Shown: piece by piece, positions 1-64,000 of the stretch
Position numbering within the stretch: the first letter of the stretch is position 1
How the letters are laid out: the number at the start of each line of letters is the position of its first letter
DNA from: Terriglobus sp.
GTDB lineage: Bacteria > Acidobacteriota > Terriglobia > Terriglobales > Acidobacteriaceae
Assembly: GCA_965200815.1 (NCBI GenBank)
Contig: OZ241387.1
Coordinates: 17,112-81,111, forward strand
Length of the DNA: 64,000 nt
Direction of reading: 5' to 3'
Translations under genes and position numbers: made by a program
The notes under the pieces: model-generated
Database searches by the model: none
What the model saw: the letters and a program-made list of their open reading frames with translations, nothing else
Told to the model about the DNA's origin: nothing

Positions 1-1
1 G

Positions 2-316
2 CACCGGCTCGACCGCGACCTGACCAGTCGCTTCGGCTCGGCGGGGTATGCCCAGGAGGAGCTGCGGGCCGAGTTGGCGTCCGTGTTCATCGGCGCCGAA
101 CTGGGCCTGCCGTGCGACATTCCCAACCACGCCAACTACCTGGCGTCGTGGGCCCGGAAGCTGAAGGAGGATAAACGCGAGATCTTCCGCGCCGCGGCCG
201 ACGCGCAGCGCATCGCCGACTACCTGCTGGCCTTCCATCCCGACTACGCCGAGGCGGCTGCCGCACCCGGCAATGACGAAGAGGCCGCTTCGCCCGAGAT
301 GGCGGAGGCGGCGTGA
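2..316 (+). CDS. ardC: ArdC-like antirestriction / zincin-like protein, C-terminal fragment (5' end outside window)
   Basis: The frame is open from the window edge. HRLDRDLTSRFGSAGYAQEELRAELASVFIGAELGLP...ANYLASWARKLKEDKREIFRAAADAQRIADYLL resembles the conserved C-terminal part of ArdC-type proteins as I recall them. The TGA at 314-316 overlaps the next start (GTGATG). Confidence 0.7.
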   Translation, partial: HRLDRDLTSRFGSAGYAQEELRAELASVFIGAELGLPCDIPNHANYLASWARKLKEDKREIFRAAADAQRIADYLLAFHPDYAEAAAAPGNDEEAASPEMAEAA

Positions 317-1293
317 TGCGCCCGCCGCTGCCGCTTGCAGCCTATGACCGCATCCTGGTCGCCCTGTCGGGCGGCAAGGACAGCGTGGCTTGCCTGCTCG
401 CCCTGCTGGAGGCCGGTGCCGATCCGGCCCGCATCGAGCTGCACCACCACGAGGTGGACGGGCGGGGCCCATCCTTCATGGATTGGCCGAGCAGCTCGCC
501 CTACTGTGGAGCGCTTGCCGCGGCCTTCGGCCTGCCGATCTACTTTTCCTGGCGGGAGGGCGGGTTCCTGCGCGAGATGCTGCGGCAGGACGCGGCCACG
601 GCGCCGATCGTGTTCGAGACCCCGCACGGGATCGAGGCCCGGGGCGGCGATGGTCCGCGCAACACCCGGCTACGCTTTCCCCAAGTCTCGTCCGACCTGT
701 CCGTCCGCTGGTGCTCGGCCGCGCTGAAGATCGGCGTCATGGACACGCTGATCCGGGGGCAGGACCGCTTCCTGGGCAGCCGCACCTTGGTCGTCACTGG
801 CGAGCGCGCCGAGGAAAGCCCGGCGCGGGCGCGCTACGCCGAAGCCGAGCGACACCGCACGGACACCCGCGACGGCACGCGGCGGCAGCGCCACGTCGAT
901 CACTGGCGCCCCGTGCATGCTTGGGGGGAACGCGCGGTGTGGGACATCCTGGCCCGGCATGGCGTGGTGCCTGCCATTCCATACCGGCTCGGCTTCGGGC
1001 GCTTAAGCTGCATGACGTGCATCTTCGGCACGCCGGCGCTGTGGGCGACGATCCGCCTGATCGCTCGCGCCTGGTTCGAGCGGGTCGCCGGCTATGAGCG
1101 CCAGTTCGGCTGCACGATCCAGCGTGCCCGCTCGGTGCGCGACCTCGCGGACCGCGGCACTCCTTACCCGGCCGCCCTGTCGCAGCCGAGTCTCGTGGCT
1201 CAGGCCCTGGCCCCGCGCTGGACCGGGCCGATCCGCACCGCGGACTGGCAGCTGCCGGCCGGCGCCTTCGGCGAGGCCGCCGGTCCGGCCTGA
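313..1293 (+). CDS. PP-loop ATP-pyrophosphatase / PAPS-reductase-like family protein (IbrA/DndC-like fold)
   Basis: 326-aa ORF with GTG313/ATG316 coupled to the ardC stop. It has an N-terminal PP-loop (ILVALSGGKDSVACLL). GC3 is high throughout, and there are C-terminal Cys residues (LSCMTCIFG). Confidence 0.75.
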   Translation: MMRPPLPLAAYDRILVALSGGKDSVACLLALLEAGADPARIELHHHEVDGRGPSFMDWPSSSPYCGALAAAFGLPIYFSWREGGFLREMLRQDAATAPIVFETPHGIEARGGDGPRNTRLRFPQVSSDLSVRWCSAALKIGVMDTLIRGQDRFLGSRTLVVTGERAEESPARARYAEAERHRTDTRDGTRRQRHVDHWRPVHAWGERAVWDILARHGVVPAIPYRLGFGRLSCMTCIFGTPALWATIRLIARAWFERVAGYERQFGCTIQRARSVRDLADRGTPYPAALSQPSLVAQALAPRWTGPIRTADWQLPAGAFGEAAGPA

Positions 1294-1338
1294 CCGCGCC
1301 CCCTTTCCCGCTTTCAACCTGAACACAGGAGGCCGCCC

Positions 1339-1977
1339 ATGGGCTAGCTCGTTTCCGATCGCCCGCTGACACATGAGACGCCATCCGCATACCTGACGCG
1401 CTAGTATACGGGCGAGACCGCCGAGGCGTGCAGCGAGGTGCTGGCCGCCTCGCAGGTCGGCGGTGCCGTCTACATGGCCGTGCGTCACACCCACAAGGAG
1501 GGGGAGCACGCCGGGCAGAGCTACGTCTATGCCGCCGTCATCCTGGTGTTCAACAACGCCAAGGACGGCTTCGGCCGCAAGTCGATGACCGAATGCAGCG
1601 GTCCCTGCGAGGTGGACTGCCCGGCCCGGATCATGGCGTTGCTCTCACCTGTCGAGGCCATCCCCAACCCTAGTTATGCCGCTGACTGGCGGAGCCGCGT
1701 GGCTGCAGCCGTGGCCGAGCGGCAGGCCGTCGCTGCCACGAAGCGGCGTTTCCAGCCAGGTCAGCGGTTGAGCCTGACCGAGCCGCTGAGCTTCAAGCAG
1801 GGGCAGGTGATCGCGACCGAGTACGAGGTGGTGGCCACGCCTGCAGGGCGGCGTGGTCCCTTGTTCCGCCCGGTCGGGCAGGACTTCCTGTGCCGGCTGC
1901 CTGGTCGTCTGCTCGCCGTTGCAATGCGGAGTCCTCCCTTCCCGGAGGCACCACAGCAACTGGCGCTGCTGCCGTGA
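1339..1977 (+). pseudogene. Hypothetical backbone protein whose 5' part is interrupted by two in-frame TAG codons; intact ORF from 1438/1474 onward
   Basis: AGGAGG at 1326-1331 is followed 7 nt later by ATG 1339, in the same frame as the 1438..1977 ORF. In-frame TAG codons lie at 1345-1347 and 1402-1404. Codon bias looks coding across the interrupted stretch, and there is no comparable SD before 1438 or 1474. Confidence 0.4.
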
Positions 1978-2948
1978 TCCCCTGGGACGAGGTGCCGGAC
2001 GTGCTGCCCGAGCCGGGGCCGCACCCGTTGGACGCGCACGAGGACCGCTCCCGGCTTCGGCTGACGCTGGGCGACGGCCGCGTGATCGAAGGGCTCTACA
2101 ACCTGATTGCCCAGCAGCACTTCCTGCATCGCACCGGCCCCGGTCTGCCCTTGGTAAGCCAAGTGGAAGGCCCCCTTCTTGCCGATGACATCGCTGGCGT
2201 CGAAGTGGTGATGACCCGTGCCGAGCTTCGGGACCGTGGGCGCGAGCTGATGCAGGAGCCGCGTGTGCCCGGCCGCGAACCAGTGACGCGCGACGACTTC
2301 GAGCACCGGCTGCAGACCCTGGCCCGCGCCGTCGCCGCGGTGCCGGATGCCGGATGGCAGATGCAGATCCGGCTCAAGCGCCAGTTCGAAGCCTGCGCCG
2401 AGCGGATCCAGCTCACCCCAGGCAAGCGCGCCTGGATGTTGGCCGAGGCCAAGTGGGCGCGGCGCTCCAACGCGCCGCCCACCATGGCTGATCTCTGGGT
2501 GGAACCGGTTGCCTCGCCGAGTTGCTTCGCCCGACCCCGGCCGCAGGACTTCGACCCCGATCCAGCCGTGCGCCGCCAGCGGACGCCGGCGCCGCCCGAG
2601 GTGCGGGCTGACCCGCACTCGGTGCCGAACATGCTGGCCGCTTTGGGTGCCGAGGGCCTCAAGGTCCGGATCACCCGGCTCGGCGACCCGGCACACGACC
2701 GCGGGCACATTCAGGTCGAGATGCCGGTGAAAGGACGAGCCCGCTTCGTCCTGCAAGGTGCTCGCGGTGAGGATGGCCTCATGCACTGGCGCAGTGCGTG
2801 GGACGGGAATGAGAGCAAGGCGGGACAGAAGCGCTTCTACCGCGCCGTCACCACCCCGGCCTACGCCGCCATGGTCCGGGTCATGCGCGATGGTCGCCGC
2901 ACCGTGCAACCGGACCTGTTTACCCATGAGAGGACCGTCGGCAGCTGA
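1974..2948 (+). CDS. Hypothetical protein (backbone)
   Basis: The ORF is open from 1890. GTG 1974 overlaps the upstream stop (GTGA), suggesting translational coupling. GC3 is high; I recognise no motif. Confidence 0.55.
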   Translation: MIPWDEVPDVLPEPGPHPLDAHEDRSRLRLTLGDGRVIEGLYNLIAQQHFLHRTGPGLPLVSQVEGPLLADDIAGVEVVMTRAELRDRGRELMQEPRVPGREPVTRDDFEHRLQTLARAVAAVPDAGWQMQIRLKRQFEACAERIQLTPGKRAWMLAEAKWARRSNAPPTMADLWVEPVASPSCFARPRPQDFDPDPAVRRQRTPAPPEVRADPHSVPNMLAALGAEGLKVRITRLGDPAHDRGHIQVEMPVKGRARFVLQGARGEDGLMHWRSAWDGNESKAGQKRFYRAVTTPAYAAMVRVMRDGRRTVQPDLFTHERTVGS

Positions 2949-2975
2949 AGGAGAGCGGACGGAATGGAGAGAGGA

Positions 2976-2996
2976 TGCATCAAGATGCGTGATGCA
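2976..2996. promoter_or_regulatory. Perfect 7-bp inverted repeat TGCATCA-N7-TGATGCA inside a cluster of four GATGC(A/G) motifs; candidate operator
   Basis: Read directly: tgcatca(2976-2982) agatgcg tgatgca(2990-2996). GATGC motifs start at 2974, 2984, 2991 and 3005. The site lies in a locally lower-GC intergenic stretch just upstream of structured repeat copy 1. Confidence 0.3.
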
Positions 2997-3010
2997 CGAA
3001 GCACGATGCA

Positions 3011-3170
3011 GAAATTAGAGATGGAATGGCTGGCATCACGGCCATCCCGGCACCGCTTCGCTCCATCGCCGCCGTCGCAACCCAGCCCGTCTAGGCCGCA
3101 GCCCTGGCGGGCCGCGTCCCGCGCCAGGCAGGGCCGCTCGCCGGCAATGGTGCCGGGCCAGCCGCGCCGC
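3011..3170 (+). repeat. Structured intergenic repeat, copy 1 (purine-rich leader plus long imperfect hairpin)
   Basis: By my alignment 3045-3170 matches 9304-9429 at about 122 of 126 positions, same orientation. The termini are inverted (CCCGGCACC at 3046-3054, GGTGCCGGG at 3149-3157). The upstream GAAATT-purine tract (3011-) is also shared in diverged form. Confidence 0.7.
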
Positions 3171-3227
3171 CTGCTGGGGAGGGGTCAAGGGAAAGCAGAG
3201 GAGAGCCCGGTGACCACAGGAGTGATG

Positions 3228-3506
3228 ATGACAGCGCCGGTAGAGTCCACACCGTTCGACGATGGGGCGGCCCGGCGAGAGAGTTGGCTGATCGCGGGGG
3301 GCGGCACCGACAACGCCGGGCGACGGCGGGTCGAGCTGTAGCGGCTCGATGATCCGCAGCACGGTGAAAACACGTTTCCCGACGATGGCGATGCTTGGAA
3401 GCACGTCGCCGAACGAGCACGGCGCGGGTCGCCGCTGCACCTCCACGCCCTGGCCCTGGTGGACCCGATCGAGCGAGCGTTGATCGAGCAGCACGCCGGG
3501 CACTGA
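3228..3506 (+). pseudogene. Small acidic hypothetical ORF with one in-frame TAG (3339-3341); coding status uncertain
   Basis: AGGAG at 3218-3222 lies 5 nt before ATG 3228 (alternative GTG 3210 after GAGGAGAG). Translation is MTAPVESTPFDDGAARRESWLIAGGGTDNAGRRRVEL*RLDDPQHGENTFPDDGDAWKHVAERARRGSPLHLHALALVDPIERALIEQHAGH, with TGA at 3504-3506. It sits 40-60 nt after repeat copy 1, the same spacing class as parB and ssb. An exactly antisense ORF (3036..3578, minus) competes with it. Confidence 0.3.
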
Positions 3507-3660
3507 TCCCGATCCCACCACAATCCCCAGCGTGACCCTGAGCGCACGTCGGTCCTGAGTGGGCCGGCGCGCGCTCATACGCCCTCCCTTCCATTCCGCC
3601 CTTGGTCCCCCGTCTGCCCCTGGCAGCTGGGCGCCCGGCGCTGCGCACGAGGTTCCCCCC

Positions 3661-6600
3661 ATGAACAAGGCCCGACGCTCCAACCTGCTGCAGTTCTCGC
3701 TGTTCGACAGCACCGCGCTGAGCGCCCCGCTCGGCACCCCAAGCTCCCTGCGTGAGCAAGTGCCGGTGCCGGAGAACGAGGTGCGTGTCGTGCCGTCCGC
3801 GCTCAAGGCACTCACGGCGCGCAACTTCCGCCTGGTTGGCGACCGCGCGCTGGCCCCGACCTGGAAGGGCCGTGCCGCCGACAATCTGGCCGCCATCCGG
3901 CTGCTGCGGGAGATCGAGGACGAGGACCGGCCGATCACGGCCGACGAGCAGGCGCAGCTGGCAAGGTTCACAGGCTTCGGGGCGTCCGAGCTGGCCAACA
4001 CGCTGTTCCGCCGCGCCGGCGAGGCGTTCCGCCCCGGCTGGGAGGACATGGGCACCGACCTGGAGCAGATGGTCAGCCCGGCCGAACTCGCCGGCCTCAT
4101 GCGCTCGACGCAGTATGCCCACTACACCCCCGAGTTCATGGTGCGGGCGATGTGGGCGACGCTGACCCGCATGGGGTTCGTGGGCGGCTCCATCCTCGAG
4201 CCGGGCTGCGGCAGCGGCCTGTTCCTGTCCCTGCTCCCGGACGCCCTGGCCAGCAAGACCAGCCTGACGGGCATCGAGGCGGACCCGATCACCGCCCGCA
4301 TCGCCCAGCGCCTGCATCCGGACGCCTGGATCCGGCCCGAGGACTTCACCAAGGCGAAGCTGGCCGAGACCTTCGACCTGGCGATCGGCAACCCGCCCTT
4401 CTCGGACCGCACCGTCCGCGCCGACGACGCGAGCGGCAAGCTGGGATTGAGCCTGCACGACTACTTCATCGCCCGTTCCGTGGAGCGGCTGAAGCCAGGC
4501 GGTGTGGCGGCGTTCGTCACCTCGCGCTGGACCATGGACAAGACGTCGACCACGGCGCGCGAGCACATCGCGGGCATGGCCGACCTGATCGGCGCCGTGC
4601 GCCTGCCGCAGGGCGCGATGATGGCCGCCGCCGGCACCGAGGTCGTGGTGGACATCCTGTTCCTGCAGAAGCGCCGCCCCGGCCAGGAGCCGTCCGGCCT
4701 GCTGTGGGACAGCGTGACGGAGGTAGTGCCCGCCGAGGACGGCGAGAGCGCGCTGACGATCAACCGCTACTTCGCCCAGCACCCCGAGATGGTGCTGGGC
4801 GAGCACGCCCGCACCAGCAGCCCCTTCGGACCGACCTACACCTGCCGCGCCCGCGACGGCGTGGACACCGAGGCGGCACTCGGCCGCGCCCTGGCCCTTG
4901 TCAGCAGTGCGGCGCGCATCCCTGTCAGTGAGTCGGCCGCCGCGCCGAAGCCCAAGGCCGCGCGCATCGTGATCGGCACCGCGGCGGAGGGCGCCACCAC
5001 CAAGGAGGGCAGCTACATCCTGCTCGGGCTTGACTTGATGCAGGTGGTGGATGGCCAGGCCGAGCCGGTGGCGGTGAAGTCTGCCACGGTGAAGCAGGGC
5101 ATTTTCGCCAAGCACGCGCGGATCATCCGCGGGTTGATCCCCATCCGCGACGCGGTGCGGAGCGTGCTGCGGGCGCAGGAGGCCAACGAGCCCTGGGGGC
5201 AGGCGCAGATCCGGCTCCGGGCCGCCTACTGCAGCTTCGTGCGGCAGTTCGGTCCGATCAACCAGGCCCGGGTCACGACGCGCACCGACGAGGAAACCGG
5301 TGAGGTGAGCGAGACCGTGCGCCGGCCGAACCTGGCGCCCTTCCTGGATGACCCGGATTGCTGGCTGGTGGCCTCGATCGAGGACTACGACGAGGACACC
5401 GACACCGCCAAGCAGGGCCCGATCTTCACCCAGCGGGTGATCCACCCGCCGGTGGAGCCAGTCATCAGCTCGGCCGCCGACGCGCTCGCGGTGACGCTGC
5501 ACGAGGTCGGCCACGTCGATCCCGACCGCATCGCCGAGCTGCTCGGTCGCCCACGCGCCGAGGTGCTGGCCGAGCTGGGGGACGCGGTGTTCCTCAACCC
5601 GAGCCTGACCACGGAGGCGATGGAGGTGTGGGAGACGGCAGACGCCTACCTGTCCGGCCCGGTCCGCACCAAGCTGGCCGCTGCCGAGGCGGTCGCCGTC
5701 ACCGAAGCCCGCTACGTCCGCAACGTGCCGGCGCTGCGTGCCGTGCAGCCCGACGATTTGAAGCCCAGCGACATCACCGCCCGGCTCGGGGCGCCATGGA
5801 TGCCGGCCGACGTAGTGGAAGCGTTCGTCGCGGAGCAGATGGGGGTGACGGTGCAGATCCGGCACACCGTTGAGATCGCGTGCTGGTCGTTCAACATCCA
5901 TGCCTTCGCCGGCATCGCCGCCGCCACCTCCGAGTGGGGCACGGAGCGCCGCCACGCCGGGCACCTGCTGGAGGACGCGCTGAACGCCGTCATTCCGCAG
6001 ATCTTCGACACCTGGATGGAGGACGGCAAAGAACGCCGGGAGCTGAACGCGGCCGATACCGAGGCGGCGAAGGAGAAGTTGGCCAAGATCAAGACCGCCT
6101 TCGAGCGCTGGGTGTGGCAGGACGCCGACCGGGCCGATCGCCTGTCCCGAATCTACAATGATCGCTTTAACAACTTGGTGCCGCGCACCTTCGACGGCAG
6201 CCACCTGCAGCTGCCGGGTGCGTCCAGCGTGATCCAGATGCGCGGCCACCAGAAGCGGGTGATCTGGCGGGTCATCAGCACGGGCACGACCTACATCGCC
6301 CACGCTGTCGGGGCTGGGAAGACCTTCTCCATGGCCGCGGCGATCATGGAACAGCGCCGGCTCGGCCTGGTGACCAAGGCGATGATGGTGGTGCCGGGTC
6401 ACTGCCTGGCGCAGGCGAGCCGCGAGTTCCTGCTGCTCTACCCGAACGCCCAGATCCTGGTCGCGGACGAGACCAACTTCGCCCGTGAGAAGCGGCAACG
6501 CTTCCTGGCACGGGCGGCCACGGGCACCTGGGACTGCATCATCATCACCCACTCGGCCTTCAAGTTCATCCCGGCTCCGGCGCAGTTCGAGAAGGGGCTG

Positions 6601-8736
6601 ATCGACGCGCAGATCCAGAGCTACGTCGACCTGCTGGAGCGGGTGGACAGCGATGACCGCATCACCCGCAAGCGGCTGGAGCGCCTGAAGGAGCGCATGG
6701 AGGCCAAGCTGGAGGCGCTCGCCAGCCGCAAGGACGACATGCTGACCATCGGCGAGATCGGGGTGGATCAGCTGATCGTGGACGAGGCGCAGGAGTTCAG
6801 GAAGCTCTCCTTCGCCACCAACATGGCGAGCCTGAAGGGCATCAGCCCGGACGGTTCGCAGCGCGCCTGGGACCTGTATGCCAAGTCGCGCTACATCGCG
6901 CAGAGCCAGCCGGCGCGGAACCTGATCCTGGCCTCGGGCACGCCGATCACCAACACGATGGGCGAGATGTTCAGCCTGCAGCGCTTCATGCAGCCGGACG
7001 TGCTGGAGGAGCGCGGGCTGCACGAGTTCGACGCCTGGGCCTCGACCTTCGGCGACACGGTGACGGAGCTGGAGCTGCAGCCGTCCGGCAACTACCAGCC
7101 GGTGACGCGGTTCGCCAACTTCGTCAACGTGGCGGACCTGATTGCCATGTTCCGCTCGGTGTCGGACGTGGTGAGCAAGACCGACCTGCGCGGCTACGCC
7201 AAACTGCCGGACGTCCGCACCGGCAAGCGGCAGATCCTGACCTCTGCCACCAGCCCAGCCTTCAAGGCCTATCAGAAGATCCTGGCCAAGCGGATCGACA
7301 TCATCAAGCAGCGCAAGGGCAAGCCCGAGAAGGGGCAGGACATCCTGCTCTCCGTCATCACCGACGGCCGGCATGCGGCGATCGACCTGCGGTTCGTGCT
7401 GCCGGAGTGCGGGAATGAGGAGGGTAACAAGCTGAACAACCTGGTCAGCAACGTCCACCGCGTTTGGCTGGAGACGCGGGATCGCACCTACCGCAACCCG
7501 TTGACCGGGGAGGCCTACGCCATCCCGGGTGCGGCACAGATGGTGTTCTCGGACCTTGGGACGGAGAACGCCGCAACGACGCGGGGCTTCTCCGCCTACG
7601 AGTGGATCCGGTCCGAGCTGATCCGGCTCGGCGTGCCAACGGCCGAGATCGCCTTCATGCAGCACTACAAGAAGTCGGCCGCCAAGCAGGGCCTGTTCAA
7701 CGACGTGAACAACGGCCGCGTACGCATCCTGCTCGGCTCGACGCAGACCATGGGCACGGGGGTGAACGCGCAGCAGCGCCTGGCCGCGCTGCACCACCTG
7801 GATGTGCCGTGGCTGCCCAGCGACATCGAGCAGCGCGAGGGCCGCATCGAGCGGCAGGGCAACCAGAACGAGGAGATCGACATCTACGCCTACGCCACGC
7901 TGGGCAGCGTGGATGCCACCAACTGGCAGCTGCTGGAGCGCAAGGCGCGGTTCATCGAGGCTGCCCTGGGCGGCGACCGCTCGATCCGCCGACTGGAGGA
8001 CGTGGCCGACACCGCCAGCCAGTTCGCCATGGCCAAGGCGCTGGCCTCGGGCGACCAGCGCCTGATGCAGAAGGCAGGGCTGGAAGCCGAGTTGGCGCGC
8101 ATGGAGCGGCTGCGGGCGGCGCACTTCGACGACCAGCACGCCATCCGCCGGCAGATCACCATGGCCCGCGGCACCATCGCCCGCGCCGCGACCCGGATCG
8201 GTCAGATCGAGCAGGACATCGCGGCGAGGCAGCCCACCCGCGGCGACGCTTTCCGGCTCACCGCGGGAGAGAAGGTGTTCGACGAGCGGAAGGTCGCCGG
8301 AGAGTCGCTGCTCAGCCGCATCCGCCTCACCGAGCGGGCGCAGCAGGTCGGTCAGTGGACTCTTGCCACCCTGGGCGCCTTCGACGTGAAGATGGAGGGC
8401 ACGAGCCGGTTCAGGGGCGAGAGCTACGACCTGGAGGTTTGGATCGAGCGCACCGGCATGGAGCAGCCGGTTCGCCTGGACGGCGACCTGACAGCGCTCG
8501 GGCTGATCTCCCGCCTGGAATACGCTCTCGACCACTTCGAGGTGGAACTGGCCGAGGAGCGGCGGTCGCTCAGCGAGGCCGAGGCTCGCCTGCCCGGCTA
8601 CGAGCGCCGGGTGGGCGAGACCTTCAGCCTGCACGACGAGCTGGAGGCAAAGGCCACCGAGCTGAAGGTGCTCGAAGCCGACCTCGCCGCCAACGACAAC
8701 CGCGACACGGATCCGGATGCCGAGCAGGCCGCCTGA
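3661..8736 (+). CDS. Fused N6-adenine DNA methyltransferase / SNF2-DEAD-type helicase with C-terminal coiled coil (~1690 aa)
   Basis: Methyltransferase motifs: SAM motif ILEPGCGSGLF and catalytic GNPPFSDR (NPPF). Helicase motifs: Walker A AHAVGAGKTF, DEAQ box (LIVDEAQEFRKL), ASGTP, and helicase-C motif QREGRIERQGN. The C-terminus is E/R/A/L-rich. The ORF is open from 3559; I chose ATG 3661 because of a GAGG upstream. Confidence 0.85.
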   Translation: MNKARRSNLLQFSLFDSTALSAPLGTPSSLREQVPVPENEVRVVPSALKALTARNFRLVGDRALAPTWKGRAADNLAAIRLLREIEDEDRPITADEQAQLARFTGFGASELANTLFRRAGEAFRPGWEDMGTDLEQMVSPAELAGLMRSTQYAHYTPEFMVRAMWATLTRMGFVGGSILEPGCGSGLFLSLLPDALASKTSLTGIEADPITARIAQRLHPDAWIRPEDFTKAKLAETFDLAIGNPPFSDRTVRADDASGKLGLSLHDYFIARSVERLKPGGVAAFVTSRWTMDKTSTTAREHIAGMADLIGAVRLPQGAMMAAAGTEVVVDILFLQKRRPGQEPSGLLWDSVTEVVPAEDGESALTINRYFAQHPEMVLGEHARTSSPFGPTYTCRARDGVDTEAALGRALALVSSAARIPVSESAAAPKPKAARIVIGTAAEGATTKEGSYILLGLDLMQVVDGQAEPVAVKSATVKQGIFAKHARIIRGLIPIRDAVRSVLRAQEANEPWGQAQIRLRAAYCSFVRQFGPINQARVTTRTDEETGEVSETVRRPNLAPFLDDPDCWLVASIEDYDEDTDTAKQGPIFTQRVIHPPVEPVISSAADALAVTLHEVGHVDPDRIAELLGRPRAEVLAELGDAVFLNPSLTTEAMEVWETADAYLSGPVRTKLAAAEAVAVTEARYVRNVPALRAVQPDDLKPSDITARLGAPWMPADVVEAFVAEQMGVTVQIRHTVEIACWSFNIHAFAGIAAATSEWGTERRHAGHLLEDALNAVIPQIFDTWMEDGKERRELNAADTEAAKEKLAKIKTAFERWVWQDADRADRLSRIYNDRFNNLVPRTFDGSHLQLPGASSVIQMRGHQKRVIWRVISTGTTYIAHAVGAGKTFSMAAAIMEQRRLGLVTKAMMVVPGHCLAQASREFLLLYPNAQILVADETNFAREKRQRFLARAATGTWDCIIITHSAFKFIPAPAQFEKGLIDAQIQSYVDLLERVDSDDRITRKRLERLKERMEAKLEALASRKDDMLTIGEIGVDQLIVDEAQEFRKLSFATNMASLKGISPDGSQRAWDLYAKSRYIAQSQPARNLILASGTPITNTMGEMFSLQRFMQPDVLEERGLHEFDAWASTFGDTVTELELQPSGNYQPVTRFANFVNVADLIAMFRSVSDVVSKTDLRGYAKLPDVRTGKRQILTSATSPAFKAYQKILAKRIDIIKQRKGKPEKGQDILLSVITDGRHAAIDLRFVLPECGNEEGNKLNNLVSNVHRVWLETRDRTYRNPLTGEAYAIPGAAQMVFSDLGTENAATTRGFSAYEWIRSELIRLGVPTAEIAFMQHYKKSAAKQGLFNDVNNGRVRILLGSTQTMGTGVNAQQRLAALHHLDVPWLPSDIEQREGRIERQGNQNEEIDIYAYATLGSVDATNWQLLERKARFIEAALGGDRSIRRLEDVADTASQFAMAKALASGDQRLMQKAGLEAELARMERLRAAHFDDQHAIRRQITMARGTIARAATRIGQIEQDIAARQPTRGDAFRLTAGEKVFDERKVAGESLLSRIRLTERAQQVGQWTLATLGAFDVKMEGTSRFRGESYDLEVWIERTGMEQPVRLDGDLTALGLISRLEYALDHFEVELAEERRSLSEAEARLPGYERRVGETFSLHDELEAKATELKVLEADLAANDNRDTDPDAEQAA

Positions 8737-8791
8737 TCCCTACCGAGATCGGTTAAACGAGCATCATCTATCATCAGGAAAGCCATGGCCG

Positions 8792-9025
8792 ATGCCCTCC
8801 AACAAAGCCAGCCGCAATGAACGCATCAAGCTACTCGCGACGACCCTTAACACGATCGGCTTGGCGTTCCTGGTTCCGGGTGTCGTTGTGCCACTTGTGA
8901 CGCTGCTTTATGGAGCCGATCCACCAAAGTCTCCCTTTTGGCTTGAGGTTGCGATATGGTGGGCACTTCAGGCAGTGATCTTACATATCGGTGCGCGGAC
9001 CGTTCTCGGAGGTATCGAGGAATGA
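8792..9025 (+). CDS. Small membrane protein (77 aa, two predicted TM segments)
   Basis: MPSNKASRNERIKLLATTLNTIGLAFLVPGVVVPLVTLLYG...FWLEVAIWWALQAVILHIGA. ATG 8792 lies in the frame of the 8717 ORF, directly downstream of the methylase-helicase. Confidence 0.5.
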   Translation: MPSNKASRNERIKLLATTLNTIGLAFLVPGVVVPLVTLLYGADPPKSPFWLEVAIWWALQAVILHIGARTVLGGIEE

Positions 9026-9111
9026 CCACTCTAGAGGTTTTCGCCTTCGCTGCGCCGGCGGTCATCACGTCCGTCTGCCTGTTGGCAGTGTGGTGGCAGC
9101 TTCGCCACTGA
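9022..9111 (+). CDS. 29-aa single-TM micro-ORF translationally coupled to the preceding gene
   Basis: ATGA overlap at 9022-9025, with GGAGG at 9008-9012. Translation is MTTLEVFAFAAPAVITSVCLLAVWWQLRH, followed by an 8-bp stem-loop (about 9122-9166). It is below the ORF-track length cutoff. Confidence 0.3.
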   Translation: MTTLEVFAFAAPAVITSVCLLAVWWQLRH

Positions 9112-9242
9112 ACTCAAGGTAAGACGGGCTCAGCAGGCTCTACTGGCCTGACTCAGCCCGTCTAACATCCAGGAACGCCGCGGTCGTAGAACTGGCGAAG
9201 CCGCGTTCTTCCAGCGTGCCGCCGACTAACCTTCTCTGTTCT

Positions 9243-9432
9243 GAAATTGGGAGGAAGGGCGGTAGGAGGATGGGAGAGACGGGATGCGCTCGCAGCGCGC
9301 CCGTCCCGGCACCGCTTCGCTCCATCGCCGCCGTCGCAACCCAGCCCGTCTAGGCCGCAGCCCTGGCGGGCCGCGTCCCGTGACAGGCAGGGCCGCTCGC
9401 CGGCAATGGTGCCGGGCCGGCCGCGCTGCGGG
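9243..9432 (+). repeat. Structured intergenic repeat, copy 2 (ends 24 nt before the parB-like start)
   Basis: The core 9304-9429 is near-identical to 3045-3170. The flank 9291-9313 is complementary to 9408-9430 (21 of 23), which extends the stem beyond the conserved core. The purine-rich leader starts at GAAATT (9243). Confidence 0.7.
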
Positions 9433-9455
9433 CTCGGGAAGGGTCTTCACCAGAA

Positions 9456-11249
9456 ATGGGGAGGACGGAGATCAACCTTCCCAGGAGCGACACCGTGGAA
9501 CTCAGGACCGTCAACCCGCGCAAGCTGAAGTTCAACCCCAACAACCCCCGCCGCACCAAGGCGATGCCGGAGCAGGATGCCCAGCTTGCGGCTAACATCC
9601 TGGCCCATGGCCTGATCCAGCCGCCCCTGGTCCGCCAAGAGGGCGAGGACCTGGTGATCGTCGCCGGCGAGCGTCGCGTGCGCTGCTCGATCAAGGCCAA
9701 GCTCACCGAGATCCCCGTGCTGGTCCGAGGTGCCGACGACGGTGCCGACGCGATGCGGTCCCTGGCGGAGAACGTCGTCCGTGCCGAGATGTGCTCGGTC
9801 GACCTGTGGCGGCACGTCGAGGCCATGCTGGGCAGCGACCAGGGCTGGAACGAGCAGGGCGTGGCCACGGCGCTGAACATGAACGTCCGCTCGGTTAAGC
9901 GTCTGAGGCTGCTGGCCAGCATCCATCCGGCGATCCTCGACCACATGGCGCAGGGCGACGAGCCCGACGAAGAGGAGCTGCCGATCATCGCCAACGCTCC
10001 GCTCGAGGAGCAGGAGGCGGTCTGGAAGGCGCACAAGCCCAAGAAGGGTGGCGAGGTGAACTGGTGGATGGTCGCCAATCCGCTGCGGAAGCGTCGCTTG
10101 CTGCGCAAGCACGCCCGCTTCGACGAGGAATTGGCACGCAAGTTCGGCATCGCTTGGGAGGACGATCTGTTCGGTCCTGGGGGAGAGGACAACCTCTACA
10201 CCACCAAGGCCGAAGAGTTTTTCGGGGCACAGACCGAGTGGCTGGCCGTCAACCTGGCCGAGCTGCACCCGCGCGCCTGCATCCTGACCGTTTCCACCTA
10301 CGGCGGTGCCGAGCTTCCGACCGGTGCAGAACGCGCCTACGGCCAGGCTCAGGAGGGTGACGAGGTGGGCTACTATCTCGACCGCCATACCGGAGCCGTG
10401 GAGAGCATTCCATTCCGGACACTCGTGCGCAGCCGTGGCTCCCGCGACGGGGATACCATGGGTCTGCCCAAGACGTCCGGTGCCCGGGCCGACGTCACGC
10501 AAAAGGGCGTCGCCATGGTCGGTGACTTCCGCACCGACGCGCTGCACCAGGCGCTGCGGGAAAACGAGATCGACGATCAGACCCTGATCGGGCTGCTGGT
10601 CCTCGCCCTAGCCGGGAAGAACGTCACCGTGCAATCGACGGTCGAACGCGCGACCTTCCGGCAGATGGACGGCCGCGGCCAGGTGGCCAAGCAGGTGATC
10701 GAGGGTGGCGTGCTCACCAGCGATCCCGACACGGTGCGGACCGCGGCGCGCGCCATGCTTGGCCAGGTGCTGTCCTGCCGCGACGGCATGACCGACAGCG
10801 GTGCCGTGGCCCGCGTGGCGGGCGATGCGATCGGCGCCGACCGCTTCCTGCCGAACATGGCCACCGACGACTTCCTGAAGTGCCTCAGCAAGGGCGCCAT
10901 GGAACGGGCGGCTTCGGCCGAGCGGGTGCTACCCCGCAACACCGGCAAGGCTACGCGCGCGGCACTGATCGAGCAGATCGGGCAGGGCACCTACGTTCTC
11001 CCGGCTGCCCGCTTCGCATTGACCGGACCTGAGCTGGCCAAGCTGGAGGCCAAGGCCGTCGAGCAAGCTGCGTATGGCAGCATCGGCGAGGACGATCCCG
11101 AGGAACCGCTGGCCGATGTCGAGGAAGGCGAGAGCCTTCCCGAGGACGCCGAGGACACCGGGGCTAACGGCGAAGAAGGTGAGGATGACCTCGCCGTTAA
11201 CCTGCCGCCCCCAGGCAACAATGGCAGCTTGACCCAAGCCGCCGCGTGA
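9456..11249 (+). CDS. ParB/Srx-domain protein (plasmid/ICE ParB-like nuclease-domain protein, 597 aa)
   Basis: N-terminal ParB-fold motifs: VELRTVNPRKLKFNPNNPRR and LIQPPLVRQEGEDLVIVAGERRVRC (GERR arginine patch). A long C-terminal extension ends in an acidic tail (EDDPEEPLADVEEGESLPEDAEDTG). Confidence 0.8.
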   Translation: MGRTEINLPRSDTVELRTVNPRKLKFNPNNPRRTKAMPEQDAQLAANILAHGLIQPPLVRQEGEDLVIVAGERRVRCSIKAKLTEIPVLVRGADDGADAMRSLAENVVRAEMCSVDLWRHVEAMLGSDQGWNEQGVATALNMNVRSVKRLRLLASIHPAILDHMAQGDEPDEEELPIIANAPLEEQEAVWKAHKPKKGGEVNWWMVANPLRKRRLLRKHARFDEELARKFGIAWEDDLFGPGGEDNLYTTKAEEFFGAQTEWLAVNLAELHPRACILTVSTYGGAELPTGAERAYGQAQEGDEVGYYLDRHTGAVESIPFRTLVRSRGSRDGDTMGLPKTSGARADVTQKGVAMVGDFRTDALHQALRENEIDDQTLIGLLVLALAGKNVTVQSTVERATFRQMDGRGQVAKQVIEGGVLTSDPDTVRTAARAMLGQVLSCRDGMTDSGAVARVAGDAIGADRFLPNMATDDFLKCLSKGAMERAASAERVLPRNTGKATRAALIEQIGQGTYVLPAARFALTGPELAKLEAKAVEQAAYGSIGEDDPEEPLADVEEGESLPEDAEDTGANGEEGEDDLAVNLPPPGNNGSLTQAAA

Positions 11250-11310
11250 TCCGCCGCCCGCCCGGCTGAACCCGGGCGGGCCTTCCCCCCTGAGTGGCAT
11301 CGAGGCCCAC

Positions 11311-11586
11311 ATGGACAATCAGATCATCGCGGATCGGCTTGCCGTCCGCCGTCAGCAGGTTTCCTTCATCGAGGACCGGCTGGTGTCCGCCTGCGAACGT
11401 GCCGCCGGCCATGGTCGGCGCGGCCGCCGTCCCCCGGACGACCGGGACGCCTGGGATCGGCACACCTGGGACCGCTACCTGCGCGAGGCCGTGGTGCAGG
11501 AGCGCGAGCTTGGTGCCGACCTCCGCCGCCTCCATGGCGAGATCGCCGCGCTGGAACGGCTCTCGTTGCTGCCGCTCGCGGCCTGA
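11311..11586 (+). CDS. Hypothetical protein (91 aa)
   Basis: ATG-started ORF with high GC3 in the backbone gene train. I recognise no motif. Confidence 0.45.
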   Translation: MDNQIIADRLAVRRQQVSFIEDRLVSACERAAGHGRRGRRPPDDRDAWDRHTWDRYLREAVVQERELGADLRRLHGEIAALERLSLLPLAA

Positions 11587-11664
11587 TCCCTCCTTTCCCC
11601 GCAAGCCTATACCTCGCCCGCTTGGACGAGCCGGTGCCCCGCGGTTCAGGGGCAGAGACCAACC

Positions 11665-12156
11665 ATGCAGATCGAACTACGCAGAGTGAGCTACAGCGCC
11701 ACGCTGAGCCAGGAGACCAGCGCCTTCACCGCCAACATCTGGGTCGATGGCAGGAAGGCGGGCTCGGCCGAGAACCACGGCACGGGCGGCTGCACCAACA
11801 TCCACCCGCACGCGCTGCAGCAGCGCCTCGATGAGCATGGCAAGACGCTGCCCCAGGTGGACATTGGCAGCATGTCAGGCGGTGCGCCGAGCCTCATCGC
11901 CCAGGATGGCGAGTGGATCGTCGGTCGGCTGCTCGACAATTGGATCTTGCTGCACGACCTTCGCAAGCGCCTCAAGAACCGCGTGCTTTATACAAGGAGC
12001 GACAAGCCCGGCATCTTCACGACCAAGGTGCTGCAGCCTGGACAGCAGACGCAGATCCTCGGTTCGGCTGAGATCAAGGGCAAATGGAACGTGGCCACGT
12101 TTTTGAACAGCCTGCCGGAGGCCGAGGCCCTCGTGCTCTATCGCGAGCACGGTTGA
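11665..12156 (+). CDS. Hypothetical protein (163 aa)
   Basis: ATG 11665 with a balanced amino-acid composition (K, W, N, I present, unlike the antisense shadow ORFs). It is the last backbone gene before the cargo. Confidence 0.6.
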   Translation: MQIELRRVSYSATLSQETSAFTANIWVDGRKAGSAENHGTGGCTNIHPHALQQRLDEHGKTLPQVDIGSMSGGAPSLIAQDGEWIVGRLLDNWILLHDLRKRLKNRVLYTRSDKPGIFTTKVLQPGQQTQILGSAEIKGKWNVATFLNSLPEAEALVLYREHG

Positions 12157-13087
12157 CCATGCTCGCCTTCCTGTTCGGCATATCGACAGCGGCTTGGTGT
12201 GGAATCCGGACATAGGTTTGTCCGAGACAAAGGGCCGATTCAATGCCAGAGCAGTTCCCGTTTTCCCATCTCGATCAGTCAATTTCAGGAAAAAGGATTT
12301 GGGAACAGATTTTGGGAAACCGGCACTGCTGCCGCTGTCCTACCCCTGCCTCGAGGTCCGTCTTCCCGCTGCACGTTCCTTTGTGGGAAAGCCGGCTCAG
12401 CCGCTATCGACCTCAACCCGGACAGTCACGGCCCCATTAGACTCAGCCGGAAGCAGACACTCGGAAGAGGTAGTGCCAGGCAGCTACGCGCCGCATCTCG
12501 AACATATATAGCTACCGGTAGAGTGCTCTGAAGCGGTCGCTGGGCAGCCCGCCTAAGCTTTACGGTTTTGTGCATCGTTGCGAACCCGAACTGCAGAACG
12601 GGACGGGTTTGTCTGCACAAGAACCGCAACTCAGCGGAACATGGTTCTCGGCAGTGAACCGCGGCGCTACTAAGGCGGCGGTCTGCCGCACATTCGGCAC
12701 CAAGCGTACTGCAAAAGTCGTCCGGATCATTCGCGTGTCCTGTCGAAGGATGGGCGCGTGCGCGTAGAGCGCCGGGCCGTACTAGCCGAAGCGTGACAGG
12801 GCTCCCCTTCGACCTGGACACCCGTCCTATGCCGGCCTGCAAGGGCGGTGCCGTCGCTTGTCACGCCCGCGGTGCCAAAGGCGCAGCCCCAGGTTTGCGA
12901 CGCGATGGGAGCCGCACAACCAGGTCGCGATGCCCCGCCCCTCGATCAGCCCAAGGTTAGCGAGGGTGCGAGCCACCCGGACCATCCAGGCCGCTGCAGC
13001 GAAGCAGAGGCTTGCCGTCCCGGAATGCCAACCGGCGGCTGACACGCGGGCAGCCGTAACCGGCCGTAACGTCACCACGCCGAGACC

Positions 13088-13504
13088 TCAGCGGAAAAGG
13101 CGCCCGAGGAAGGAGTTGTTGTGCCCGGCGTCGCCGCCGTGCTGGCTTCCGCCGTGACCTCCACCGTGACCACCTTGGTGCCCAGTGTCGTAGCCCTGCC
13201 CCCAACCGGGAGGCGGGCCGGCTGGCGGGTACCCGGGCAGCGCTGTGGGCGACGCCATCCAGGGACTTTGGGTGGGCAGGAACGGACTCTGGGCCGGTTG
13301 GTTCGGCGTCTCTTGTGGCGACGGTGCAGCAAACTGGGCATTGCGCTCGATGATCTTGTCCAACTCGCCGCGGTCGAGCCACACGCCACGGCACTTCGGG
13401 CAGTAGTCGATCTCGATGCCCTGGCGGTCGCTCATCACCAGGTCCACCCGGCACCGCGGGCATGGCATGCCGGCGGCTGCCGACGATGCTGGGTTGTCAC
13501 TCAT
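13088..13504 (-). CDS. Zinc-ribbon protein with Pro-rich linker and His/Gly-rich tail
   Basis: Start MSDNPASS at 13504, overlapping the ATPase stop by 4 nt (ATGA). Two CxxC pairs (CPRCRVDL...YCPKCRGVWLDRGELDKI) indicate a TFIIB-like zinc ribbon. The tail is GHQGGHGGGHGGSQHGGDAGHNN. Confidence 0.65.
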   Translation of the reverse strand: MSDNPASSAAAGMPCPRCRVDLVMSDRQGIEIDYCPKCRGVWLDRGELDKIIERNAQFAAPSPQETPNQPAQSPFLPTQSPWMASPTALPGYPPAGPPPGWGQGYDTGHQGGHGGGHGGSQHGGDAGHNNSFLGRLFR

Positions 13505-15870
13505 GTTGCTGCTCCAATTGCAGAAACTTGGTCTGCACGGGGACGTTCGGCGGCGGGCGTGCCCGCGCCTGGCCCGCCGACCCCGGGCGGTTTCCACCCG
13601 AGCAGCCTCAGCGCGTTCATCGTCACCAGCACGGTTGCGCCCGTGTCGGCCAGGATCGCCGGCCACAGCCCGGTCAGACCCGCCAGTGTCGTCACCAGGA
13701 ACACCAGCTTGAGGCCGACCGCGACGGCCACGTTCTGCTTGACGTTGGACAGCGTCGCACGCGACAGCGCCACCAGCTCGGCCACGCCAGACACGCGCTC
13801 ACGGAGCAGCGCGGCGTCGGCCGTTTCCAGCGCCACGGCCGTCCCGCCTCCCATGGCAACGCCCACGCTGGCCGCGGCCAGGGCCGGTGCGTCGTTGATG
13901 CCATCGCCCACCATGACAACCGGGCCGCGCGCCTTGAGCGCCTCGATCTCCCGCAGCTTCTGGTCGGGCAGCAGCCCGGCGCGCACGTCCATGCCGAGCG
14001 CGCCCGCGATGGCGCGCCCGGTGCGCTCGTTGTCACCGGTCAGCATGACGGAAGCCACTCCCATGCGCTTCAGCGTGGCGACTGCATCACGTGCATCTCC
14101 GCGCGGCTCGTCCCGCAAGGCGAGCACGCCCAGGGCGCGGCCGTCCCGCAACACGACCACAGCTGTCTTGCCCTGCTCCTCCAGCGCGGTGATCCGGACC
14201 GCCAGGCTTGAAAGGTCGGCACCCTGTTCGGCCGCGTAGCCCGGGCTGCCAACCGCGATGCGCGCGCCCTCGACCAGGGCGACGGCCGCCTTGCCGGGTA
14301 CGGCGCTGGCTTCGGTGGCCGGCGGCGGCTGGATGCCCCGCGCCTCGGCTGCTTGCAGCACGGCGACGGCGAGGGGGTGGGCGCTGCCCGCCTCGACACC
14401 AGCCGCCGCGCGCAGCAGCGCCGCCTCGTCCACGCCATCAGCCGTCAGCACGTCCGTCACGAGCGGGCGCCCGGCGGTGAGCGTGCCGGTCTTGTCAAAG
14501 GCGACCGTCGCCGCCTTGCCGATCGTCTCCAGCGCAGCGCCGCCCTTGACCAGCAAGCCGCGGCGCGCTCCGGCCGAAAGTCCCGACGCCATGGCCGCCG
14601 GGACCGAAATGACGAGGGCGCAGGGGCAGGCAATCAGCAGCACGGCCAGGCCGCGGTAGACCCAGGTGCCCCAGTCGCCGCCGAACAGAAGGGGCGGCAC
14701 CAGGATGACAAGCGCCGACACAACCATCGCACCCGGCGTCCAGTAGGTGCTGAACTTCTCGATGAAACGCTGCGTCGGCGCGCGGCTGGCCGTCGCCTCC
14801 TCCACCATCTTTACAATGCGGCTGAGCGTGTTGTCGGCGGCCGTTGCGGTCACACGGATGCGGAGCAGCGCGGCGGTGTTGACCGACCCGGCGACGACCG
14901 CCTCGCCGACGCCGCGGCTCACCGGGACGCTCTCGCCCGTTACCGGGCTTTCGTCCACTGCGGACTGGCCCTCGACGATCATGCCGTCGCACGGGATGCG
15001 GTCGCCAGGCCGGGCCTGCACGATGTCGCCCAGGCTCAATCGGTCGGCTTGCAGTTCGACGGCCGCACCGTCGCGCTCAACCCGCGCCGTGCGGGGGATC
15101 AGGTCGGCTAGGGCCTTGATGCCGGACCGGGCTTGGCCTGCCGCGACGTTCTCAAGCATCTCGCCGACCGCGAACAGCAGCACGACGATGGCAGCCTCCT
15201 CGGCGGCGCCAATGAACACCGCGCCCACCGCAGCGGCCACCATCAGCGTCTCAATGGAGAACGGGGTGCCAGCGAGGGCCAACGCGAACGCGCGGCGGCC
15301 GAAGGGGAACACGGCGACAAGGGTTGCCGCGACGAAGATCCAGTATGCCTCCGCCGGGAACAGGAGCGAGGCGCCATAAGCCACGGCGACCAACGCGCCA
15401 AGCAGCCACACCAGCTTGGCTTTCCCTGTTCGCCACCAGGCCACGCCAGCGCGCTCCTCGGCTTCGTCCTCCTCGCTGTGCGCATGCATGTGCCCTGCGT
15501 GCGATCCGCCGTCGGAGTGGCTGTGCCCGGCGTGGTCGTGCTCAGCACGGTCATGGTCCGCGTGGTCGTGCCCGGCGTGGTCATGTCCCACATGGTCGCT
15601 GGTTGTCGGCGCCGCAGCCTTGCCCTGCCCTTGCCGGAGGGTCGCCTGGTAGCCCAGGGCGCCTACCGCGCGTGCCACGGCTGCGGGGTCGCTTCCCGGG
15701 GCGACGCGTGCCGTCAGCGTCTCTGCCATCAGGTTGACCTGAATGCCCCCGATGCCGGGCAGCCGCGACACGGCCTTCTCGACCTTGGCGACGCAGGACG
15801 CGCAGTCCATGCCCTGCACCTTCCAGGTCGTGACTTCCCCAACTGCCTCGTTCCTCGTGCCGTCCGGCAT
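13501..15870 (-). CDS. zntA: Heavy-metal translocating P1B-type ATPase (Zn/Cd/Pb type)
   Basis: HMA domain GMDCASCVAKVE; His-rich stretch HVGHDHAGHDHADHDRAEHDHAGHSHSDGGSHAGHMHAH; CPC in TM6 (IACPCALVISVP); DKTGTLT; GDGINDAPAL. I prefer ATG 15870 (GGAG 8 nt upstream) over 15936. Confidence 0.9.
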   Translation of the reverse strand: MPDGTRNEAVGEVTTWKVQGMDCASCVAKVEKAVSRLPGIGGIQVNLMAETLTARVAPGSDPAAVARAVGALGYQATLRQGQGKAAAPTTSDHVGHDHAGHDHADHDRAEHDHAGHSHSDGGSHAGHMHAHSEEDEAEERAGVAWWRTGKAKLVWLLGALVAVAYGASLLFPAEAYWIFVAATLVAVFPFGRRAFALALAGTPFSIETLMVAAAVGAVFIGAAEEAAIVVLLFAVGEMLENVAAGQARSGIKALADLIPRTARVERDGAAVELQADRLSLGDIVQARPGDRIPCDGMIVEGQSAVDESPVTGESVPVSRGVGEAVVAGSVNTAALLRIRVTATAADNTLSRIVKMVEEATASRAPTQRFIEKFSTYWTPGAMVVSALVILVPPLLFGGDWGTWVYRGLAVLLIACPCALVISVPAAMASGLSAGARRGLLVKGGAALETIGKAATVAFDKTGTLTAGRPLVTDVLTADGVDEAALLRAAAGVEAGSAHPLAVAVLQAAEARGIQPPPATEASAVPGKAAVALVEGARIAVGSPGYAAEQGADLSSLAVRITALEEQGKTAVVVLRDGRALGVLALRDEPRGDARDAVATLKRMGVASVMLTGDNERTGRAIAGALGMDVRAGLLPDQKLREIEALKARGPVVMVGDGINDAPALAAASVGVAMGGGTAVALETADAALLRERVSGVAELVALSRATLSNVKQNVAVAVGLKLVFLVTTLAGLTGLWPAILADTGATVLVTMNALRLLGWKPPGVGGPGAGTPAAERPRADQVSAIGAAT

Positions 15871-15898
15871 GCCACCGCTCCGAATATCTGCTGGACAC

Positions 15899-15929
15899 GG
15901 TCTACGGCCTGTAGCCACTAGAGGAGCAA
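15899..15929 (-). promoter_or_regulatory. MerR-type promoter: TTGCTC-N19-TAGACC with imperfect dyad CCTGTAG-CCA-CTAGAGG in the spacer
   Basis: On the minus strand, -35 is 15924-15929, the 19-nt spacer is 15905-15923 and -10 is 15899-15904. This is about 30 nt upstream of zntA ATG 15870 and divergent from the ZIP gene. A 19-20 bp spacer carrying a dyad is the hallmark of MerR-family promoters. Confidence 0.5.
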
Positions 15930-15954
15930 GCCCCAATTGACCCCGGTGTCGTCC

Positions 15955-16647
15955 ATGAGCAGCCTGCCAATCTGGTTGATCGCCTTTGTTCCGGTCCTAG
16001 CGACCCTTGGCGGTGCTTGGATCGCCTTGGTGCGACCTCCGGGTCGATCCACGGTGAGTGCGGTTCAGCATCTGGCAGCGGGCGTGGTTGTGGCGGCTGC
16101 GGCTGCCGAGGTGTTGCCGGGATTGAAGCATTCCGGGGCCGAGTGGGCCGTGGCCTTCGGCGGCGGTGCGGGCATTGTCCTGATGCTGGGCATCCGCTGG
16201 TTGGACGAACAATTGAAAGGGACGACGGGGATGCTGGTGACCGTCGGGCTGGACGTTCTTGTAGACGGCCTGGTGCTGGGCGCTGCAGCGACCGCCGGAG
16301 AGCGAGCGGGCCTTCTCCTCACCATCGCGCTGACACTTGAGGTGCTCTTCCTGGGCCTGTCGCTCGCTCCGGCGCTGGCTGAACGGATGGGCACGAAAGC
16401 AAAGGTGCTGGCCGTCATAGGCTCGCTCGTGCTGCTCCTGCCACTCGGCGCCGCAACGGGTGGGTTCATCACTGGCCTACCCAGGTTCTGGCAGGACTGC
16501 TTCCTCGCCTTCGCCCTCGTGGCCCTGCTCTACTTGGTCGTCGAGGAGTTGCTCGCCGAAGCGCACGAGGTTCCGGATACCCCCATAGCAACCGCCTTGT
16601 TCTTCGTCGGATTCCTGGGCCTGCTCGTCTTGGACGGCCTGGCCTGA
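15955..16647 (+). CDS. ZIP-family-like divalent metal permease
   Basis: About 230 aa and polytopic. HLAAGVVVAAAAAEVLPG, VGLDVLVDGLVLG and VVEELLAEAHE resemble ZupT/GufA-type ZIP signature helices, though they are His-poor. ATG 15955 (alternative TTG 15937). Confidence 0.6.
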   Translation: MSSLPIWLIAFVPVLATLGGAWIALVRPPGRSTVSAVQHLAAGVVVAAAAAEVLPGLKHSGAEWAVAFGGGAGIVLMLGIRWLDEQLKGTTGMLVTVGLDVLVDGLVLGAAATAGERAGLLLTIALTLEVLFLGLSLAPALAERMGTKAKVLAVIGSLVLLLPLGAATGGFITGLPRFWQDCFLAFALVALLYLVVEELLAEAHEVPDTPIATALFFVGFLGLLVLDGLA

Positions 16648-16713
16648 GATCCAGAGCTTGATCATGCCACCGCTATCCCGACATAGCTGTAACAGTTACA
16701 GGATTGGACCGAC

Positions 16714-17163
16714 ATGAGCGAGGCGGGTTACGCGATCGGAGACTTGGCCCGGCAGACGGGAACCACCGTCGAGACGATCCGATGGTACGAACGGGACGGC
16801 ACGATGCCAGCGCCCGCGCGCACCGAGGGCGGTCGGCGGCTCTACACCCAGGCTCACCTGGATCGCCTGGCGTTCATCCGGCATGCCCGGGAACTCGGTT
16901 TCCCGCTCGGGGATGTTCGCGCGCTCCTCCAATTGACCGACAAGCCAGAGAGTTCGTGCGCCGAGGCCGATATGATCGCACGGGGACATCTAGGCGCTGT
17001 ACGAAGCCGTATCGCGCGCCTGAAGGCACTAGAGGCGGAGCTGGAACGCATGCTGGATGCCTGCGAGCACGGAAAGGTGGCGGTGTGCAGGGTTATCCAG
17101 GTGCTCGCCAACCATTCGCATGAGCATTGCGTCGCACCTGGACATGGAGGAACGGGACTTTGA
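16714..17163 (+). CDS. MerR-family metal-responsive regulator (CadR/PbrR/ZntR-like)
   Basis: HTH IGDLARQTGTTVETIRWYERDG. The Cys triad spacing is typical of CadR/PbrR (C in SSCAEAD; CEHGKVAVC). A His-rich tail (HSHEHCVAPGHGG) follows. Confidence 0.85.
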   Translation: MSEAGYAIGDLARQTGTTVETIRWYERDGTMPAPARTEGGRRLYTQAHLDRLAFIRHARELGFPLGDVRALLQLTDKPESSCAEADMIARGHLGAVRSRIARLKALEAELERMLDACEHGKVAVCRVIQVLANHSHEHCVAPGHGGTGL

Positions 17164-17639
17164 CAAGAGGTGAGGCCGTCCTTGGGAGATCTATAATCTT
17201 ACGAGAAGGGTCCTATGGACCTGTCCGGTTAAGAAGTTTCAAGGCTTCGGTAAAGCTGCTATCGGTCGGTGCGGCGCTTTGCCTCATTGCGTGCACGGCG
17301 ACAATCAGCTCTCCCCCTCTGGCCTATACCGTTCAGGGTGGTTACGACGATATCGCGAGTTGCATATACCGGGGTGCGGAAGACACGCACACTTTCGGAC
17401 GCGACATCCATTTGACTCGTTTGACCAACCCGCCAGAGATCAGGGTGGCCGTATCAAGTGCGACATCACGTGGGTCGGTAGTGTCTCTCTCCTGGGAGAT
17501 CGAGTTGTTCCCTGCGGGATCGGCGACGCGGCTGCTCGTGCGTCAGGCAGGGACGCTTGTCGACTCTCAGCCGTTTTGGGCGTCGTTCCTAGAGCCGATG
17601 ATCACCCGTTGCGCCGGTTCACGTCCGGTTCCGGCATAA
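17127..17639 (+). CDS. Putative lipoprotein; 5' end problematic (possible 1-nt frameshift or non-canonical start)
   Basis: The lipobox-like signal KLLSVGAALCLIAC (Cys codon at 17292-17294) is only preceded in frame by ATG 17127, which lies inside merR. A well-placed ATG 17215 (GAAGGG upstream, TATAAT at 17192-17197) is in the +1 frame and stops after 5 codons. Confidence 0.45.
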   Translation: MRRTWTWRNGTLTRGEAVLGRSIILREGSYGPVRLRSFKASVKLLSVGAALCLIACTATISSPPLAYTVQGGYDDIASCIYRGAEDTHTFGRDIHLTRLTNPPEIRVAVSSATSRGSVVSLSWEIELFPAGSATRLLVRQAGTLVDSQPFWASFLEPMITRCAGSRPVPA

Positions 17640-17797
17640 GGCGGCCATCCTATTCGACGGAGGGTCGTCAAAGCGGTGAACCTGCATAAACCGGAGCAGA
17701 CGGTCATACCGCAGATGGGCAAGTTGCCGCTTCGCGGAGACCAGCGTCCCGCACCGAACTTGGGAAGGCGGCAAACACCGCCCTCCCAGCCGAGAAC

Positions 17798-18070
17798 TCA
17801 AGGCTTCGGTGGTGCGCTCTTGTCCCGATGGCCTTGCTCGTCGAGATCGCCGGGCTTATGGCCCGGGTGATCATGGTGAGGACCCGGCTTCTCGGTCACG
17901 CTCTTGTCCCGGTGGCCATGCTCGTCGAGATCACCCGGCGTATGGCCAGGGTGGTCGTGGTGCTGTCCGGGCACCTCTTTCGCGGCCTGATCGCGATGGC
18001 CGTGTTCATCGAGATCGCCTGGCTTGTGGCCGGGATGATCATGGTGAGGACCTGGCTTTTCCTGTGACAT
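17798..18070 (-). CDS. His-rich triple-repeat protein (90 aa), no signal peptide
   Basis: ATG 18070 with AAGGAAG upstream. It contains three ~29-aa repeats KPGPHHDHPGHKPGDLDEHGHRD (diverged ~87-bp tandem DNA repeats, about 17810-18067). Confidence 0.6.
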   Translation of the reverse strand: MSQEKPGPHHDHPGHKPGDLDEHGHRDQAAKEVPGQHHDHPGHTPGDLDEHGHRDKSVTEKPGPHHDHPGHKPGDLDEQGHRDKSAPPKP

Positions 18071-18188
18071 GTCTCTTCCTTGCTTTTCTCTTGGTTGGGC
18101 CGTGCACAGGTTGAACGTGGAGGCTGAGAGACTCCCGCTACCCGTGGCGCCGTGTGAAGCAAAGGTGCATTCGCACGACGCCGACCAA

Positions 18189-18219
18189 TGGCTAATGCCT
18201 GTAGTCACTATAGGAGCAA
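18189..18219 (-). promoter_or_regulatory. MerR-type promoter: TTGCTC-N19-TAGCCA with dyad CCTGTAG-TCA-CTATAGG
   Basis: On the minus strand, -35 is 18214-18219, the spacer is 18195-18213 and -10 is 18189-18194. The architecture and most bases match the site at 15899-15929. It lies about 120 nt upstream of the His-rich ORF. Confidence 0.45.
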
Positions 18220-18291
18220 TGCTTTTACGCGGCTTGCACGGATTGGTGATCCGATCCTCAGTCAGGTGGTCGCAGGCACCGTTCCTTTCCC

Positions 18292-18642
18292 CTACTTGGG
18301 CAGACCCGTCTGCGGTCCCTGGACGGACCCGGTGTTTGGCACCAGGCCGGGCGGGGAGACCACGTCGGAATGCGCGGCGTTCGCCGACCCACGTGCGCCC
18401 GGCAAGGCGTTCACGGGATCGACGCCGCGAGCGGCCTCACCTGCAATGGCCCCCGAAGGTGACGTGAGATGCTGGGGCGCGTCGGTATGAGGTGCCGACG
18501 CGCTACCCGGCAGGGCATGCGGGACGACGATCCCCTGTGCCTGTCCGGTGTCGGGAACGCGAGGCGCCTCCGCTCGCGCCCCAACGGTAAAGGCGCCCAA
18601 GGCAATGAAAGCGGCGAGCGCGAGTTGAGTCGAACGTGTCAT
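18292..18642 (-). CDS. Secreted hypothetical protein (116 aa) downstream of the sensor kinase
   Basis: ATG 18642 after GGAGAG; signal peptide MTRSTQLALAAFIALGAFTVGARA; His/Pro/Gly-rich mature part. Confidence 0.5.
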   Translation of the reverse strand: MTRSTQLALAAFIALGAFTVGARAEAPRVPDTGQAQGIVVPHALPGSASAPHTDAPQHLTSPSGAIAGEAARGVDPVNALPGARGSANAAHSDVVSPPGLVPNTGSVQGPQTGLPK

Positions 18643-18711
18643 CGGTGAACTCTCCGGTTTGTTCCCAGCAATCTTCTTGGCTGGCATTAATCGGAGGTGG
18701 CGATGAAATCT

Positions 18712-20097
18712 TTACAACGCTTTGCTCGACCATGACGAAGTATGTCTGCCTGCGGGAAGAATGATCTCGACGCGAAGTCCGCCGCCGTCCGCATCGAGAA
18801 GCCGGATGGTCCCGTTCTCCTGCTCGATGGATTGCCGGACGATCGCCAGACCCAGGCCGACCCCCGCCTTAGGGCCGCCCCGAGACGCATCCAAGCGCTC
18901 GAAGGGTTCGAAGACCCGCTGGCGGTCGGCTTCGGCGATGCCCGGTCCGTCGTCCTCGACGATGATCGTAGCTGCGGCTTCATCCGCCTCCAGCGACACG
19001 CGCGCCCGGGTTCCATAGACCACGGCGTTGCCCACCAAATTCGCGACCGCCCGTTTCAGCGACAGCGCCCTCACGGTTACGGCCAGATGGCGCGGTCCGC
19101 TGTAGGAGGCATCCTGTCCGGCATCGACCGCATCGTCGACCACGGTCTCCAACAGCGTCGCGAGGTCCATTCGCTTTGGAGCCTCGGCTTCCGTGCCAAC
19201 CCGGAGATAGTGCAGCGTCGCCTCGATCATCGCCTCCATCTCATCGAGGTCGGCATCCATCGCGCGCTGAACCTCGGGATCAGCCAGAAACCCGGCGCGA
19301 AGCCGCATGCGAGTGAGCGGAGTGCGCAAGTCATGGCTCACGGCCGCCAGGGCTTGGATGCGGTCGGCAATCAGCCGCTCGATGCGGGCCTGCATCCCAT
19401 TGAAGGCCACGGCGACGTGGCGCACCTCGACCGGCCCATCCTGCGCCACCGTCACGGCTGGACCTCGACCAATCAAGTCCGCGGCGCTGGCCAGGCGGCT
19501 CAGCGGCGAGGTGACCCGGCGCATCATCGCAATGGCAAGTACCGCCACGCCCGCCGTCATCAACGAGGTGGACACGAGTCCAGTGTGACGATCGGAAACG
19601 GTCTGGGTTTGCCGAGCGGTGAAGTTGATGAATGATTCCTCCGACAGCACGGCCGTGCCCTGAATCTCCTGCGCACTAGACGTGATCTTCCGGTCACCAA
19701 GGCGCAGTTGAAACTCGGTCAAGCTGGGCGCCATTTCCTGAAGGCGTTGGGCCATGGAAACTGTCGATGCATTGCTGCGGGTGATTGCCGCCGAGTGGGA
19801 CAGTTCAATCGTGAGCGTGGGTGACGAGAGCGACGTCGCACTAGCGGCCTGGGTCGCCGGCGACGAAGTTCTCACGGCTCGAAGCACGACCGCAAGCCGT
19901 CCCGCCAGTTGGCTGTCCATTAATGCCTGGGCAACTTCCACGGCCTGATTACGGTGGATGACGATGCTCCCGAGATGCACTGCCATCACGGCTCCGAGCA
20001 GCAGGAGCATCACTCGACCATCAAGCCTCTGGCCCCAGGGTACCGGGATCCTGAGCCAGCCGAGGATGCGCGGCATCGCCTGCCGGACCTCCATCAT
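18712..20097 (-). CDS. Sensor histidine kinase
   Basis: Two TM segments and a periplasmic loop; H-box AVSHDLRTPLT; N-box NLVGNAVVYG; G-boxes DDGPGI and GVGLGLAIV. The start overlaps the response-regulator stop (ATGA). Confidence 0.85.
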   Translation of the reverse strand: MMEVRQAMPRILGWLRIPVPWGQRLDGRVMLLLLGAVMAVHLGSIVIHRNQAVEVAQALMDSQLAGRLAVVLRAVRTSSPATQAASATSLSSPTLTIELSHSAAITRSNASTVSMAQRLQEMAPSLTEFQLRLGDRKITSSAQEIQGTAVLSEESFINFTARQTQTVSDRHTGLVSTSLMTAGVAVLAIAMMRRVTSPLSRLASAADLIGRGPAVTVAQDGPVEVRHVAVAFNGMQARIERLIADRIQALAAVSHDLRTPLTRMRLRAGFLADPEVQRAMDADLDEMEAMIEATLHYLRVGTEAEAPKRMDLATLLETVVDDAVDAGQDASYSGPRHLAVTVRALSLKRAVANLVGNAVVYGTRARVSLEADEAAATIIVEDDGPGIAEADRQRVFEPFERLDASRGGPKAGVGLGLAIVRQSIEQENGTIRLLDADGGGLRVEIILPAGRHTSSWSSKAL

Positions 20098-20831
20098 TCC
20101 CGCATGACGTCCGGCACGAACATGTAGCCAGCGCCGCGGACCGTCTTGATCAGCTCCCCCGCCTCGGTCGACTCCATCTTCCGGCGCAAGCGACTGATCA
20201 GCACGTCCACGCTCCGGTCGAAGACGTCACCAAGGCGGGACCGGGACAATTCGAGAATCCTATCGCGGGTCATCACGCGCTGAGGATGTTCGAGGAAGGC
20301 GAGCAGGACATCGTATTCGGCACCGGAGAGTTCGACGGACTCTCCGCCCGGCGCGAGCAACTCCCGCCGCCCGGTATCGAGGCGCCATCCCACGAAGCAG
20401 GCGTATCGGCCACGCGTCGGCCCGCCGCCCGTGGCATCCAGGATGCGCCCTCTCCGCAGAACCGCTCGGATGCGCGCCAGCAGCTCCGCCCGGGAGAACG
20501 GCTTGGGCACGTAGTCGTCAGCCCCTAGTTCGAGGCCCAGGACACGGTCGGTCTCGCTGGCCCGCGCCGTCAACATGATGATGGGCACCGAACCACGGCG
20601 GCGGACCTCGCGGCACAGGTCGAGCCCGGTGACACCGGGCAGCATCACGTCGAGCAGGAGGAGGTCGAACGTCACTCGCTCCATCGCGTCCCACATCTCT
20701 GTCCCGTTGCGGGCTCCGGTGCAGCGGAACCCGTTCTCCTCAAGGAAGCGCAACAAAAGCGCGCGAGTGCCGGAATCGTCTTCGACGACGAGGATCTGGG
20801 GGCTGGCCTGCATGGAAGGTTCGGACTGCAT
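20094..20831 (-). CDS. OmpR/PhoB-family response regulator
   Basis: Receiver domain ILVVEDD...LLLLDVMLPG...DDYVPKPF. Winged-helix C-terminus (LIKTVRGAGYMF). The start is either 20831 or 20813; the longer ORF from 20975 looks spurious. Confidence 0.85.
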   Translation of the reverse strand: MQSEPSMQASPQILVVEDDSGTRALLLRFLEENGFRCTGARNGTEMWDAMERVTFDLLLLDVMLPGVTGLDLCREVRRRGSVPIIMLTARASETDRVLGLELGADDYVPKPFSRAELLARIRAVLRRGRILDATGGGPTRGRYACFVGWRLDTGRRELLAPGGESVELSGAEYDVLLAFLEHPQRVMTRDRILELSRSRLGDVFDRSVDVLISRLRRKMESTEAGELIKTVRGAGYMFVPDVMRE

Positions 20832-20978
20832 CGGTTTATCGTAGGGACAATTTCCGCGGCGTGGCGGCCGAGACATACTTTGAAATAAACCAGCAATCTC
20901 CCGTTCACAAAGAGTGGTCATGGTGCGCCGTCGCCGAGCGCTGTGGGTGCAAGGCCGTTCGGATGGACCTTGCACGCG

Positions 20979-21566
20979 ATGACCATTACCGCCGCCCTTG
21001 CCCTGCTGGCAGCGGCCTCAGCTTGCCCGCAGGGTCACGTGTTCCCTGTGATCGTCACGGAAGAGGCCGAGCCACCCACGGTGGCATCGACATACCGATT
21101 GGACGAGTTGCGCGCCACGGCTCGCCAAGTTGGACATGTCGGGACCCATCCCGTGCTTGGTTTCTACGCCGCCACCTTCGGCTACAGCCTGGAAACATCG
21201 GCCGAGGGCGATTGCCCGAGCGGAACCGTGATCCGATTGATGCTGGGTGCCCGGCATGTCGAGGTGCCATCCGATGCCAAGGCATGGGGCTGCCGCCCAG
21301 AGGTCCTCGCCGAACATTACCTCCTGCACGCCGAAGCCGACATCGCCTCCCTCGGCCAATTGGCACGACAGGTTCAGGCCGCAGTGGATCGCTTGCCGGG
21401 TCGGCCGGACCAGGCGCCTTCGGCGTCAGCCTTAGCATCAGCCGTGGACGACTTGCTTCCCGCTTACGATGCAGATCGCTTGAAGGCATTCGCCGCGTCG
21501 GAGACAGGTTCCGCCGCAAGCCACCTGCGGGATGCCTGCCGCGGTGGAATGCCGGGGTCATTGTGA
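20979..21566 (+). CDS. Hypothetical exported protein upstream of czcC
   Basis: Signal or lipobox-like N-terminus MTITAALALLAAASAC. A His-containing segment (LAEHYLLHAEADI) is present. GC3 is high. Confidence 0.45.
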   Translation: MTITAALALLAAASACPQGHVFPVIVTEEAEPPTVASTYRLDELRATARQVGHVGTHPVLGFYAATFGYSLETSAEGDCPSGTVIRLMLGARHVEVPSDAKAWGCRPEVLAEHYLLHAEADIASLGQLARQVQAAVDRLPGRPDQAPSASALASAVDDLLPAYDADRLKAFAASETGSAASHLRDACRGGMPGSL

Positions 21567-21571
21567 AAACG

Positions 21572-22858
21572 ATGCTCAAGCATGTCGGCGCGTCATTGTT
21601 CGTCGCCATCTTAGGCTGGTCCGCACCGGTGTCCGCGCAACCGCTCGTGCTTTTTTCGCCTAACCAGGCGGTAGCCGAGGCACTGAGCCGCTCGCCCGTG
21701 CTGCGCGGCGCCGATGCGTCTCGTGCCGCCGTGCGGGGTGATGCCCTGGCGGCACCGTTGCGGCCCAACCCGGATGCCTCGATCGTCGTCGAGAATTTCG
21801 GCGGCATTGGCGGGCGCGGCAACTACCGGGAAGGCCGGGCGATCGAGACGACGCTCGGCCTATCGCAGCGCATCGAATTGGGCGGCAAGCGCGGCGCGCG
21901 AATTGGCTTGGCGGGTCGCGCGACCGAGGTGGCGGGATTGGACTACGAGGCGGCGCGTCTGGACTTGGCGCGCGACGTGGTGACGGCTCTGGCCGAGGCC
22001 GAGGCGGCGTTCCGCACGATCGCCGTGGAACGGGATCGGGCCAGGCTGGCGGGCGACACGTTGCGGATCGCCCGCGGTCGGGTCGATGCCGGAAAGGAGC
22101 CGTTGCTCCAGGCTCGGCGAGCCGAGGTCACTCTCACCACGTCGAACGTCGCGGTGGAGCGGGCCACCCGCGATGCCGACATCGCCCTGCGGAACCTTGC
22201 CGTTCTGATCGGGGTGCCCCAGGTTGAACTCGCCGTACGACGGACCTGGTTTGACGACATCGGCCCGGCGCCCGCCCTCCCAGTTCCCGCCGACCCGTTG
22301 CAGCGGGTCGCGGCCAACCCCGATTTCCTGAAGCTGGACGCCGCCATCACTCAGCAGCGCGCCAACATCGCCCTGCAACGCGCCAACGCGACTCCGGATG
22401 TGACGCTGCAAGGCTACGTGCGGCGGTTCGAGGAAGGACGGGAGACGGCCTTCGTGGCCGGTGCCTCAATCCCGCTGCCGTTCAGCGATCGCAACCAGGG
22501 TGGGATCGCCCGGGCGCAGGCCGAGCTGTCGCGCGCCGAAGCGGAAGCCGACCGGGGACGCTTGGCTATCGCCGCCTCTCTGAACACCGCGGAACGCCGA
22601 ACCGACCTGGCGTGGCGAAACGTGCAGACGCTGCGCCGAGCCGCCCTGCCCGCGGCGGAGCAGGCGGCGCGCCTCGCCCTGGGCGGGTTCACGGAGGGCA
22701 AGTTCACCTTCTTGGAGGTGCTCGACGCGCAACGGGCCCTGGCGGACACGCGCGTTCAGCTCACCGACACGCTGCGGGAGTTCCATGCCCGCCGGGCCGA
22801 GGTGGAGCGTTTGCGCGGCCAGGAGCCCGGCGTTCAGCCCGCGGCAGGAGTCAAATGA
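21572..22858 (+). CDS. czcC: Outer-membrane efflux protein (CzcC/TolC family), RND system 1
   Basis: Signal peptide MLKHVGASLFVAILGWSAPVSA. The length and the repeated coiled alpha-helical regions are typical of OEP proteins. The stop overlaps the czcB start (ATGA). The 665-aa ORF from 20861 is an artefactual upstream extension. Confidence 0.8.
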   Translation: MLKHVGASLFVAILGWSAPVSAQPLVLFSPNQAVAEALSRSPVLRGADASRAAVRGDALAAPLRPNPDASIVVENFGGIGGRGNYREGRAIETTLGLSQRIELGGKRGARIGLAGRATEVAGLDYEAARLDLARDVVTALAEAEAAFRTIAVERDRARLAGDTLRIARGRVDAGKEPLLQARRAEVTLTTSNVAVERATRDADIALRNLAVLIGVPQVELAVRRTWFDDIGPAPALPVPADPLQRVAANPDFLKLDAAITQQRANIALQRANATPDVTLQGYVRRFEEGRETAFVAGASIPLPFSDRNQGGIARAQAELSRAEAEADRGRLAIAASLNTAERRTDLAWRNVQTLRRAALPAAEQAARLALGGFTEGKFTFLEVLDAQRALADTRVQLTDTLREFHARRAEVERLRGQEPGVQPAAGVK

Positions 22859-24105
22859 TGACCCGATATATGATGCCCGCGCTCGCCATCATTGCCGGAG
22901 TGGGCCTGGCAGCGGCCGTTCCTTCCATCCCGCAGACGGCTCGGCACCTAGTCGGCCTGCCCGTCTCCGGTCCAGCCGAAGCTCGTCCTGCCGCCGCGGC
23001 GACAAGCCCGGATGCTCATGGCAAGGACGAGAAGGAGGGTGCCCATGCCGAAGAGGGCAAGATCGCCATGACGGACGAGCTGATCGGCGCTGCCGGGATC
23101 AAGGTATCCGCCGTCGGAGGCGGCGCGCTGGTCAGCCGCGTCGCCGCCTCCGGCGTGCTCGCCGCCAGCCAGGACCGGCTGGCCCGCGTGACCGCCCGAG
23201 TTGGCGGCACGGTCGTCGAAGTGCGGCGCAGCCTGGGTGAGCGGGTCGCCAAAGGTGATGTGCTCGCGGTGATCGAGAGCCGGGAGATCGCCGAGGCGAA
23301 GGGCGAGTTCCTGGCGGCCTCCCGTACGGCGTCCCTGGCCGAGAGCACGCTGGCGCGCGAAGGGCGGCTGTGGAAGCAGCGCATCTCCGCCGAACAGGAC
23401 TTCCTGCAGGCGCGCACCACGGCCGAGGAGGTCCGCATCCGCGTCGACCTGGCTCGGCAGAAGCTATCCGCCCTGGGCCTGACCGAGGTCGAGATCGTCG
23501 TGCTGCCGCGGCAGCCCGTGGCATCGCTCCGGCGGCTAGAGGTGCGGGCGCCGATCACCGGGCAAATCACGGCCCGCGCCGCGGTGCTGGGTGCCGCCGT
23601 GGGCGGTGACACGGAGCTGTTCAGCGTTGCCGATCTGTCGACGCTGTGGGTGGAGATGGCGATCCCACCACGGGACCTGCCATCGGCTCGTCAGGGCCAA
23701 GCCGTGGCGGTCTCCGGCGAAGGCGGCAGCAAGGGCGAGGGAAAGCTCGTCTTCCTGAGCCCGCTGCTCGACCCAGAGACGCGCTCCGCTCGCGGGGTCG
23801 CCGAATTGGCAAACCCCGACGGCGCGTGGCGGCCCGGCGCCTTCGTCACCGCACATCTGGCGACGGCCGAACAGAAGGTGGACCTGCTGGTCCCGCGCGA
23901 CGCCATCCAGGAGGTCGAGGGCGAGAAGGTCGTGTTCGTCCGCACCGCGGAGGGCTTCGAGAAGCGGGAGATCGCCATCGGCCGCGAGGATAGCGATCGC
24001 GTCGAGGTGGTCTTTGGACTGGAGCCCGGCACCGAGATCGCTGTGGGCAACGCCTTCGCGCTGCGGGCCGAGCTCGCGAAGTCCGAAGCGTCGCACAGCC
24101 ACTAG
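22855..24105 (+). CDS. czcB: RND periplasmic adaptor (membrane fusion protein), system 1
   Basis: N-terminal TM MMTRYMMPALAIIAGVGLAAA; lipoyl-like hairpin RVTARVGGTVVEVRRSLGERVAKGDVLAVIES; beta-barrel C-terminal part. Confidence 0.85.
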   Translation: MMTRYMMPALAIIAGVGLAAAVPSIPQTARHLVGLPVSGPAEARPAAAATSPDAHGKDEKEGAHAEEGKIAMTDELIGAAGIKVSAVGGGALVSRVAASGVLAASQDRLARVTARVGGTVVEVRRSLGERVAKGDVLAVIESREIAEAKGEFLAASRTASLAESTLAREGRLWKQRISAEQDFLQARTTAEEVRIRVDLARQKLSALGLTEVEIVVLPRQPVASLRRLEVRAPITGQITARAAVLGAAVGGDTELFSVADLSTLWVEMAIPPRDLPSARQGQAVAVSGEGGSKGEGKLVFLSPLLDPETRSARGVAELANPDGAWRPGAFVTAHLATAEQKVDLLVPRDAIQEVEGEKVVFVRTAEGFEKREIAIGREDSDRVEVVFGLEPGTEIAVGNAFALRAELAKSEASHSH

Positions 24106-24121
24106 CCCGGGAGGCGAGAAG

Positions 24122-27100
24122 ATGATCGGACGTATCCTCGATTTCGCAGTTCACCGGCGATGGACGGTGGTCATCATGGCCCTGCTCGCCGCCGCGGTCG
24201 GCGGCCACGCGCTTACCCGACTGCCAATCGACGCCGTGCCGGACATCACCAACAATCAGGCGCAGATCAGCACCGTCGCTCCGTCATTGTCGCCGTTCGA
24301 GATCGAAAAGCAGGTGACGCTGCCGATCGAGATGGCGCTGGCGGGCATCCCGGGCCTCGAATCCACCCGGTCCGTGTCGCGCAACGGCTTCAGCCAGGTC
24401 ACGGCGGTGTTCACCGAGGACACCGGGATCTACTTCGCCCGCCAGCAGGTGCTGGAGCGCCTGGCCGAAGCCCGCGAGACCATGCCGCCCGGCGCCGAAC
24501 CGCGGCTGGGGCCGGTGTCGACCGGCCTGGGCGAGGTGACGATGTGGACTGTGGGCTACGCGGACCGCAAGGCTGGGGATGTCGTTGCCGATGGCATCTC
24601 GGGCTGGCAGGCCGACGGCAGCTATCGGACGCCGGAAGGCGAGCGCCTGGCCGACGATGCGTCGCGAGCCGCCTATCTCCGCACCGTGCAGGACTGGGTG
24701 ATCCGGCCGCAACTGCGTACCTTGTCCGGTCTCGCCGGGGTGGATGCCATCGGCGGCTACGTGAAGCAGTTCGTGGTGCAGCCCGATCCGGCACGCCTCA
24801 TGGCGTTGGGTCTGACCTTCCGCGACCTGGGCGAAGCGCTGGAGCGCAACAACGCCAGCATGGGCGCGGGCTACGTCGAGCGCGGCGGCGAGGGCCTGGT
24901 GGTCCGCTCGGCCGGGCGCTTGTCGAAGGTGGCGGAAATGGAGCAGGTCGTCGTCGCCACGCGGAACGGCGTCCCGGTGCTGCTGCGCGACGTGGCGAAC
25001 GTCGAGACCGGCCAGGCGCCGCGCCTGGGCAGCGCCAGCGAGAACGGGCGCGAGGTCGTGGTCGGCACGGCGCTGATGCTTATCGGCGGCAACAGCCGCA
25101 CCGTGGCCGCGGCGGTTGAGGAGCGCCTGGCAGAGGTCAGGAAGACACTCCCGCCCGGCATCGAGGCCAAGTCGGTGCTGGATCGCGGCGTACTGGTCGA
25201 CAGCACCATCCGGACGGTGGCGAAGAACCTGGCCGAGGGCGCGCTGCTCGTCGTCGCCGTGCTGTTCCTGATGCTGGGGAACATCCGCGCCGCGCTGATC
25301 ACCGCGGCCGTCATTCCCGTCACCATGCTGCTGACTGCCTTCGGCATGGTCCGAGGCGGCATCAGCGCCAACCTGATGAGCCTGGGCGCGCTCGATTTCG
25401 GGCTCATCGTCGACGGCGCCGTCATCATCACCGAGAACAGTCTGCGCCACCTGGCGGAACGGCAGCACGAGTTCAAGCGCAAGCTGGACTTGGAGGAGCG
25501 GCTGCGGACAGTGGCGGAGAGTGCCCGCGAGATGATTCGTCCCTCGCTGTTCGGGCAAGGGATCATCATCCTGGTTTATGCGCCGCTGCTGACCTTCACC
25601 GGGGTGGAAGGCAAGATGTTCGTGCCCATGGCGCTGACGGTCATCATCGCCCTGGTTTTCGCCTTCGTGCTCTCGCTCACCCTGGTTCCGGCGCTGATAG
25701 CCATCGCCATCACCGGCCGCGTCAAGGAGGAGGAGGTCTGGCTGGTTCGCGTGCTGAAGCGTGGTTACGGCCCCACGCTGAATGCGTCGTTGCGGGCACC
25801 GGTCCCGGTGATCGCCGGCGGGGCCGTGCTGTTCGCCCTGTCGCTGATGCTGTTCAGCCGCTTGGGCCAGGAGTTCATCCCAACCCTGGACGAGGGCAAC
25901 CTCGCCATGCAGGCCTTACGGATCCCCAGCACCTCTCTACCCCAGTCGCAATCGATGCAGTCTGCCGTGGAGAAGCGCGTCTCGGCGTTCAAGGAGGTGG
26001 CGTTTATCTACTCCAAGACGGGCACGGCCGAGGTGGCGAGCGACCCGATGCCGCCCAGCGCCTCCGACACCTTCATCATCCTGCGTCCCCGGGCGGAGTG
26101 GCCCGATCCTCACCTAGACAAGGACGAGTTGGTGAAGCGCATCGAAGCGTCGGTCGCGCGGTTGCCGGGCAACGCGCTGGAGTTCTCGCAGCCGATCCAG
26201 ATGCGCTTCAACGAGTTGCTGGCGGGCGTGCGGGGCGACTTGGCGGTGAAGGTGTTCGGCGACGAGTACGAGCCGATGCTGAAGGCCACCAGCCAGATCG
26301 CGGCCATCCTCAACCGGGTGGACGGCGCCAGCGACGTGAAGGTCGAACAGGCGCAGGGACTGCCGTTCCTTGAGATCACCGTCGACCGGGCCGAGATCGC
26401 ACGGCGAGGTCTTAGCGTCACTGCCGTGCAGGACGTCGTCTCAGCGGCGATCGGCGGCAAGGAGTCGGGCGTGGTGTTCGAGGGCGATCGCCGCTTCGCC
26501 ATCGTGGTGCGCCTGGCGGAAAGCGTCCGCAGCGACATGGAGGCGTTGCGCAACCTGCCGGTGCCGCTTCCGGCCGTGGAGGGACGCCCGCTGGGCACCG
26601 TGCCCCTGCGGCAAGTGGCGGCTCTGAACGTTGTGGCCGGGCCAAACCAAATTAGCCGCGAGAACGGCAAGCGGCGGGTCGTGGTGCAGGCCAACGCGCG
26701 AGGTCGGGACATCGGTTCACTCGTGGCGGAGGCGCGCGCCAAGGTCGAGGCGGAGGTGCGGCTGCCACCGGGCTACTACATCACCTGGGGCGGGCAGTTC
26801 GAGAATCTGGCTAAAGCGCAGGCCCGGCTGTCGATCGTCGTGCCCGCTTGCTTCCTGTTGATCATCTTGCTGCTCTACGGGGCGCTTGGCTCCTTTCGAG
26901 ATGCGCTGCTGGTGTTCAGTGGTGTGCCGCTCGCCCTGTCCGGCGGGCTGCTGGCGCTGTGGTTGCGGGACATGTCGTTCTCGGTTTCGGCCGCGGTCGG
27001 CTTCATCGCGCTGTCCGGCGTCGCGGTGCTCAACGGGCTGGTGATGGCCACCTCGATCCGCGGCTTGTTGGAGGCCGGACGGCTTTCGCTGCGCGATGCC

Positions 27101-27370
27101 GTGTTCCAGGGCGCCATGACCCGGCTGCGGCCCGTTGCGATGACGGCCCTGGTGGCCTCGCTGGGCTTCGTGCCGATGGCGTTGGCGACCGGGCCGGGTG
27201 CCGAAGTGCAGAAGCCCCTTGCCACGGTCGTCATCGGCGGACTGATCAGCGCCACGATCCTGACGCTTCTGGTGCTGCCCGCCCTCTACATGCGGTTCAA
27301 TCGGGCCACCGTAACAAATCCTTCGACCGCAGACCAGGTGCCGAAGGCCCAACCTACGGCGGCCGAGTGA
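24122..27370 (+). CDS. czcA: Heavy-metal-efflux RND permease (CzcA family), system 1
   Basis: 1082 aa. N-terminus MIGRILDFAVHRRW...PIDAVPDITNNQAQI, plus the HME-type TM4 motif DFGLIVDGAVIITEN. Confidence 0.9.
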   Translation: MIGRILDFAVHRRWTVVIMALLAAAVGGHALTRLPIDAVPDITNNQAQISTVAPSLSPFEIEKQVTLPIEMALAGIPGLESTRSVSRNGFSQVTAVFTEDTGIYFARQQVLERLAEARETMPPGAEPRLGPVSTGLGEVTMWTVGYADRKAGDVVADGISGWQADGSYRTPEGERLADDASRAAYLRTVQDWVIRPQLRTLSGLAGVDAIGGYVKQFVVQPDPARLMALGLTFRDLGEALERNNASMGAGYVERGGEGLVVRSAGRLSKVAEMEQVVVATRNGVPVLLRDVANVETGQAPRLGSASENGREVVVGTALMLIGGNSRTVAAAVEERLAEVRKTLPPGIEAKSVLDRGVLVDSTIRTVAKNLAEGALLVVAVLFLMLGNIRAALITAAVIPVTMLLTAFGMVRGGISANLMSLGALDFGLIVDGAVIITENSLRHLAERQHEFKRKLDLEERLRTVAESAREMIRPSLFGQGIIILVYAPLLTFTGVEGKMFVPMALTVIIALVFAFVLSLTLVPALIAIAITGRVKEEEVWLVRVLKRGYGPTLNASLRAPVPVIAGGAVLFALSLMLFSRLGQEFIPTLDEGNLAMQALRIPSTSLPQSQSMQSAVEKRVSAFKEVAFIYSKTGTAEVASDPMPPSASDTFIILRPRAEWPDPHLDKDELVKRIEASVARLPGNALEFSQPIQMRFNELLAGVRGDLAVKVFGDEYEPMLKATSQIAAILNRVDGASDVKVEQAQGLPFLEITVDRAEIARRGLSVTAVQDVVSAAIGGKESGVVFEGDRRFAIVVRLAESVRSDMEALRNLPVPLPAVEGRPLGTVPLRQVAALNVVAGPNQISRENGKRRVVVQANARGRDIGSLVAEARAKVEAEVRLPPGYYITWGGQFENLAKAQARLSIVVPACFLLIILLLYGALGSFRDALLVFSGVPLALSGGLLALWLRDMSFSVSAAVGFIALSGVAVLNGLVMATSIRGLLEAGRLSLRDAVFQGAMTRLRPVAMTALVASLGFVPMALATGPGAEVQKPLATVVIGGLISATILTLLVLPALYMRFNRATVTNPSTADQVPKAQPTAAE

Positions 27371-27405
27371 GCTATCTACCTTCCCCACAACCGAGGAGAT
27401 TTGTA

Positions 27406-27783
27406 ATGACGAAGCTCTATTCCACGCTCGCCGTCCTGTTGATGCTCGCGCCGGCCGCTTTCGCCCAGGGCCATGCGCACAGCGACAAGAAGGGACCGCA
27501 TGGCGGCCTGCTGCAAGATGTCATCGGCGTGGAGGCCGAACTCGTCACAGCTGAGCGGACCTTGACACTCCACGTCTATGACGAGGCCGGAAAGCCGGTG
27601 TCTGTGGCGGGCTATTCCGGATCGGCACTCGTCGGAACGGGGGCTGCACGCCAAGTGGTCCAGCTCACACCGGGCTCTGATAATACGATGACCGGGGCGG
27701 CGCCCGCGGCGATTGCGCGGGGAACCTCAGTAACCGTCCAGCTTAAAGGATCGAACGGCAAGAGCGGGCAGGCCAAGTTCTAG
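27406..27783 (+). CDS. Small periplasmic accessory protein with His-rich mature N-terminus (family member 1)
   Basis: GAGGAGA then ATG 27406. Signal peptide MTKLYSTLAVLLMLAPAAFA, then QGHAHSDKKGPHGG. The pattern is shared with 52575..52958 (HGG..V...E..L..YV.DE.GKP...V.L.P). Confidence 0.6.
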   Translation: MTKLYSTLAVLLMLAPAAFAQGHAHSDKKGPHGGLLQDVIGVEAELVTAERTLTLHVYDEAGKPVSVAGYSGSALVGTGAARQVVQLTPGSDNTMTGAAPAAIARGTSVTVQLKGSNGKSGQAKF

Positions 27784-28035
27784 GTTCATCCATCAAGAAT
27801 GCGGGTTGGTGGACATCTAGTGCCTCCGGCCCGCGTCGGATCACCAGAGTAAATCGAGAAATCGATTGCGAGCCGATATTGTCTAAAAATACTAATAGTT
27901 TTCTATTTAGGCGTTACTTTACTGGTGATAAGCAATTGCATATTATGGCATGGTGTGGACTGGAGAACAGGGGCCTGTGTCGACCGCCTCACGCGCCAGG
28001 ATGCCCAATAGGTAAGCGTCAGCGGTCATGGTCGA

Positions 28036-28353
28036 TCACAAAAAGTCCGGCTGCTGCAGCTGCGGCTTTCTTTCCGGCCGGACCGGCAGAGCCTCGATCT
28101 CCGCGCCGAATGCCTGCTCGGCAATGCGGAGATCATAGGCCGCTTGCAGATTGAGCCAGAATTCAGCCGAGGTCCGAAACCAGTGGCCGAGGCGCAAAGC
28201 GGTGTCGCCGGTGACCGCTCGCTTGCCATTGATGATCTGCGAAACCCGGTTCGCCGGCACGTTGATCTGCCGGGCTAACTCGGTCGGTGAAACGCCGAGT
28301 TCTTCCAGCTCGTCGGACAGAATTTCACCGGGGTGGATCGCCGGTCTGGTCAT
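28036..28353 (-). CDS. higA: HigA-family antitoxin (XRE HTH)
   Basis: MTRPAIHPGEILSDELEELGVSPTELARQINVPANRVSQIINGKRAVTGDTALRLGHWF. GGAGGA lies 7 nt upstream of ATG 28353. Confidence 0.8.
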   Translation of the reverse strand: MTRPAIHPGEILSDELEELGVSPTELARQINVPANRVSQIINGKRAVTGDTALRLGHWFRTSAEFWLNLQAAYDLRIAEQAFGAEIEALPVRPERKPQLQQPDFL

Positions 28354-28367
28354 TGGTGCTTCCTCCA

Positions 28368-28652
28368 TCAGTGATAATCGACAATCTCGACATTCGACGG
28401 GCCGGCCGCGTCCTGCGGCCATTCAAAGCAAACCCGCCATTGGCCGTTGATGCGGATGCTGTATTGCCCGGCCCGGTCGCCCCTCAGGGCTTCCAGCCGA
28501 TTGCTCGGCAGGCCGCGCAAGTCGCTCAGGCTGGTCGCCGCGCCCAGAATTTCGAGCCGCTTATGTGCCTGCCGATCGAAACCGGAAAAGGCCGCCATGC
28601 GCTCTCCTGCGGCAAACTGCGCCGTTCGTTTATCCTTAAATCCTATAATCAC
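28368..28652 (-). CDS. higB: HigB-like RelE/ParE-fold toxin (plasmid maintenance system killer)
   Basis: 94 aa: FKDKRTAQF...NRLEALRGDRAGQYSIRINGQWRVCFEW. The toxin-first gene order is typical of hig modules. Confidence 0.8.
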   Translation of the reverse strand: MIIGFKDKRTAQFAAGERMAAFSGFDRQAHKRLEILGAATSLSDLRGLPSNRLEALRGDRAGQYSIRINGQWRVCFEWPQDAAGPSNVEIVDYH

Positions 28653-28791
28653 ATGCCAAGATAACAGGCTTGACGTTTGACGTCACGCGTATTTTCTATC
28701 TGCGCCGCCTGGATTGTAGAAGCCTCGAGCTTTGCAAACGTTTTCAGATGTTTGTTTAATATGCTAATCTGATTCTCTGGAGGAGCCCGAT

Positions 28792-28872
28792 ATGAAGTTC
28801 ATCATTCTGACTCTCGTTAGCCTGATGGTGATGGCCGCTCCGGCTTTCGCTTGCTGCCCCGGTTGCCCATAG
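28792..28872 (+). CDS. 26-codon signal-peptide ORF ending in CCPGCP (candidate secreted or lipidated Cys-rich micropeptide)
   Basis: GGAGGAG lies 6 nt before ATG 28792. Translation is MKFIILTLVSLMVMAAPAFACCPGCP, with TAG at 28870-28872 and a perfect hairpin terminator 25 nt later. It is below the ORF-track cutoff. Confidence 0.45.
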   Translation: MKFIILTLVSLMVMAAPAFACCPGCP

Positions 28873-28896
28873 CGACAAGGTGCTAGGCTGGTAGAA

Positions 28897-28924
28897 ACAA
28901 AGCCGTCCTTTGGGACGGCTTTGT
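28897..28924. terminator. Bidirectional hairpin terminator between the micro-ORF and ccdA
   Basis: acaaagccgtcc(28897-28908) tttg ggacggctttgt(28913-24): a perfect 12-bp stem followed by a T-rich run (tgtgg). It lies between convergent genes. Confidence 0.6.
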
Positions 28925-28971
28925 TGTGGCGAGCCCTAAAGGTTGAGCATCATCTTACCGATCTCCCCTAT

Positions 28972-29709
28972 TCATCCGATGGTCCCAAGGGCAGGAAAAA
29001 ACTGAAGCATCAAAATGGCGAAGTCGGTGAGATGGCCGGTAATCATGGCTACACCCATCACCACCATGACCCCGCCCGCTACGAGTTGAAGCATCACGCC
29101 AAAGCGCCGCAACGTGCGGAACGGGCCGCGCAAAAAGGCGTCAGCGAAAACAGCCACCAGCAGAAAGGGCACGCCTAGTCCTGCTGCATAGGTGGCCAGC
29201 AACAGGATACCGATATGGCTAATTTCTCCGGTTGCGGTTATCGCCAGAATAGCGCCCAACACCGGCCCGATACAGGGAGTCCAGCCAAACGCAAAGGCCA
29301 GCCCCAGCACATAGGCGGATAACGGCGTGCCGCCTCTGAACTTTGGCATGAAGCGCAGATCGCGCTGCAATGGCATTAGCCGCAGCATACCCGCAGTCAT
29401 AAGACCAAACAGGGTGACCACAACCCCGCCGACAATACCTGCCTCGTAGCGGTAGCGGAGCAGGGTATGGCTAAGCGCCGAGGCGCCCGCGCCCATGGCC
29501 ACGAACACAGTGGCAAAGCCCAGCACGAAGCATAGGCCGAGACCGAGCGTTGTAAGACGCGAAGAGGGGGTAGCCACGCTGCCTGCCGTAGTGCCCGCAA
29601 CATAAGAAAGGTAGCCGGGCACAAGCGGAAGCACGCATGGCGAGAGAAAAGAGACCATGCCAGCCGTGAAGGCGGTCAGCAGACCCGACATTTGCAGCAA
29701 GGAGGTCAT
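28972..29709 (-). CDS. ccdA: CcdA/DsbD-family thiol-disulfide electron transporter
   Basis: FLSPCVLPLVPGYLSYV and FGWTPCIGPVLGAIL (the two conserved TM cysteines); six TM segments. Confidence 0.85.
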   Translation of the reverse strand: MTSLLQMSGLLTAFTAGMVSFLSPCVLPLVPGYLSYVAGTTAGSVATPSSRLTTLGLGLCFVLGFATVFVAMGAGASALSHTLLRYRYEAGIVGGVVVTLFGLMTAGMLRLMPLQRDLRFMPKFRGGTPLSAYVLGLAFAFGWTPCIGPVLGAILAITATGEISHIGILLLATYAAGLGVPFLLVAVFADAFLRGPFRTLRRFGVMLQLVAGGVMVVMGVAMITGHLTDFAILMLQFFPALGTIG

Positions 29710-29715
29710 CGAGCC

Positions 29716-30213
29716 TTAGACCGGCGCCGTGGCACGCGTTTCATCGCGCCTTAAAGTCAGCAGCAGCAGGAGCATCACACCCAGGAAAATCGCTGAATCA
29801 GCGATATTGAAGGCAGGCCAGTGATAGCCGCCTGCGTGAAAGTCGAGGAAGTCCGTTACCGCACCATGACGCAGCCGGTCCACCACATTGCCGAGCGCGC
29901 CGCCCGTGATCAAGCCGACCGCTACCGCATTGAAGGGCCTGAAGTCATGGCGGGTCCAGAGGATAAAGCCTGCAATCACTGCAAGCGCGAACGCGGACAG
30001 TATCCATGGCGTTGCGGGATGGTCGGCCGAGAGCATGCCGAAGCTCACACCACGATTTCGACCCAGCACCACGTTGAAGAACGGGGTAACGGTCAGGACG
30101 CGCAGCGGATCGAGCAATGTCGCCAGAGCCCAAGCTTTGGTGACCTGGTCGAGCGCAAACGCGAGGATCGCGGGGGCGGCAATCCAGCCCCAGGGGATGC
30201 GGCGCTCAGCCAT
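29716..30213 (-). CDS. lspA: Lipoprotein signal peptidase II
   Basis: DQVTKAW, FFNVVLGRNRGVSFG, GGALGNVVDRLRHGAVTDFLDF and WPAFNIADS. ATG 30213 overlaps the cadA stop by 8 nt. Confidence 0.85.
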   Translation of the reverse strand: MAERRIPWGWIAAPAILAFALDQVTKAWALATLLDPLRVLTVTPFFNVVLGRNRGVSFGMLSADHPATPWILSAFALAVIAGFILWTRHDFRPFNAVAVGLITGGALGNVVDRLRHGAVTDFLDFHAGGYHWPAFNIADSAIFLGVMLLLLLTLRRDETRATAPV

Positions 30214-32395
30214 GGGCGTCTGCCTCCCGGAAGCGGTAGCGCAGCAGCCGCAGAGCATTGAGGGTCACCAGTACCGTGGCACCCGTATCGGCAAGGATGG
30301 CAGGCCACAGACCAGTGATACCGGCTACGGTTGTCACCAGGAAAACCGCCTTGAGGCCAAGCGCGATAGTGACATTCTGGTGGATGTTGGACAGCGTTGC
30401 GCGAGACAGCGCGACCAGGGCGGCCACGTCGACGACGCGGCTGTTAAGCAGTGCGGCGTCGGCCGTTTCGAGTGCCACATCGGTGCCTCCACCCATGGCA
30501 ATGCCTACGGACGCTGCGGCAAGCGCGGGCGCATCATTGATGCCGTCTCCGACCATGGCAACGGGGGCTTCTGTCTTGAGCGCACCAATTTCGCGCAGCT
30601 TGTCTTCGGGCAGCAGGCCCGCCTTCACCTTAAGGCCAAGCTGTCCCGCGATAGCCTCGCCGGTGCGGATATTGTCCCCGGTAAGCATGACCGACTGGAT
30701 GCCCAGGGCATGAAGCCGGCGAATACCCTCGGCAGCATCGGGCCGCAGCTCGTCGCGGACCGCGATCAGGCCGGTGGGCGTGCCATCCACAGAGACGACC
30801 ACCACGGTCTTGCCTTCGCCCTCCCAGGCGGCAACTGCCTGCTTGGCATCGGCGGGCAGGGATGTGAGGCTCGCTGCATAGCTAGGCGAGCCTACGCTGA
30901 CGCATTTTCCAGTAATGACCGCCTCGACCGCCTTGCCGGGGATCGCCCGTGCGTCCTTGGTTGGGCGCAGCGGAATACCGTCAGCCTCGGCGCGTTCGAG
31001 GATGGCGCGGCCGAGCGGATGGCTCGATCCGTTCTCGACCGCAGCGGCGAGGCCCAACATGGTACGCTCCTGACCTGACAAGGCCAAAAGATCGGTCACG
31101 CGTGGTCGCCCTTCGGTGAGCGTGCCGGTCTTGTCGAACGCCACGGCACGGATGCGGCCAATAGTCTCAAGTGCGCCGCCGCCCTTGATCAGCAGGCCGC
31201 GCCTGGTTCCGACTGCAAGCCCGGAAGCAATGGCAGCAGGGGTTGAAAGCACGAGCGCGCACGGGCATCCGACCAACAGCAAGGCCAAGCCGCGATAGAT
31301 CCAGGTGGCCCATTCTGCGCCAAGCAGCAGCGGCGGCACCACGGCGACCAGGGTGGCGACCAGCACCGCAATCGGCGTGTAGATGGCGGAAAAGCGTTCG
31401 ATGAAGCGCGCGGTCGGTGCCTTGGCTTCCTGGGCCTCCTCGACCAGGCGGATAATGCGGGCAATAGTATTATCGGCGGCGGGCGTGGTCACCCGCACCT
31501 GAAGCGCACCCGAGGCGTTGATGCTGCCTGCGAAGACGGCGGCACCCTCAGTCTTAGCCACGGGCACGGATTCTCCGGTCACGGGGCTTTCATCAATCTC
31601 GGAGGTTCCCTCCGTGATGGTGCCATCGGCCGAAACCCGGTCGCCTGGGCGGATCAACACCAAGTCGCCAACCACGAGGCTGGCCGCCTGCACCTCGCGC
31701 GCGGTTCCCTGCTCGATGCGTAACGCGGTCCTCGGCACGAGCGCGCCAAGTGCCTCAATGCCGGCGCGAGCGCGGCCCGCCGCGACGCTCTCAAGCAGCT
31801 CGCCCACGGTAAACAGGAACACCACGACCGCAGCCTCGGAGGTGGCGCCGATGAGGATGGCGCCCACAGTCGCGATCGACATGAGCATTTCGATGGAGAA
31901 AGGCGAGCCTGCGCGGGCGGCGGCGATAGCCTTACGCCCGAAAAACACGAGGCCGACGAGCGCGGCGGGCAGATAAGGCCAATGGTCGAGGGCAGGGACC
32001 GCAAAGGAAACCACGAACCCGACCACGATCAACATGCCTATGAGCGCAGCCAGGCGAGCCTTGGTGCCTGTCCACCACGGCTTGCGCGCGCGAACAGGTG
32101 CTGCCTCTGCGACTTCAGTGCCTGCTTCGCCCGTGACCACGCGCGGTGCCTCGACGGGGGCCACGCCGTAGCCAAGCTTACGGATGGTCTCTTCGACGGT
32201 CGCGCGGGGCGTTGCCGTTTCGTCCAGCCGGAAGGCCAGGACCTGAGCATGGTAGTTGACGCGGATGTCCTCGGCACCGCTGACGCGACCGACTGCCGTT
32301 TCGATCTTCGTAGCGCAGGAGGGGCAGTCCATGCCTTCGACATGGTAGCGCAAGTTGGCCTGCGGCCGGGTCGGGGCGGTGTCGGTATCTGTCAT
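30206..32395 (-). CDS. cadA: Heavy-metal translocating P1B-type ATPase (Cd/Zn/Pb type)
   Basis: HMA domain GMDCPSCATKIE; CPC (LVGCPCALVLSTP); DKTGTLT; GDGINDAPAL. Confidence 0.9.
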   Translation of the reverse strand: MTDTDTAPTRPQANLRYHVEGMDCPSCATKIETAVGRVSGAEDIRVNYHAQVLAFRLDETATPRATVEETIRKLGYGVAPVEAPRVVTGEAGTEVAEAAPVRARKPWWTGTKARLAALIGMLIVVGFVVSFAVPALDHWPYLPAALVGLVFFGRKAIAAARAGSPFSIEMLMSIATVGAILIGATSEAAVVVFLFTVGELLESVAAGRARAGIEALGALVPRTALRIEQGTAREVQAASLVVGDLVLIRPGDRVSADGTITEGTSEIDESPVTGESVPVAKTEGAAVFAGSINASGALQVRVTTPAADNTIARIIRLVEEAQEAKAPTARFIERFSAIYTPIAVLVATLVAVVPPLLLGAEWATWIYRGLALLLVGCPCALVLSTPAAIASGLAVGTRRGLLIKGGGALETIGRIRAVAFDKTGTLTEGRPRVTDLLALSGQERTMLGLAAAVENGSSHPLGRAILERAEADGIPLRPTKDARAIPGKAVEAVITGKCVSVGSPSYAASLTSLPADAKQAVAAWEGEGKTVVVVSVDGTPTGLIAVRDELRPDAAEGIRRLHALGIQSVMLTGDNIRTGEAIAGQLGLKVKAGLLPEDKLREIGALKTEAPVAMVGDGINDAPALAAASVGIAMGGGTDVALETADAALLNSRVVDVAALVALSRATLSNIHQNVTIALGLKAVFLVTTVAGITGLWPAILADTGATVLVTLNALRLLRYRFREADAHG

Positions 32396-32450
32396 AGCAT
32401 GCCTTCTTTCCGCAGCACCTGCCGCCGGTCGTCATGGATAGAAGGTTCTT

Positions 32451-32481
32451 GATATAAACCCTGTAGTTGCTACAGGGTCAA
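32451..32481 (-). promoter_or_regulatory. MerR-type promoter/operator: TTGACC-N19-TATATC with perfect dyad ACCCTGTAG-TTG-CTACAGGGT
   Basis: On the minus strand, -35 is 32476-32481, the 19-nt spacer is 32457-32475 and -10 is 32451-32456. The dyad spans 32458-32478. It lies between divergent cadA and cadR; the cadR ATG is at 32484, implying a near-leaderless cadR transcript. Confidence 0.65.
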
Positions 32482-32483
32482 GG

Positions 32484-32936
32484 ATGACATCAGAAACACC
32501 TTTGAGCATTGGTGCCCTCGCAAAAGCGACCAACACCAAGGTCGAGACGATACGATGGTATGAGCGGGTCGGGCTGCTGCCGGTGCCGCCCCGTACTGCC
32601 GGAAACTATCGAACCTATGGCACGGCCGATCTTGGGCGACTGAGCTTCATCCGGCGCGCGCGGGATCTCGGATTTTCCCTCGATCAGACCCGCGCATTGC
32701 TCGACCTTGCCCTGGACCGCGAGCATTCTTGTGAAGGCGTCGATGTCATTGCTCGAGAACATCTCGGCGAGGTGGATCGCAAAATTGCTGATCTCCAGGC
32801 GTTGCGGCGCGAATTGGACGCGCTGATCGGGCAATGTCGCCATGGTAAGATTGCGGACTGCCGCATCATCGATGCGCTTGCTCCGTCCTCATTGCTCTCG
32901 GAACCTGTCACCAGCCCTAAAATGCAAAAACCCTGA
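32484..32936 (+). CDS. cadR: MerR-family Cd/Pb/Zn-responsive regulator
   Basis: IGALAKATNTKVETIRWYERVGLLP; Cys triad (HSCEGVD; CRHGKIADC). Confidence 0.85.
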   Translation: MTSETPLSIGALAKATNTKVETIRWYERVGLLPVPPRTAGNYRTYGTADLGRLSFIRRARDLGFSLDQTRALLDLALDREHSCEGVDVIAREHLGEVDRKIADLQALRRELDALIGQCRHGKIADCRIIDALAPSSLLSEPVTSPKMQKP

Positions 32937-33014
32937 GTTTTGCAAATCAGGCCGCACGGGGAGAGCCAGAATCAACGGTCAAGCAGATGGGTGTACGGCC
33001 GCTCCCCGGTCCCT

Positions 33015-34004
33015 TCACTCTGTCCCGGATGCGACAACGGCGTCGCGGTCCTGACTACCGAGTTTCGGTATGAGCCGCATGTAGGCGAGCGAGGCCACCA
33101 GTTCCACCAGGGTTTGCATGACGATGATAGCCGGCAGCACGGGCACCGCACCGGGCACCGCAAAGGCCAGTGGCAGCACCACCAGGGCGTTGCGCGTCCC
33201 TGCGCTGAACGCCACGGCGCGGCCCGCCGGTGGTTCGAGGCCGGCAAGCCGCGCTATTCCCCAGCCGAGCAATGGCGCGATCATGGCATAGGCGATGTAG
33301 AGCGGCAGAGCCCGTAACGCGCCATCCAGGGCAAGGCCGAGCTGGGGGGTGACAGAGGCGATCACCACAAACAGCACGACTGCTGTGGCCGGCACCGGGA
33401 GGAGGCCCAAACCCACCGATATCTTTGCCAAGCCAGCATTGCGCGCGGCAATGAGCTGGACGATCCCAGCCAGCACGAGCGGTCCCGCGATCAACCAGAC
33501 GAAAGCGTGCAGGAAGGGACCGGCTTGGATAAGGCCCGCTGCATCATCGCCGAGGAAAAAGCGGAGATAGAGTGGCAGCAACAGCATTTGCAGCAGCAGC
33601 AACGCCGGAGTGGAAGCGAGCAGCAGTCGGGCATCGGCACGGCCGATGTAGGAGAAGGTCACAACGTAATCGACGCAGGGAGCCAGCAGCACGATCAACA
33701 CGCCGAGCCGGATCATGGGATCGGGTGGCAGGAATTGGACGAGGGCAAAGACCAGACAGGGGATAACGACGAAGTTGGCGGTGAGCAGGGCAGCGACGAA
33801 GCGAACGCGGACGAGCGCCCAGCCAAGGTCTGCTAGCGGGACTTGCAGGAAGGTGACGAACAGCATGAGCGCCAAGGCGGGGTTGATGGTGTTTTCCAGT
33901 GCCGCCGCACCGGGCACCAGGAAGCCGACAACGGCACCGACGATCACGGCCACGAAGTAGATGGCAACCTGACGAGCCTCCAGGGCATCGCGCAAGCCAC
34001 TCAT
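33015..34004 (-). CDS. SBF/BASS-fold (ACR3-related) putative arsenic/metalloid transporter
   Basis: About 330 aa and polytopic, with ATG 34004 overlapping the arsR stop (ATGA). Segments such as FSAGTRNALVVLPLA resemble the bile-acid/arsenite symporter superfamily. Substrate is not inferable from sequence. Confidence 0.6.
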   Translation of the reverse strand: MSGLRDALEARQVAIYFVAVIVGAVVGFLVPGAAALENTINPALALMLFVTFLQVPLADLGWALVRVRFVAALLTANFVVIPCLVFALVQFLPPDPMIRLGVLIVLLAPCVDYVVTFSYIGRADARLLLASTPALLLLQMLLLPLYLRFFLGDDAAGLIQAGPFLHAFVWLIAGPLVLAGIVQLIAARNAGLAKISVGLGLLPVPATAVVLFVVIASVTPQLGLALDGALRALPLYIAYAMIAPLLGWGIARLAGLEPPAGRAVAFSAGTRNALVVLPLAFAVPGAVPVLPAIIVMQTLVELVASLAYMRLIPKLGSQDRDAVVASGTE

Positions 34005-34435
34005 GCCGCCACCTGCCGCTTGCGCTGCTTCTGGCGTGTTACCGGGGCGACGGGTTCGCAGATCATCGACGCACGCGACGGCAGACTGCCTGCCGTCGGC
34101 CGCCCTGTACAGCGAGCAAATAGGGAGATGGCCTGGTCGCAGACCTCGCAATGTCCCTCGCAGCAGTCGCGCATGAGGAAGGCCACGAGGTCGGACAGGG
34201 CGGGAAAGATGGCGCTGTAGATGATAGAGCGTCCCTTGCGGCGACTCTCGATAAGGCCAGCGTGTTCGAGGTGGTTCAGGTGGAAGGAAAGGCCCGAAGC
34301 CGAAGCTCCGACCGCCTCCCCGATGGCGCCTGCCGACATCCCATTTGCGCCGACGACGACGAGGCGGCGAATGATGCGAAGGCGGGTCTCCTGCGAGATC
34401 GCCGCAAAGGCTGCGAGAGCTTCTGTTTCCTGCAT
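34001..34435 (-). CDS. arsR: ArsR/SmtB-family regulator with C-terminal Cys cluster
   Basis: ISQETRLRIIRRLV...LSFHLNHLEHAGLIESRRKGRSIIY, then CCEGHCEVC and a ~45-aa extension. Confidence 0.8.
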   Translation of the reverse strand: MQETEALAAFAAISQETRLRIIRRLVVVGANGMSAGAIGEAVGASASGLSFHLNHLEHAGLIESRRKGRSIIYSAIFPALSDLVAFLMRDCCEGHCEVCDQAISLFARCTGRPTAGSLPSRASMICEPVAPVTRQKQRKRQVAA

Positions 34436-34447
34436 ATCACTTCAACT

Positions 34448-34465
34448 ATTCAACAATCATTGAAT
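34448..34465. promoter_or_regulatory. Inverted repeat ATTCAA-N6-TTGAAT, candidate ArsR operator
   Basis: A perfect 6-bp inverted repeat 13 nt upstream of the minus-strand arsR start, in the divergent ars intergenic region. A TTGACA hexamer lies at 34583-34588 for the + operon. Confidence 0.35.
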
Positions 34466-34617
34466 TATCTAGCCTGAGCGATGCTCGGTCTGCAACGGGT
34501 CGAGACTGGCCGAAGGGTGTGGTTACGTTCTTGGTCTGGAAACACGCCTGGCGGCAGCGTCAGTGAACCCTCTGCGGAAGGATTGACATCCTTCAATATT
34601 TCGACATTTGTAGAGAT

Positions 34618-34980
34618 ATGGAGAAATTAGACGTTATCGCCGCCCTCGGGGCGCTCGCACAAGAAACCCGCCTAGATGCGTTCCGGCTGCTGGTGCAGGC
34701 CGGGCCGGCAGGCATGCCTGCCGGTCAGATCGGTGAAAGGCTGGGGCTGCCTTCGGCAACCCTGTCCTTTCATCTGACCCAGCTTCGTCAGGCGGGGCTG
34801 GTGACGTTCAAGCGGGAAGGGCGCTCGCTGATCTATGCCGCCGAATTCGCCGTGATGAACGATCTGCTCAGCTTCCTGACCGCCAATTGCTGCCAGGGCG
34901 ATCCTGCGGCCTGCGGCCTCGATGTTGGTTTCTGCGACCCCTCCACGCTCACCATGACAAAGGGGGGCACGCGCCAATGA
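34618..34980 (+). CDS. arsR: ArsR-family arsenite-responsive repressor
   Basis: LAQETRLDAFRLLV...LSFHLTQLRQAGLVTFKREGRSLIY. A C-terminal CCQGDPAAC motif suggests an As(III) site near the C-terminus. Confidence 0.85.
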   Translation: MEKLDVIAALGALAQETRLDAFRLLVQAGPAGMPAGQIGERLGLPSATLSFHLTQLRQAGLVTFKREGRSLIYAAEFAVMNDLLSFLTANCCQGDPAACGLDVGFCDPSTLTMTKGGTRQ

Positions 34981-35411
34981 CCGTCACCATCTATCACAAC
35001 CCGGATTGCGGCACGTCGCGCAACGTCCTCGGGCTAATCCGCAACAGCGGGGAAGAGCCGCACGTCATCGAATATCTGAAAACCCCGCCCTCCCGTGCCG
35101 AGCTGGTGGATCTGATCGGCCGCATGGGGATTCCGGTGCGCGACCTGCTGCGCGAAAAGGGCACGCCTTATGCCGAGTTGGGTCTGGGCAATCCGAACCT
35201 GACGGATGATGTGCTGATCGACGCGATGATGGCGCATCCCATCCTCATCAACCGACCGATCGTGGTGACGGACCAAGGCGTGAAGCTGTGCCGTCCGTCC
35301 GAGGCCGTGCTGAACATTCTGCCGAACCCGCAACGCGCCGCCTTCTCGAAAGAAGACGGGGAGCGGGTGGTGAACGGGCAGGGCAAGCCAGTCGCGGGGC
35401 TGACCCCATGA
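34977..35411 (+). CDS. arsC: Arsenate reductase (glutaredoxin-coupled ArsC type)
   Basis: MTVTIYHNPDCGTSRN catalytic loop and ILINRPIV. ATGA overlaps occur with both neighbours. Confidence 0.9.
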   Translation: MTVTIYHNPDCGTSRNVLGLIRNSGEEPHVIEYLKTPPSRAELVDLIGRMGIPVRDLLREKGTPYAELGLGNPNLTDDVLIDAMMAHPILINRPIVVTDQGVKLCRPSEAVLNILPNPQRAAFSKEDGERVVNGQGKPVAGLTP

Positions 35412-36481
35412 GTGACGCTGTCGCGGTCGCACCGGGCAAAGCGCCGTCCCTGGGAGTCTTCGAGCGATATCTGACGCTATGGGTCGCCCTGTGCATCGTG
35501 GTCGGCATCGGCCTCGGTCAGCTCGTGCCGAGCCTGTTCCATGCCCTCGGCACCGCGACGGTCGCTGAAATCAACCTGCCGGTCGCGGTGCTGGTCTGGC
35601 TGATGATCGTTCCCATGCTGCTCAAGATCGACCTGGCCGCGCTCGGTCATGTCGGCAAGCACTGGCGCGGCATCGTGGCGACGGTCGGCATCAACTGGCT
35701 GGTCAAACCCTTCTCGATGGCCCTCTTGGGCTGGCTGTTCATCGGCACTCTGTTCCGGCCCTATCTGCCTGCCGACATGATCGACGGCTATATGGCCGGG
35801 CTGATCCTGCTGGCGGCCGCACCCTGCACGGCCATGGTGTTCGTCTGGTCGAACCTGGTGGACGGGGAGCCGCATTTCACGCTGAGCCAGGTCGCGCTCA
35901 ACGATGCGATCATGATCGTCGCCTTTGCGCCGCTCGTGGCCCTGCTGCTCGGCCTGTCCGCGATCACCGTGCCATGGGCGACCCTGATCCTGTCGGTGGC
36001 CCTCTACATCATCGTGCCGGTTCTGGTCGCCCAGCTCTGGCGTCGCGCCCTGATCGCCAAGGGCGGTGAGGCGATGTTGAACCGGACCCTGCGGCTTCTG
36101 GCTCCCTTGTCGCTGTCCGCGCTGCTGCTGACGCTCGTGCTGCTGTTCGGGCTGCAAGGCGAGCAGATCATGCGCCAGCCGGTCGTCATTGCCCTGCTGG
36201 CGGTGCCGATCCTGATCCAGGTCTATTTCAACGCGGGGCTGGCCTACTGGCTGAACCGCAAGCTCGGCGTCGAATGGTGCGTGGCGGGGCCGTCCGCCCT
36301 GATCGGTGCCAGCAACTTCTTCGAGCTGGCCGTGGCGACGGCGATTGCCCTGTTCGGGTTCCAGTCGGGCGCGGCGCTTTCGACGGTCGTAGGGGTGCTG
36401 GTCGAGGTGCCGGTGATGCTCTCGGTCGTCCATATCGTCCGCCGATCGCGCGGCTGGTACGAGCGAGGGGCTGGGGCATGA
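35408..36481 (+). CDS. acr3: ACR3-family arsenite efflux permease
   Basis: [34 protein letters not shown] (conserved Cys), ten TM segments. Confidence 0.9.
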
Positions 36482-37212
36482 TGGCGGACACTCCCGACGA
36501 TCTACCGGCGCTCGATCGGGACCATAGCCGGTTTCCTGATCCGGCCCGGCTGTCCGGCCCGGTTTCGACGCATCCGCCGCGTATCCTGCTGCTACATGGG
36601 TCGCTGCGGGAACGCTCCTATTCCCGCCTGCTGGCGGACGAAGCCGAACGGCTGCTGGTCGCCATGGGATGCGAAACCCGCCGCTTCGATCCGACCGGCC
36701 TGCCGCTGCCGGACGGTGCTGAGTCCTCGCACCCGAAGGTGCAGGAATTGCGGGCGCTGTCGATCTGGTCGGAAGGCCAGATCTGGAGCAGTCCGGAGCG
36801 GCACGGCACCTTGTCCGGCATCATGAAGGTCATGATCGATTGGCTACCCCTGAGCGAAGGCGGGGTCCGACCGACACAGGGGCGGACATTGGCCGTGATG
36901 CAGGTTTCGGGCGGAAGCCAGTCGTTCAATGCCGTGAACGCCATGCGCCTGCTCGGCCGGTGGATGCGGATGGTCACGATCCCCAATCAGTCGAGCGTCT
37001 CCAAAGCTTTCGAGCTGTTCGATGCGGCGGGTCGCCTTCCGGCCGGGCCGCATTATGAGCGGCTGGTGGATGTCTGTGAGGAGCTGGCGCGGTTCACCTG
37101 GCTGGTGCGGGACAATGCTGTCGAGCTGGTCGATCGCTACAGCGAACGCCTGGAACGGGCCGGAAAAGAGGCTGCCGCTGCCCGCAGCATCGCCGAAACG
37201 CGCACGGGATGA
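36478..37212 (+). CDS. arsH: ArsH, NADPH-dependent FMN reductase family
   Basis: [19 protein letters not shown] and [20 protein letters not shown]; the length (244 aa) fits. Confidence 0.9.
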
Positions 37213-38402
37213 CCTGGCGGACGCCACCTCATAAGGGTGTCGTCGTCTCGGCGCTCGGCGTCACGCAAACCCTGGCCTGGGCCTCGACCTATTATCTGAC
37301 GGCCGTGTTCACCGATCCGGTAGCGGCCGATCTGCATCTAAGCCGCACCTGGTTCTATGGCAGCGTGTCGGCGGCGCTGCTGCTCTCCGGTCTGCTCGGC
37401 CCGATCGCCGGGCGCATGATCGACCGCTATGGCGGGCGGGACGTGCTGGCGGCAACCAACCTGATCTTTGCGGCCGGGCTGATCCTGCTGTCTTTCGCAA
37501 CCGGGCCGATCACCCTTGTTGCGGCCTGGCTGGTGCTGGGGATCGGCATGGGCTTCGGCCTCTATGAGGCGGCATTTGCGACTGTAGCTGGTCTTTACGG
37601 TCGGGAGGCCCGCAACGCTATCACCGGCATCACCCTGTTCGCGGGTTTTGCCAGTACGGTCGGCTGGCCTTTGAGCGCGGCGATGATCGATGCGTTCGGC
37701 TGGCGTGGTGCGCTGCTGGCCTGGGCAGGGTTGCATGTGGCGCTCGGGCTGCCGCTCAACCGGCTGCTGGTGCCCCGCTCTCCGGCCCCGATTGCGGAGG
37801 GATCGGGATCGGAAGCGGCGTCTGCCGGGGTGCCGTGGACGATGATCGTCCTGGCGGGCGTGTTTGGGGCGACCTGGTTCGTCTCGACGGCCCTGGCTGC
37901 CCATCTGCCCCGGCTGCTGGAAGCCATGGGTTCCACGCCTGGTGCAGCGATGCTGGCGGCGTCCCTGGTCGGCCCGGCCCAGGTTGCGGCGCGGGTCGCA
38001 GAATTTGGTCTGCTGCGCCATGCCGCACCGATGATCTCGGCGCGGTTAGCGGCTGGCCTCCATTCGGTCGGGGCGTTGCTCCTCGGAGTAGTCGGCGCAC
38101 CTGCCGCCATTCCTTTCGTCCTGCTGCATGGCGCGGGCAATGGGATGCTAACGATCGCTCGGGGGACCTTGCCGCTCTCGATGTTCGGCTCGGTTGGTTA
38201 TGGCCTGCGAACCGGCCTGCTGGCCGCTCCTGCCCGCCTTTTGCAGGGCGCGGCTCCGTTGCTGTTCGGCCTGGTGCTGGATCGGGGCGGACCGTTTGCG
38301 GCTCTGCTGCTGACGGGTTCGCTGACCGGCCTGTCCCTTCTCGCCCTGTTGCTTCTGAAGACGCCATCACAGTCCAAAGCTTTGAAGCGGATTGCTGGAT
38401 GA
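37209..38402 (+). CDS. MFS transporter, last gene of the ars operon
   Basis: 397 aa, 12 TM segments, with an MFS loop motif [15 protein letters not shown] overlap with arsH. It could be an ArsK/ArsJ-like metalloid exporter, but I cannot discriminate. Confidence 0.75.
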
Positions 38403-39000
38403 CACTTGGCGTTCATTGCCCTTGCGGCGAAGCCTGGTTGTGTCCGTCTATCCAAGATCCAAGCCAACCTGAAGGTGTTAGCCGTGTTTTCGGTCTGCCA
38501 CTGCGCTTATTGTGCAGTTTTGAGCAAACGGTGGGGTGACACTCAGTAATAAGTCTACAAACCATCCCGAATAGCGGTAGCACAAGTCGACGCAGGCGAG
38601 CCGTTCCGCGCTCACCGCGCACCTGATCCAACTGGCAACCTCGATGACGCCTTGCTTCACCACGCGATCGGGAGTTGCAGGGACGTTTCAGCATCGGCCC
38701 TGCCCCGCTCCAGCTTGAGGTCGGTACCCGGCCCACCCATGCCTACTCGCGTCCAAACACGCCGTTTGACCCCGCAAGCCGTATGGAAAGTTCGTGGGGC
38801 AGGGCCGCGCTTTTCAACCTGAAGCCAACGTATCGAGTGAACTCGACGCCACGCTTCCTTTCAGAAAACAACCACACACCATCCTGGTGCAGGCCCGGCA
38901 GCAGCAGGGCCTGCAATTCGTTTAGGTCTTTGGCGGCCAGATGTCTCTGATAACTTCTGATGCTTGAAGCGCTCCCGCGGAGTGCTAGGTTGATGGTGAG

Positions 39001-39363
39001 ATGCTCAAGGCCACATACCGCATCCTGCTCGTGCTCATCGTGTTCGCCGTCATCGGCGGACCGGTGCTGCATTTTGCTCAACCTGAGACAGCTTCAATGG
39101 CGCCCATGGTCATGGCCGAAATGCCCTGCGACATGGCGATGTCGATGGCTGATGCTGGCCCTGGCGCGCCCTTTGCGCCGTGCAAGGGCCTGACGTCCGA
39201 GTGCGTCAAGCAAATGGGCTGTGTCGCCAATGCAGCCCTGCCGACCCGGATTGTGAACGATGATGTTACGTTCGCATTCAGCCTCGTCTCCTATTGGTCC
39301 ACCGGGTCCGAGATGACCGGTATGGCCCAGAAACCGGAACCCTTTCCGCCCCGAACGGTCTGA
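39001..39363 (+). CDS. Small Met/Cys-rich membrane-anchored protein preceding RND system 2
   Basis: N-terminal TM LKATYRILLVLIVFAVIGG, then MAPMVMAEMPCDMAMSMAD and CKGLTSECVKQMGC. The position and layout are analogous to 45789..46205. Confidence 0.45.
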   Translation: MLKATYRILLVLIVFAVIGGPVLHFAQPETASMAPMVMAEMPCDMAMSMADAGPGAPFAPCKGLTSECVKQMGCVANAALPTRIVNDDVTFAFSLVSYWSTGSEMTGMAQKPEPFPPRTV

Positions 39364-39462
39364 GTCCAACCGGCGCACACCCGAGGTGCGCCCAGTCGAC
39401 AATTGGCTGTTCCACTGCCCGCAGCGCGCCTCACCATAGCGCGGGCCACAAAGGGTTCTCAC

Positions 39463-39861
39463 ATGACCAGCACACGCATACTGGCGGGCGCAGCGGCGTT
39501 CGCTTGCGCCCTCGCGTTTCCCGCCATCCGGGCGCCCGCCGCGGCCTCTGACTACCGCTTCGAATTAGTTGGAAAGCCAAAGCTCGTCGCCAAGAAGGAC
39601 ATAGTGCAAGTCCGGCTCGTGCGCGTGACCGACGGCAAGCCCGTTCTGGACGCCGTCATCTTCGAGAGCAAGGCCGACATGGGTCCGGCCGGGATGGAGA
39701 CCATGACCGCCCCAGTTAACGCCATGCCCCCCAAGGGCGGCACCTACAGCTTCGAGATTGATCCCGGCATGGCCGGCCCCTGGGCGCTGCACCTGGCCGC
39801 CAAGGTACAAGGCGAGGCGGAGACAGTGCGCGGGACGGTCAACGCCGATTTGGTGAAGTGA
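39463..39861 (+). CDS. Periplasmic accessory protein (YtkA/FixH-like beta-sandwich suspected), family member 2
   Basis: Signal peptide MTSTRILAGAAAFACALAFPAIRA. YRFELVGKP...VQVRLVRVTDGKPV and a Met-rich loop (MGPAGMETMTAPVNAMPP). Its stop is adjacent to the cusC GTG. Confidence 0.55.
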   Translation: MTSTRILAGAAAFACALAFPAIRAPAAASDYRFELVGKPKLVAKKDIVQVRLVRVTDGKPVLDAVIFESKADMGPAGMETMTAPVNAMPPKGGTYSFEIDPGMAGPWALHLAAKVQGEAETVRGTVNADLVK

Positions 39862-39862
39862 C

Positions 39863-41119
39863 GTGCGCGCCCAGTGGAGGCAGCTCGGCGCTGGCGCGAT
39901 GCTGGCGGCGGGCCTACTCGCCTACCTGCCCGTCAAGGCTCAGCCCACGGACGCCCCGCTGGGCGCTACCGTCGAGGATCTGCTGGCCGCTGGCAGGCGG
40001 CTAAGCCCGGGGCTGCGCGCGGCGGCCCTGGACACAGAGGCGGCCGCGGCCAAGGCGAGTGGCGCCGACAGGCTGGACGATCCGACGATTACGGACAGCT
40101 ACACCTACTACAAGGACCCGAACGTCTTCAGCGCCCACACGGCGATGCTGACCCAAGCGTTCCCGCTATGGGGCAAGCGGGACCTACGCCGTCAAGCAGC
40201 CCTGGCGGATGTGGATGCTAGCCGGGGGCGGGAGCAGGCTGCCCAGGACGAACTGGACGAGCGAATTAAGGTCGCCTTCGCGCAGTATCTCCTGCTCACC
40301 AAGAGCATGGCGGTGAACCGGGAGATCACAGAGTTAGCACGGCGCATGAAAACCGTTGCTGCAGCCCGCTACGGCCAGGGCGGAGGCGACCAGGCCGGGG
40401 TTATCCAGGCATTCGGCGAGGAAACGGCCGCCAAGGTGGAAGCGGTTAGGCTGGCAGGCGCCAGGGGTGCGGCCCAGGCGCGCTTGAATGCACTTATCGG
40501 CCGGCCAACCGGCACTCCCCTGGCCGATCCGGTTTGGGCGCGGCCGATGCCGGCGGCCGATCCGCTCCTTGCCGTGCTTATCGAGCGTGCCCGTGCAGGC
40601 AACCCAACGCTGTTGACCAGCACGGCTGCAATTGCGGCTGCCAGGGTGCGGAGCACGCTGGCCGACAAGGCATGGTATCCGGATGTCACTGTTGGCGCTG
40701 GGCCGTTGGTGCAGACGAACAACCGCCCGGTCGGCTTCGCGGCCACGGTCGGCCTGAACATCCCGCTCCCTTGGGGGCGGGCAGCGTCCGGCCAGCGGGA
40801 GGCGGCGGCCCAGGTGGGCGCCACGCAGCAGCGCCACGACGCAACACGGCTGGAGGTCGAGGGCGCCCTAGGCGAGGCGGTCGCCAGGCTGCGAGCCATC
40901 CGTGCCACCGAGACGCTCCTGCGGCGAGAAACGATGCCGCAGGCCCAGGCGGGCTTCCGGGCGGTGCTGGCGGGCTACGGGCAAGGCAGAGGCGACCTGA
41001 CGGTCGCCATCAAGGCCGAACGGCAGGTGCATGACGTCGAGCTTCGCCTCCTGCAGGCCCAACTGGACGCGCAGGTTGAGATAGCCGCCATCGAACGCCT
41101 CATCGGGGGTGACCTATGA
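39863..41119 (+). CDS. cusC: Outer-membrane efflux protein (CusC/TolC family), RND system 2
   Basis: GTG start, signal peptide, 418 aa with an OEP-type repeat structure. The stop overlaps the cusB start. Confidence 0.8.
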   Translation: MRAQWRQLGAGAMLAAGLLAYLPVKAQPTDAPLGATVEDLLAAGRRLSPGLRAAALDTEAAAAKASGADRLDDPTITDSYTYYKDPNVFSAHTAMLTQAFPLWGKRDLRRQAALADVDASRGREQAAQDELDERIKVAFAQYLLLTKSMAVNREITELARRMKTVAAARYGQGGGDQAGVIQAFGEETAAKVEAVRLAGARGAAQARLNALIGRPTGTPLADPVWARPMPAADPLLAVLIERARAGNPTLLTSTAAIAAARVRSTLADKAWYPDVTVGAGPLVQTNNRPVGFAATVGLNIPLPWGRAASGQREAAAQVGATQQRHDATRLEVEGALGEAVARLRAIRATETLLRRETMPQAQAGFRAVLAGYGQGRGDLTVAIKAERQVHDVELRLLQAQLDAQVEIAAIERLIGGDL

Positions 41120-42534
41120 TGCGCGAGCTGCTTGCGGCCGGCGTTGCCGCCCTCATTGCCACCGGCGTTGCCGGTGGAATTGCCAAGGCTGAGGACGGCC
41201 GGCAACCGCTCTACTATCAAGACCCGGATGGCAATCCATTCTATTCGGCCGGTCCCAGAAAGGCGGCAAGCGGGCACGATTACGTGCCGGTCTTCGATGA
41301 CGCCGCACCGACCCCGGGAGTTGCTGCGAACGACACGCCGGCGGCACCAGCAGCAGGGACAACCGTACAGGCAGCGTCCTCCTCTGGCCAAAACCGCATC
41401 CTGTTCTACCGCAACCCCATGGGCCTGCCCGACACCTCACCCGCGCCCAAGAAGGATTCGATGGGCATGGACTACATCCCCGTCCGTGAGAGCGAGGCGG
41501 TGGATGCAGGCGCCGGCTTGGTCACCATCGCGCCCGGCCGGATGCAGGTCCTCGGCGTCCGGACCGCTCCCGTCGAAAGTCGCGCGGCGCTGACGCGGAC
41601 GATCCGGGCAACGGGGACGGTGCAGTTCGACGAGCGCCGGATGGCCGTCGTGAGCACGCGGGTGGGCGGCTGGGTCGAGCGCCTGGAAGTCGGGGCGACC
41701 GGAGATGCTGTCAGGCGCGGCCAAGTGATGGCTGACCTCTACTCGCCGGACCTGGTTGCAGCAGAGGAAGAGTTCCTAGTGGCGTCGCGCATGGGCGGCG
41801 CGATGGCGGCAGCCTCAGTTCAGCGCCTGCGCGCCCTGGGCGTGCCTGATGGCGAGGTCACCAGGCTGCGGCGCACCGGCAAGACGGCGCAACGCATCCC
41901 GGTCCTGGCGCCGGCGGATGGTGTAGTCACCGAGAAGATGGTGGTGCAGGGCACCCGCGTCGGACCGGACCAGCCGCTGTATCGGACGGCAACCCTGTCG
42001 CCCGTATGGGTAATCGCCGAAGTTCAGGAAGGGGAGCTTGGCGGCGTGCGGCCGGGCCAGCAGGCCAAGGCCGGCTTCGTCGCCTTCCCGGGCCGCGGCT
42101 TCACCGGCACGGTGGACTTCATCTACCCGAGCCTGACGGCCGAGACGCGCACCGCCCGTGTGCGCGTCATCATGCCCAACGCGGACGGGGCGCTACGGGC
42201 AGGAATGTTCGCCAGCGTGGAGATCGAAGCACCCGCTGCCAACGGCGCGGGGCCGATGCTTGCGGTGCCATCTTCGGCCGTCCTGGACAGCGGTACGCGG
42301 CAGGCCGTGCTGGTGGAGCGTGGCGAGGGACGGTTCGAGCCACGCCAGGTGCGCGTCGGCGCGCAGGGCGATGGCACCGCCCAGATTCTCGACGGTCTCA
42401 AGCCCGGCGAGCGGGTGGTGGTCGGCGCGAACTTTCTGATCGACGCCGAGAGCAACCTTCGGGCCGCGCTGCAAGCCTTCACTGTGCCCGGCGGGCCGGG
42501 GCAACTTAACGGACAGAGAGGCAAGACGCCATGA
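41116..42534 (+). CDS. cusB: RND periplasmic adaptor, CusB-like
   Basis: N-terminal segments YYQDPDGNPFYS and FYRNPMGLPDTSPAPKKDSMGMDYIPV are typical of Cu/Ag adaptors. An MFP core follows. Confidence 0.85.
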   Translation: MMRELLAAGVAALIATGVAGGIAKAEDGRQPLYYQDPDGNPFYSAGPRKAASGHDYVPVFDDAAPTPGVAANDTPAAPAAGTTVQAASSSGQNRILFYRNPMGLPDTSPAPKKDSMGMDYIPVRESEAVDAGAGLVTIAPGRMQVLGVRTAPVESRAALTRTIRATGTVQFDERRMAVVSTRVGGWVERLEVGATGDAVRRGQVMADLYSPDLVAAEEEFLVASRMGGAMAAASVQRLRALGVPDGEVTRLRRTGKTAQRIPVLAPADGVVTEKMVVQGTRVGPDQPLYRTATLSPVWVIAEVQEGELGGVRPGQQAKAGFVAFPGRGFTGTVDFIYPSLTAETRTARVRVIMPNADGALRAGMFASVEIEAPAANGAGPMLAVPSSAVLDSGTRQAVLVERGEGRFEPRQVRVGAQGDGTAQILDGLKPGERVVVGANFLIDAESNLRAALQAFTVPGGPGQLNGQRGKTP

Positions 42535-45500
42535 TCGCCCGGATCATCGCCGGTTCGGCGCGCAACTGGCTGCTGGTCGTGTTCGCAACCGCGTTCCTCG
42601 TGGGCGCAGGCATTTGGGCGGTGCTTAAGACGCCGCTCGACGCCATCCCCGACCTCTCCGACACGCAGGTGATCGTTTATACCGACTACCCCGGTCAGGC
42701 TCCGCAGGTGGTCGAGGACCAGGTCACCTATCCGCTCACCACCGCGCTGCTGGCGGTGCCGCGCTCGAAAGTGGTACGGGGCTTCTCCGCCTTCGGTGCC
42801 TCGTTCGTCTATGTGGTGTTCGAGGACGGCACGGACCTGTACTGGGCCAGGAGCCGTGTGCTGGAGTACCTCAATTTCGCGCAGAAGCGGCTGCCATCAG
42901 GCGTGACGCCCTCGCTGGGTCCCGACGCGACAGGAGTCGGTTGGGTGTATCAGTACGCCGTGGTCGGCGCGCAGCGAACGCTGGCCGAGCTTCGCAGCGT
43001 GCAAGACTGGCTGATCCGCTTCCAGCTTACCAAAGCGTTCGGCGTGGCCGAGGTCGCGTCGGTCGGCGGGTTCGAGAAGCAGTATCAGGTCGTCGTGGAT
43101 CCGCGAAAGCTGCAAGCATTCGGCATCCCGCTGTCCCGGGTGACGGAGGCGGTGCGCACCAGCAACCGCGACGTGGGCGGCCGTACCATCGAAATGACCG
43201 AGACCGAGTACATGGTCCGTGGGCGTGGCTACCTGACGGGCGCAGGCGACCTGGAGCGGGTGGTGCTGCGCGCGAATCCGAGCGGCACGCCCGTGCTGCT
43301 GCGCGACGTAGCCCGTGTGCAGATCGGCCCCGACGAGCGGCGCGGCATTAGCGAGATGGACGGAACTGGGGAGGCGGTCGGCGGCATCGTGGTCAAGCGC
43401 GACGCCGCGGATGCGCTCACCACAATCCGAGCCGTCAAGGAGCGCATCGCCGAGCTGCTGCCCAGTCTGCCGGAGGGCGTCAGCGTTCAGACGGTCTATG
43501 ACCGCTCCGAGCTGATCCTGCGCGCCATCGCCAACCTGCAACGCACGCTGATCGAGGAGAGCCTGATCGTCTCTTTGGTCTGCGTCGTGTTCCTGCTGCA
43601 CGTCCGCAGCGCGCTCGTGGCCATCGTGACGCTACCCATCGGCGTCTTGCTTGCAGTGCTCGCCATGCACACCATCGGCGTCGGGTCGAACATCATGAGC
43701 CTGGGTGGCATCGCCATCGCACTTGGCGCCATGGTGGATGCCGCCATCGTCATGATCGAGAACGCGCACAAGCACGTCGAGCGGCTGAAACCCGGCGAAC
43801 CGCGCGGCCCTGCACTGATCGCCGCCGCGCAGGAGGTCGGGCCCTCGCTGTTCTTCAGCCTGCTCATCATCGTGGTCTCATTCCTGCCGGTGTTCAGCCT
43901 GGAGGGGCAGGAAGGCCGGATGTTCAAGCCGCTGGCCTACACCAAGACTTTTGCGATGGCCGGCGGCGCGCTGCTGTCCATCACGCTGGTGCCGGTGCTG
44001 ATGCTGGCCTTCGTGCGGGGCCGGATCATCCCGGAAAGGCGCAACCCGATCAACCGCGCGCTGATCTGGCTCTACCGCCCGCTGATCCGCGGTGTGCTCC
44101 GGGTGCCGGCGCTGCTGCTCTTGCTTGCCGCGGGTGCTTTGGCCGCAACCGTATGGCCTGCAATGCAGCTTGGCAGCGAGTTCATGCCGGAGCTGCGCGA
44201 AGGCACGCTGCTCTACATGCCCGTGACCCCGCCCGGTTTGTCCATCACCAAGGCGGCCGAGCTGCTGCAAACCCAGGACCGCATCATCCGGAGCTTCCCC
44301 GAGGTGGCGTCGGTGTTCGGCAAGGCGGGCCGGGCCGCGACCGCAACCGACGCGGCGCCCACCGAGATGTTCGAGACTCTCGTCAACCTCAAGCCGGAGA
44401 GCGAGTGGCGGCCGGGGATGACGCTGGACGCCCTTAAGGCGGAGATGGACGAAGCGCTACGCCTGCCCGGCGTCAGCAACGCCTGGACGCAGCCCATCCG
44501 GGCCCGCATCGACATGCTCTCCACCGGCATTCGCACGCCGATCGGCGTCAAGGTGTTCGGTCCGGACCTCACCCAGCTTTCCGCGCTGGCCACGCAGGTG
44601 GAGCAGGCGGTCCGCGCCGTGCCCGGCACCACCAGCGCCTTCGCGGAGCGGTTGCAGGGCGGGCGCTACCTTGAGATCGCACCGGACCGGGACGCCGTTG
44701 CCCGCTACGGCCTCTCCATCGGCGATGTGCAGGACGTGGTGGCGACGGCGCTTGGCGGAGAGACGGTCACGACGACCGTCGAGGGCCGGGAGCGCTACGG
44801 CGTAATCGTTCGCTACCCGCGCGACCTGCGCGACGATCCCCGATCCATCGGGGACCAAGTGCTCGTGCCGACGCCTGGCGGCGCCATGGTGCCATTGGAG
44901 CAGTTGGCGCGCATCGCCCTGACTGGCGGGCCGCCTTCCATCCGTACAGAGAACGCCCAGCTTGCCGCCTACATCTATGTAGACATGCAGGGGCGCGATA
45001 TGGGCAGCTACGTCGCCGACGCTGCCCGGGTGGTGCGCGGCCAGGTGCAGGTGCCGCAGGGCTACCGTATCGAGTGGAGCGGGCAATTCGAGAACCTGGA
45101 ACACGCTAAAGCCCGGCTTAAGCTGGTTGTTCCGGCAACGCTGGCCGTGATCTTCCTGCTGCTCTACCTCAACTTCGGCCGGATCGCGGAGACGCTGATC
45201 GTCATGCTGTCCGTGCCATTTGCCATTGTAGGCGGCATCTGGCTGATGTGGTGGCTCGGCTACAACGTCAGCGTCGCGGTCGTGGTCGGGTTCATCGCGC
45301 TGGCCGGCGTCGCCGCCGAAACCGGAGTCATCATGCTGATCTACCTCGATCACGCGCTGGAGGCAGTCCGGGCGGAGCGGGCCAGGGAGGGCCACGCGCT
45401 GACCCGGGCTGACCTGCGTGCCGCCATCATGGAAGGAGCCGTCGAGCGCGTGCGCCCCAAGATGATGACGGTGGTGGCGATCATGGCCGGCTTGGTGCCG

Positions 45501-45701
45501 ATCCTGTGGAGCACTGGGAGTGGGTCAGAGGTTATGCGTCGCATCGCCGCGCCGATGGTGGGCGGCATGGTGTCCTCGACCGTGCTGACGCTACTCGTCA
45601 TCCCGGCGCTCTATGCTCTGGTCAAGGGTTGGCGGCTGCCGCATGGGGATCTCGTGACGGCGAAGCCGCGTCTGGCGGTGATGTCTCAAGCCGCCAAATA
45701 G
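42531..45701 (+). CDS. cusA: Cu(I)/Ag(I)-type HME-RND permease, CusA-like
   Basis: 1056 aa. WRPGMTLDALKAEMDEALRLPGVSNAWTQPIRARIDMLSTGIRTPIGVKVFG closely parallels the E. coli CusA region as I recall it. Confidence 0.9.
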   Translation: MIARIIAGSARNWLLVVFATAFLVGAGIWAVLKTPLDAIPDLSDTQVIVYTDYPGQAPQVVEDQVTYPLTTALLAVPRSKVVRGFSAFGASFVYVVFEDGTDLYWARSRVLEYLNFAQKRLPSGVTPSLGPDATGVGWVYQYAVVGAQRTLAELRSVQDWLIRFQLTKAFGVAEVASVGGFEKQYQVVVDPRKLQAFGIPLSRVTEAVRTSNRDVGGRTIEMTETEYMVRGRGYLTGAGDLERVVLRANPSGTPVLLRDVARVQIGPDERRGISEMDGTGEAVGGIVVKRDAADALTTIRAVKERIAELLPSLPEGVSVQTVYDRSELILRAIANLQRTLIEESLIVSLVCVVFLLHVRSALVAIVTLPIGVLLAVLAMHTIGVGSNIMSLGGIAIALGAMVDAAIVMIENAHKHVERLKPGEPRGPALIAAAQEVGPSLFFSLLIIVVSFLPVFSLEGQEGRMFKPLAYTKTFAMAGGALLSITLVPVLMLAFVRGRIIPERRNPINRALIWLYRPLIRGVLRVPALLLLLAAGALAATVWPAMQLGSEFMPELREGTLLYMPVTPPGLSITKAAELLQTQDRIIRSFPEVASVFGKAGRAATATDAAPTEMFETLVNLKPESEWRPGMTLDALKAEMDEALRLPGVSNAWTQPIRARIDMLSTGIRTPIGVKVFGPDLTQLSALATQVEQAVRAVPGTTSAFAERLQGGRYLEIAPDRDAVARYGLSIGDVQDVVATALGGETVTTTVEGRERYGVIVRYPRDLRDDPRSIGDQVLVPTPGGAMVPLEQLARIALTGGPPSIRTENAQLAAYIYVDMQGRDMGSYVADAARVVRGQVQVPQGYRIEWSGQFENLEHAKARLKLVVPATLAVIFLLLYLNFGRIAETLIVMLSVPFAIVGGIWLMWWLGYNVSVAVVVGFIALAGVAAETGVIMLIYLDHALEAVRAERAREGHALTRADLRAAIMEGAVERVRPKMMTVVAIMAGLVPILWSTGSGSEVMRRIAAPMVGGMVSSTVLTLLVIPALYALVKGWRLPHGDLVTAKPRLAVMSQAAK

Positions 45702-45788
45702 TGAACGGTAAGTTGACCCGAGAGGGCTGCCGAATGCCCTTTGACGCTTAACTCGACAGCACGGGCGAGTAGAAGGTATTGTCAGCCT

Positions 45789-46205
45789 ATGGTGATGGCG
45801 CGTTTCCGTCAATTTGCATGGATGCTCCTCCTGGTGTTGTTCGCCGGGGTGAGCCTGCCCGTGCTCGCGTCCGCAGGTCCAAGCTTCGCGCAAGCCCGTG
45901 CCAAAGTTGCCACCGTGTCTCATGTCCATGCCGACGGAACCGCCCACACGCACGCGGTGAAGGCCGACGTTCGCACGTCGGATATCAAAGCGGTGCCATC
46001 AAAGGTGAAAACGACCGATTGCTCCTGCTGCCTGACCAACACCGCGTGTGCCTTGTCCTGCTTCGGCATGGCGTTGCTGCCCATGAATGTCGATTGGGCA
46101 TGGGCTTCCACGTTAATGCCTTGGTCTTATGCCGTGGTCAGTGCCCCGTCCGGCGTAGGTCCTTCGGGCGACATCGACCCTCCTAGACTCGTCTCCCTCA
46201 GCTAG
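45789..46205 (+). CDS. Small His/Cys-rich exported protein preceding RND system 3
   Basis: Signal/TM segment FAWMLLLVLFAGVSLPVLASA, then SHVHADGTAHTHAV and CSCCLTNTACALSCFG. Analogous to 39001..39363. Confidence 0.45.
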   Translation: MVMARFRQFAWMLLLVLFAGVSLPVLASAGPSFAQARAKVATVSHVHADGTAHTHAVKADVRTSDIKAVPSKVKTTDCSCCLTNTACALSCFGMALLPMNVDWAWASTLMPWSYAVVSAPSGVGPSGDIDPPRLVSLS

Positions 46206-46313
46206 GCCCGCTTCGCGCGGGCTACGACGCCCTGCGTGTGCCTTGTGCACCAGCAGGGTGGCCAGTGAGCGGATGCGCCCGAGCCAAGTGCCGGGCCTGC
46301 AACGAGGACCATC

Positions 46314-47792
46314 ATGTTTTCTCCGATCCATCGGGCAGCGCTCATCGCGCTCTCCGCCCTGCCTGCAACGGGGTGGTCAGCCCACGCCCAGGGCTTCATT
46401 TCTCCCGGTGCGCGGGCCGTTTCTCCGGCAGGGCAATCCGGCAACGCTCCTGGGCGCACCGCGCCAGCTCCGTCTGTCACCGCACCGTCCGGACCGGGAC
46501 ACGCTCTGCCGACCTTGAGCATGCCCAGTGGCGATATCTCCGCCTTGCCAGTGCCGGATGCCGCAGATGCTGGAAGCGATGGAGCTTCGACGCCACGTGC
46601 AGCACTACCCCCGTCGAAAGCCGTCATCCCACCATCCACCTTGCCTCCGCCCGAAGCGGTATCCCGTCTCAGGGCAGCCATGGACGGAGCTTGGACCCGA
46701 AGCGTCGAGCTTGCAGGGGTAGCGGGCAGGCAAGCCGCCGCGAGAGCGCGAGGACGCTCGGCGGACAGCGTGACGCCAGGCTCTCCTTCATTAGGAGGCG
46801 GCTTCGTCAGCGACGGAATCAACAATGCACGCGGCGGCCGCGAGGCCGAACTGTCCGTAGCTACGCCCCTGTGGTTGCCCGGTGAAGGAACCGCAAGCCG
46901 CCGGGTAGCGGACGCGGACCTATCGCGGCTCACGGCGGGGCAGCAGGCCCAGCGTCTTGTCGTGGCCGGAGAGGTCCGCGAGGCCCTAGCCACGGTGGCG
47001 CTCGCCAAGGTGGAGGCAGACGGCGCGGAAGCTCGGCTTCGCAATGCGGCTAGCCTGGAGACCGACGTTGCTCGGCGGGTGCGCGGGCGTGAGGCAGCCG
47101 AAGCTGAATTGCTGACCGTGCGGCTGGACCGGATGGAGGCGGAGATTGGATTGGCCGATCGCCGCGCGACCTTGGAGGGCGCACGCCTGGCGTTCCGGTC
47201 GCTGACTGGGATCGAGCCGGACCCCGCGGCATTGAACGAGGCCGACCCGGGATCGAGTGCACCAACACATTCGAGGCTGGCCGAAGCGGATGCCGCCGTG
47301 ACGGCGGCCGATGCCAACCGCCGCCTGACCGCCTTGCAGGTGCGGGAGAGCCCCGAGATCGGGTTGCTCGCGCGGAGTTCGCGGGAGGCCGGGAACAACT
47401 ATTACGACAACCGGGTCGGCATCCAGTTCCGCCTGCCCTTCGCCACCGAGGCCCGCAACGCGCCACGGCAGGCCGCGGCCGAGGCCGAACTGACCGAGGC
47501 CACGGCCGCGGCGGCAAACGTCCGGCGCCAAGTGGACCTTCAGGCGGTCCGTGCCCGGCTCGACCTATCCGCCGTGCAGCAGGCGCTGGGAACCGTTCGG
47601 CAACGCGTGACGATGCTCCGGCAGCAACGTGGATTGTCGGAGGCCGCATACCGGGGCGGTCAGGTGTCCCTGGGCGATGTCATCCGCATCCGAGCTCTGG
47701 TGATAGAGGCGGAAGTGGCGAATGGTCGCGCGGAAATTGCCGTCCGGCAGGCGCGATCGCGGGTCAACCAGGCGCTGGGGATCCTGCCATGA
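46314..47792 (+). CDS. Outer-membrane efflux protein (TolC family), RND system 3
   Basis: A signal peptide, then a long Pro/Ala/Ser-rich linker, then an OEP core. The stop overlaps the next start. Confidence 0.8.
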   Translation: MFSPIHRAALIALSALPATGWSAHAQGFISPGARAVSPAGQSGNAPGRTAPAPSVTAPSGPGHALPTLSMPSGDISALPVPDAADAGSDGASTPRAALPPSKAVIPPSTLPPPEAVSRLRAAMDGAWTRSVELAGVAGRQAAARARGRSADSVTPGSPSLGGGFVSDGINNARGGREAELSVATPLWLPGEGTASRRVADADLSRLTAGQQAQRLVVAGEVREALATVALAKVEADGAEARLRNAASLETDVARRVRGREAAEAELLTVRLDRMEAEIGLADRRATLEGARLAFRSLTGIEPDPAALNEADPGSSAPTHSRLAEADAAVTAADANRRLTALQVRESPEIGLLARSSREAGNNYYDNRVGIQFRLPFATEARNAPRQAAAEAELTEATAAAANVRRQVDLQAVRARLDLSAVQQALGTVRQRVTMLRQQRGLSEAAYRGGQVSLGDVIRIRALVIEAEVANGRAEIAVRQARSRVNQALGILP

Positions 47793-49432
47793 GGACGATC
47801 GCCGCTCTCACCCTTTTGGCCATCCTCGCGGCAGGGCCGGTTCATGCCCATGCCGGGCACGACGATGCGCCTCCACTCGCGGCGACCGCAACGACCCTGC
47901 CGCGTGCGGAGGCTCACTCGGACCTGTTCGAACTGGTCGCCAGGATCGAAGGCGGTGCCGTGATTATCCACCTGGACCGCTTCGCGACCAACGAACCCTT
48001 GGGCAACGCCACAATCGAGGTAGCCGAAGGCACCGAGACCTCTACGGCGCAGCCACAGCCGGATGGGACGTATCGACTGGCGGCCCCCTGGATCGGTGCC
48101 CCAGGCCACCATGAGCTGGTGTTCACCGTGGCGGCCGGAGATGAAGCCGACCTGCTGAGTGCCAGCATCGACATCCCGGCAGACGATCACGGCGCGGCAC
48201 CCGCGACGGGCGCACGGGCGCGAATGCAGGCGGCGCTCGGCGACAGCCGGGTTCCCGTGGTCGCTGGATTGGGCTTCCTGCTCGGCGCTTTTACCATCCT
48301 GCTGTTCCAGGCGCGTGGCCGAAGGCGAGCGGCCATGGGCGGGATGGCACTGCTCTCCGGCGTGCTGGTGGCTGGCGTCGCGTTCGCCCATGCCGGGCAC
48401 GATGGTGAGGAGGCACCGCCACCTGCCACGGACGCACCGCGGCGCCAACCGGACGGCAGCGTCTCCATGCCAAAGGATGCGCAGCGCCTGCTGGCCATCC
48501 GCACCGTGCTGGCAGGTTCCAACGATGCGACCCGAACCGCTCTGGTCATCGGGCAAGTCATCGCCGACCCCGAAGCCGCCGGACGCGTGCAGACCAGCCA
48601 GCCCGGTCGTGTCGGCCCCGGCAAGAAGGGGCTCGCCCGTCTGGGTCAGCGGGTCGAGAAGGATGACGTGCTCGCGATCGTGACCCCATCCATCGGCACC
48701 GTCGAGCGCGGTGGCGTGCAGGCGCAGGTGGCGGAACTGGACGGGGCGGTTCGCTTGGCGCAGGCCAGGCTCTCCCGCCTTTCGGCCCTGGCGGGCAGCG
48801 TCGCGGGTAAGGAAATCGACGATGCCCGGCTGGAGCTGGACGGTGCCCGCAGGCGGCGTGCCGCACTTGCACCTTCGTTGGCCCGTGCCGAGGTGCTGGT
48901 CGCCCCGGTGACCGGCGTGGTCTCGGTGGTGAATGCCCAGGTCGGCGCGGTGGTCGACAGCAAGGACATCCTCTTCGAGATCGTCGACCCGAACCGGCTT
49001 TGGGTAGAGGCGGTGCTGACGGACCCGAGCCTCGCCGGACAGGTTCGAGGCGGCTCCGCCATCACCGCAGATGGCACGACGATCGCCGTGACGTTCATCG
49101 GCCGCGGCATGACCCTGCGGCAGGGTGCGGTACCGCTGCAATTCCGTATTGACGCGCCGCCGCCGGGTCTTTCTGTCGGCTCTCCCGTCACCGTCGTCGC
49201 CGAATTGGATGGTAGGGAGCACGGGATCGCATTGCCGCGCGCAGCGGTGGTGCGGCAGGCGAATGGCACGGCGGCCGTGTGGGAGCACGTCTCGGCCGAG
49301 CGCTTCGTGGCCCGTTCTGTCCGTGTGCGACCACTGGATGCAGGACGCGTGCTGGTGCTGGGCGGGCTCGCGGCGGATCCGCCGCCGCGCATCGTGGTGC
49401 AGGGTGCCGAGTTGCTGGGTCAGGTGCGCTGA
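47789..49432 (+). CDS. RND periplasmic adaptor fused to an N-terminal accessory domain (duplicated signal peptide plus HAGHD motif)
   Basis: Domain order: MRTIAALTLLAILAAGPVHA-HAGHD, a ~130-aa domain, a TM segment, RGRRRAA, MGGMALLSGVLVAGVAFA-HAGHD, then the MFP core (lipoyl hairpin, beta-barrel). Confidence 0.8.
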   Translation: MRTIAALTLLAILAAGPVHAHAGHDDAPPLAATATTLPRAEAHSDLFELVARIEGGAVIIHLDRFATNEPLGNATIEVAEGTETSTAQPQPDGTYRLAAPWIGAPGHHELVFTVAAGDEADLLSASIDIPADDHGAAPATGARARMQAALGDSRVPVVAGLGFLLGAFTILLFQARGRRRAAMGGMALLSGVLVAGVAFAHAGHDGEEAPPPATDAPRRQPDGSVSMPKDAQRLLAIRTVLAGSNDATRTALVIGQVIADPEAAGRVQTSQPGRVGPGKKGLARLGQRVEKDDVLAIVTPSIGTVERGGVQAQVAELDGAVRLAQARLSRLSALAGSVAGKEIDDARLELDGARRRRAALAPSLARAEVLVAPVTGVVSVVNAQVGAVVDSKDILFEIVDPNRLWVEAVLTDPSLAGQVRGGSAITADGTTIAVTFIGRGMTLRQGAVPLQFRIDAPPPGLSVGSPVTVVAELDGREHGIALPRAAVVRQANGTAAVWEHVSAERFVARSVRVRPLDAGRVLVLGGLAADPPPRIVVQGAELLGQVR

Positions 49433-52400
49433 TGGGCCGCTTATTCGGCGCGCTGGTCCACGCCAGCCTGCACAACCGACTGTTTGTGCTCGTCGCGGCG
49501 GCGCTGCTGGTCGCTTATGGCGGCTTCGAGCTGAGCCGAATGCCTGTGGACGTGTTCCCGGACCTGAACCGCCCCACGGTCACGCTGATGACTGAGGCCG
49601 AGGGCATGGCGCCGGAGGAGGTGGAGCAGCTCGTCACCTATCCGCTGGAAACCGCCATGAACGGCATGCCCGGCGTGGAACGGGTGCGCTCCGTCTCCGG
49701 TGTGGGCCTGTCCATCCTCTATGTGGAATTCGCCTGGGGCACCGACCTCTACAGGAACCGCCAACAGGTCGCCGAGCGCATCGCTTCCGTCCGCGAGCAG
49801 CTTCCGGCAAGCGTGGTGCCTCAGATGGGTCCAGTCACGTCCATCATGGGCGAGATCATGCTGGTGGCGATGACGGCGGAAGACGTGAGCCCGATGCAGG
49901 TGCGGGAGCTCGCGGACTTCACGGTGCGTCCCCGCCTGCTGGCGATCCCCGGCGTGGCCCAGGTCATCCCCATCGGTGGCGAGGTGCGGCAGTATCAGGT
50001 CACGCCCAACGTCCCGCAGATGGCCCGGCTCGACATCTCGCTCGACGAGGTGGAGCGTGCGGTGAAGCAGTTCGGCGCCAACACCGGCGGCGGCTTCGTC
50101 GACCAGAACCGGGCGGAGTACGTCGTTCGCAACATCGGGCGCACCACCCGCATCGAGGATCTCCGCAGCCTGGTGGTCACGATGCGCGCCGGGCAAGCCA
50201 TCACCCTGGGCCAAGTGGCCACGGTGGACTTCGCCGCCCGTTTCAAGCGCGGCGACGCGGGCGCCAACGGCAAGCCCGTCGTGATCCTCTCCGTCCAGAA
50301 GCAGCCCGGTGCCGACACCGTGCCGCTTGCCAGGGCGGTGGAAGCCGCGCTGGCGGATTTGACCCGAACGATGCCGCAGGGTGTACGGGCCGACCAAGTG
50401 CTGTTCCGCCAAGCCAACTTCATCGAGGCCAGCATCGGCAATGTGGAGGAGGCGTTGCGGGATGCGGTGATCGTCGTCGCGGTGATCCTGTTCGCTTTCC
50501 TGCTGAACGTGCGGACCACGCTGATCTCGCTGCTGGCGATCCCGATCTCCATCCTGTTCACCGTGCTGGTGTTCCGGCTCTCCGGTCTGTCCATCAACAC
50601 CATGACCCTTGGCGGCCTCGCCATCGCCATTGGCGAGCTGGTGGACGATGCCGTGGTTGATGTGGAGAACGTCTTTCGTCGGCTGAAGGAGAACCGCGAG
50701 GCGGGCAATCCTCGCCCCGTGCTGGTGGTGGTGGCGGCGGCGAGCCAGGAGGTGCGGTCCGGCATCATCTACGCGACCATCATCGTGATGCTGGTGTTCC
50801 TGCCCCTGTTCGCGCTGCAAGGTATCGAGGGCAAGCTGTTCGCCCCGCTGGGCATCGCCTACATCGTCTCGATCCTGGGCAGCCTGGTCACCTCGGTCAC
50901 GGTGACGCTGGTGCTCTGTTACTACCTGATCCCCGGCATGAAACGGCTGACAGAGCGGGAGAGCCCGATGGTCCGAGTGCTGAAGCGCTGGGACACCCGA
51001 CTGCTTCACTGGTCGTTCGGTAAGTTGGCGCCACTGTCTTTCGTGGTGCTGGCCCTGGTCGGCCTGGCCGCAGCCGGTGCGTGGTTCCTCCCCCGCAGCT
51101 TCCTGCCGCCCTTCAACGAGGGCACGCTCACCGTCAGCATGACGTTCCAGCCCGGCATCAGCCTGGCCGAGAGCAACCGCTTGGGTGGCATCGCGGAACG
51201 GCTGATCATGCAGGTGCCGGAAGTGAAGTCGGTGGGACGCCGGGTCGGCCGGGCCGAGCTGGACGAACATGCGGAAGGTGTCCACTCGACCGAGATGGAC
51301 GTGGACCTGCGGCCCGGTCGGCCCAAGGAGCAGGTGTTGGCGGAGTTGCGCCAGCGTGTCGCCGTGCTGCCCGCCGCGTTCAACATCGGCCAACCCATCG
51401 GACATCGACTGGAACACCTGCTGTCCGGCGTCAACGCGGCGATCGCGGTCAAGCTCTACGGCGACGACCTCGACACGCTGCGAGGGTTGGCCGAGGACCT
51501 GCGCACGCGCATGGCCGCGGTTCCTGGCCTGGTGGACGTGCTGGTGGAACGCCAGGTCCGGGTGCCGCAACTTCAGGTTCGCCTGGATTACGATCGCGCC
51601 GCGCTCTACGGCGTGACCCCGGCGGCACTGGCTGACAGCTTAGAGAAGCTGACCAACGGCAAGGTGGTCAGCCAGGTGGTCGATGGGCAGAAGCGGTTCG
51701 ACGTCGTCCTCCGGCTCGCCGACAGGGAGCGTACGACCGAGGCGCTGGCTGGACTCCTGGTGGAAACACCGAAAGGCCGGGTTCCGCTGCGGACCTTCGC
51801 CGATGTGGAGGACACGGACGGACCCAACCAGGTCCTGCGTGAGAACGGGCGGCGCCGCATCGTCGTGCAGGCCAACACCGATGGCGGCGACATGGGGCTT
51901 GCCGTCGAGGGCATCCGCGCGGCGGTGGGCAAGCTCGCCCTTCCGTCCGGCTACTCGGTCGAGGTCGAGGGCACGTTCCAGGCGCAGGAGGAAGCGGCCA
52001 AGTTGATTGGCGTGCTGTCTCTGGTCAGCCTGGCGATGATCTTCACGGTTCTCTACTCGCGCTATCGCTCGGCGGTGCTGGCGCTGCTGATCATGGGCAA
52101 CGTGCCACTGGCCTTGATCGGCTCCGTGGCGGCGCTGTGGATCGCGGGCCAGCCGCTCTCGGTAGCCAGCATGGTGGGCTTCATCACCTTGACCGGCATC
52201 TCGGCCCGCAACGGCATCCTCAAGGTCAGCCACTACATCAACCTCGTGCTGCACGAAGGCTGCGCCTTCGGGCCGGAGATGGTGGTGCGCGGCAGCCTGG
52301 AGCGGCTGACCCCGGTGCTGATGACGGCGTTGTCGGCCGGGTTCGCACTGCTTCCGCTGATGCTAGGCGCCGACGCACCGGGCAAGGAGATCCTGCACCC

Positions 52401-52551
52401 CGTGGCGATCACCATCTTCGGCGGCCTGGTCAGCGCCACCCTGCTCGACACGCTGCTGACCCCCGTCCTGTTCCTGCGTGTCGGCCGCAAACCACTGGAG
52501 CGGCTGATGCAGCCGGATGCAGACGGCCTCCGGCCCGCCGAGGCCTTTTGA
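49432..52551 (+). CDS. HME-RND permease (CzcA/CusA family), system 3
   Basis: 1039 aa. MGRLFGALVHASLHNRL...MPVDVFPDLNRPTVTLMTEAEGMAPEEVE, and a TM4 motif AIGELVDDAVVDVEN. The start overlaps the MFP stop (TGATG). Confidence 0.9.
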   Translation: MGRLFGALVHASLHNRLFVLVAAALLVAYGGFELSRMPVDVFPDLNRPTVTLMTEAEGMAPEEVEQLVTYPLETAMNGMPGVERVRSVSGVGLSILYVEFAWGTDLYRNRQQVAERIASVREQLPASVVPQMGPVTSIMGEIMLVAMTAEDVSPMQVRELADFTVRPRLLAIPGVAQVIPIGGEVRQYQVTPNVPQMARLDISLDEVERAVKQFGANTGGGFVDQNRAEYVVRNIGRTTRIEDLRSLVVTMRAGQAITLGQVATVDFAARFKRGDAGANGKPVVILSVQKQPGADTVPLARAVEAALADLTRTMPQGVRADQVLFRQANFIEASIGNVEEALRDAVIVVAVILFAFLLNVRTTLISLLAIPISILFTVLVFRLSGLSINTMTLGGLAIAIGELVDDAVVDVENVFRRLKENREAGNPRPVLVVVAAASQEVRSGIIYATIIVMLVFLPLFALQGIEGKLFAPLGIAYIVSILGSLVTSVTVTLVLCYYLIPGMKRLTERESPMVRVLKRWDTRLLHWSFGKLAPLSFVVLALVGLAAAGAWFLPRSFLPPFNEGTLTVSMTFQPGISLAESNRLGGIAERLIMQVPEVKSVGRRVGRAELDEHAEGVHSTEMDVDLRPGRPKEQVLAELRQRVAVLPAAFNIGQPIGHRLEHLLSGVNAAIAVKLYGDDLDTLRGLAEDLRTRMAAVPGLVDVLVERQVRVPQLQVRLDYDRAALYGVTPAALADSLEKLTNGKVVSQVVDGQKRFDVVLRLADRERTTEALAGLLVETPKGRVPLRTFADVEDTDGPNQVLRENGRRRIVVQANTDGGDMGLAVEGIRAAVGKLALPSGYSVEVEGTFQAQEEAAKLIGVLSLVSLAMIFTVLYSRYRSAVLALLIMGNVPLALIGSVAALWIAGQPLSVASMVGFITLTGISARNGILKVSHYINLVLHEGCAFGPEMVVRGSLERLTPVLMTALSAGFALLPLMLGADAPGKEILHPVAITIFGGLVSATLLDTLLTPVLFLRVGRKPLERLMQPDADGLRPAEAF

Positions 52552-52574
52552 CCCGTTAACCAAGGAGAACCACG

Positions 52575-52958
52575 ATGAAACTGCACATTCTGGCCGCCGC
52601 GTGCGGCTTGTTGCTCGCGCCTACCGGGGCGTTCGCCCATGGCGAGCCGCCCGCACCTTCCCATGGCGGCCAAGTCGTCGAGGACTCGTCAGAACACTGG
52701 ATCGAATTGGTCGCGAGCGCCGGTGGGTTGACCGTCTACGTCCTCGACGAGGGCAAGAAACCCATTCCGAGCACCCAACTCGGCGGCAAGGCAACCGTGC
52801 TGGTCGGCGGCAAGTCCCAGGTCGTGATGCTCACACCCGGCCCGGGCAACAGCCTCGGCGGCAAGCTCGCGGCTCCGGCCACCGGAAAAATGACGACGGT
52901 GCTGTCGCTCACCGTGTCTGGCAAGCCCGCCCAGGCGCGCTTCGCCTCCACCCACTGA
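52575..52958 (+). CDS. Small periplasmic accessory protein with His-rich mature N-terminus (family member 3)
   Basis: Signal peptide MKLHILAAACGLLLAPTGAFA, then HGEPPAPSHGG. HWIELVASAGGLTVYVLDEGKKPI parallels LFELVARIEGGAVIIHLDR in the 47789 fusion and the 27406 protein. Confidence 0.6.
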   Translation: MKLHILAAACGLLLAPTGAFAHGEPPAPSHGGQVVEDSSEHWIELVASAGGLTVYVLDEGKKPIPSTQLGGKATVLVGGKSQVVMLTPGPGNSLGGKLAAPATGKMTTVLSLTVSGKPAQARFASTH

Positions 52959-52981
52959 CCCGTCACCATAAGGAGTTCACC

Positions 52982-53392
52982 ATGATGCATTTCTTCAAGC
53001 GCACTGCCGTTGCCCTCGCGACGTTGACTGTCGTTGCCGCCGCTCTGCCCGTTCACGCCCAGCAACCTGCCGCTGCGGCGCCGATGAAGCCGACGCCGGG
53101 CATGGCGCCAATGGCTCATTCCGGCGGCGGCACGGCTGCACCGGACTCGCTGATGGGGGCGATGGACAAGATGTCGAAGGACATGGCCGCGGTCCCCATG
53201 ACCGGGGACTCCGACAGGGACTTCGCGGCGATGATGATCCCGCACCACCAAGCCGCCATCGACATGGCCCGCTACCAACTCGCGCATGGCAAGGATCCCG
53301 TGATGCTCAAGCTAGCTCGGGCTGTGGTGGCAGCACAGGAGAAAGAAATCAGCGAGATGAAGCAGTGGCTTGCTAGGCATTCTACTCGATGA
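52982..53392 (+). CDS. DUF305-family periplasmic protein
   Basis: AAGGAG then ATG 52982, with a signal peptide. DRDFAAMMIPHHQAAIDMA and AQEKEISEMKQWL are typical of DUF305. The linker is Met-rich. Confidence 0.75.
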   Translation: MMHFFKRTAVALATLTVVAAALPVHAQQPAAAAPMKPTPGMAPMAHSGGGTAAPDSLMGAMDKMSKDMAAVPMTGDSDRDFAAMMIPHHQAAIDMARYQLAHGKDPVMLKLARAVVAAQEKEISEMKQWLARHSTR

Positions 53393-53418
53393 TTAGCGTT
53401 ACGATAAATGATGCAGAC

Positions 53419-53452
53419 GGCAGTCAGCGCGGCCATGGCCGCGCTGACTGCC
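53419..53452. terminator. Perfect 16-bp palindromic hairpin after the DUF305 gene
   Basis: ggcagtcagcgcggcc at ggccgcgctgactgcc, 27 nt after the stop. Confidence 0.6.
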
Positions 53453-53831
53453 AATCGCTTCTGTTATGGTCTATAAACATTAAGATGGCCGCTTACACGG
53501 GTCTTGCGTTCCATTGCTCTTCAAACCCGATACTGTGAGGCTAATCGCGGCAGCATTCCCGAAATACGATCCACACTGTGCGAAAACCCGGTTCTAGATT
53601 TGGCGAACAGAATATCATGCTGATTGGAGCCGCTTCTTCCACGGATTGCTGGCAAGCACCGCTCTAAAATCCAGTATTTTTGATCGAACGGCTCAGGAGG
53701 GCAGAAGGTCATTCTCCAAACTTTTTGCGACTAGGAGTTTTCGCACGGTCTGCGATCCTTTTCGAGAAAAGCAGAGGCGCCGACGCCGGGCGGTGAAGGT
53801 CTGCAAAGTATGGATTGCAGCGAATTCCATC

Positions 53832-55292
53832 CTTAGCTCGACTTTGGCCAATTCTGACGATTTTGGGCGGCAGAGCGGGTCTGGCGGTAGTTTGTCGCGT
53901 TCCCGCCAAGAGACGTCGTCATGCCCCCTCTGTCATCCCGTTTCGCCGGGGTCATCCTAAGCTTCGCACCGCTGTTCCTTCAACGCAGTTGGCGTCACGC
54001 CGAGGTGTTGCTGACCGGCGCCATCCTGGTGCCGGGCCAGCGCACGGTGACCAGCATCTTGCGCATCATGGGCCTCAGACAGGAGCGGCGGTTCGTGAAC
54101 TACCACCGCGTGCTGAACCGGGCGGCCTGGTGCCCGCGGGCGGCATCGCGCACCCTGCTTGGTCTTCTCGTCGCAGCGTTCGCGCCAAGAGGCCCCCTCG
54201 TGCTGGGGATCGACGACACGATAGAGCGCAGGCGCGGTAAGCGGATCGCGGCCAAAGGCATCTACCGTGACCCCGTGCGATCCAGTCATGGGCACTTCGT
54301 CAAGGCAAGTGGCCTTCGCTGGCTCAGCCTCATGCTGCTGGTCCCGGTTCCGTGGGCCAAGCGCGTGTGGGCTTTGCCGTTCCTGACAGCGTTGGCTCCC
54401 TCGGAACGATATTGCCAGGAGCGCGGACAGCGCCACAAAAAGCTGACGGACTGGGGACGCCAGCTCGTGTTGCAGGCCCGCCGCTGGCTGCCCGGCCGTG
54501 AGTTGGTCGTGATCGGCGACAGCGCCTTCGCCGCTCTGGAGTTCCTGGCCGTCACCGGCCGCCACGGGGTGACCTGTGTCACACGCTTGCGGCTGGACGC
54601 GGCCCTCTACGATCCGGCATCGCCGCGTCGGCCTGGCACCAACGGACGGCCCCGCACCAAGGGCAGGCGACTGGCGACGCTGTCCGAGATCCTGACCGAC
54701 CCGGCGACGCCCTGGCAGCGCGTCACCGTGCCGGGCTGGTATGGTGACGGCGAGCGCGAGATCGAGGTCAGCACCGACACCGCGGTCTGGCGGCACAGCG
54801 GGATGCCCATCGTGCCGATCCGATGGGTGCTCGTCCGGGACCCCGTAGGCCGGTTCGAATCTCAAGCTCTGCTCTGCACCGACCTGGCCCAGGATCCCGC
54901 CCAAGTCCTGCGCTGGTTCGTCCAGCGCTGGCAGGTCGAGGTCACGTTCAGGGAAGTCCGCGACCACCTGGGTGTGGAAACGCAACGCCAGTGGGCGGAC
55001 ACGGCCATCGCGCGCACGACACCCTGCCTGCTTTGCCTGTTCTCGGTCGTGACCCTGCTTGGAAAGCAGCTCACGCCGTATACCCGCCGAGCTACAGCTA
55101 CCAGCGCCTGGTAACGCAAGATACGCCCGACCTTTGCCGACACCCTCGCCGCCGTGCGCCGAGATATTTGGAAGGAAAGGGGTTTCGGCACATCCAGTCG
55201 AACCGCCCGCATGATAAAACTCAGGCCAGCAATCCGCAACGCCATCACCTACGCGCTTTGCCACGCAGCCTGATGGCCAAAGTCGAGCTTAG
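53832..55292 (+). mobile_element. Insertion sequence (~1.46 kb) with 19-bp terminal inverted repeats; IS4/IS701-like DDE transposase
   Basis: IRL is cttagctcgactttggcca (53832-53850). IRR is tggccaaagtcgagcttag (55274-55292), 18 of 19 complementary. A single transposase frame fills the interior. I could not identify target-site duplications. Confidence 0.75.
53921..55273 (+). pseudogene. DDE transposase interrupted by an in-frame TAA at 55112-55114
   Basis: The 397-aa ORF ends ...TRRATATSAW*. The same frame continues RKIRPTFADTLAAVRRDIWKERGFGTSSRTARMIKLRPAIRNAITYALCHAA to TGA 55271-55273, which abuts IRR. DDE-type motifs are present (LGIDDTIERRRGKRI, VIGDSAFA, QRWQVEVTFREVR). Confidence 0.7.
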
Positions 55293-55398
55293 TCGGTGAC
55301 CGTGCGAGCCGTGAAACGGTGACGAGAGGAGGCGAGGTAGTGAAGACGGGAAGGATGGTTGAGAGGGTTGAGAGGGGAGAGACTTGGGGCTGACACTG

Positions 55399-55647
55399 CT
55401 CGTGCCGGCCTGTCCCCTCGGGTTGCTGCGGTCTGAGCCACGGGGCCGGGCGCTCCTACCCCCGCTTTCCCTGCGGGAAAGCGCCTTCGGTTCGGCATTC
55501 TCGCTCAGGCATCCGGGCCGTGCCGTGCGCAGGGCCAAGGCCCCGCTTCGTCGCAACCCGAACGCCCTCCCTCACATGCCTCAGAGATAGGAGCGCCCGG
55601 CCCCGCGTCTCTCTTCGACCGCACCCGAGGGAACAAACCGGCACGAG
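55399..55647 (+). repeat. About 250-nt compound imperfect hairpin preceded by a purine-rich tract, 40 nt upstream of ssb
   Basis: The outer stem is ctcgtgccgg(55399-55408)/ccggcacgag(55638-55647). An inner perfect 17-bp stem is cggggccgggcgctcct(55441-55457)/aggagcgcccggccccg(55589-55605). A sub-hairpin cgctttccc-tgc-gggaaagcg also forms. The purine-rich leader at 55321-55390 resembles those of repeat copies 1 and 2. Confidence 0.6.
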
Positions 55648-55686
55648 CCGGAAGCCCTGGGGAAGAGAGATGAAGAGGGTCAGACC

Positions 55687-56157
55687 ATGGCGAAGTTCGT
55701 CAACAAGGTGCAGTTGCTGGGTAACCTGGGTGCGGACCCGGAGGTGCGGAACTTCCAGAACGGCGGGCGGGTGCTGACCTTCAGCCTCGCGACCAGCGAC
55801 ACCTGGAAAGACCGCCACAGCGGCGAGCGGAAAGAGCGGACCACCTGGCACCGCGTTTCGATTTTTGCCGATGGCCTGATCGACGTGGCCGAGAAGTATC
55901 TGAAAAAGGGCAGCAAGGTCCTGGTTGAGGGCAAGCTGGAGAACCGCGAGTGGACGGACGGTGAGGGCGTGAAGCGCACCTCCACCGAGGTGGCGCTGCG
56001 CCCGTTCAGCAGCGACCTGGTGCTGCTGGGCGACGCCCCGGCGAGCCGGAGTGAGAGCGCACCGCGCCGGGAGCGCCAGACGATGGGAGCCGGTGCCGGC
56101 GGACGTGGCTACAACCTGCCGAAAGACAACGATCTGGACGAATCCATCCCGTTCTGA
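55687..56157 (+). CDS. ssb: Single-stranded DNA-binding protein
   Basis: OB-fold N-terminus MAKFVNKVQLLGNLGADPEVR...TTWHRV, a Gly-rich linker, and an acidic tip DNDLDESIPF. Confidence 0.9.
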   Translation: MAKFVNKVQLLGNLGADPEVRNFQNGGRVLTFSLATSDTWKDRHSGERKERTTWHRVSIFADGLIDVAEKYLKKGSKVLVEGKLENREWTDGEGVKRTSTEVALRPFSSDLVLLGDAPASRSESAPRRERQTMGAGAGGRGYNLPKDNDLDESIPF

Positions 56158-56273
56158 GGCCCGGGTTCGGGCGCCCTACGGGGCGCCGCTCCCACCCCTT
56201 TCTCCCTTACCAAAAGGCTCGGTCTCATGATCCGCCAGTACTTTGCCCACGTTTCCAGGGCGGCACCAATCCA

Positions 56274-56651
56274 TTGCGGGTCGGTGTCGTCGCCACCGGC
56301 TCGATCTTCTACCTGCAGGATGAGGGCTTCTTCCGCGACCGCCACGGCGGCCGGGCCATTTGCCGCACGCCGTGGATCGTCGAGAGCTTCCTCAACGGTC
56401 AGTGCCATGCCGCCCGACGCGATCCGGCAACGGGTCGCTGGCTGGACACCTTCGTCAGCGGCCGATCCGACATGGCCGTGGTCCGCTCGCTGCGCGATGG
56501 CCGCCACCAGCAGGTCGCGGTCCGCATCCTGCAGCTGCACGACGATCTCGGGCTCTCGAAGGAGCCCACGCGCTACCCGCCTTTGCCGGACCTGCGGTTC
56601 TACCGCCGGCAGGCGCGCTGCCAGCCGATGCCGATGCGGCGAGCTGCCTGA
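56274..56651 (+). CDS. Hypothetical protein (125 aa, TTG start)
   Basis: My hand count gives GC3 of about 88% in this frame against about 72% at codon position 1. This favours the + frame over the exactly antisense ORF 56109..56540. There is no clear SD. Confidence 0.5.
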   Translation: MRVGVVATGSIFYLQDEGFFRDRHGGRAICRTPWIVESFLNGQCHAARRDPATGRWLDTFVSGRSDMAVVRSLRDGRHQQVAVRILQLHDDLGLSKEPTRYPPLPDLRFYRRQARCQPMPMRRAA

Positions 56652-56701
56652 CAGCAGCCTTGCAACCCCTCCTTCCGATCGCCCAATCTAGCGAGCACAC
56701 C

Positions 56702-57031
56702 ATGGCCGCCATCACCATCAATCTGCCGCTCTACCAGGTCCTGACCGAGTTGAAGGTCGGGGAGGACCGCGCCCGACAAGCGGCCGAGGCCTCGATCCCG
56801 GACCTCTCGGCCTTCGCAACCCGCGACGACCTCAAGATTGCCCTGGACGGCCTGGAGCAGCGGCTCGGCCGCACCATCGCCGAGAAGACGGACGGGCAGA
56901 CCAAGTGGATCGCGGCCATCGCCGCGAGCACGATCATCGTTCTGCTCAGTGGCTCGGCCTGGTTGTGGCCGCCGACCCGCTTCGCCGGGCCGCCCAGCCC
57001 GCCCGCGGCCGTCACTCTTCCCCAACACTGA
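56702..57031 (+). CDS. Hypothetical coiled-coil protein with C-terminal TM anchor (109 aa)
   Basis: MAAITINLPLYQVLTELKVGEDRARQAAEA...WIAAIAASTIIVLLSGSAWLW. Confidence 0.55.
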   Translation: MAAITINLPLYQVLTELKVGEDRARQAAEASIPDLSAFATRDDLKIALDGLEQRLGRTIAEKTDGQTKWIAAIAASTIIVLLSGSAWLWPPTRFAGPPSPPAAVTLPQH

Positions 57032-57089
57032 CCTGATCGCCCCGGACACTTCGCGCCGGCGTCTCTCGATCCTGCCCTGCTGACGGGCG

Positions 57090-57105
57090 CCCGGCGAAAG
57101 CCGGG
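57090..57105 (+). terminator. GNRA-loop hairpin cccggc-gaaa-gccggg followed by attgtt
   Basis: Read directly; it lies 59 nt after the stop at 57031. Confidence 0.4.
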
Positions 57106-57217
57106 ATTGTTCAGCACCCCTTATCAGGAGTTTTCCCATGACCCGCACGCGCTTCGGCACGGGCACACGCGCTGCTGCGCGCGTGCGCCGCCTCTCCCCC
57201 TCTCCGGGAGAGCCGTC

Positions 57218-57451
57218 ATGCTGATCGCCGAGATGGAGCGGCAGAGCTGCCTGGCCAGCGCCGAGCAGTGGCGTCGACAGGCCGAACAGATCCGCGAACA
57301 CGCAGGGCGCAGCTATCTGCAGCCTCGGCAGCGCGACACGCTGCTGGCCGAGGCGGACGCCTGCGACCGGCAAGCCGATTGGTGGGTGGCTGGCGCAGAC
57401 GACTACGTGCCGGCCGCGGCCACTGCATGCCTGGCAGCCCTGCTGCGGTAA
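57218..57451 (+). CDS. Hypothetical protein (77 aa)
   Basis: GGGAGAG lies before ATG 57218. Translation begins MLIAEMERQSCLASAEQWRRQAEQIREH. The start is overlapped by a 28-codon upstream ORF (57138..57224) that has its own AGGAG. Confidence 0.45.
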   Translation: MLIAEMERQSCLASAEQWRRQAEQIREHAGRSYLQPRQRDTLLAEADACDRQADWWVAGADDYVPAAATACLAALLR

Positions 57452-57643
57452 AGCGGAACGATCGGCAACGCTCCACGTCGTTACCCAAGCGCAAACGTGA
57501 TTGCGCCTGGCAATTACATCACCGCTTCTGGCCGGTCTGCCGCGTTCACAAGCAACGCAAACCAACGATCGGCTGAGCTCCACGACAATCAACCTAAATT
57601 GCGAGCTCGCAGCCTCGTTGCCGAGCAGCTCAGGAGGTCCACG

Positions 57644-57922
57644 ATGGTTAAGTTCAGCATCCGGCTGGTGCAACAAATCACGGAGCAGGGCTCCGGAGAT
57701 TTCATCATCGAGGCGTCAAGCGCCGAAGCTGCAGCCGGTATCCTTTTGGCGGCCTACAAGGCAGCTCAGGCCGAGGACTCCAGCGTCGTCGAGCTGCTGG
57801 ACGGTCAGGTGCAGCTGATTGAGCGCGCGGAGGTGCTGGGCCGCAGCGTCTCCTTCAAGTTGCTCGATGAGGATGGCGCCGAGGTTCGCTTGGTCACGGC
57901 ACCAGATGGTCGGGGCTCGTAA
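57644..57922 (+). CDS. Hypothetical protein (92 aa)
   Basis: AGGAGG at 57632-57637, then ATG 57644. Translation begins MVKFSIRLVQQITEQGSGDFIIEASSAEAAAG. Confidence 0.55.
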   Translation: MVKFSIRLVQQITEQGSGDFIIEASSAEAAAGILLAAYKAAQAEDSSVVELLDGQVQLIERAEVLGRSVSFKLLDEDGAEVRLVTAPDGRGS

Positions 57923-58151
57923 GCTCCTCCAACGGTTTGCAGCCTGCTGCGTCGATAAGCCAGTTCTTCTTCATGTCGCCCGAGCTATCTGGGTCAACGA
58001 TGATCTGAGTGGCGGAGGCTGCGGCACGTCGCGGTCCGCTTCAACCTGACGGTGCTCCACTGTGTTGCGCCCCCTTCGGGGTGAGGCGGGCCGCGTCGCG
58101 CCGCCGGTCGCATCCGCCGATCACGGCAGACCCACACAGCGGAGCGACACC

Positions 58152-58331
58152 ATGAAGACACTGACCTACCTCAAGAAGTTTTCCCGCAGCGCCAGCCGAT
58201 CCATCAAGCGCCTGCTGCGCCACCTCACCGGCAAGAGCATCGTCAGCGCCACCCTCACGCTCTCCATTCCCCCATTCATCAAGCTGGAACTCGGCTTCAA
58301 GCAGGAGGTTGAGCAGCACGGGGCCGCTTAG
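58152..58331 (+). CDS. Small basic hypothetical protein (59 aa)
   Basis: ATG 58152. Translation MKTLTYLKKFSRSASRSIKRLLRHLTGKSIVSATLTLSIPPFIKLELGF. GC is locally lower, and a terminator follows immediately. Confidence 0.4.
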   Translation: MKTLTYLKKFSRSASRSIKRLLRHLTGKSIVSATLTLSIPPFIKLELGFKQEVEQHGAA

Positions 58332-58339
58332 CAGCCCAA

Positions 58340-58363
58340 GGCCGCCGGCTTTGGCCGGCGGCC
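58340..58363 (+). terminator. Hairpin ggccgccggc-tttg-gccggcggcc
   Basis: A perfect 10-bp GC stem 9 nt after the TAG at 58329-58331. Confidence 0.55.
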
Positions 58364-58478
58364 TCTACCCTGCTGCCCATGGTGGAGAGAGCGTAGTGCT
58401 GTGCCCCTGAACGGGCTATTCTCACCAGACGAAGTTCGCTGGGCCAACAGCCCGAACCATCACCAAAGGAGAGCGACG

Positions 58479-58769
58479 GTGGCTGACCTACTCGATCGTT
58501 CGACGGAACTGGATATGAGCGGGGTTGGCGACGTCGCGGCCGCGATCAGCACCTTGGCTTGGACGCACGGCGTCACCGCCGCAGCCGAGCCGGTGGACGC
58601 CTTCGCCGACGCCACGGCTCGGCTGTGCGACACGGAGGTCACGTTCGACCATACCGAGCGACTGCTCCTTGGGCTGGCGCGCGGCGGGTTCGTCACCGAC
58701 GAGCAGCGCTTCGCGCTGCACGCAGCCTACTTGCAGCAGCTGGCCGGTGACGTTCGACCCGTTCGGTGA
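58479..58769 (+). CDS. Hypothetical protein overlapping the Fic gene start; candidate cognate antitoxin or partner
   Basis: AGGAGA lies 6 nt before GTG 58479 (ORF open from 58401). The protein is 96 aa and its 3' end overlaps the fic GTG by 23 nt. It contains TAAAEP, a near-match to the (S/T)xxxE(G/N) Fic-inhibitory helix motif. Confidence 0.45.
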   Translation: MADLLDRSTELDMSGVGDVAAAISTLAWTHGVTAAAEPVDAFADATARLCDTEVTFDHTERLLLGLARGGFVTDEQRFALHAAYLQQLAGDVRPVR

Positions 58770-59403
58770 CCGGGACACGCGTGGCTACCTGCGCAATCGC
58801 CTCGGAACCAATGACGCCGCCCTGATCTCCCGGCTGGAGGCGCACGCCTTCTCCGCCAACGTGCTTCCGGCCCTCACCGCCCTGAAAGCAGCGCCGACAG
58901 TCAGCTACGACCAGGTGCTCGACACGCACCGCCGGCTGTTCAGCTCCGTCTACCCCTGGGCTGGGCAGGATCGAGCCACGCTCGCGCCTGACATCGCCAT
59001 CGCCAAGGGCGGCGTGGCCGACCTGTTTTCACACCCGGCCGATGTGCGCCGCGCCACCGATTATGCGCTCGGCATGGGCCTGGATGCCCGCACTCTGCGG
59101 GCCAAGCCGGGGGAGGTGTTCGGCGCTTTGGCGTACGCACACCCCTTCTTGGAAAACAACGGCCGCACGCTCATGACGGTGCATGCCGACCTCACGCGAC
59201 GTGCCGGGTTTCACGTCGACTGGACCGGGATCGCAAAGCCGGAGTTCCTCGCCGCACTCACGGCCGAACTGCGCCAGCCGGGCTCCGCCCTCGATGCGCT
59301 GCTGCTGCCGCACGTCCGGCCAGGCCCATTGCCAATCGAGCGCGCCGCGGTGAGCTTGGCGCAGAACCCGGGGCTCAACCGTTCCGGACCCTCGCCGTCC
59401 TGA
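58747..59403 (+). CDS. Fic/DOC-family protein with a non-canonical active-site motif
   Basis: VTFDPFGDRDTRGYLRN..., THRRLFSSVYPWAGQDR, and the Fic motif region HPFLENNGRTLM (canonical HPFx[D/E]GNGRxxR). I chose GTG 58747; the ORF is open from 58525. Confidence 0.8.
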   Translation: MTFDPFGDRDTRGYLRNRLGTNDAALISRLEAHAFSANVLPALTALKAAPTVSYDQVLDTHRRLFSSVYPWAGQDRATLAPDIAIAKGGVADLFSHPADVRRATDYALGMGLDARTLRAKPGEVFGALAYAHPFLENNGRTLMTVHADLTRRAGFHVDWTGIAKPEFLAALTAELRQPGSALDALLLPHVRPGPLPIERAAVSLAQNPGLNRSGPSPS

Positions 59404-59593
59404 GTAGATCAGCCCTGACCTGATCCGTTAGATCGCCAGCGTCAGCTGCTGGTTGCCAAGTCCGGGGCTGGGTGAGGAGAGTCCAACACGGGGGAAGATT
59501 ACCAGCCCTGGCCGGCGCTGCGCATGGGCTTCCTTTCCGGTCGCCCGACGATCCGGCGTGGCGCCCTGGCCCAGGGCGTCCTACCCTGACGCC

Positions 59594-60295
59594 ATGTGTG
59601 GTCGCTTTGCCCTGTCCCAGACGCCTGCCGCCCTTGCCAAGGTGTTCGGCACCCACAACGCTGTTCCCAACTTCCAGCCCAACTGGAACTTGCCACCCAG
59701 CCAGCCAGCGCCTGTGGTGCGGCACAATCCCAAGACGGGCGAGCGGAGCCTGGACGTGCTGCGCTGGGGCCTGATCCCGCACTTCGAGAAGGACCCTGCC
59801 CACGCCCGCATGCTCAACAACGCCCGGGCCGAGACGGTAGCCAAGCTGCCGAGCTTCCGCGGTGCCTTCGCGTCCCGGCGCTGCATCGTCCCGGCCGATG
59901 CCTTCTACGAGTGGAAGCGGGACGGCAAGCTGAAGCAGCCTTTCGCCATCGCCCGGGTGGATGGGGCACCGCTCGCCTTCGGCGGCATTTGGGAAAGCTG
60001 GACAGACCCGGCGAGCGGCGACATCACCCGGAGCTTCGCGATCGTCACCACGGAGGCAAACGGGACCATGGCGCCGATCCATGATCGCATGCCCGTCATT
60101 CTGGAAGCTTCTGACTGGCCGGTGTGGTTAGGCGAGGAAGAAGGCGATCCGAAGTCGCTGCTGCGTCCGGTTGCCGACAGCGTGCTTCGGACGTGGCCGG
60201 TAAGCACGGACGTGAACAGCGTGCGGCATAAAGGGGCCGAGTTGTTGCAGCCGATGCGCGACGAGGCGGTAGAGGGTGGCCCGAACTCGGCATGA
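59594..60295 (+). CDS. SOS-response-associated peptidase (SRAP, YedK/HMCES family)
   Basis: N-terminal MCGRF (catalytic Cys2). Also WGLIPHF, NARAETV, RRCIVPADAFYEW, PIHDRMPVIL. Confidence 0.9.
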   Translation: MCGRFALSQTPAALAKVFGTHNAVPNFQPNWNLPPSQPAPVVRHNPKTGERSLDVLRWGLIPHFEKDPAHARMLNNARAETVAKLPSFRGAFASRRCIVPADAFYEWKRDGKLKQPFAIARVDGAPLAFGGIWESWTDPASGDITRSFAIVTTEANGTMAPIHDRMPVILEASDWPVWLGEEEGDPKSLLRPVADSVLRTWPVSTDVNSVRHKGAELLQPMRDEAVEGGPNSA

Positions 60296-60328
60296 GATAT
60301 CGTCGAGGGATTGGGTCCTAACCCTATC

Positions 60329-63304
60329 TTACCTCTCCAGCCGAACACGGAGACGTCTTGCTCTCTCGCGGAACGCGGGTTCCCCCCCTTCAAGCACCTT
60401 GCAGACGAGCGTACGAATATTGGCTCGCTCTAATCCGCCGGAAAGGTAGGAGATGGGCGGTAGCGCGTCGCTCGCGTGCGGGCCGACGTTCGCCACGATG
60501 ATCTGATCGGCGTCGGTGTTGATGACCAGATTAGCGTTGTGCGTAATCATGATCACCTGTCGACGGGACTTGGCTTCGGTGAAAAGACCCACGAGCTCGT
60601 CGAAGATAGATTGCGGGTCCAAGTTCTCTTCGGGCTGGTCTATGATCAACGGGCGGTCATCGGCTTTGTCGAGGGCCAGATAAAGCAGAAGCAGGACGAT
60701 CCCGCGCGTGCCGGGCGACAGCTTGCTGATGTCCGTCCCGTCATACCGGACACTGTAGTTGATCGTGATATGGTCCGTGCTGTAGAGCCATTTGGCAAAT
60801 TGCTTGAGCCAAAGGCGGTATTGGGTAGGGTCCGTCTTTGCAACACGGGCTTGTTCGAGCAAATCGCTCTGGTGCGCGTCTCGAAAAGATTTCATGGCAG
60901 CTGTAACCTCAGCGCCATCACCCGCTTCCCAGGCCTTCTTTAAGTCCTGGTCTGCAATCTTCTGCAGCGATCCAGATCCTTTGAATTGGCCTTGACGCCG
61001 GAGATCAATTAACTCGTCTTCCCCTCGCTTTGCCCACCGCGCAACATCGGCGGTTCGTGTGACGGTGAAGGAGAGTTTGTTCAGGGCTCCGCTTGCGTTG
61101 TTTAACCTCTCTTGAATCGGAGCGTAGAGCAGCTCCAGGACGCTTTGTTCGTTCAGCACATAGTCAAATACCAGCTTGTAGGATGCTTCACGCCGGGCAT
61201 GAAGTTCAGCCGCGCGTGCTTTGGCCCCCTGGGCGTCCGTAAGCTTCTGCCGCAGTCCGGTTAACAGCTCGTTCTCTTGCACCAAGCGTGTCGAAAGGGC
61301 CGCATATCGGTCAGTAGTAGCTTTGTCGACGCTGATCAGCCCGTTCAAGCGCGTAATCTCAGCCTCCAGCTTCGCAAGTGGCTGGCGCGTCAAGTCATCA
61401 CCTTGGCTGATATAGGACATCTTGTTGTCGGCAAGCTCAGCTGGCGGCGTTCCCTTCCAATCTTTCACCAGCTTCGTGGCCTGTCGTAGGTTCTGAGCGA
61501 GAAGGCTGTCCACATCCCCTACGTAGTCCGTAAGGAAGCTCTTCCATGTATCTATCTCGAGGCCACTTGCCGCGTGCAGGCGTTGTACCTCCCGCAAAAT
61601 GGCTGGGGCTTTGTTGTTGCGGCGATCGACTACTTCATCCTGCATCGTTAGCAGGTCGTCGACCCTAAGATTGCTGTGCCGCAAGTGACCGCGGACGGTC
61701 TCCGCGGCGGCAGTAAGGGCTTGCAGCTGTCCCACCCGCTCCTGGCTGCCTTTCGCCACCAAACGGGCTCGCTCTGCTTCTGTCCTCCGTATCAGCGCTT
61801 CCTTATCTCTGATCTGAGACTGGTAAGTCGCTGCCAGCTTGTCCTTTTCTAGCTCGGTGCCGATCTGGTCTGAGAGATCGGTTAGGGCTTCCTCTTCGCG
61901 CTGCCGCGCCTGGCGATATCTCCTCGATCGCAGCTCCAACAGGTCGTGGAAATCTACCGCGCCATCGCGGTCTGAGGCCGAATGAGACTCAAAGATTACG
62001 CGCTCAATCTCTCGGAGCAGCGCGTCTGTCATACCGTAGGACGAGCAGAGGTTCTCGACGAATTGCTGGGAGAGGTAACGTGCCCTTGGGTAGCTCTCGG
62101 AGTCGAGTTGCTCGGTGAGATGCCGCCTTTCCTCGTCCCCGGACGCCCACTTTAATGTCACCCAGTTCTGGTTCAGAAACTCACGGGCACGCCAGAGGAA
62201 GGACTGTTGGTTCTCGGGCGACGGACCCGCGTCGCAAGCGCGTGCGATAATATCGGCCAGTGCTGTCTTCCCCGATCCCCGCGCACCAATGATGGCAACT
62301 AAACCTGGGTTTAAATTGATATGCGGGGTCATCGCCCATGGGGCATTATGCAGGGTGATGGAGGCAATGACGTCTGATGGGCACGTTCCAAGCGGCGGCG
62401 CGTCACCCACATGAGCACGGCTTTCAGGGTCGATGTATGCCTGACGCAGGGCATCGAAACTTGGGTCGCCTTTGATCCAGGTGTAGCGGTTCTCGGCCGG
62501 CTTGCCGACCATGCCGAGCGTGTGGGCATCACACCCATGAATACAAGGCTTGACCCCGTTGTAGTCTGCCTTCAGCTCGTCAACTAGGACGCTCCGCCTC
62601 CCGAGCCAGAACTCCCTCTGTGCTACCGAGGAAGCTAGAATTACATGCGCGAAGCTTTCAACGCTTTTGCGATTTGTAGCCTCCGCCGCGTCACGCATGC
62701 CGCCGGTGCCATCGTCGCCGCCAGCAACAGCGATTAGGATGTTCTTCTGTGCCCACTCATGCCCTTGGTACACCGTGCGCAGCTGGTCGAAAGTCACCTT
62801 GAACTGTCGTGCGCCAAGTTCAAGCGCAGCCGGTGTATTGGGTGCCGCACCTGATGACTCTCCGAGCCGCATCAGCTCGTCACGCGTGCATCTGAAGATG
62901 TCACCAGGAGTCTGGTATGTGAGGTTCGCTAAAAATCGCCGGGCTTCGGTAATATGTTTCGGATCTTCTGGGCTAATTAAAAGGTGCAAGTTAGTCCAAT
63001 TACCTTTAACAGTCCCAAAGTTAAGCCTTGTTTCTATGTTGGCAAAAACTAGTTTGCAATTACTAAGGCGACCTGCCGCCTTTGCCTCAAGGACCTTCTC
63101 ATAGCACTCGAGGCAGTAGTAATCAGTGATACCTAGAACTTCGATCACCGGTGTCGCGGCCTCAAGCGCCTTCAGATATTCATCCCAGACATCGGGGCCA
63201 CGAAACTGGTTCGCCATGATCGTGCCGGGTGCATGAATGTGAGGGTCCCATCGCCGCCAACGTGATCCCGAGTCCTCCGGCAAGGCATCCATAACCATGT
63301 GCAA
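60329..63304 (-). CDS. PHP-domain phosphoesterase fused to a Rad50/SbcC-like ABC ATPase with long coiled coil (991 aa)
   Basis: N-terminal PHP motifs WDPHIHAPGT (DxHxH) and HGCDAH. Walker A is AIIGARGSGKTALADII. About 450 aa of E/R/L/Q/A-rich heptad-like sequence follows. The C-terminus carries a signature-like LSPGTRG, Walker B LIIDQPEENLD and H-loop ITHNANL. Spot GC counts are about 52-60%, against about 65-68% in the flanks. Confidence 0.8.
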   Translation of the reverse strand: MHMVMDALPEDSGSRWRRWDPHIHAPGTIMANQFRGPDVWDEYLKALEAATPVIEVLGITDYYCLECYEKVLEAKAAGRLSNCKLVFANIETRLNFGTVKGNWTNLHLLISPEDPKHITEARRFLANLTYQTPGDIFRCTRDELMRLGESSGAAPNTPAALELGARQFKVTFDQLRTVYQGHEWAQKNILIAVAGGDDGTGGMRDAAEATNRKSVESFAHVILASSVAQREFWLGRRSVLVDELKADYNGVKPCIHGCDAHTLGMVGKPAENRYTWIKGDPSFDALRQAYIDPESRAHVGDAPPLGTCPSDVIASITLHNAPWAMTPHINLNPGLVAIIGARGSGKTALADIIARACDAGPSPENQQSFLWRAREFLNQNWVTLKWASGDEERRHLTEQLDSESYPRARYLSQQFVENLCSSYGMTDALLREIERVIFESHSASDRDGAVDFHDLLELRSRRYRQARQREEEALTDLSDQIGTELEKDKLAATYQSQIRDKEALIRRTEAERARLVAKGSQERVGQLQALTAAAETVRGHLRHSNLRVDDLLTMQDEVVDRRNNKAPAILREVQRLHAASGLEIDTWKSFLTDYVGDVDSLLAQNLRQATKLVKDWKGTPPAELADNKMSYISQGDDLTRQPLAKLEAEITRLNGLISVDKATTDRYAALSTRLVQENELLTGLRQKLTDAQGAKARAAELHARREASYKLVFDYVLNEQSVLELLYAPIQERLNNASGALNKLSFTVTRTADVARWAKRGEDELIDLRRQGQFKGSGSLQKIADQDLKKAWEAGDGAEVTAAMKSFRDAHQSDLLEQARVAKTDPTQYRLWLKQFAKWLYSTDHITINYSVRYDGTDISKLSPGTRGIVLLLLYLALDKADDRPLIIDQPEENLDPQSIFDELVGLFTEAKSRRQVIMITHNANLVINTDADQIIVANVGPHASDALPPISYLSGGLERANIRTLVCKVLEGGEPAFRERARRLRVRLER

Positions 63305-63421
63305 ACCGATCGACCTGCTGATTGGTATCTGACAACGTCTTCATAGCAAGAGGCAGTAACTTACCTACAACTCAGCTAGCAGCAAGCATGCTGCGGGACG
63401 GCTACCGGCAATGTGCCGTCA

Positions 63422-64000
63422 TCAAAAGTCACGGCTTTCCGGCATCCTAGCCTTCGGCCGCGCTGATCCGGGTTCTGCGTGCCGGACTTCATCACCGCGC
63501 AGCAGAGCTACATCGTCCCAACGCGCTCCACCGTCGGATCGCATCAGCCCGTTCAGCAGGTCTGAGCGGTCGACCAGCTTGCGGCAGATCAGATGTGTGA
63601 TGGGCACCTCTGCGTGCTCGATCTCTCGTTCCACCCGGCCTTCGGCAATCAGCAGCCGGGCGCCAATCATCGCCGCCCGGTCCCGCGCACCTACATCGGC
63701 GTAGACAACGAGGTTTGCCGTGCCAAACTCGTCCTCCATGGTGATAAACACGATGCCCTTGGCCGTGCCCGGCCGCTGCCGCATCAGCACCAAACCCGGT
63801 AGCTTGATCCAGGTCCCTGGCCGCGCTGTGCCAAGCCGGCGCGTGTCATGCAGGCCGAGGCGCTGCAGCTGCTCGCGCAGCAGCGCCAGCGGATGTTGGC
63901 GCAGGCTGAGCCCGGTTGCCATGTAGTCCAGCACGGTCGATTGCCCATCCGCTTCCGCCGGCAGGGCCGGGGCGAGCTCTTGGATAAAGGACGGCTCGCC
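63422..64000 (-). CDS. dnaE2: Error-prone DNA polymerase DnaE2 (ImuC), C-terminal fragment (5' part outside window)
   Basis: The frame is open to the window edge. VLDYMATGLSLRQHPLALLREQL...LVLMRQRPGTAKGIVFITMEDEFGTANLVVY is the OB-fold/C-terminal region typical of DnaE2. Confidence 0.8.
   Translation of the reverse strand, partial: GEPSFIQELAPALPAEADGQSTVLDYMATGLSLRQHPLALLREQLQRLGLHDTRRLGTARPGTWIKLPGLVLMRQRPGTAKGIVFITMEDEFGTANLVVYADVGARDRAAMIGARLLIAEGRVEREIEHAEVPITHLICRKLVDRSDLLNGLMRSDGGARWDDVALLRGDEVRHAEPGSARPKARMPESRDF

Follow-up and report, generated by a model that had tools for sequence, protein, structure and literature searches.

A covarying template-strand hairpin before leading-region genes of alphaproteobacterial plasmids: a candidate single-stranded DNA signal

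Genes for anti-defence and establishment can be switched on in a recipient while the entering plasmid strand is still uncopied, and single-stranded (ss) DNA promoters account for this; to date they are known only from IncF and IncI plasmids of enterobacteria. The F plasmid carries two such elements, Frpo1 and Frpo2, which are 92% identical and lie ~5 kb apart (PMC9849209), and Frpo2 controls the ParB-like gene yfjB/herB (PMC13370423). Several unrelated classes of ssDNA promoter can occupy a single leading region, one of them driving a DNA methyltransferase (PMC12672017; PMC13478746). The enterobacterial promoters are poorly induced in Sinorhizobium, and tuning to host sigma factors has been suggested (PMC12672017). 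Here we describe a previously undescribed family of elements that, if our reading is correct, is the missing counterpart of these promoters in Alphaproteobacteria.

The window (the whole stretch of DNA analysed, 64 kb) contains two copies of a G+C-rich (78–80%) element, family A, on the minus strand. The full hairpin unit, bounded by a covariance model, measures 144 nt and occupies 3030-3173 (copy 1; model R1, 139.2 bits, E 4.6e-25) and 9289-9432 (copy 2; 139.1 bits). The original prediction had aligned a slightly shorter stretch, 3045-3170 with 9304-9429, and our count reproduced its 122 identical positions of 126 exactly (mismatches at 3122, 3124, 3160 and 3168), with both copies in the same orientation and in intergenic DNA. 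Ungapped similarity extends over 3029-3186 and 9288-9445 (145/158) at an offset of 6259; CCCGGCACC is found at 3046 and 9305, GGTGCCGGG at 3149 and 9408, and a 52-nt core pattern matched twice in the window against 0 matches expected from 100 shuffles. As had also been claimed, no duplication was found in the coding DNA flanking the two copies, and a purine-rich tract with GAAATT (at 3011 and 9243) precedes each of them. Copy 2 holds the ancestral position and copy 1 is a lineage-specific duplicate; the two are 92.4% identical, compared with 91.7% and 88.2% in orthologous comparisons, which makes no clear case for concerted evolution.

Both elements end 36-62 nt before start codons on the plus strand, which had been predicted at 3210/3228 and 9456. 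The GTG at 3210 was retained for the small ORF behind copy 1 (3210-3509, +), which has an in-frame TAG at 3339-3341; by tblastn its homology to a 99-aa hypothetical protein of an R. mucosa plasmid runs through this stop (66% identity over 97 aa). The second gene of this unit (3658-8736, +, ATG at 3658) encodes a 1692-aa fusion of an N6-methylase and an SNF2/helicase, with Pfam matches to N6_Mtase, Eco57I, ResIII, SNF2-rel_dom and Helicase_C, and equals in length the CDS at 18257-23335 of locus L001. Behind copy 2 the ORF opens at ATG 9456, as predicted, but the ParB-like leading-region gene itself (9495-11249, +; Pfam ParB_N, E 1.8e-15) probably starts at GTG 9495, because its homologues begin at VELRTVNPR. 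This gene has 545 relatives in genome contigs. Pfam scans of the small ORFs behind the hairpins gave no match. The neighbouring genes, which encode ArdC-like, PAPS-reductase-like, methylase-helicase, ParB-like and single-strand binding (ssb) proteins, all lie on one strand.

The original prediction that the element folds into a long imperfect hairpin stood, with the qualification that the fold depends on the strand. In DNA folding the minus strand of 3030-3190 reached -55.5 kcal/mol (z = -2.95) and the plus strand -40.2 kcal/mol (z = +1.2), the latter being no better than shuffled sequence. Copies 1 and 2 gave -56.6 and -60.8 kcal/mol on the minus strand versus -39.2 and -43.4 kcal/mol on the plus strand, the copy 2 values being those of a sliding fold. 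When 150-nt windows were slid across 21.6 kb of backbone, the two copies were the most stable and the most strand-asymmetric positions of the scan, folding ~17 kcal/mol better on the minus strand against a background difference of -0.8 +/- 3.6. All 50 model pairs form in each copy (9 G·T and 0 A·C in copy 1, 6 G·T and 0 A·C in copy 2), and 5 of the 11 sites at which the copies differ fall in paired columns, all 5 preserving the pairing. In these models the long imperfect hairpin is formed on the minus strand only, the template of the downstream plus-strand genes, and this is the strand that a single-strand model needs.

Is the pairing maintained in relatives? Of 80 alphaproteobacterial loci, 42 have a covariance-model match 60-110 nt upstream of a ParB-like gene of the leading region, and BLAST against PLSDB extended the family to ~400 plasmids (414 sites on 392 plasmids; 434 sites on 408 plasmids). 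The carriers include plasmids of Agrobacterium, Rhizobium, Sinorhizobium, Mesorhizobium and Bradyrhizobium, together with Roseomonas plasmids from human skin. In the homologues pairing is kept through compensatory changes, with double changes in 38 of 48 pairs of the family alignment; 89.3% of the family cells are paired, versus 33-46% when the partners are slid, and none of 500 shuffles reached the observed values. An independent MAFFT/RNAalifold alignment yielded the same fold. Read on the template strand, the paired positions of 53 sequences hold 262 G·T cells and 25 A·C cells. Because the pairs covary and G·T exceeds A·C ten to one, folding of the strand upon itself is the sole explanation for this pattern.

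The family shares several smaller features. A mini-hairpin GCGAAGC, with a GC stem and a GAA loop, branches from the 3' arm at 3055-3061 (minus strand) in copy 1 and in the same register, at 9314-9320 (minus strand, offset 6259), in copy 2. Of 50 family members, 46 carry it as GC-[GNA]-GC or GC-[GNNA]-GC, and another 3 retain a small stem-loop by paired changes, for example CCGAAGG and GCCCTTGGGC, which leaves the L063 copy as the sole member without one; RNAalifold also predicts the mini-hairpin de novo from the independent alignment. Such loops, GNA or GNNA (position 3 of GNNA often being a pyrimidine), are typical of very stable DNA mini-hairpins such as the d(GCGAAGC) of Hirao et al. Two unpaired motifs are conserved as well, CGAGCG in the 5' arm and TnGAGCG in the 3' arm. 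The purine-rich tracts lie on the plus strand at 3005-3029 and 9243-9288, and the 45 nt upstream of copies 1 and 2 are 69% and 82% purine, with 50% as the baseline of the window. By inspection, a purine tract of 30-40 nt precedes most family members, L005, L044 and L057 being the exceptions; read on the template strand, it is a run of pyrimidines 3' of the hairpin. Each copy is followed, on the other side of the element, by a leader hairpin that is more stable on the sense strand: GGTCA...TGACC at 3183-3215 (+; RNA fold -11.2 plus versus -8.9 minus) and GTCTTC...GAGGAC at 9443-9466 (+; -14.1 plus versus -10.0 minus), the second including a sense-strand T·G wobble. This leader hairpin is kept as GTCTTC...GAAGAC in Rhizobiales, and 45 of 50 family members show the higher stability on the sense strand, a preference that fits a transcript starting between the two structures.

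A related but distinct template-strand hairpin, family B, lies at 55385-55615 (minus strand) upstream of ssb (55687-56157). Its minus strand folds to -66 kcal/mol (z -3.19, matched by 0 of 200 shuffles) and its plus strand to -55.6 kcal/mol (z -1.6). A purine tract at 55320-55390 precedes it, and the hairpin is homologous to DNA upstream of ssb in L001, with blocks common to the family-B loci. In family B, GNA mini-hairpins whose stems reach 3 bp or more are not enriched (3 versus 4).

Which strand enters the recipient? The original prediction needed transfer of the minus strand, with oriT downstream of the served genes, and the polarity in relatives agrees: in 7 of 7 plasmids with a relaxase, the genes that follow the element run towards oriT and share the direction of the relaxase gene, as in F, and in R. 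etli p42a an inverted repeat and the nic-like motif TATAATTGCGCCCT are found on the folding strand. In these relatives the element lies 12-30 kb from oriT. The polarity is taken from more distant relatives because no relaxase or type IV secretion genes were found in the window or in 95 of the 111 kb (1-50 kb and 66-111 kb) of its closest relative plasmid, NZ_CP025064.1. Since most Roseomonas carriers are moreover typed non-mobilizable, transfer of the window replicon itself is only putative. For the family, the folding strand is probably the conjugatively transferred strand.

We consider it somewhat better than even (a probability of about 0.55) that the element is a cis-acting ssDNA signal on the transferred strand, the alphaproteobacterial counterpart of the F Frpo/ssp promoters. 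The original prediction of a functional equivalent of Frpo is thereby supported by the folding strand, the covariation, the polarity and the copy number; promoter activity is what we infer. On plasmid entry the transferred strand would be the template strand of the leading-region genes, and its 144-nt sequence would snap into the long imperfect hairpin with the side mini-hairpin GCGAAGC. The folded hairpin would then recruit a polymerase, and transcription would begin near the hairpin base and proceed in the direction of oriT with the single strand as template. Its mRNA product would carry first the small stabilising stem-loop, then a Shine-Dalgarno site, then the coding sequence. The ParB-like gene would be served by copy 2, while copy 1 would extend this early control to the small ORF and the methylase-helicase unit. 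Synthesis of the complementary strand would abolish the hairpin and presumably switch the signal off.

What could a polymerase recognise? A scan for E. coli-type sigma-70 -35/-10 sites found none on either strand in 2850-3350 and 9100-9600, with the proviso that alphaproteobacterial promoters differ, and a positionally conserved alphaproteobacterial CTTGAC-N17-CTATAT could not be placed by eye. A sigma-54 -24/-12 reading of the 5' arm by eye (GGCACC-ATTGCC) was rejected on its GG-to-GC spacing of 7 nt rather than 10, and TAGACG, TTGCGA and TTGAGC were rejected as -35 boxes for want of a positionally conserved -10 partner. Terminator-like sites were likewise absent from both strands around both copies, and what follows the stem, at some offset, is a mixed C/T tract rather than a T-run. 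An intrinsic (Rho-independent) terminator was rejected on these grounds, there being no terminator-like site and no T-run directly at the stem. Integron attC sites and IS200/IS605 ends were set aside: by eye, neither an integrase nor a TnpA gene was seen alongside, nor any R/L-box consensus. A more specific version of the signal hypothesis, which we put forward tentatively and regard as doubtful, is that this box-less hairpin does not imitate a sigma-70 promoter but represents a mechanistically distinct route to synthesis on entering ssDNA, being read through its GNA/GNNA mini-hairpin and GAGCG loops by a non-canonical factor. The factor may be the DUF3991-Toprim protein or an Alphaproteobacteria-specific host factor, and on Ti/Ri, symbiotic and Acetobacteraceae plasmids no fewer than three sequence families (A, B and C) would share the logic.

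Because E. coli-type -35/-10 boxes are absent, the promoter and priming-site functions are inseparable here, and we also weighed a signal that starts or stalls replication. The hairpin could be a single-strand initiation (priming) site or a roadblock to complementary-strand synthesis, with no promoter function; it may load a primase, either the host primosome or the plasmid DUF3991-Toprim protein, or it may stall the replisome and so time the conversion of the leading region to double strand. The same evidence on strand, polarity and structure applies to this explanation, and the missing boxes suit a signal that is not a promoter. In five plasmids a DUF3991-Toprim gene is the first of this same array, the pyrimidine tract stands 3' of the hairpin on the template strand, and F offers a precedent, in that Frpo makes primer RNA in vitro and ssp2 is a replication roadblock (PMC12672017; bioRxiv 10.64898/2026.01.09.698686). 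Yet a priming site needs only the right strand, whereas every gene-linked copy keeps a fixed position, 36-110 nt ahead of a start codon. That the element was duplicated to a second position before a gene, and that a sense-strand leader hairpin comes next, also argue against it, and we judge this explanation rather unlikely.

A minus-strand RNA, cis-antisense or other, could instead pair with the 5' leaders of the ParB-like and methylase mRNAs and control their translation or stability. Such a transcript would have identical G·U pairing and would covary in the same way, and enterobacterial plasmid leading regions do hold antisense-controlled loci, for example flm/hok-sok (PMC9849209). However, the scans (E. 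coli consensus only) gave no minus-strand promoter or terminator-like site near either copy, and the mixed C/T tract after the hairpin provides no U-run at the stem. The loops are GNA, or GNNA with a pyrimidine at position 3, and not the RNA-favoured GNRA, and the element overlaps neither the Shine-Dalgarno site nor the start codon. No Rfam family accounts for it either: Rfam 15 gave no match in the window at the gathering score and only chance-level matches at E <= 10 in 2900-3300, and nothing was found at the element in 10 Rhizobiales loci. An antisense RNA appears improbable.

We give still less credence to an ssDNA platform on which a leading-region protein (ArdC-like, SSB or ParB-like) would bind for protection or nucleation rather than initiation. 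The conserved unpaired CGAGCG and TnGAGCG arms and the mini-hairpin would suit such a platform, as would neighbouring genes that encode ssDNA- or DNA-binding proteins, but it leaves unexplained both the fixed position before start codons and the sense-strand leader hairpin.

A double-stranded feature, whether a repressor's operator or cruciform or a generic REP/RIME-type palindrome dispersed through genomes, might be suspected from a long imperfect intergenic palindrome that occurs twice in the window. A double-stranded site would keep its sequence and not its pairing, whereas here the pairs covary and G·T far exceeds A·C. In the plasmids and loci scanned, the dispersed pattern is absent too. 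The window holds 2 copies in 64 kb, PLSDB plasmids carry 1 or 2 copies each, with single matches in replicons of 1.9-2.6 Mb, and the copies are gene-linked across 1.3 Mb of loci; all 50 strong matches lie on the strand opposite their gene, and all are upstream of a ParB-like gene or a Roseomonas methylase-helicase unit, except one orphan in pTA1_3. A generic REP-like repeat, the outcome that would have undone the original prediction, therefore does not describe the family, and we hold double-stranded explanations to be very unlikely. Least probable of all, the sense mRNA might have the element as a structured 5' leader (riboswitch-like, attenuator or thermosensor): every copy does immediately precede a coding region and has one and the same orientation to it, but a sense-strand reading turns the conserved wobbles into A·C and lowers the paired cells from 89.3% to 79.7%, the plus-strand fold (z +1.2) is no better than shuffled, and no Rfam family matches.

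If the ssDNA signal reading holds, a defined 144-nt element with strong covariation, a clear strand prediction and an unusual conserved mini-hairpin makes early post-transfer expression testable in well-studied systems, for instance R. etli p42a. It would also supply an annotation rule for alphaproteobacterial plasmids, with the covariance model as a marker of both the leading region and the strand that is transferred.

How does the element compare with known ssDNA signals? The single-strand origins ssoA and ssoU and the phiX174/G4-type ssi sites are orientation-specific folded ssDNA signals with conserved unpaired loops, at which RNA polymerase or primase starts synthesis. Those of rolling-circle plasmids and of these phages resemble the element in being strand-specific folded ssDNA with unpaired motifs; unlike it, they serve replication only and are not tied to start codons, and no RSB or CS-6 motifs or sequence similarity to single-strand origins were seen by eye. 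The promoters of the phage N4 virion RNA polymerase, a phage-encoded single-subunit enzyme, are template-strand DNA hairpins with a three-base loop and stems of 5-7 bp. The element shares the template-strand DNA hairpin with a three-base loop, which we treat as a lead only; no gene for an N4-type single-subunit polymerase was seen in the window or its relatives.

The class 2 (ardA/klcA; ssp2) and class 3 (M.EcoGIX) hairpins of pESBL and F are not homologous to Frpo and do the same job. Going by their descriptions, they reconstitute -35/-10 boxes and have starts mapped by 5' RACE, which sets the element apart. The window resembles their setting in carrying at least two hairpin families (A and B), with one copy before a methylase-helicase gene.

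Among the closest known systems are Frpo1 and Frpo2 (ssp1a/b) of F and ssi1-3 of ColIb-P9/pESBL, which form class 1. Homology within Frpo/ssi has been defined by BLAST at E <= 1e-6 (Samuel et al. 2024). With blastn, the F Frpo1 and Frpo2 regions gave no match at E <= 0.01 to the window or to 94 loci, under settings that aligned Frpo1 with Frpo2 at 88.8% over 465 nt as a positive control. The covariance model R2 found no match in the F leading region, and the ParB-like protein of the window shows no significant similarity to F YfjB/HerB (BLASTP E 1.4). On these sequence comparisons the element is analogous to Frpo and not homologous to it. It is shorter (144 nt versus ~310 nt), lacks the A+T-rich apex and UP element of Frpo as well as the canonical -35/-10 boxes that the Frpo stem reconstitutes (only the E. 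coli consensus was scanned for), lies farther from oriT in its relatives than Frpo does in F, and, unlike Frpo, has a conserved GNA/GNNA mini-hairpin branch and alphaproteobacterial hosts. In architecture, class 1 elements too are long imperfect template-strand hairpins, intergenic and just upstream of leading-region units that point towards oriT. The Frpo pair, 92% identical and ~5 kb apart, is mirrored by a near-identical pair ~6 kb apart, and as Frpo2 precedes the ParB-like yfjB/herB, so copy 2 precedes a large ParB-like gene.

As originally predicted, the window carries a near-identical repeat: 3045-3170 and 9304-9429 match at 122 of 126 positions (mismatches at 3122, 3124, 3160 and 3168), and similarity without gaps spans 3029-3186 and 9288-9445 (145/158 positions). 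The window has two occurrences of a 52-nt core, where chance predicts none. The accompanying claims also proved right: the neighbouring genes are unduplicated; CCCGGCACC, named as the start of the element, is present at 3046 and 9305, and GGTGCCGGG, its end, at 3149 and 9408; GAAATT precedes both copies (3011 and 9243); and the upstream tracts are purine-rich (69% and 82% purine versus 50% window-wide). By covariance model, the structural unit is 144 nt long, at 3030-3173 (copy 1) and 9289-9432 (copy 2). Between copy 1 and copy 2 there are 11 differences, 6 in unpaired and 5 in paired columns, and the pair is kept in 5/5 of the latter, one of which exchanges G-C for C-G outright (3171/3032 versus 9430/9291).

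Which strand carries the fold? When both strands were folded as single-stranded DNA, the long imperfect hairpin that had been proposed formed on the minus strand only. Folding of 3030-3190 gave -55.5 kcal/mol (z -2.95) on the minus strand and -40.2 kcal/mol (z +1.2) on the plus strand; the best 150-nt windows reached -56.6 versus -39.2 over copy 1 and -60.8 versus -43.4 over copy 2. When 150-nt windows were slid across 21.6 kb of backbone, those over copies 1 and 2 proved the most stable and most asymmetric, the background minus-versus-plus difference being -0.8 +/- 3.6 kcal/mol. All 50 model pairs form in each copy; G·T pairs number 9 in copy 1 and 6 in copy 2, and neither has an A·C.

The element is a family (family A) and not a private repeat of the window. 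Further copies were found by blastn in 24 plasmids (hosts Roseomonas, Rhodovastum, Beijerinckia, Neorhizobium and Rhizobium), every one in unannotated intergenic DNA. With a Rhizobiales-type copy as query, 392-408 PLSDB plasmids matched in 414-434 places; 272-288 of these carriers are typed conjugative, and the hosts include Agrobacterium, Rhizobium, Bradyrhizobium, Sinorhizobium, Mesorhizobium and Shinella. We fetched 80 loci, each encoding a relative of the ParB-like protein, and used 10 copies to build a covariance model, which gave 50 matches that were strong (E between 1e-8 and 1e-25). Each match in the ParB loci lay 60-110 nt 5' of the ParB-like start, on the strand opposite the gene. 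Upstream sequence was long enough in 71 loci, of which 39 had the element; in 3 more loci the copies were truncated at a contig end. One copy in Rhizobium ruizarguesonis pTA1_3 (L004:14992-15139) adjoins no annotated ParB-like gene; BLAST similarity extends ~190 nt into ParB coding sequence, and this orphan seems to be what is left of a locus that has decayed.

The stems bear the compensatory changes expected of a selected fold: both sides changed in 38 of 48 pairs, and none of 500 shuffles equalled any observed measure. In the model-based alignment 89.3% of cells are paired, versus 33-46% with slid partners, cell counts that overstate the number of independent events because the alignment holds related homologues. 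A model-free MAFFT/RNAalifold alignment gave the same hairpin, with 21/37 pairs covarying, and predicted unaided the mini-hairpin described below. Since G·T outnumbers A·C at paired positions by 262 to 25 across the family, the fold belongs to the template strand and not to the sense strand; the upstream region is stabler on the template strand in 39/39 family-A loci (mean gap 10.4 kcal/mol).

What appears as an 8-nt bulge of the 3' arm is a branch, the mini-hairpin GCGAAGC (3055-3061 and 9314-9320). It takes the form GC-[GNA]-GC in Acetobacteraceae and GC-[GNNA]-GC in Rhizobiales, where loop position 3 is often C or T. Four copies deviate, and in three of these paired changes preserve a small stem-loop; the deviating stem-loops are CCGAAGG (pBIND01), GCCCTTGGGC (L068) and GCGAATGCGC (L080), L082 has only a shorter GCGAATGC stem, and one copy lacks the mini-hairpin. 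The classic DNA mini-hairpins of extraordinary stability reported by Hirao and co-workers are d(GCGAAGC) and d(GCGAAAGC). In both, a sheared G·A pair closes the loop; the RNA counterparts are much weaker, and RNA prefers GNRA loops. On these grounds we lean towards a DNA-level structure.

In most members the order, in gene sense, is a 30-40-nt purine tract, the 144-nt hairpin, a conserved CnGGG...GTCTTC stretch, a small hairpin or two, and then the Shine-Dalgarno site and gene. Of the small hairpins, the first favours the sense strand in 45/50 cases, opposite to the big one; these opposite preferences serve as an internal control and fit a transcript that starts between both structures and bears a 5' stem-loop.

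Related hairpins precede other genes. Weak full-length matches to a second model lay on the same strand in 17/17 new hits. Nine of these constitute family B, ~95 nt upstream of a conserved Rhizobiales 195-aa ORF with no Pfam match, and lie on the template strand (in the fetched loci, L061:9802-9947, L074:8668-8808, L082:8953-9091, L083:10506-10664, L094:11236-11391, L095:38775-38898 and others). Families A and B have in common GAGCGAAC and a GCG-NNA-GC mini-hairpin. In the window, a hairpin 5' of ssb (55385-55615; minus -66 kcal/mol, z -3.19; plus -55.6) belongs with family B: it is homologous to R. mucosa plasmid sequence 5' of ssb and has short blocks in common with Rhizobiales family-B loci. 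Its layout resembles family A, a purine tract (55320-55390) followed by a ~230-nt structure (within 55320-55686). Family C, a ~110-nt hairpin with GNA triloops (e.g., CCGGC-GAA-GCCGG), lies at about -230 to -50 from the ParB-like gene in the 8 read ParB loci without family A (L010, L013, L016, L018, L025, L032, L035 and L042). In all 32 ParB loci without family A, GNA mini-hairpins number 38 on the template versus 5 on the coding strand. A further stretch, 56951-57100, just 5' of a + strand ORF (57107-57451), folds at -42.4 (minus) versus -29.3 kcal/mol (plus), with z only -1.43 for a 201-nt fold.

Every backbone gene of the window is encoded on the + strand: PAPS-reductase-like (313-1293), DUF6927 (1438-1977), a small ORF (3210-3509), methylase-helicase (3658-8736), ParB-like (9495-11249), ssb (55687-56157) and Fic (58525-59403). 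The same array in relatives also holds ArdC-like and DUF3991-Toprim genes; this is a typical leading-region set. The primase-like DUF3991-Toprim gene heads the one-strand array wherever that end is visible (L001, L002, L003, L005 and L093). Within the otherwise conserved 99-aa small ORF behind copy 1, an in-frame TAG (3339-3341), CAA in the R. mucosa homologue, could be a pseudogene mark, a sequencing error or read-through. A ~43-kb insert (12500-55114) parts the ParB-like unit from ssb and, judged by ORF size, looks like metal-resistance cargo. It holds two ~800-aa paralogues (13501-15936 and 30206-32395, blocks 71-76% identical), three of ~1,100 aa (24014-27370, 42531-45701 and 49279-52551), a DsbD-like gene and an SBF-family transporter gene (both by Pfam match) and, at its end, a DDE transposase gene (53921-55114). 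Three 84-nt tandem repeats (17802-18053, 76-79% identical) in the cargo region may be a repetitive coding segment. Beyond Fic, on the strand opposite the array, a 991-aa ORF (60329-63304) matches AAA_21, SMC_N and AAA_23, ATPase domains such as occur in defence ATPases of abortive-infection or OLD-like type.

Is the hairpin strand the transferred strand? No relaxase was found in the 64-kb window, nor in parts 1-50 kb and 66-111 kb of its closest relative, the 111-kb plasmid NZ_CP025064.1. The original prediction placed oriT on the high-coordinate side, and the array indeed points to oriT in 7/7 more distant relaxase-bearing carriers: pBIND01 (a MOBF plasmid), pNCHU2750d, NZ_CP115846.1, CP140836.1, R. 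etli p42a, Labrenzia pTHAF35_b and a Bradyrhizobium plasmid. The relaxase gene lies on the far side of oriT in the same sense as the array in all seven, an arrangement that plasmid F shares. On the minus strand of the p42a oriT gap, an inverted repeat precedes TATAATTGCGCCCT; in RSF1010/R1162 and pTiC58, we take the nicked strand to have the repeat 5' of nic. The p42a minus strand would thus be the one transferred; the element region would then enter first, with the hairpin folding on the transferred strand. In MOBQ plasmids the polarity draws partly on that presumed organisation. We regard the polarity as established in relatives and transfer of the window's own replicon as putative.

What does the hairpin do? 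We observed a hairpin fold and the strand that forms it, selection for pairing, a fixed place before leading genes and the polarity in relatives. Our preferred reading, at a probability of roughly 0.55, is a start signal, most likely a promoter, that is active as single-stranded DNA on the transferred strand: the hairpin would recruit polymerase, transcription would start near its base, and conversion to duplex would switch the signal off. That it is a priming site or replication roadblock and nothing more seems unlikely; missing promoter boxes and the Toprim gene fit, but the fixed spacing from start codons does not. An antisense RNA is quite improbable, as a scan with E. coli consensus patterns found neither promoter nor terminator and the loops are of DNA type. 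We are more doubtful still of a protein-binding platform on single-stranded DNA, which would suit the conserved unpaired motifs but leaves the placement before start codons unexplained. A double-stranded operator or REP-like repeat is very improbable, being contradicted by the covariation, by the excess of G·T and by the copy number (counted on plasmids), and a sense-strand mRNA leader, on the wrong strand, is scarcely credible.

The start signal that we favour invites comparison with Frpo1 and Frpo2, the single-stranded promoters of the plasmid F leading region. No description of an alphaproteobacterial class was found in the literature searched or among Rfam families. Frpo-type systems and the element have in common (i) a template-strand hairpin, (ii) a leading-region position, (iii) duplicate copies a few kb apart and (iv) control of this sort, putative for the element, over a ParB-like gene and over a methylase gene. 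In contrast, the element has no homology to Frpo, is half the size of Frpo2, is G+C-rich without a UP-like apex, lacks -35/-10 boxes (by an E. coli consensus, from which alphaproteobacterial promoters differ) and has a conserved mini-hairpin branch of its own. Together, these likenesses and differences suggest that the element works like an Frpo, yet stands outside the Frpo family.

What the first reader, a model, noticed from the sequence alone, without database searches (positions are those of the whole stretch)
28730..28924. Unannotated 26-codon ORF encoding signal peptide plus CCPGCP, next to ccdA-lspA-cadA
Seen: a strong SD (GGAGGAG, 6-nt spacing) precedes ATG 28792. The peptide is MKFIILTLVSLMVMAAPAFA-CCPGCP, followed by TAG and, 25 nt later, a perfect 12-bp hairpin terminator. 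Upstream lies TTGCAA-N19-TAATAT in an AT-rich spacer. The N-terminal 20 residues form a textbook n/h/c signal peptide ending AFA, or a lipobox-like AFAC. The mature product would therefore be a six-residue Cys3 peptide.

The ORF is convergent with an operon encoding a Cd/Zn/Pb P-type ATPase, signal peptidase II (LspA) and a CcdA thiol-disulfide electron transporter. I see no periplasmic thioredoxin-like partner for CcdA in the window.

Inference: the micropeptide may be exported and possibly lipidated at the first Cys and processed by the adjacent LspA. CcdA could keep it reduced, giving a periplasmic or membrane-anchored thiol chelator or shuttle for soft metals. I know of no described system of this kind.
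Basis: partly seen in the sequence, partly recalled or inferred. Interest (0 to 1): 0.7.

Follow-up and report, generated by a model that had tools for sequence, protein, structure and literature searches.

The report
Conserved 26-codon exported Cys-peptide gene
A real, conserved and almost never annotated 26-codon gene encodes an export signal followed by only six residues (CCPGCP); it recurs beside metal-resistance genes in Alphaproteobacteria, which suggests a gene-encoded mini thiol chelator in the cell envelope.

Summary
Window 28792-28872 (+) encodes MKFIILTLVSLMVMAAPAFA-CCPGCP, with a GGAGGAG ribosome-binding site and a 13-bp terminator hairpin.

It is not a chance ORF. I found 13 further distinct peptide sequences, from about 12 independent loci. 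One is in the isolate Enterovirga aerilata and the rest are in metagenomes. Their consensus is MK-(14 uncharged residues)-[AVG]-P-[AV]-[LFM]-A-CCPGCP-stop. Each is a monocistronic unit with its own SD, and most have their own terminator. The flanking DNA is unalignable, and changes in the ORF follow a coding pattern. Only two of the peptides are in a 15-billion-protein collection, both as mis-started "hypothetical proteins". No Pfam, NCBIfam or literature record exists.

Every locus with enough flanking DNA carries metal or thiol genes: CadA, CusA/CzcA-type RND pumps, CDF, MerR or CsoR regulators, ars genes, or a phytochelatin-synthase-like gene.

The proposed partnership with ccdA and lspA is not conserved. 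Orthologous cadA-lspA-ccdA loci lack the ORF, and homology to the window stops exactly at the ccdA stop codon. The c-region (P-A-x-A) fits signal peptidase I better than a lipobox.

Best reading: a stand-alone accessory gene that places a tiny Cys3 peptide in the cell envelope to bind thiophilic metals. Function is inferred, not shown.

The parts
28733..28763 (+). Putative promoter: TTGCAA - 19 nt - TAATAT, in a local GC dip (0.46 against about 0.62)
   Evidence: Read directly; GC profile. The consensus scan (16-18 nt spacers only) reports no promoter. No CadR-like palindrome and no motif shared with other family loci. Putative only.
28779..28785 (+). Shine-Dalgarno sequence GGAGGAG, 6 nt upstream of the ATG
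   Evidence: A GGAG-type SD lies a few nt (roughly 5-9) upstream of the ATG in every family member whose upstream DNA is held.
28792..28872 (+). Micro-ORF: 26 codons plus TAG, MKFIILTLVSLMVMAAPAFACCPGCP
   Evidence: 13 further distinct peptide sequences were found. Coding-type substitution pattern. It is the only segment of the window that aligns to the Enterovirga locus: 28789-28868, 79%.
28792..28851 (+). Codons 1-20: signal-peptide-like part. n-region MK, 14-residue uncharged h-region, c-region P-A-F-A
   Evidence: Rule-based check. P at -4 is invariant; -3 is A in 13 of 14 peptides and V in one (alignment A1; L155).
28852..28869 (+). Codons 21-26: predicted mature tail CCPGCP (three Cys)
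   Evidence: Identical in 13 of 14 peptides despite synonymous codon changes. One variant has ATVSCCP.
28896..28925 (.). 13-bp GC-rich hairpin with a TTTGTT tail. Intrinsic terminator of the micro-ORF, and placed to end the convergent ccdA transcript as well
   Evidence: -33.7 kcal/mol for the 63-nt segment 28873-28935, z = -5.8. Clear analogous hairpin-plus-T-run terminators follow 8 of the other 11 micro-ORF loci whose downstream DNA was read.
28972..32395 (-). Context only, not part of the unit: cadA (30206-32395), lspA (29716-30258), ccdA-like (28972-29709) operon, convergent with the micro-ORF
   Evidence: The conserved block ends at 28972.
24014..27783 (+). Context: CusA/CzcA-family RND pump (24014-27370) and a 125-aa signal-peptide protein (27406-27783). 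The same module lies next to the micro-ORF in L131 and L155
28036..28598 (-). Context: higB (28368-28598) and higA (28036-28353) toxin-antitoxin pair between the RND module and the micro-ORF

Best explanation
The micro-ORF is a stand-alone, monocistronic small gene with its own SD and terminator. It belongs to a previously undescribed alphaproteobacterial family.

Its product is a 26-residue pre-peptide. The first 20 residues act as a Sec-type signal sequence (n = MK, h = about 14 uncharged residues, c = P-A-x-A). Signal peptidase I most likely cuts after A-x-A, leaving the six-residue thiol peptide CCPGCP on the periplasmic side of the inner membrane. There its vicinal Cys pair and third Cys would bind thiophilic metals or metalloids (Cd, Zn, Pb, Cu(I), As(III), Hg). 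It would then act as a sacrificial buffer or shuttle alongside the efflux systems it travels with (HME-RND pumps, CDF, P1B-ATPase). It is an accessory gene of metal-resistance islands, not a dedicated partner of LspA or CcdA.

Shown: existence, conservation, the coding signature, the gene architecture and the genomic contexts.

Inferred: translation, export, the cleavage site, metal binding and the physiological role.
For: 1. Family. 14 distinct peptides of the same design were found:
- genome scan: L058, Enterovirga aerilata;
- metagenome scan: 9 of 11 hits are true ORFs, and 8 of those 9 are exactly 26 codons although the pattern allowed any gap of 39-66 nt;
- pattern-free phmmer and profile searches: P0241, P0242, P0243, P0245.

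2. Coding constraint.
- In codons not fixed by the search pattern, mean pairwise difference is 0.42 / 0.24 / 0.56 at codon positions 1 / 2 / 3.
- In codons 16-19 it is 0.10 / 0.10 / 0.59.
- Flanks are at random identity (0.26-0.30) against 0.59 inside the ORF.
- The Cys, Pro and Gly codons of the tail vary synonymously.
- The ORF is the only DNA shared between the window and L058.

3. Export signal. All 14 peptides satisfy small residues at -1 and -3 plus a helix breaker at -4. The h-region is 13-17 residues and tolerates a 4-residue insertion in L135.

4. Context.
- window: CadA, LspA, CcdA, CzcA-type RND, ArsR and ACR3
- L058: MerR family plus CDF
- L133: CDF
- L131: HupE, CsoR-like, OEP-MFP-CzcA-type RND plus a 123-aa homologue of the window's 125-aa protein
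- L155: CzcA-type RND plus a 124-aa homologue, and an ars operon
- L138: CsoR family plus EamA
- L136 and L153: phytochelatin-synthase-like gene, divergent from the micro-ORF

5. No modifying enzyme or other gene is conserved next to it, so an unmodified peptide is the simplest product.
Against: - There is no expression, export, cleavage or metal-binding data of any kind.
- Both DNA scans fixed A-CCPGCP-stop, and the metagenome scan also fixed M-K, so invariance of those residues is partly by construction. The pattern-free searches are also biased towards the high-scoring Cys tail.
- Several short contigs show no metal gene: L134, L135 (Hsp20), L139, L140, L154, L156.
- Orthologues of the neighbouring CDF and of cadA-lspA-ccdA mostly lack the ORF, so no obligate partner is defined.
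- A free 0.6-kDa peptide could leak through porins, and its thiols would be oxidised by DsbA in the periplasm.
- A 26-residue chain is finished before it leaves the ribosome, so targeting must be post-translational.
- One close relative has a different tail (ATVSCCP), so the exact hexapeptide is not strictly required.
Confidence: 0.45

Rival explanations
1. Lipoprotein reading. Lgt adds diacylglycerol to Cys21 and LspA cuts before it. This gives a membrane-anchored lipo-Cys-CPGCP whose remaining CxxC pair binds metal at the membrane surface.
For: A Cys directly follows the predicted cleavage site in 13 of 14 peptides. -1 = A and -2 = L/F/M are tolerated in some lipoboxes. An extra lspA is encoded 850 nt away in the window. 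The tail variant ATVSCCP creates a lipobox-like T-V-S-C.
Against: None of the 13 canonical peptides meets the [LVI][ASTVI][GAS]C rule or the PROSITE PS51257-type rule, because -3 is A or V and -4 is always P (both rules are quoted from memory). lspA is linked to cadA, not to the ORF: cadA-lspA-ccdA orthologues lack the ORF, and no other family locus scanned has an lspA homologue. The cadA-lspA linkage is known independently (PMC6863613; pbrC).
Confidence: 0.2
2. Uncleaved single-pass micro-membrane protein (N-in, C-out). Its Cys tail sits at the periplasmic face and serves as a metal-capture or hand-off tail, or as a small accessory subunit, for an efflux pump or sensor. This would resemble KdpF, AcrZ or CydX-type small subunits, or the vicinal Cys pairs of MerT, MerF and the MerA C-terminus.
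For: 18 consecutive uncharged residues follow MK, and the single positive charge is at the N-terminus. The ORF recurs next to CusA/CzcA-type RND plus 125-aa modules in three lineages. Vicinal Cys-Cys is the part retained even in the tail variant.
Against: The h-region varies freely and accepts a 4-residue insertion, whereas the c-region P-A-x-A is the most conserved unforced part. That is the signature of a cleaved signal peptide rather than of a helix that packs against a partner. 14 hydrophobic residues before the Pro are short for a transmembrane span. No single partner gene is conserved.
Confidence: 0.2
3. The small hydrophobic peptide has a non-metal role, for example a membrane-active type I toxin, a signalling peptide or a redox-active thiol peptide. 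The metal-gene neighbourhood would then only reflect co-residence on mobile accessory islands.
For: The size and hydrophobicity resemble type I toxins. The window copy lies beside higBA. Some contexts are not metal-related: Hsp20, SIR2, LysE, a methyltransferase. No common operator was found.
Against: The invariant feature is the Cys-rich tail, not the hydrophobic part. No antisense partner or receptor gene is conserved. All six lineages with at least 3 kb of flanks carry metal or thiol genes.
Confidence: 0.1
4. Chance ORF, or a conserved non-coding RNA or terminator element that happens to be open.
For: The ORF is very short. Only weak, sub-threshold Rfam hits overlap the hairpin.
Against: Frame, length, start, stop and SD are conserved across about 12 lineages. 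The substitution pattern has a third-position bias, and the flanks are unalignable. There is no Rfam family.
Confidence: 0.03

Closest known systems
Bufferins (BufA1/BufA2; MNIO-modified RiPP metallophores; PMC11626156)
   Same: [quoted passage not shown]
   Different: Bufferin cores are 60-70-residue folded mini-proteins. Their Cys are converted to thiooxazoles by an adjacent MNIO (DUF692) plus DUF2063 pair. Here the core is 6 residues, there is no sequence similarity, and no MNIO, DUF2063 or DoxX gene appears in any Pfam-scanned or pre-annotated neighbour.
Phytochelatins and metallothioneins (thiol-peptide metal buffers)
   Same: Short Cys-rich peptides whose thiolates sequester Cd, Zn, Cu or As. 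A phytochelatin-synthase-like gene is the divergent neighbour in two loci.
   Different: Phytochelatins are made enzymatically from glutathione, and metallothioneins are cytosolic and have 50 or more residues. This peptide is gene-encoded, carries an export signal and has only 3 Cys. It has no Pfam or NCBIfam match.
Periplasmic or membrane thiol metal handlers of mer systems (MerP; the CC pairs of MerT/MerF; the MerA C-terminal CC tail)
   Same: Vicinal or CxxC cysteines on a flexible or membrane-proximal segment capture a thiophilic metal and pass it on (from my own knowledge of the mer literature).
   Different: No homology, no mer genes in any locus, and the neighbours are exporters rather than importers or reductases.
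Bacterial lipoproteins and the cadA-lspA / pbrABCD arrangement
   Same: A signal sequence followed by Cys. A second lspA encoded with a Zn/Cd/Pb P-type ATPase, as in Tn6018 and pbrC.
   Different: The lipobox rules are not met, and the cadA-lspA linkage exists without the micro-ORF.
Sec-exported precursors of very short mature peptides (Phr pentapeptides of Bacillus) and small inner-membrane proteins (KdpF, AcrZ, CydX, YohP)
   Same: A tiny gene and a hydrophobic N-terminus. For Phr peptides, the active product is the last 5-6 residues of a signal-peptide-bearing precursor (from my own knowledge).
   Different: Phr genes pair with rap receptor genes in Firmicutes and need further proteolysis. 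The small membrane proteins keep their helix and lack Cys tails. Neither is linked to metal islands.

Membership tests
Sec / signal peptidase I-cleaved signal peptides | Positively charged n-region, 7-15-residue hydrophobic h-region, helix breaker at -4 to -6, small uncharged residues at -3 and -1, and no Pro at +1 | tested here: met
   All 14 peptides have MK(K/R), 13-17 uncharged residues, P at -4, A or V at -3, A at -1, and C or A at +1. This is a rule-based test only; no SignalP was available and there is no experiment.
Bacterial lipoproteins (Lgt/LspA substrates) | Lipobox [LVI][ASTVI][GAS]C, or the PROSITE PS51257-type pattern, ending in the invariant +1 Cys | tested here: not met
   0 of 13 canonical peptides match either rule (-3 = A or V, -2 = L/F/M, -4 = P). 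Only the ATVSCCP variant matches the PS51257-type rule. The rules were recalled from memory, and atypical lipoboxes exist, so this lowers the lipoprotein reading but does not exclude it.
Bacterial lipoproteins (Lgt/LspA substrates) | Acylation and globomycin-sensitive cleavage | not testable with these tools
   Needs MS, labelling or globomycin treatment.
Bufferin / MNIO-modified RiPPs | Precursor gene adjacent to an MNIO (DUF692) enzyme and a DUF2063 partner (PMC11626156) | tested here: not met
   Neither family appears among the Pfam-scanned or pre-annotated neighbours in the window, L058, L131, L133-L140 or L153-L157. Some flanking ORFs had no Pfam hit at all.
Bufferin / MNIO-modified RiPPs | Precursor belongs to DUF2282 or the BUF_6/12Cys families | tested here: not met
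   No Pfam hit for the peptide even at E <= 10.
Metallothionein (SmtA/BmtA type) | Cytosolic protein of 50 or more residues with about 9 or more Cys/His forming a metal cluster; matches a family profile | tested here: not met
   26 aa, 3 Cys, an export signal, and no Pfam or NCBIfam match.
MerR-regulated metal promoter | 19-20 bp spacer containing a strong palindromic operator (PMC1526738, PMC3431237) | tested here: inconclusive
   The spacer is 19 nt. It holds only weak dyads: CAAAC-N10-GTTTG by eye, and TGCAAACGT/ACGTTTTCA at 89%. The CadR-type operator ACCCTGTAG-N3-CTACAGGGT seen at 32450-32470 is absent. No motif is shared across family loci.
Type I toxin-antitoxin small hydrophobic toxins | Overlapping or adjacent antisense RNA; toxicity on overexpression | not tested
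   No RNA-seq data. There is no Rfam antitoxin family in 28400-29100.
   Seven diverged cadA-lspA-ccdA loci lack the ORF. Homology ends at the ccdA stop. The nine other micro-ORF loci scanned by tblastn lack CcdA, LspA and CadA homologues.

The most novel reading that the evidence does not exclude
Bacteria encode, as an ordinary 81-nt gene, a Sec-exported and unmodified hexapeptide (CCPGCP). It would work as a periplasmic or secreted thiol metallophore, a 'ribosomal phytochelatin': it captures Cd, Zn, Pb, Cu(I) or As(III) in the envelope and feeds or relieves HME-RND, CDF and P1B-ATPase efflux. It would be the smallest gene-encoded metal chelator known, and a class of resistance determinant that is invisible to current gene callers.
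Probability: 0.3. Interest if true: 0.85.

Novelty: new variant of a known kind. Interest (0 to 1): 0.7.

Why it matters
If the peptide is made and exported, it adds a new and extremely compact layer to envelope metal homeostasis: a gene-encoded thiol buffer that needs no biosynthetic enzymes. Until now that role has been assigned to enzyme-made thiols (glutathione, phytochelatins) or to larger proteins and RiPPs (CusF, CopK, MerP, bufferins).

It also shows concretely that metal-resistance islands carry conserved genes below the roughly 30-codon limit of gene callers. Ten of the family peptides are absent from a 15-billion-protein collection, and the few that are present were mis-started.

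The unit is about 150 nt and self-contained. It is therefore easy to test (deletion, Cys-to-Ser alleles, synthetic peptide) and could be useful as a minimal metal-binding or biosensing module.

Tried and rejected
- blastn of the 401-nt locus and tblastn of the peptide against 72,556 plasmids: no match.
- Pfam and NCBIfam on the peptide: nothing above noise.
- Literature search for 'CCPGCP': only an irrelevant acronym hit.
- Synteny with ccdA: rejected.
- Synteny with the short CDF seen in L058 and L133: 11 loci around CDF orthologues (74-88% identical; Methylobacterium, Mesorhizobium, Bradyrhizobium) have no such ORF.
- Shared upstream operator: the best 8-mer with one mismatch occurs in 5 of 12 upstream regions, no better than in shuffled sequences.
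- Membership of the CadR regulon through the operator sequence: not supported.
- Rfam: only sub-threshold hits on the hairpin.
- Viral contigs: no hit.
- Cross-locus homology of the unannotated flanking ORFs (L136 204 aa, L138 202 aa x2, L131 118 aa): none.
- Structure prediction was not attempted, because a 6-26-residue peptide would not give an informative model.

Full report
**1. The observation**

- An ATG at 28792 opens a 26-codon ORF that ends at TAG 28870-28872 and encodes MKFIILTLVSLMVMAAPAFACCPGCP.
- GGAGGAG lies 6 nt upstream of the ATG.
- TTGCAA-N19-TAATAT lies at 28733-28763, in a local GC dip (0.46 against about 0.62).
- A perfect 13-bp hairpin (28896-28925) follows. The 63-nt segment 28873-28935 that contains it folds at -33.7 kcal/mol, z = -5.8.
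- The ORF is convergent with a DsbD_TM/CcdA-like gene, lspA and a ZntA/CadA-type ATPase, which are read divergently from a MerR-family regulator.
- Upstream on the other strand lies a higBA pair, and beyond it a CusA/CzcA-family RND pump followed by a 125-aa secreted protein.
- The 64-kb window is a metal-resistance island. It carries a second CadA, a second MerR, two more RND pumps, ACR3 and ArsR.

**2. Is it a real gene?**

Five near-identical metagenome contigs carry the ORF, but they say nothing about constraint.

A degenerate DNA pattern for A-CCPGCP-stop was run on 185,579 species genomes. 118 of them were junk frames in GC-rich DNA. One was a perfect counterpart in Enterovirga aerilata (Methylobacteriaceae): MKLVAMTLTTLMVMAAPALACCPGCP, with an SD and a terminator.

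A second pattern, ATGAAR-N(39-66)-A-CCPGCP-stop, was run on JGI metagenomes and gave 11 loci.
- Nine are intact ORFs of the same design.
- Eight of those nine are exactly 26 codons, although any spacing and frame was allowed.

Pattern-free searches then added more members.
- phmmer against 1.84 billion representative proteins found P0241 and P0242.
- A profile search against 5.8 billion proteins found P0243, P0244 and P0245.
- All of these had been called with spurious upstream starts.

The resulting consensus is MK-(14 uncharged residues)-[AVG]-P-[AV]-[LFM]-A-CCPGCP-stop. Exceptions are:
- a 30-codon member with a longer h-region (L135);
- a member with tail ATVSCCP, seen in two samples (L156, L157);
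- a probable frameshift (P0244).

The substitution pattern is that of a coding sequence.
- In codons the patterns did not fix, mean pairwise difference is 0.42 / 0.24 / 0.56 at codon positions 1 / 2 / 3.
- In codons 16-19 it is 0.10 / 0.10 / 0.59.
- The invariant P and A use 2 and 4 different codons.
- The tail's Cys, Pro and Gly codons and the stop codon also vary.
- Flanks are at random identity (0.26-0.30) against 0.59 inside the ORF.
- blastn between the window and the Enterovirga locus aligns only 28789-28868.

The gene architecture is also conserved.
- Every member with upstream DNA has a GGAG-type SD.
- The window copy and 8 of the other 11 loci whose downstream DNA was read have a clear GC hairpin plus T-run.

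A generic small-ORF filter over all 1.17 Mb fetched returns only family members. The ORF is therefore a real gene family under protein-level selection.

Ten of the peptides are absent from a 15-billion-protein collection. The peptide has no Pfam or NCBIfam family. The motif does not occur in 8 million papers.

**3. What does it travel with?**

It does not travel with ccdA and lspA.
- Loci with 78-85% identical CcdA (Roseomonas nepalensis, Roseicella aerolata, metagenomes) keep cadR/cadA-lspA-ccdA.
- Downstream they continue with Lactamase_B, a short CDF, SCO1, PCuAC or a DsbA-like gene, and they have no micro-ORF.
- DNA homology to the window stops exactly at the ccdA stop codon, 28972.
- The other family loci scanned have no CcdA, LspA or CadA homologue in the DNA held.
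- An extra lspA beside a Zn/Cd/Pb ATPase is a known arrangement (Tn6018, PMC6863613; pbrC) and needs no micro-ORF to explain it.

It is not tied to the short CDF that flanks it in L058 and L133 either. Eleven loci around CDF orthologues lack it.

What does recur is the general neighbourhood.
- window: CadA operon, CzcA-type RND plus the 125-aa protein, ars genes
- L131: HupE, CsoR-like, OEP-MFP-CzcA-type RND, a 123-aa homologue (47% identical), then the micro-ORF
- L155: the micro-ORF between a CzcA-type RND operon (with a 124-aa homologue) and an ars operon
- L058: MerR family plus CDF
- L133: CDF immediately downstream
- L138: CsoR family plus EamA
- L136 and L153: a phytochelatin-synthase-like gene, divergent from the micro-ORF

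All six lineages with at least 3 kb of flank therefore carry metal or thiol genes. The short contigs are mixed or uninformative: Hsp20, SIR2, LysE, a methyltransferase, an FGE-sulfatase domain.

No conserved modifying enzyme, receptor or regulator sits beside it, and no upstream motif is shared. The CadR-type operator of the cadR/cadA promoter is absent from the micro-ORF promoter.

**4. How it most likely works**

The conservation profile is that of a cleaved signal peptide.
- The h-region is variable and tolerant of length changes.
- The c-region is strongly conserved: P at -4, A or V at -3, A at -1.
- All 14 peptides pass a (-3, -1, helix-breaker) rule for signal peptidase I.
- None of the 13 canonical peptides passes either lipobox rule (the rules are quoted from memory).
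- P-A-M-A and P-A-L-A resemble the end of the widely used PelB leader (my recollection, not tested).

I therefore favour signal peptidase I cleavage, which would release CCPGCP at the outer face of the inner membrane. Positive-inside topology (the only charge is K2) also puts the tail outside.

Three thiols, including a vicinal pair and a CxxC spacing, form a classic soft-metal site. Together with the neighbourhoods, this suggests an envelope thiol buffer or shuttle for Cd, Zn, Pb, Cu(I) or As(III).

My rough probabilities for the steps are:
- the gene is real and translated: about 0.9
- the tail is exposed in the envelope: about 0.65
- the role is metal-related: about 0.55
- the product is the free hexapeptide: about 0.4

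Everything after "the gene is real and constrained" is inference.

Rivals are a lipidated Cys21 (0.2), an uncleaved micro-membrane protein that acts as a pump or sensor accessory (0.2), a non-metal role (0.1) and a chance or non-coding element (0.03).

Open problems are oxidation by DsbA, leakage of a 0.6-kDa peptide through porins, post-translational targeting of a 26-mer, and the ATVSCCP variant. The variant suggests that the vicinal CC-P is the core requirement.

**5. Comparison with what is known**

The nearest concept is the bufferins: Sec-exported, Cys-based ribosomal peptides that buffer copper in the periplasm (PMC11626156). They differ in three ways. Their cores are 60-70 residues long. 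They require MNIO and DUF2063 enzymes, which are absent here. They share no sequence with this family.

Phytochelatins and metallothioneins share the chemistry but not the biosynthesis or the compartment. The mer-system Cys pairs share the hand-off logic only. The family is therefore not a member of any described family. Functionally it would be a new and extremely reduced variant of the "exported Cys-rich metal-binding peptide" theme.

**6. Verdict**

A real exported Cys peptide in a metal context is supported. The LspA/CcdA partnership and lipidation are not.
- This is a previously undescribed, conserved micro-gene family with a plausible but untested role in envelope metal handling. Interest 0.7.

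Noticed in passing
window 27406-27783 (+); paralogue at about 52635-52943; L131 9857-10228; L155 1302-1676: A protein of about 125 aa with a signal peptide and no Pfam or NCBIfam family follows CusA/CzcA-type RND genes in the window (twice), L131 and L155, at 30-47% identity. It looks like an uncharacterised periplasmic accessory of HME-RND pumps.
   Followed up: partly
window 28972 and L005, L008, L009: In relatives the cadA-lspA-ccdA operon continues with a short CDF, SCO1/SenC, PCuAC, DsbA-like or Lactamase_B genes. These are likely periplasmic clients of CcdA. The window has lost or never had them: homology ends at the ccdA stop, and the micro-ORF plus higBA lie there instead.
   Followed up: partly
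window 32450-32470: A perfect CadR/PbrR-type operator, ACCCTGTAG-N3-CTACAGGGT, lies in the cadR/cadA divergent promoter. A different dyad (CTGTAAC-A-GTTACAG) precedes the second merR-family gene near 16680-16700.
   Followed up: no
window 28036-28598 (-), 28659-28697: A higB (76 aa) / higA (105 aa) toxin-antitoxin pair lies between the RND module and the micro-ORF. An 18-nt imperfect inverted repeat around TGACGTCA is probably its operator.
   Followed up: no
window about 13600-17127, 42447-45614, 47834-52943: A second CadA-type ATPase (54% identical) with its own MerR-family regulator, and two further RND systems. The whole window is a multi-metal resistance island from an Acetobacteraceae-like organism; the best CcdA matches are Roseomonas, Roseicella and Roseococcus.
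   Followed up: partly
L133 684-1388; L058 2419-3168: The short CDF transporters next to the micro-ORF carry Cys-rich N-termini (MSCCSDSCCPP.....DDCCGSTASCCTPP..). These echo the CCP motif of the peptide.
   Followed up: no
L156 1806-1889 and L157 (P0245); P0244: A close relative of the Enterovirga peptide has the tail ATVSCCP instead of CCPGCP, identical in two samples. P0244 reads CCP and then runs through the terminator in another frame, so it is likely a frameshift or an assembly error.
   Followed up: partly
L154 711-998 (-): A gene with an FGE-sulfatase domain is convergent with the micro-ORF. FGE enzymes act on CxPxR motifs and the peptide has CCPGC. This is a single occurrence, so probably coincidence.
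   Followed up: no
L155 6610-6888 (-): A called 92-aa ORF at the head of the RND operon contains CACCPGC. It may be a spurious GC-rich frame and was not examined further.
   Followed up: no
L138 1970-3335 (-); L131 3382-3639: CsoR/RcnR-family repressor genes occur in two micro-ORF loci. In L138 the repressor heads an operon with an EamA-family transporter just upstream of the micro-ORF.
   Followed up: no

Follow-up and report, generated by a model that had tools for sequence, protein, structure and literature searches.

A conserved minus-strand hairpin ahead of a plasmid ssb gene: a candidate signal on transferred single-stranded DNA

The question raised by this locus is whether the hairpin of about 250 bases that stands directly ahead of ssb is a signal that works while the DNA is single-stranded. 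Promoters active on single-stranded DNA (ssDNA) explain how the anti-defence and SOS-damping genes of conjugative plasmids are switched on within minutes of entry. To our knowledge, the ssDNA promoter classes characterised so far (ssp1-3) were all described in IncF and IncI plasmids, whose hosts are Enterobacteria. Frpo1/Frpo2 (ssp1) of F and ssi1-3 of ColIb-P9/pESBL are promoters of this kind (Masai & Arai 1997; PMC9849209; PMC12672017). In pESBL, a scan of the kind used here (< -75 kcal/mol, 300-nt windows) brought out six large hairpins, and every early operon is preceded by one of them (PMC12672017). The hairpin considered here lies in what is called the window, the whole 64,000-nt stretch of DNA that was analysed.

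Architecture of the hairpin and its flanks

The compound hairpin, referred to below as family B, spans 55398-55648 and is predicted on the minus strand, the template for ssb, from folding, repeats and a consensus of 13 homologues. Its outer stem (P1 and P2) joins 55398-55423 to 55623-55648, an inverted repeat with 26-nt arms that are 88% complementary. An earlier note on this DNA had described a pairing of ctcgtgccgg (55399-55408) with ccggcacgag (55638-55647), which falls inside these arms, and one of CCCCTCGGG..GCGGTC with GACCGC..CCCGAGGG, which recurs at the same positions. Between P2 and helix P3 (55428-55433 paired with 55617-55622), five nucleotides at 55423-55427, TTGCT on the plus strand and AGCAA on the minus strand, bulge out opposite a single base (55623). 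The inner stem P4 (55435-55458 with 55588-55611) is an inverted repeat of 24 nt and 92% complementarity, and the perfect 17-bp stretch noticed earlier (55441-55457 with 55589-55605) is part of it. The 9-bp sub-hairpin CGCTTTCCC/GGGAAAGCG (55463-55483) was also borne out, with 55463-55471 pairing with 55475-55483. A further interior helix, at approximately 55500-55574 (coordinates converted from alignment columns), forms on the minus strand only; it corresponds to helices 5 and 6 of the consensus, has conserved G·T wobbles and includes the 11-mer GGGTTGCGACG at 55549-55559.

Folded as DNA, the minus strand reaches -95.0 kcal/mol (271 nt; z -8.3) and the plus strand -82.2 kcal/mol (z -6.3), and for each strand none of 200 shuffles was as good. 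The minus-strand structure, intergenic and upstream of an operon, is thus beyond the limit that marks large stable hairpins of the ssDNA promoter class, which is < -75 kcal/mol in a 300-nt DNA fold (PMC12672017). When the 22 kb of the window outside the cargo was scanned by folding, the three biggest minus-strand outliers were exactly this hairpin and the two copies of a 158-nt repeat described below.

The ssb gene (55687-56157, plus strand) encodes a plasmid single-stranded-DNA-binding protein of 156 amino acids (Pfam SSB, E 4.9e-33). The foot of the hairpin at 55647/55648 lies about 39 nt ahead of its ATG (55687), in agreement with the earlier description, and the spacer (55649-55686, plus strand) is purine-rich and holds the ssb ribosome-binding site. 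On the other side, an insertion sequence (IS) with a DDE_5 transposase (53832-55292; transposase 53921-55114) forms the right edge of a metal-resistance cargo. Its inverted repeats (53832-53850 and 55274-55292) are 19 nt long and 95% complementary, and the right one ends at 55292, where the IS had been proposed to end. From there to the hairpin foot runs a purine-rich (G/A) leader (55293-55397, plus strand), which reads as a pyrimidine tract on the minus strand. Its reported G/A richness is real: purines make up 78% of the 80 nt that lead up to the hairpin, and 80-nt windows in the background average 0.50 +/- 0.06, with a 99th percentile of 0.66. The hairpin and its leader of about 105 nt are intact with the IS and the metal cargo immediately upstream, so the cargo insertion spared the element, as the earlier note had argued. 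An exact look-up of the window's SSB returned only a 1.2-kb contig, and gave neither an uninserted ancestor of the cargo site nor an oriT for the element.

The leader is conserved in composition and not in sequence. The upstream tract has a purine fraction of 0.70-0.78 in all Roseomonas, Lichenicola and L003 homologues and of only about 0.5 in five metagenome members. In the 40 nt 3' of the hairpin, the fraction is 0.70-0.80 in the window, Roseomonas, Lichenicola and L003, and 0.57-0.68 in six metagenome members.

Conservation, covariation and strand preference

The 250-base hairpin is real and conserved, is maintained by compensating mutations, and is tied to the start of ssb. It is present in 18 Roseomonas plasmids, Lichenicola, Agrobacterium pTiBo542, a Nitrobacter plasmid and metagenome contigs. 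A metagenome scan with a 16-mer gave about 120 loci, of which six are true members by motif (L096, L167, L169, L176, L197, L207). Two later HMM matches, L149 and L099, are candidate further members. A search of genome contigs with the SSB protein brought up mainly chromosomal ssb genes from distant taxa, L003 alone being useful, and a comparable hairpin is absent at the more distant plasmid ssb genes of Komagataeibacter and Haematobacter.

The folding and covariation check proposed in the earlier note came out in favour of the structure: the minus strand folds beyond its shuffles, compensatory changes are present, and relatives keep the hairpin ahead of ssb. The minus-strand consensus of 13 homologues has 95 pairs. 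Of their cells, 98.2% hold a valid pair, and 16 of the 95 show compensatory changes. This level was reached by 0 of 500 shuffles, and controls with slid pairings were 40-45% paired. In a set of 21 sequences that includes distant members, compensatory changes occur in 22 of 34 pairs. The parts of the structure vary to different degrees. P1 covaries strongly across distant members, and the inner stem P4 has compensatory changes in consensus helix 3 (six pairs). P2 (CCTCGGG/CCCGAGG) is nearly invariant, and with P3 it supplies the two fixed helices on either side of the asymmetric bulge. The block GGYTCAGRCCGCAGCA varies little or not at all across the 21 sequences, which come from several genera and from metagenomes, with flanking stems that covary. 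The 9-bp sub-hairpin is kept in the 13 long-form homologues and missing from a short form (L088, L089, L003). The recognition core is likely to consist of P2, the AGCAA bulge (opposite T), P3 and GGYTCAG on the 3' arm of the minus-strand hairpin, the variable stems needing only to pair.

The structure belongs to the minus strand, the template for ssb. Read on the minus strand, its pairs include 98 G·T and 22 mismatched cells; the same pairs on the plus strand include 5 G·T and 115 mismatched cells. The interior-helix columns (55500-55574) read UG in 12-13 of 13 sequences, or mixtures of UG, CG and UA, and the same cells on the plus strand are A·C or C·A mismatches. The direction of the effect is the same when the structure is derived from the plus strand, since the broken cells are then mostly C·A (18), which are G·T on the minus strand. 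A skeleton of Watson-Crick pairs only, read on the plus strand, has 27 C·A against 9 G·T among its 1x1 mismatches. Consensus energies are -177.9 for the minus strand and -128.9 for the plus strand, and the minus strand gives the better fold in 20 of 22 homologues; the metagenome members L176 and L207 have no minus-strand advantage. Energy asymmetry by itself discriminates poorly between the strands, as values of similar size occur in a few unrelated windows and can arise elsewhere from base composition alone; the strand argument therefore rests on the conserved wobble columns and the mismatch types. A structured RNA made from the minus strand would fit the strand preference equally well.

Small open reading frames cross the hairpin. 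A coding role for them was rejected because the variation is compensatory, with indels of 5 nt and 55 nt.

Placement, transfer polarity and a second hairpin family

The gene set around the hairpin (PAPS reductase, methylase-helicase, ParB_N, ssb) is typical of leading regions. The element stands ahead of ssb in Roseomonas, Lichenicola, L003 and L167, and ahead of an unrelated gene of 195 amino acids in a different arrangement, with the order helicase, ParB, DUF7007, hairpin, X, ArdC (examined in L197); the Nitrobacter plasmid and pTiBo542 also carry it. At the nine loci measured, the distance from hairpin to start codon is 19-49 nt. The element behaves as a portable module set at a fixed position before start codons.

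The window itself contains neither an oriT nor a relaxase, and polarity was drawn from synteny with relatives. In two Roseomonas plasmids that share the window's gene order, a MobF relaxase gene follows ssb on the same strand, at a distance of 8.5 kb in NZ_CP025059.1 and 16.8 kb in NZ_CP015585.1, and in pTiBo542 oriT and traA lie downstream, again on the same strand. The Nitrobacter plasmid says nothing about polarity, since a search of the 35 kb downstream yielded no relaxase. The layout of the F plasmid is identical, with hairpin-linked genes directed toward oriT and the relaxase. The relaxase is normally the last to enter (PMC11541004). Since the hairpin-linked genes point toward oriT or the relaxase in three related plasmids, as in F, the minus strand is likely, by this comparison, to be the transferred strand. 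It is through synteny only that the genes downstream of the hairpin appear to be templated by the transferred strand, as genes of a leading region are.

Two further hairpins of the window form family A, the 158-nt repeat. Copy 1 (3029-3186, minus strand) lies upstream of the methylase-helicase operon, and copy 2 (9288-9445, minus strand), 92% identical to it, stops about 11 nt short of the ATG (9456) of the ParB_N gene. As DNA, copy 1 folds to -56.6 kcal/mol on the minus strand and -43.0 kcal/mol on the plus strand, and copy 2 to -70.8 and -53.3 kcal/mol, respectively, copy 2 being the strongest minus-strand outlier of the scan (z -4.5). Covariation in family A extends to 45 pairs, 17 of them compensatory.

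The hairpin ahead of ssb had been taken for a third, larger member of this family, with an internal stretch that echoes copies 1 and 2. The echo exists and is short, consisting of the 11-mer GGGTTGCGACG with CCGCTTCG nearby. The 11-mer occurs exactly, on the minus strand, in all three window hairpins (at 3073, 9332 and 55549). It was rejected as a defining motif and is treated as a local similarity because it is unconserved across family A. Common membership did not hold up. In blastn, the ssb hairpin shared only 11-12-nt matches with copies 1 and 2 (best 11 nt, 100%, E 0.06); the family A HMM missed 55398-55648, and the family B HMMs missed both copies. Sequence comparison thus indicates that families A and B are separate and separately conserved, and that they co-occur in the same regions. 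Both have a purine-rich leader and a hairpin specific to the minus strand, with a bulge rich in purines on its 3' arm; both end a few tens of nucleotides before a start codon, and the plasmids that carry them are the same, ranging from Acetobacteraceae to Agrobacterium and Nitrobacter. By contrast, they are unalignable beyond 11-12 nt, and the invariant bulge of family A is GAGCG-N1-2-AGCG.

Possible roles on the transferred strand

Conventional start signals are missing from the hairpin region. The consensus scan found no sigma-70 promoter upstream of ssb, and no pair of -35 (TTGACA) and -10 (TATAAT) boxes matching at 9 of 12 positions occurs on either strand of 55200-55760, 2900-3300 or 9150-9520. 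Because the DNA upstream is unrelated in the window and in locus L087, ssb needs its own start signal. By eye, sigma-54 (GG-N10-GC) and sigma-32-like motifs do not fit the spacings of the invariant block. Distant members have a TTGNNN hexamer 17-18 nt before this block, where the window and Roseomonas have TAGGAG. The hexamer was dropped as a -35-like promoter box and is not claimed as such because it is missing from the window and the Roseomonas form. An intrinsic terminator, a G+C-rich stem followed by a T-run, was discarded because no T-run follows the stem on the plus strand; the sole terminator-like match is a 5-bp stem within the right arm, on the minus strand. Rfam 15 gave no match at gathering score in the whole window, and relaxing the limit to E 10 around the two kinds of hairpin added nothing but noise.

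The hairpin has much in common with Frpo and ssi elements, which are large (about 160-330 nt) imperfect hairpins on the template, transferred strand of a leading region (by synteny in the window) and stand directly upstream of ssb and other establishment genes pointing toward oriT. Frpo2 of F, also upstream of ssb, folds better on the T-strand (-92.4) than on the other strand (-83.2), as the window hairpin does on the minus strand (-95.0 against -82.2). Both kinds of leading region hold several elements, including near-identical pairs separated by a few kilobases: identity is 92% both between Frpo1 and Frpo2, which lie 5 kb from each other, and between window copies 1 and 2, which lie 6.3 kb from each other. 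Homology is absent, however. The three window hairpins searched against 15 kb of the F leading region, including Frpo1 and Frpo2 (blastn, word size 7), gave a best E of 0.15 over 10-28 nt, whereas the Frpo/ssi family of Samuel et al. 2024 is delimited by BLAST E < 1e-6. The window hairpin also differs in being about 70% G+C, with neither an A+T-rich UP element nor recognisable -35/-10 boxes, and its invariant part is a bulge-containing module instead of two hexamers. Its hosts are Alphaproteobacteria, unlike those of Frpo/ssi, and enterobacterial ssDNA promoters were reported to be silent in Alphaproteobacteria (Sinorhizobium) (PMC12672017).

The coexistence of families A and B has a parallel in ssp2 and ssp3 of pESBL and F, where non-homologous hairpin classes share one leading region, each before its own operon (PMC12672017; bioRxiv 10.64898/2026.01.09.698686). 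The G+C-rich ssp2 (68.6%) doubles as a structural roadblock to complementary-strand synthesis that is resolved by UvrD (bioRxiv 10.64898/2026.01.09.698686). The very stable window hairpin could likewise be a roadblock; in the ssp classes, unlike in this hairpin, start sites have been mapped and -35/-10 boxes are present. The single-strand origins of rolling-circle plasmids (ssoA, ssoU and others) are likewise large imperfect hairpins specific to strand and orientation, and host RNA polymerase synthesises a short RNA primer on them. Their conserved blocks sit in unpaired or bulged positions, and these origins are untied to gene starts and serve vegetative replication.

On balance, and with moderate confidence, the hairpin is best explained as a structured signal that acts on the single DNA strand which a conjugative plasmid transfers. 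By analogy with Frpo/ssp, it would be a promoter, a priming site or a replication roadblock on single-stranded DNA, most likely promoter-like. The earlier proposal of an ssDNA promoter fits the conserved structure at ssb, the leading-region gene set, the polarity and the fold on the template strand, but not the lack of a -35/-10 pair. As the minus strand enters the recipient, 55398-55648 would snap into a long imperfect hairpin, and the flanking pyrimidine tracts, unable to pair, may insulate it from competing structures. The hairpin would then offer duplex DNA on which host RNA polymerase could start, with transcription leaving through the hairpin base into ssb before the complementary strand is made. 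The same RNA could double as a primer, and the very stable stem could stall complementary-strand synthesis, prolonging the single-stranded state of ssb. Once the DNA becomes double-stranded, the hairpin, and hence the signal, would be gone.

A bolder and rather doubtful extension would unite families A and B in an alphaproteobacterial entry-signal system on the transferred strand, reaching from Acetobacteraceae megaplasmids to the Agrobacterium Ti plasmid. RNA starts on single-stranded DNA would be read from structure, through a bulge-and-helix module (P2-AGCAA-P3 in family B, the GAGCG-N-AGCAG type in family A) and not through -35/-10 boxes, and the pyrimidine tracts would be SSB-loading sites or folding insulators. 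Both families are in any case candidate equivalents of the known elements in Alphaproteobacteria, with covariation behind them and a defined invariant core, and they occur in genetically tractable plasmids, e.g., pTiBo542. Should they prove active, early transcription of single strands would be general and not an enterobacterial speciality, and a second solution to recognition, independent of A+T-rich hexamers, would exist. Leading regions and transfer polarity could then be annotated in G+C-rich plasmids that are now typed 'non-mobilizable'.

Several other explanations have to be weighed against a promoter-like signal. The hairpin may serve the single strand with no role in gene expression, as an ssi/sso-like priming site (for host primase, PriA or a plasmid primase) or as a roadblock, being intergenic only because a 250-nt structure cannot fit in a gene. 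This is unlikely, although the structure is specific to the minus strand, a -35/-10 pair is missing and the Nitrobacter leading region contains a toprim-domain gene; Frpo also makes primers, and ssp2 is a roadblock resolved by UvrD (bioRxiv 10.64898/2026.01.09.698686). A pure priming site would have no need for the placement observed, with its tight conserved distance of 19-49 nt to the starts of two unrelated genes and one hairpin per operon start in the window. Somewhat less likely still is a structure in the plus-strand message (5'-UTR or intercistronic), which would affect message stability, provide an RNase III cut, shield ssb from transcription arriving from upstream or act as an antiterminator like conAn of pLS20. 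The plus strand also folds beyond chance (z -6.3), co-oriented upstream genes in most relatives would give read-through RNA that includes the hairpin, and Gram-positive plasmid establishment genes use leader RNAs, at least as outlined in PMC6294495. The pairs themselves speak for the other strand: 115 cells are mismatched on the plus strand and 22 on the minus strand, wobble columns turn into A·C or C·A, the interior helix (55500-55574) exists on the minus strand only, and the stem has neither a T-run after it nor an Rfam match.

Recognition by a plasmid-encoded protein for structured DNA (a ParB-like nuclease, ArdC, or the relaxase at a secondary site) in place of RNA polymerase is improbable. 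An invariant module with extrahelical bases, as P2-bulge-P3 is, typifies sites read by proteins, attC among them, and the hairpin is always found alongside the genes for ParB_N, ArdC and the helicase. Its neighbours, however, include no integrase or HUH-type gene, and the occurrence of the hairpin with MOBF and MOBQ/MOBP relaxases alike argues against recognition by one specific relaxase. Control of ssb by a structured antisense RNA transcribed from the minus strand has very little probability. It is equally compatible with the strand-specific covariation, but the minus strand has no promoter-like site and no T-run after the stem, two unrelated hairpin families share the arrangement, and the hairpin precedes two unrelated genes, so that its sequence is antisense to the start of neither in particular. 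It is just as hard to credit a selfish palindromic repeat of the MITE or REP kind with no plasmid role, even for a large imperfect palindrome in a window that holds three such elements. Neither target-site duplications nor scattered copies were seen, and different orders retain the element, with compensatory changes in its pairs and a core that does not vary, in only one or two places per plasmid and always at the same syntenic positions.

Architecture and conservation of the ssb hairpin

The compound hairpin upstream of ssb occupies positions 55398-55648, its stem ending 39 nt before the ssb ATG, and repeat analysis and DNA folding show that it folds better on the - strand. The outer arms (55398-55423 with 55623-55648) are accompanied by a middle pairing of GCGGTC with GACCGC, an inner stem (55435-55458 with 55588-55611) that includes a perfect 17-bp run, a 9-bp sub-hairpin (55463-55483) and an interior helix (about 55500-55574) that forms on the - strand only. 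All of the nested pairings described in an earlier note are present at the coordinates that it gave. Folded as DNA, the region reaches -82.2 kcal/mol (z -6.3) on the + strand and -95.0 kcal/mol (z -8.3) on the - strand, and none of 200 dinucleotide shuffles matches its energy on either strand. The purine-rich leader is likewise real, with 78% purine in the 80 nt 5' of the hairpin against a background of 0.50 +/- 0.06. The insertion sequence (IS) that closes the metal-resistance cargo, delimited by 19-nt inverted repeats at 53832-53850 and 55274-55292, does lie directly upstream and has left the hairpin undamaged, its right end stopping 105 nt before the foot.

In a distant BLAST search, 18 Roseomonas plasmids match the ssb region at about 75% identity, and in most of them the alignment starts at the foot of the hairpin, not within the gene. 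The family assembled around it (family B) comprises these homologues, a Lichenicola plasmid, an Acetobacteraceae MAG and six metagenome contigs; pTiBo542 and a Nitrobacter plasmid, also matched in an HMM search, joined later. It exists in two forms, a long one, as in the window, and a short one without about 55 nt including the sub-hairpin. The covariation analysis proposed in the note supports the fold: the - strand consensus of the 13 long-form sequences comprises 95 pairs, with 98.2% of pair cells paired and compensatory changes (both sides changed, pair kept) in 16 of the 95. No shuffle out of 500 reaches these pairing and covariation values, and sliding the partners by 1-3 columns lowers pairing to 40-45%. 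In the rougher alignment of the arms of 21 distinct sequences, compensatory changes affect 22 of 34 pairs, and a 3-bp helix swaps GAG/CTC for GAA/TTC. The outer and inner stems vary freely; the invariant block, GGYTCAGRCCGCAGCA on the - strand with GGGTGCGGYC opposite, comprises helices P2 and P3 and, opposite a single T, the 5-nt bulge AGCAA.

The folding strand

The consensus energy of family B is -177.9 on the - strand, the template strand for ssb, against -128.9 on the + strand. Read on the - strand, the 95 pairs give 1110 Watson-Crick, 98 G·T and 22 mismatched cells; mirrored to the + strand, they give 5 G·T and 115 mismatched cells. As the structure used in this comparison came from the - strand, two checks free of that bias were added. 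When the + strand supplies the structure, most broken cells are C·A/A·C (18), equivalent to G·T on the - strand, and 10 of the 15 G·U cells on the + strand fall within one doubtful 3-bp helix. In folds restricted to Watson-Crick pairs, the 1x1 mismatches read on the + strand include 27 C·A/A·C against 9 G·T, and 39 pyrimidine-pyrimidine against 11 purine-purine, meaning that the mismatches of the - strand belong to the mild types (G·T, G·G, G·A). A number of wobble columns either keep UG (12-13 of 13 sequences) or alternate between UG, CG and UA, as expected of a helix maintained on the - strand.

Two metagenome members of the family show no - strand advantage, and energy asymmetry by itself is also found outside hairpins. 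Window segments 56951-57160 and 55001-55240 fold better on the - strand by 12-14 kcal/mol although they form no discrete hairpin, probably owing to base composition, and the energy difference alone is therefore an unsafe test of the folding strand. The strand evidence fits - strand DNA and - strand RNA alike.

Two hairpin families and their placement before genes

The earlier note regarded the ssb hairpin as a third member of the regulatory family formed by the 158-nt repeat (family A), whose copies 1 and 2 (3029-3186 and 9288-9445) are 92% identical. A single-strand regulatory hairpin in the leading region is likely, but a third copy of the repeat it is not: no homology to family A is detected, the best blastn match being only 11-12 nt, and on their sequences the two are to be regarded as separate, non-homologous families. 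An exact 11-mer is common to the two family A copies and the ssb hairpin, but family A as a whole does not conserve it. What the two families share is a design in which a leader is followed by a hairpin of the - strand that has a purine bulge, and then by a short purine spacer leading to the start codon. Family A also folds much better on the - strand (copy 1, -56.6 against -43.0; copy 2, -70.8 against -53.3), and has 28 G·T cells on that strand and 4 on the + strand. It occurs in 59 plasmids of Roseomonas, Rhodovastum, Agrobacterium, Rhizobium, Shinella, Nitrobacter and others, at the loci examined mostly between the methylase-helicase gene and ParB_N and otherwise 5' of the former. Compensatory changes affect 17 of its 45 pairs, 94.4% of cells are paired against 30-47% in slid controls, and the 3' arm bears an invariant bulge of its own, GAGCG-N1-2-AGCG. 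Scanning the 22 kb of the window outside the cargo ranks the three hairpins first among - strand-specific outliers.

In Acetobacteraceae, ssb lies directly 3' of family B. In the order helicase, ParB_N, DUF7007, hairpin, X, ArdC (shown for metagenome contig L197), family B instead precedes an unrelated gene for a 195-aa protein, X. Between stem end and start codon lie 19-49 nt at the nine loci measured. Upstream of the leader, the window and plasmid pTT14-4 carry unrelated or opposite-strand DNA, which makes ssb independent of any upstream operon there; the 400 nt before the window ssb contain no sigma-70-like site.

Protein X is conserved (…IHLQRIVGAYVGSAHGAGQFYS…), has no Pfam match and is encoded at 7660-8247 of L197 and also in four further metagenome contigs (L096, L169, L176, L207). 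In alphaproteobacterial leading regions its gene sits immediately 3' of the family B hairpins and is a candidate for a role in establishment or anti-defence. The loci from pTiBo542 (hairpins at about 12926-13125 and 8996-9160) and Nitrobacter plasmid 2 (13239-13477 and 8996-9168) carry both families at identical syntenic positions, A before ParB_N and B before the gene of about 195 aa, which there precedes ProQ/FinO, an HTH gene and ArdC. These two plasmids offer a genetically tractable model for both families.

Transfer polarity and putative function

On its + strand, the window outside the cargo encodes a PAPS-reductase-domain protein, a 1725-aa methylase and SNF2 helicase, a ParB_N protein, ssb, Fic and SRAP. 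This order recurs on R. gilardii plasmid 1 (ArdC-like, PAPS reductase, methylase-helicase, ParB_N, cytosine methyltransferase, ssb), where a small gene and a MobF relaxase lie 16.8 kb downstream of ssb on the same strand; in R. mucosa HV3 plasmid 2 the relaxase lies 8.5 kb downstream, before an IcmT/DotD-type type IV secretion system. On the traA strand of pTiBo542, the genes linked to the hairpins (ParB region, gene X, ArdC) precede traC, oriT and traA by 16-22 kb; the Nitrobacter plasmid is uninformative. The F plasmid shows the same layout, with methylase, antirestriction gene, ssb and psiB all directed at oriT and traM. Since the relaxase side is normally the last to enter the recipient (PMC11541004), this synteny points to the - strand, which templates these genes and forms the hairpins, as the transferred strand; the window itself contains no oriT. 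Most hairpin-bearing Roseomonas plasmids are typed as non-mobilizable (PLSDB typing, MOB-suite). The two checked, NZ_CP025059.1 and NZ_CP015585.1, both encode a MobF relaxase, the former also a coupling protein and an IcmT/DotD-type type IV secretion system, and the typing looks like a false negative.

The reading with the best support, at slightly better than even confidence, is a single-strand promoter or priming signal of the Frpo/ssp kind, the single-stranded-DNA promoters of F and IncF/IncI plasmids. Upon entry into the recipient the - strand would fold, and host RNA polymerase would start a + sense transcript on the duplex stem that exits via the hairpin base into ssb. The same RNA might also prime the complementary strand, and the stem might delay synthesis of that strand, like ssp2 in F. 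In Frpo2 of F, the 3' arm of the T-strand hairpin bears, next to the apical loop, an A+T-rich tract taken as the UP element, suggesting a promoter that reads from loop to base, its -35/-10 boxes not being placed with confidence. The invariant bulge block of the ssb hairpin lies on the same arm as this tract, a geometry that, by analogy, fits the promoter model. A start near the unpaired base 55623 would give the transcript about 65 nt of unstructured, purine-rich leader. The flanking purine tracts, a clade feature that is not universal, are pyrimidine tracts on the folding strand; as they pair neither with themselves nor with the stem, they may serve as folding insulators or preferred SSB sites. 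The main weakness of the promoter reading is that the hairpin contains no recognisable -35/-10 pair; a TTGNNN hexamer at fixed spacing occurs in some family B members only.

Three classes of ssDNA promoter have been described, all from IncF and IncI plasmids (PMC12672017), and broader predictions rested on similarity to known classes (PMC11541004). The literature searched yielded no mention of Alphaproteobacteria with such promoters, and the hairpins have no Rfam family. The ssb hairpin resembles Frpo/ssp in position, strand and architecture but fails both sequence-level tests, homology and rebuilt hexamers, and is therefore filed as a putative variant of these signals.

Other large hairpins occupy intergenic positions 5' of + strand genes in the related leading regions (L001, 11230-11480 and 6150-6380; Nitrobacter plasmid 2, 14201-14400; pTiBo542, 16251-16450; L197, 8251-8450). 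Some are strongly - strand-biased (L001 11230-11480, -80.2 against -64.3 kcal/mol), and they may represent further classes of such signals. Adjoining the SRAP (59453-60295) and Fic-domain (58525-59403) genes, the - strand at 60329-63304 encodes a 991-aa protein with AAA_21, SMC_N and AAA_23 and an N-terminal HIHAPGT motif (PHP-like), possibly a defence-type ATPase-nuclease. A - strand ORF at 63422-63934, which may extend past the window end, resembles by eye a C-terminal segment of a DnaE2-like error-prone DNA polymerase. The metal-resistance cargo holds three tandem 84-nt repeats (17802-18053, 76-79% identical), probably a repeated coding unit on one strand. Stretches 13501-15000 and 30200-31420 are paralogous (71-76% identical over about 700 nt, offset 16.64 kb), which suggests duplicated cargo-region genes.
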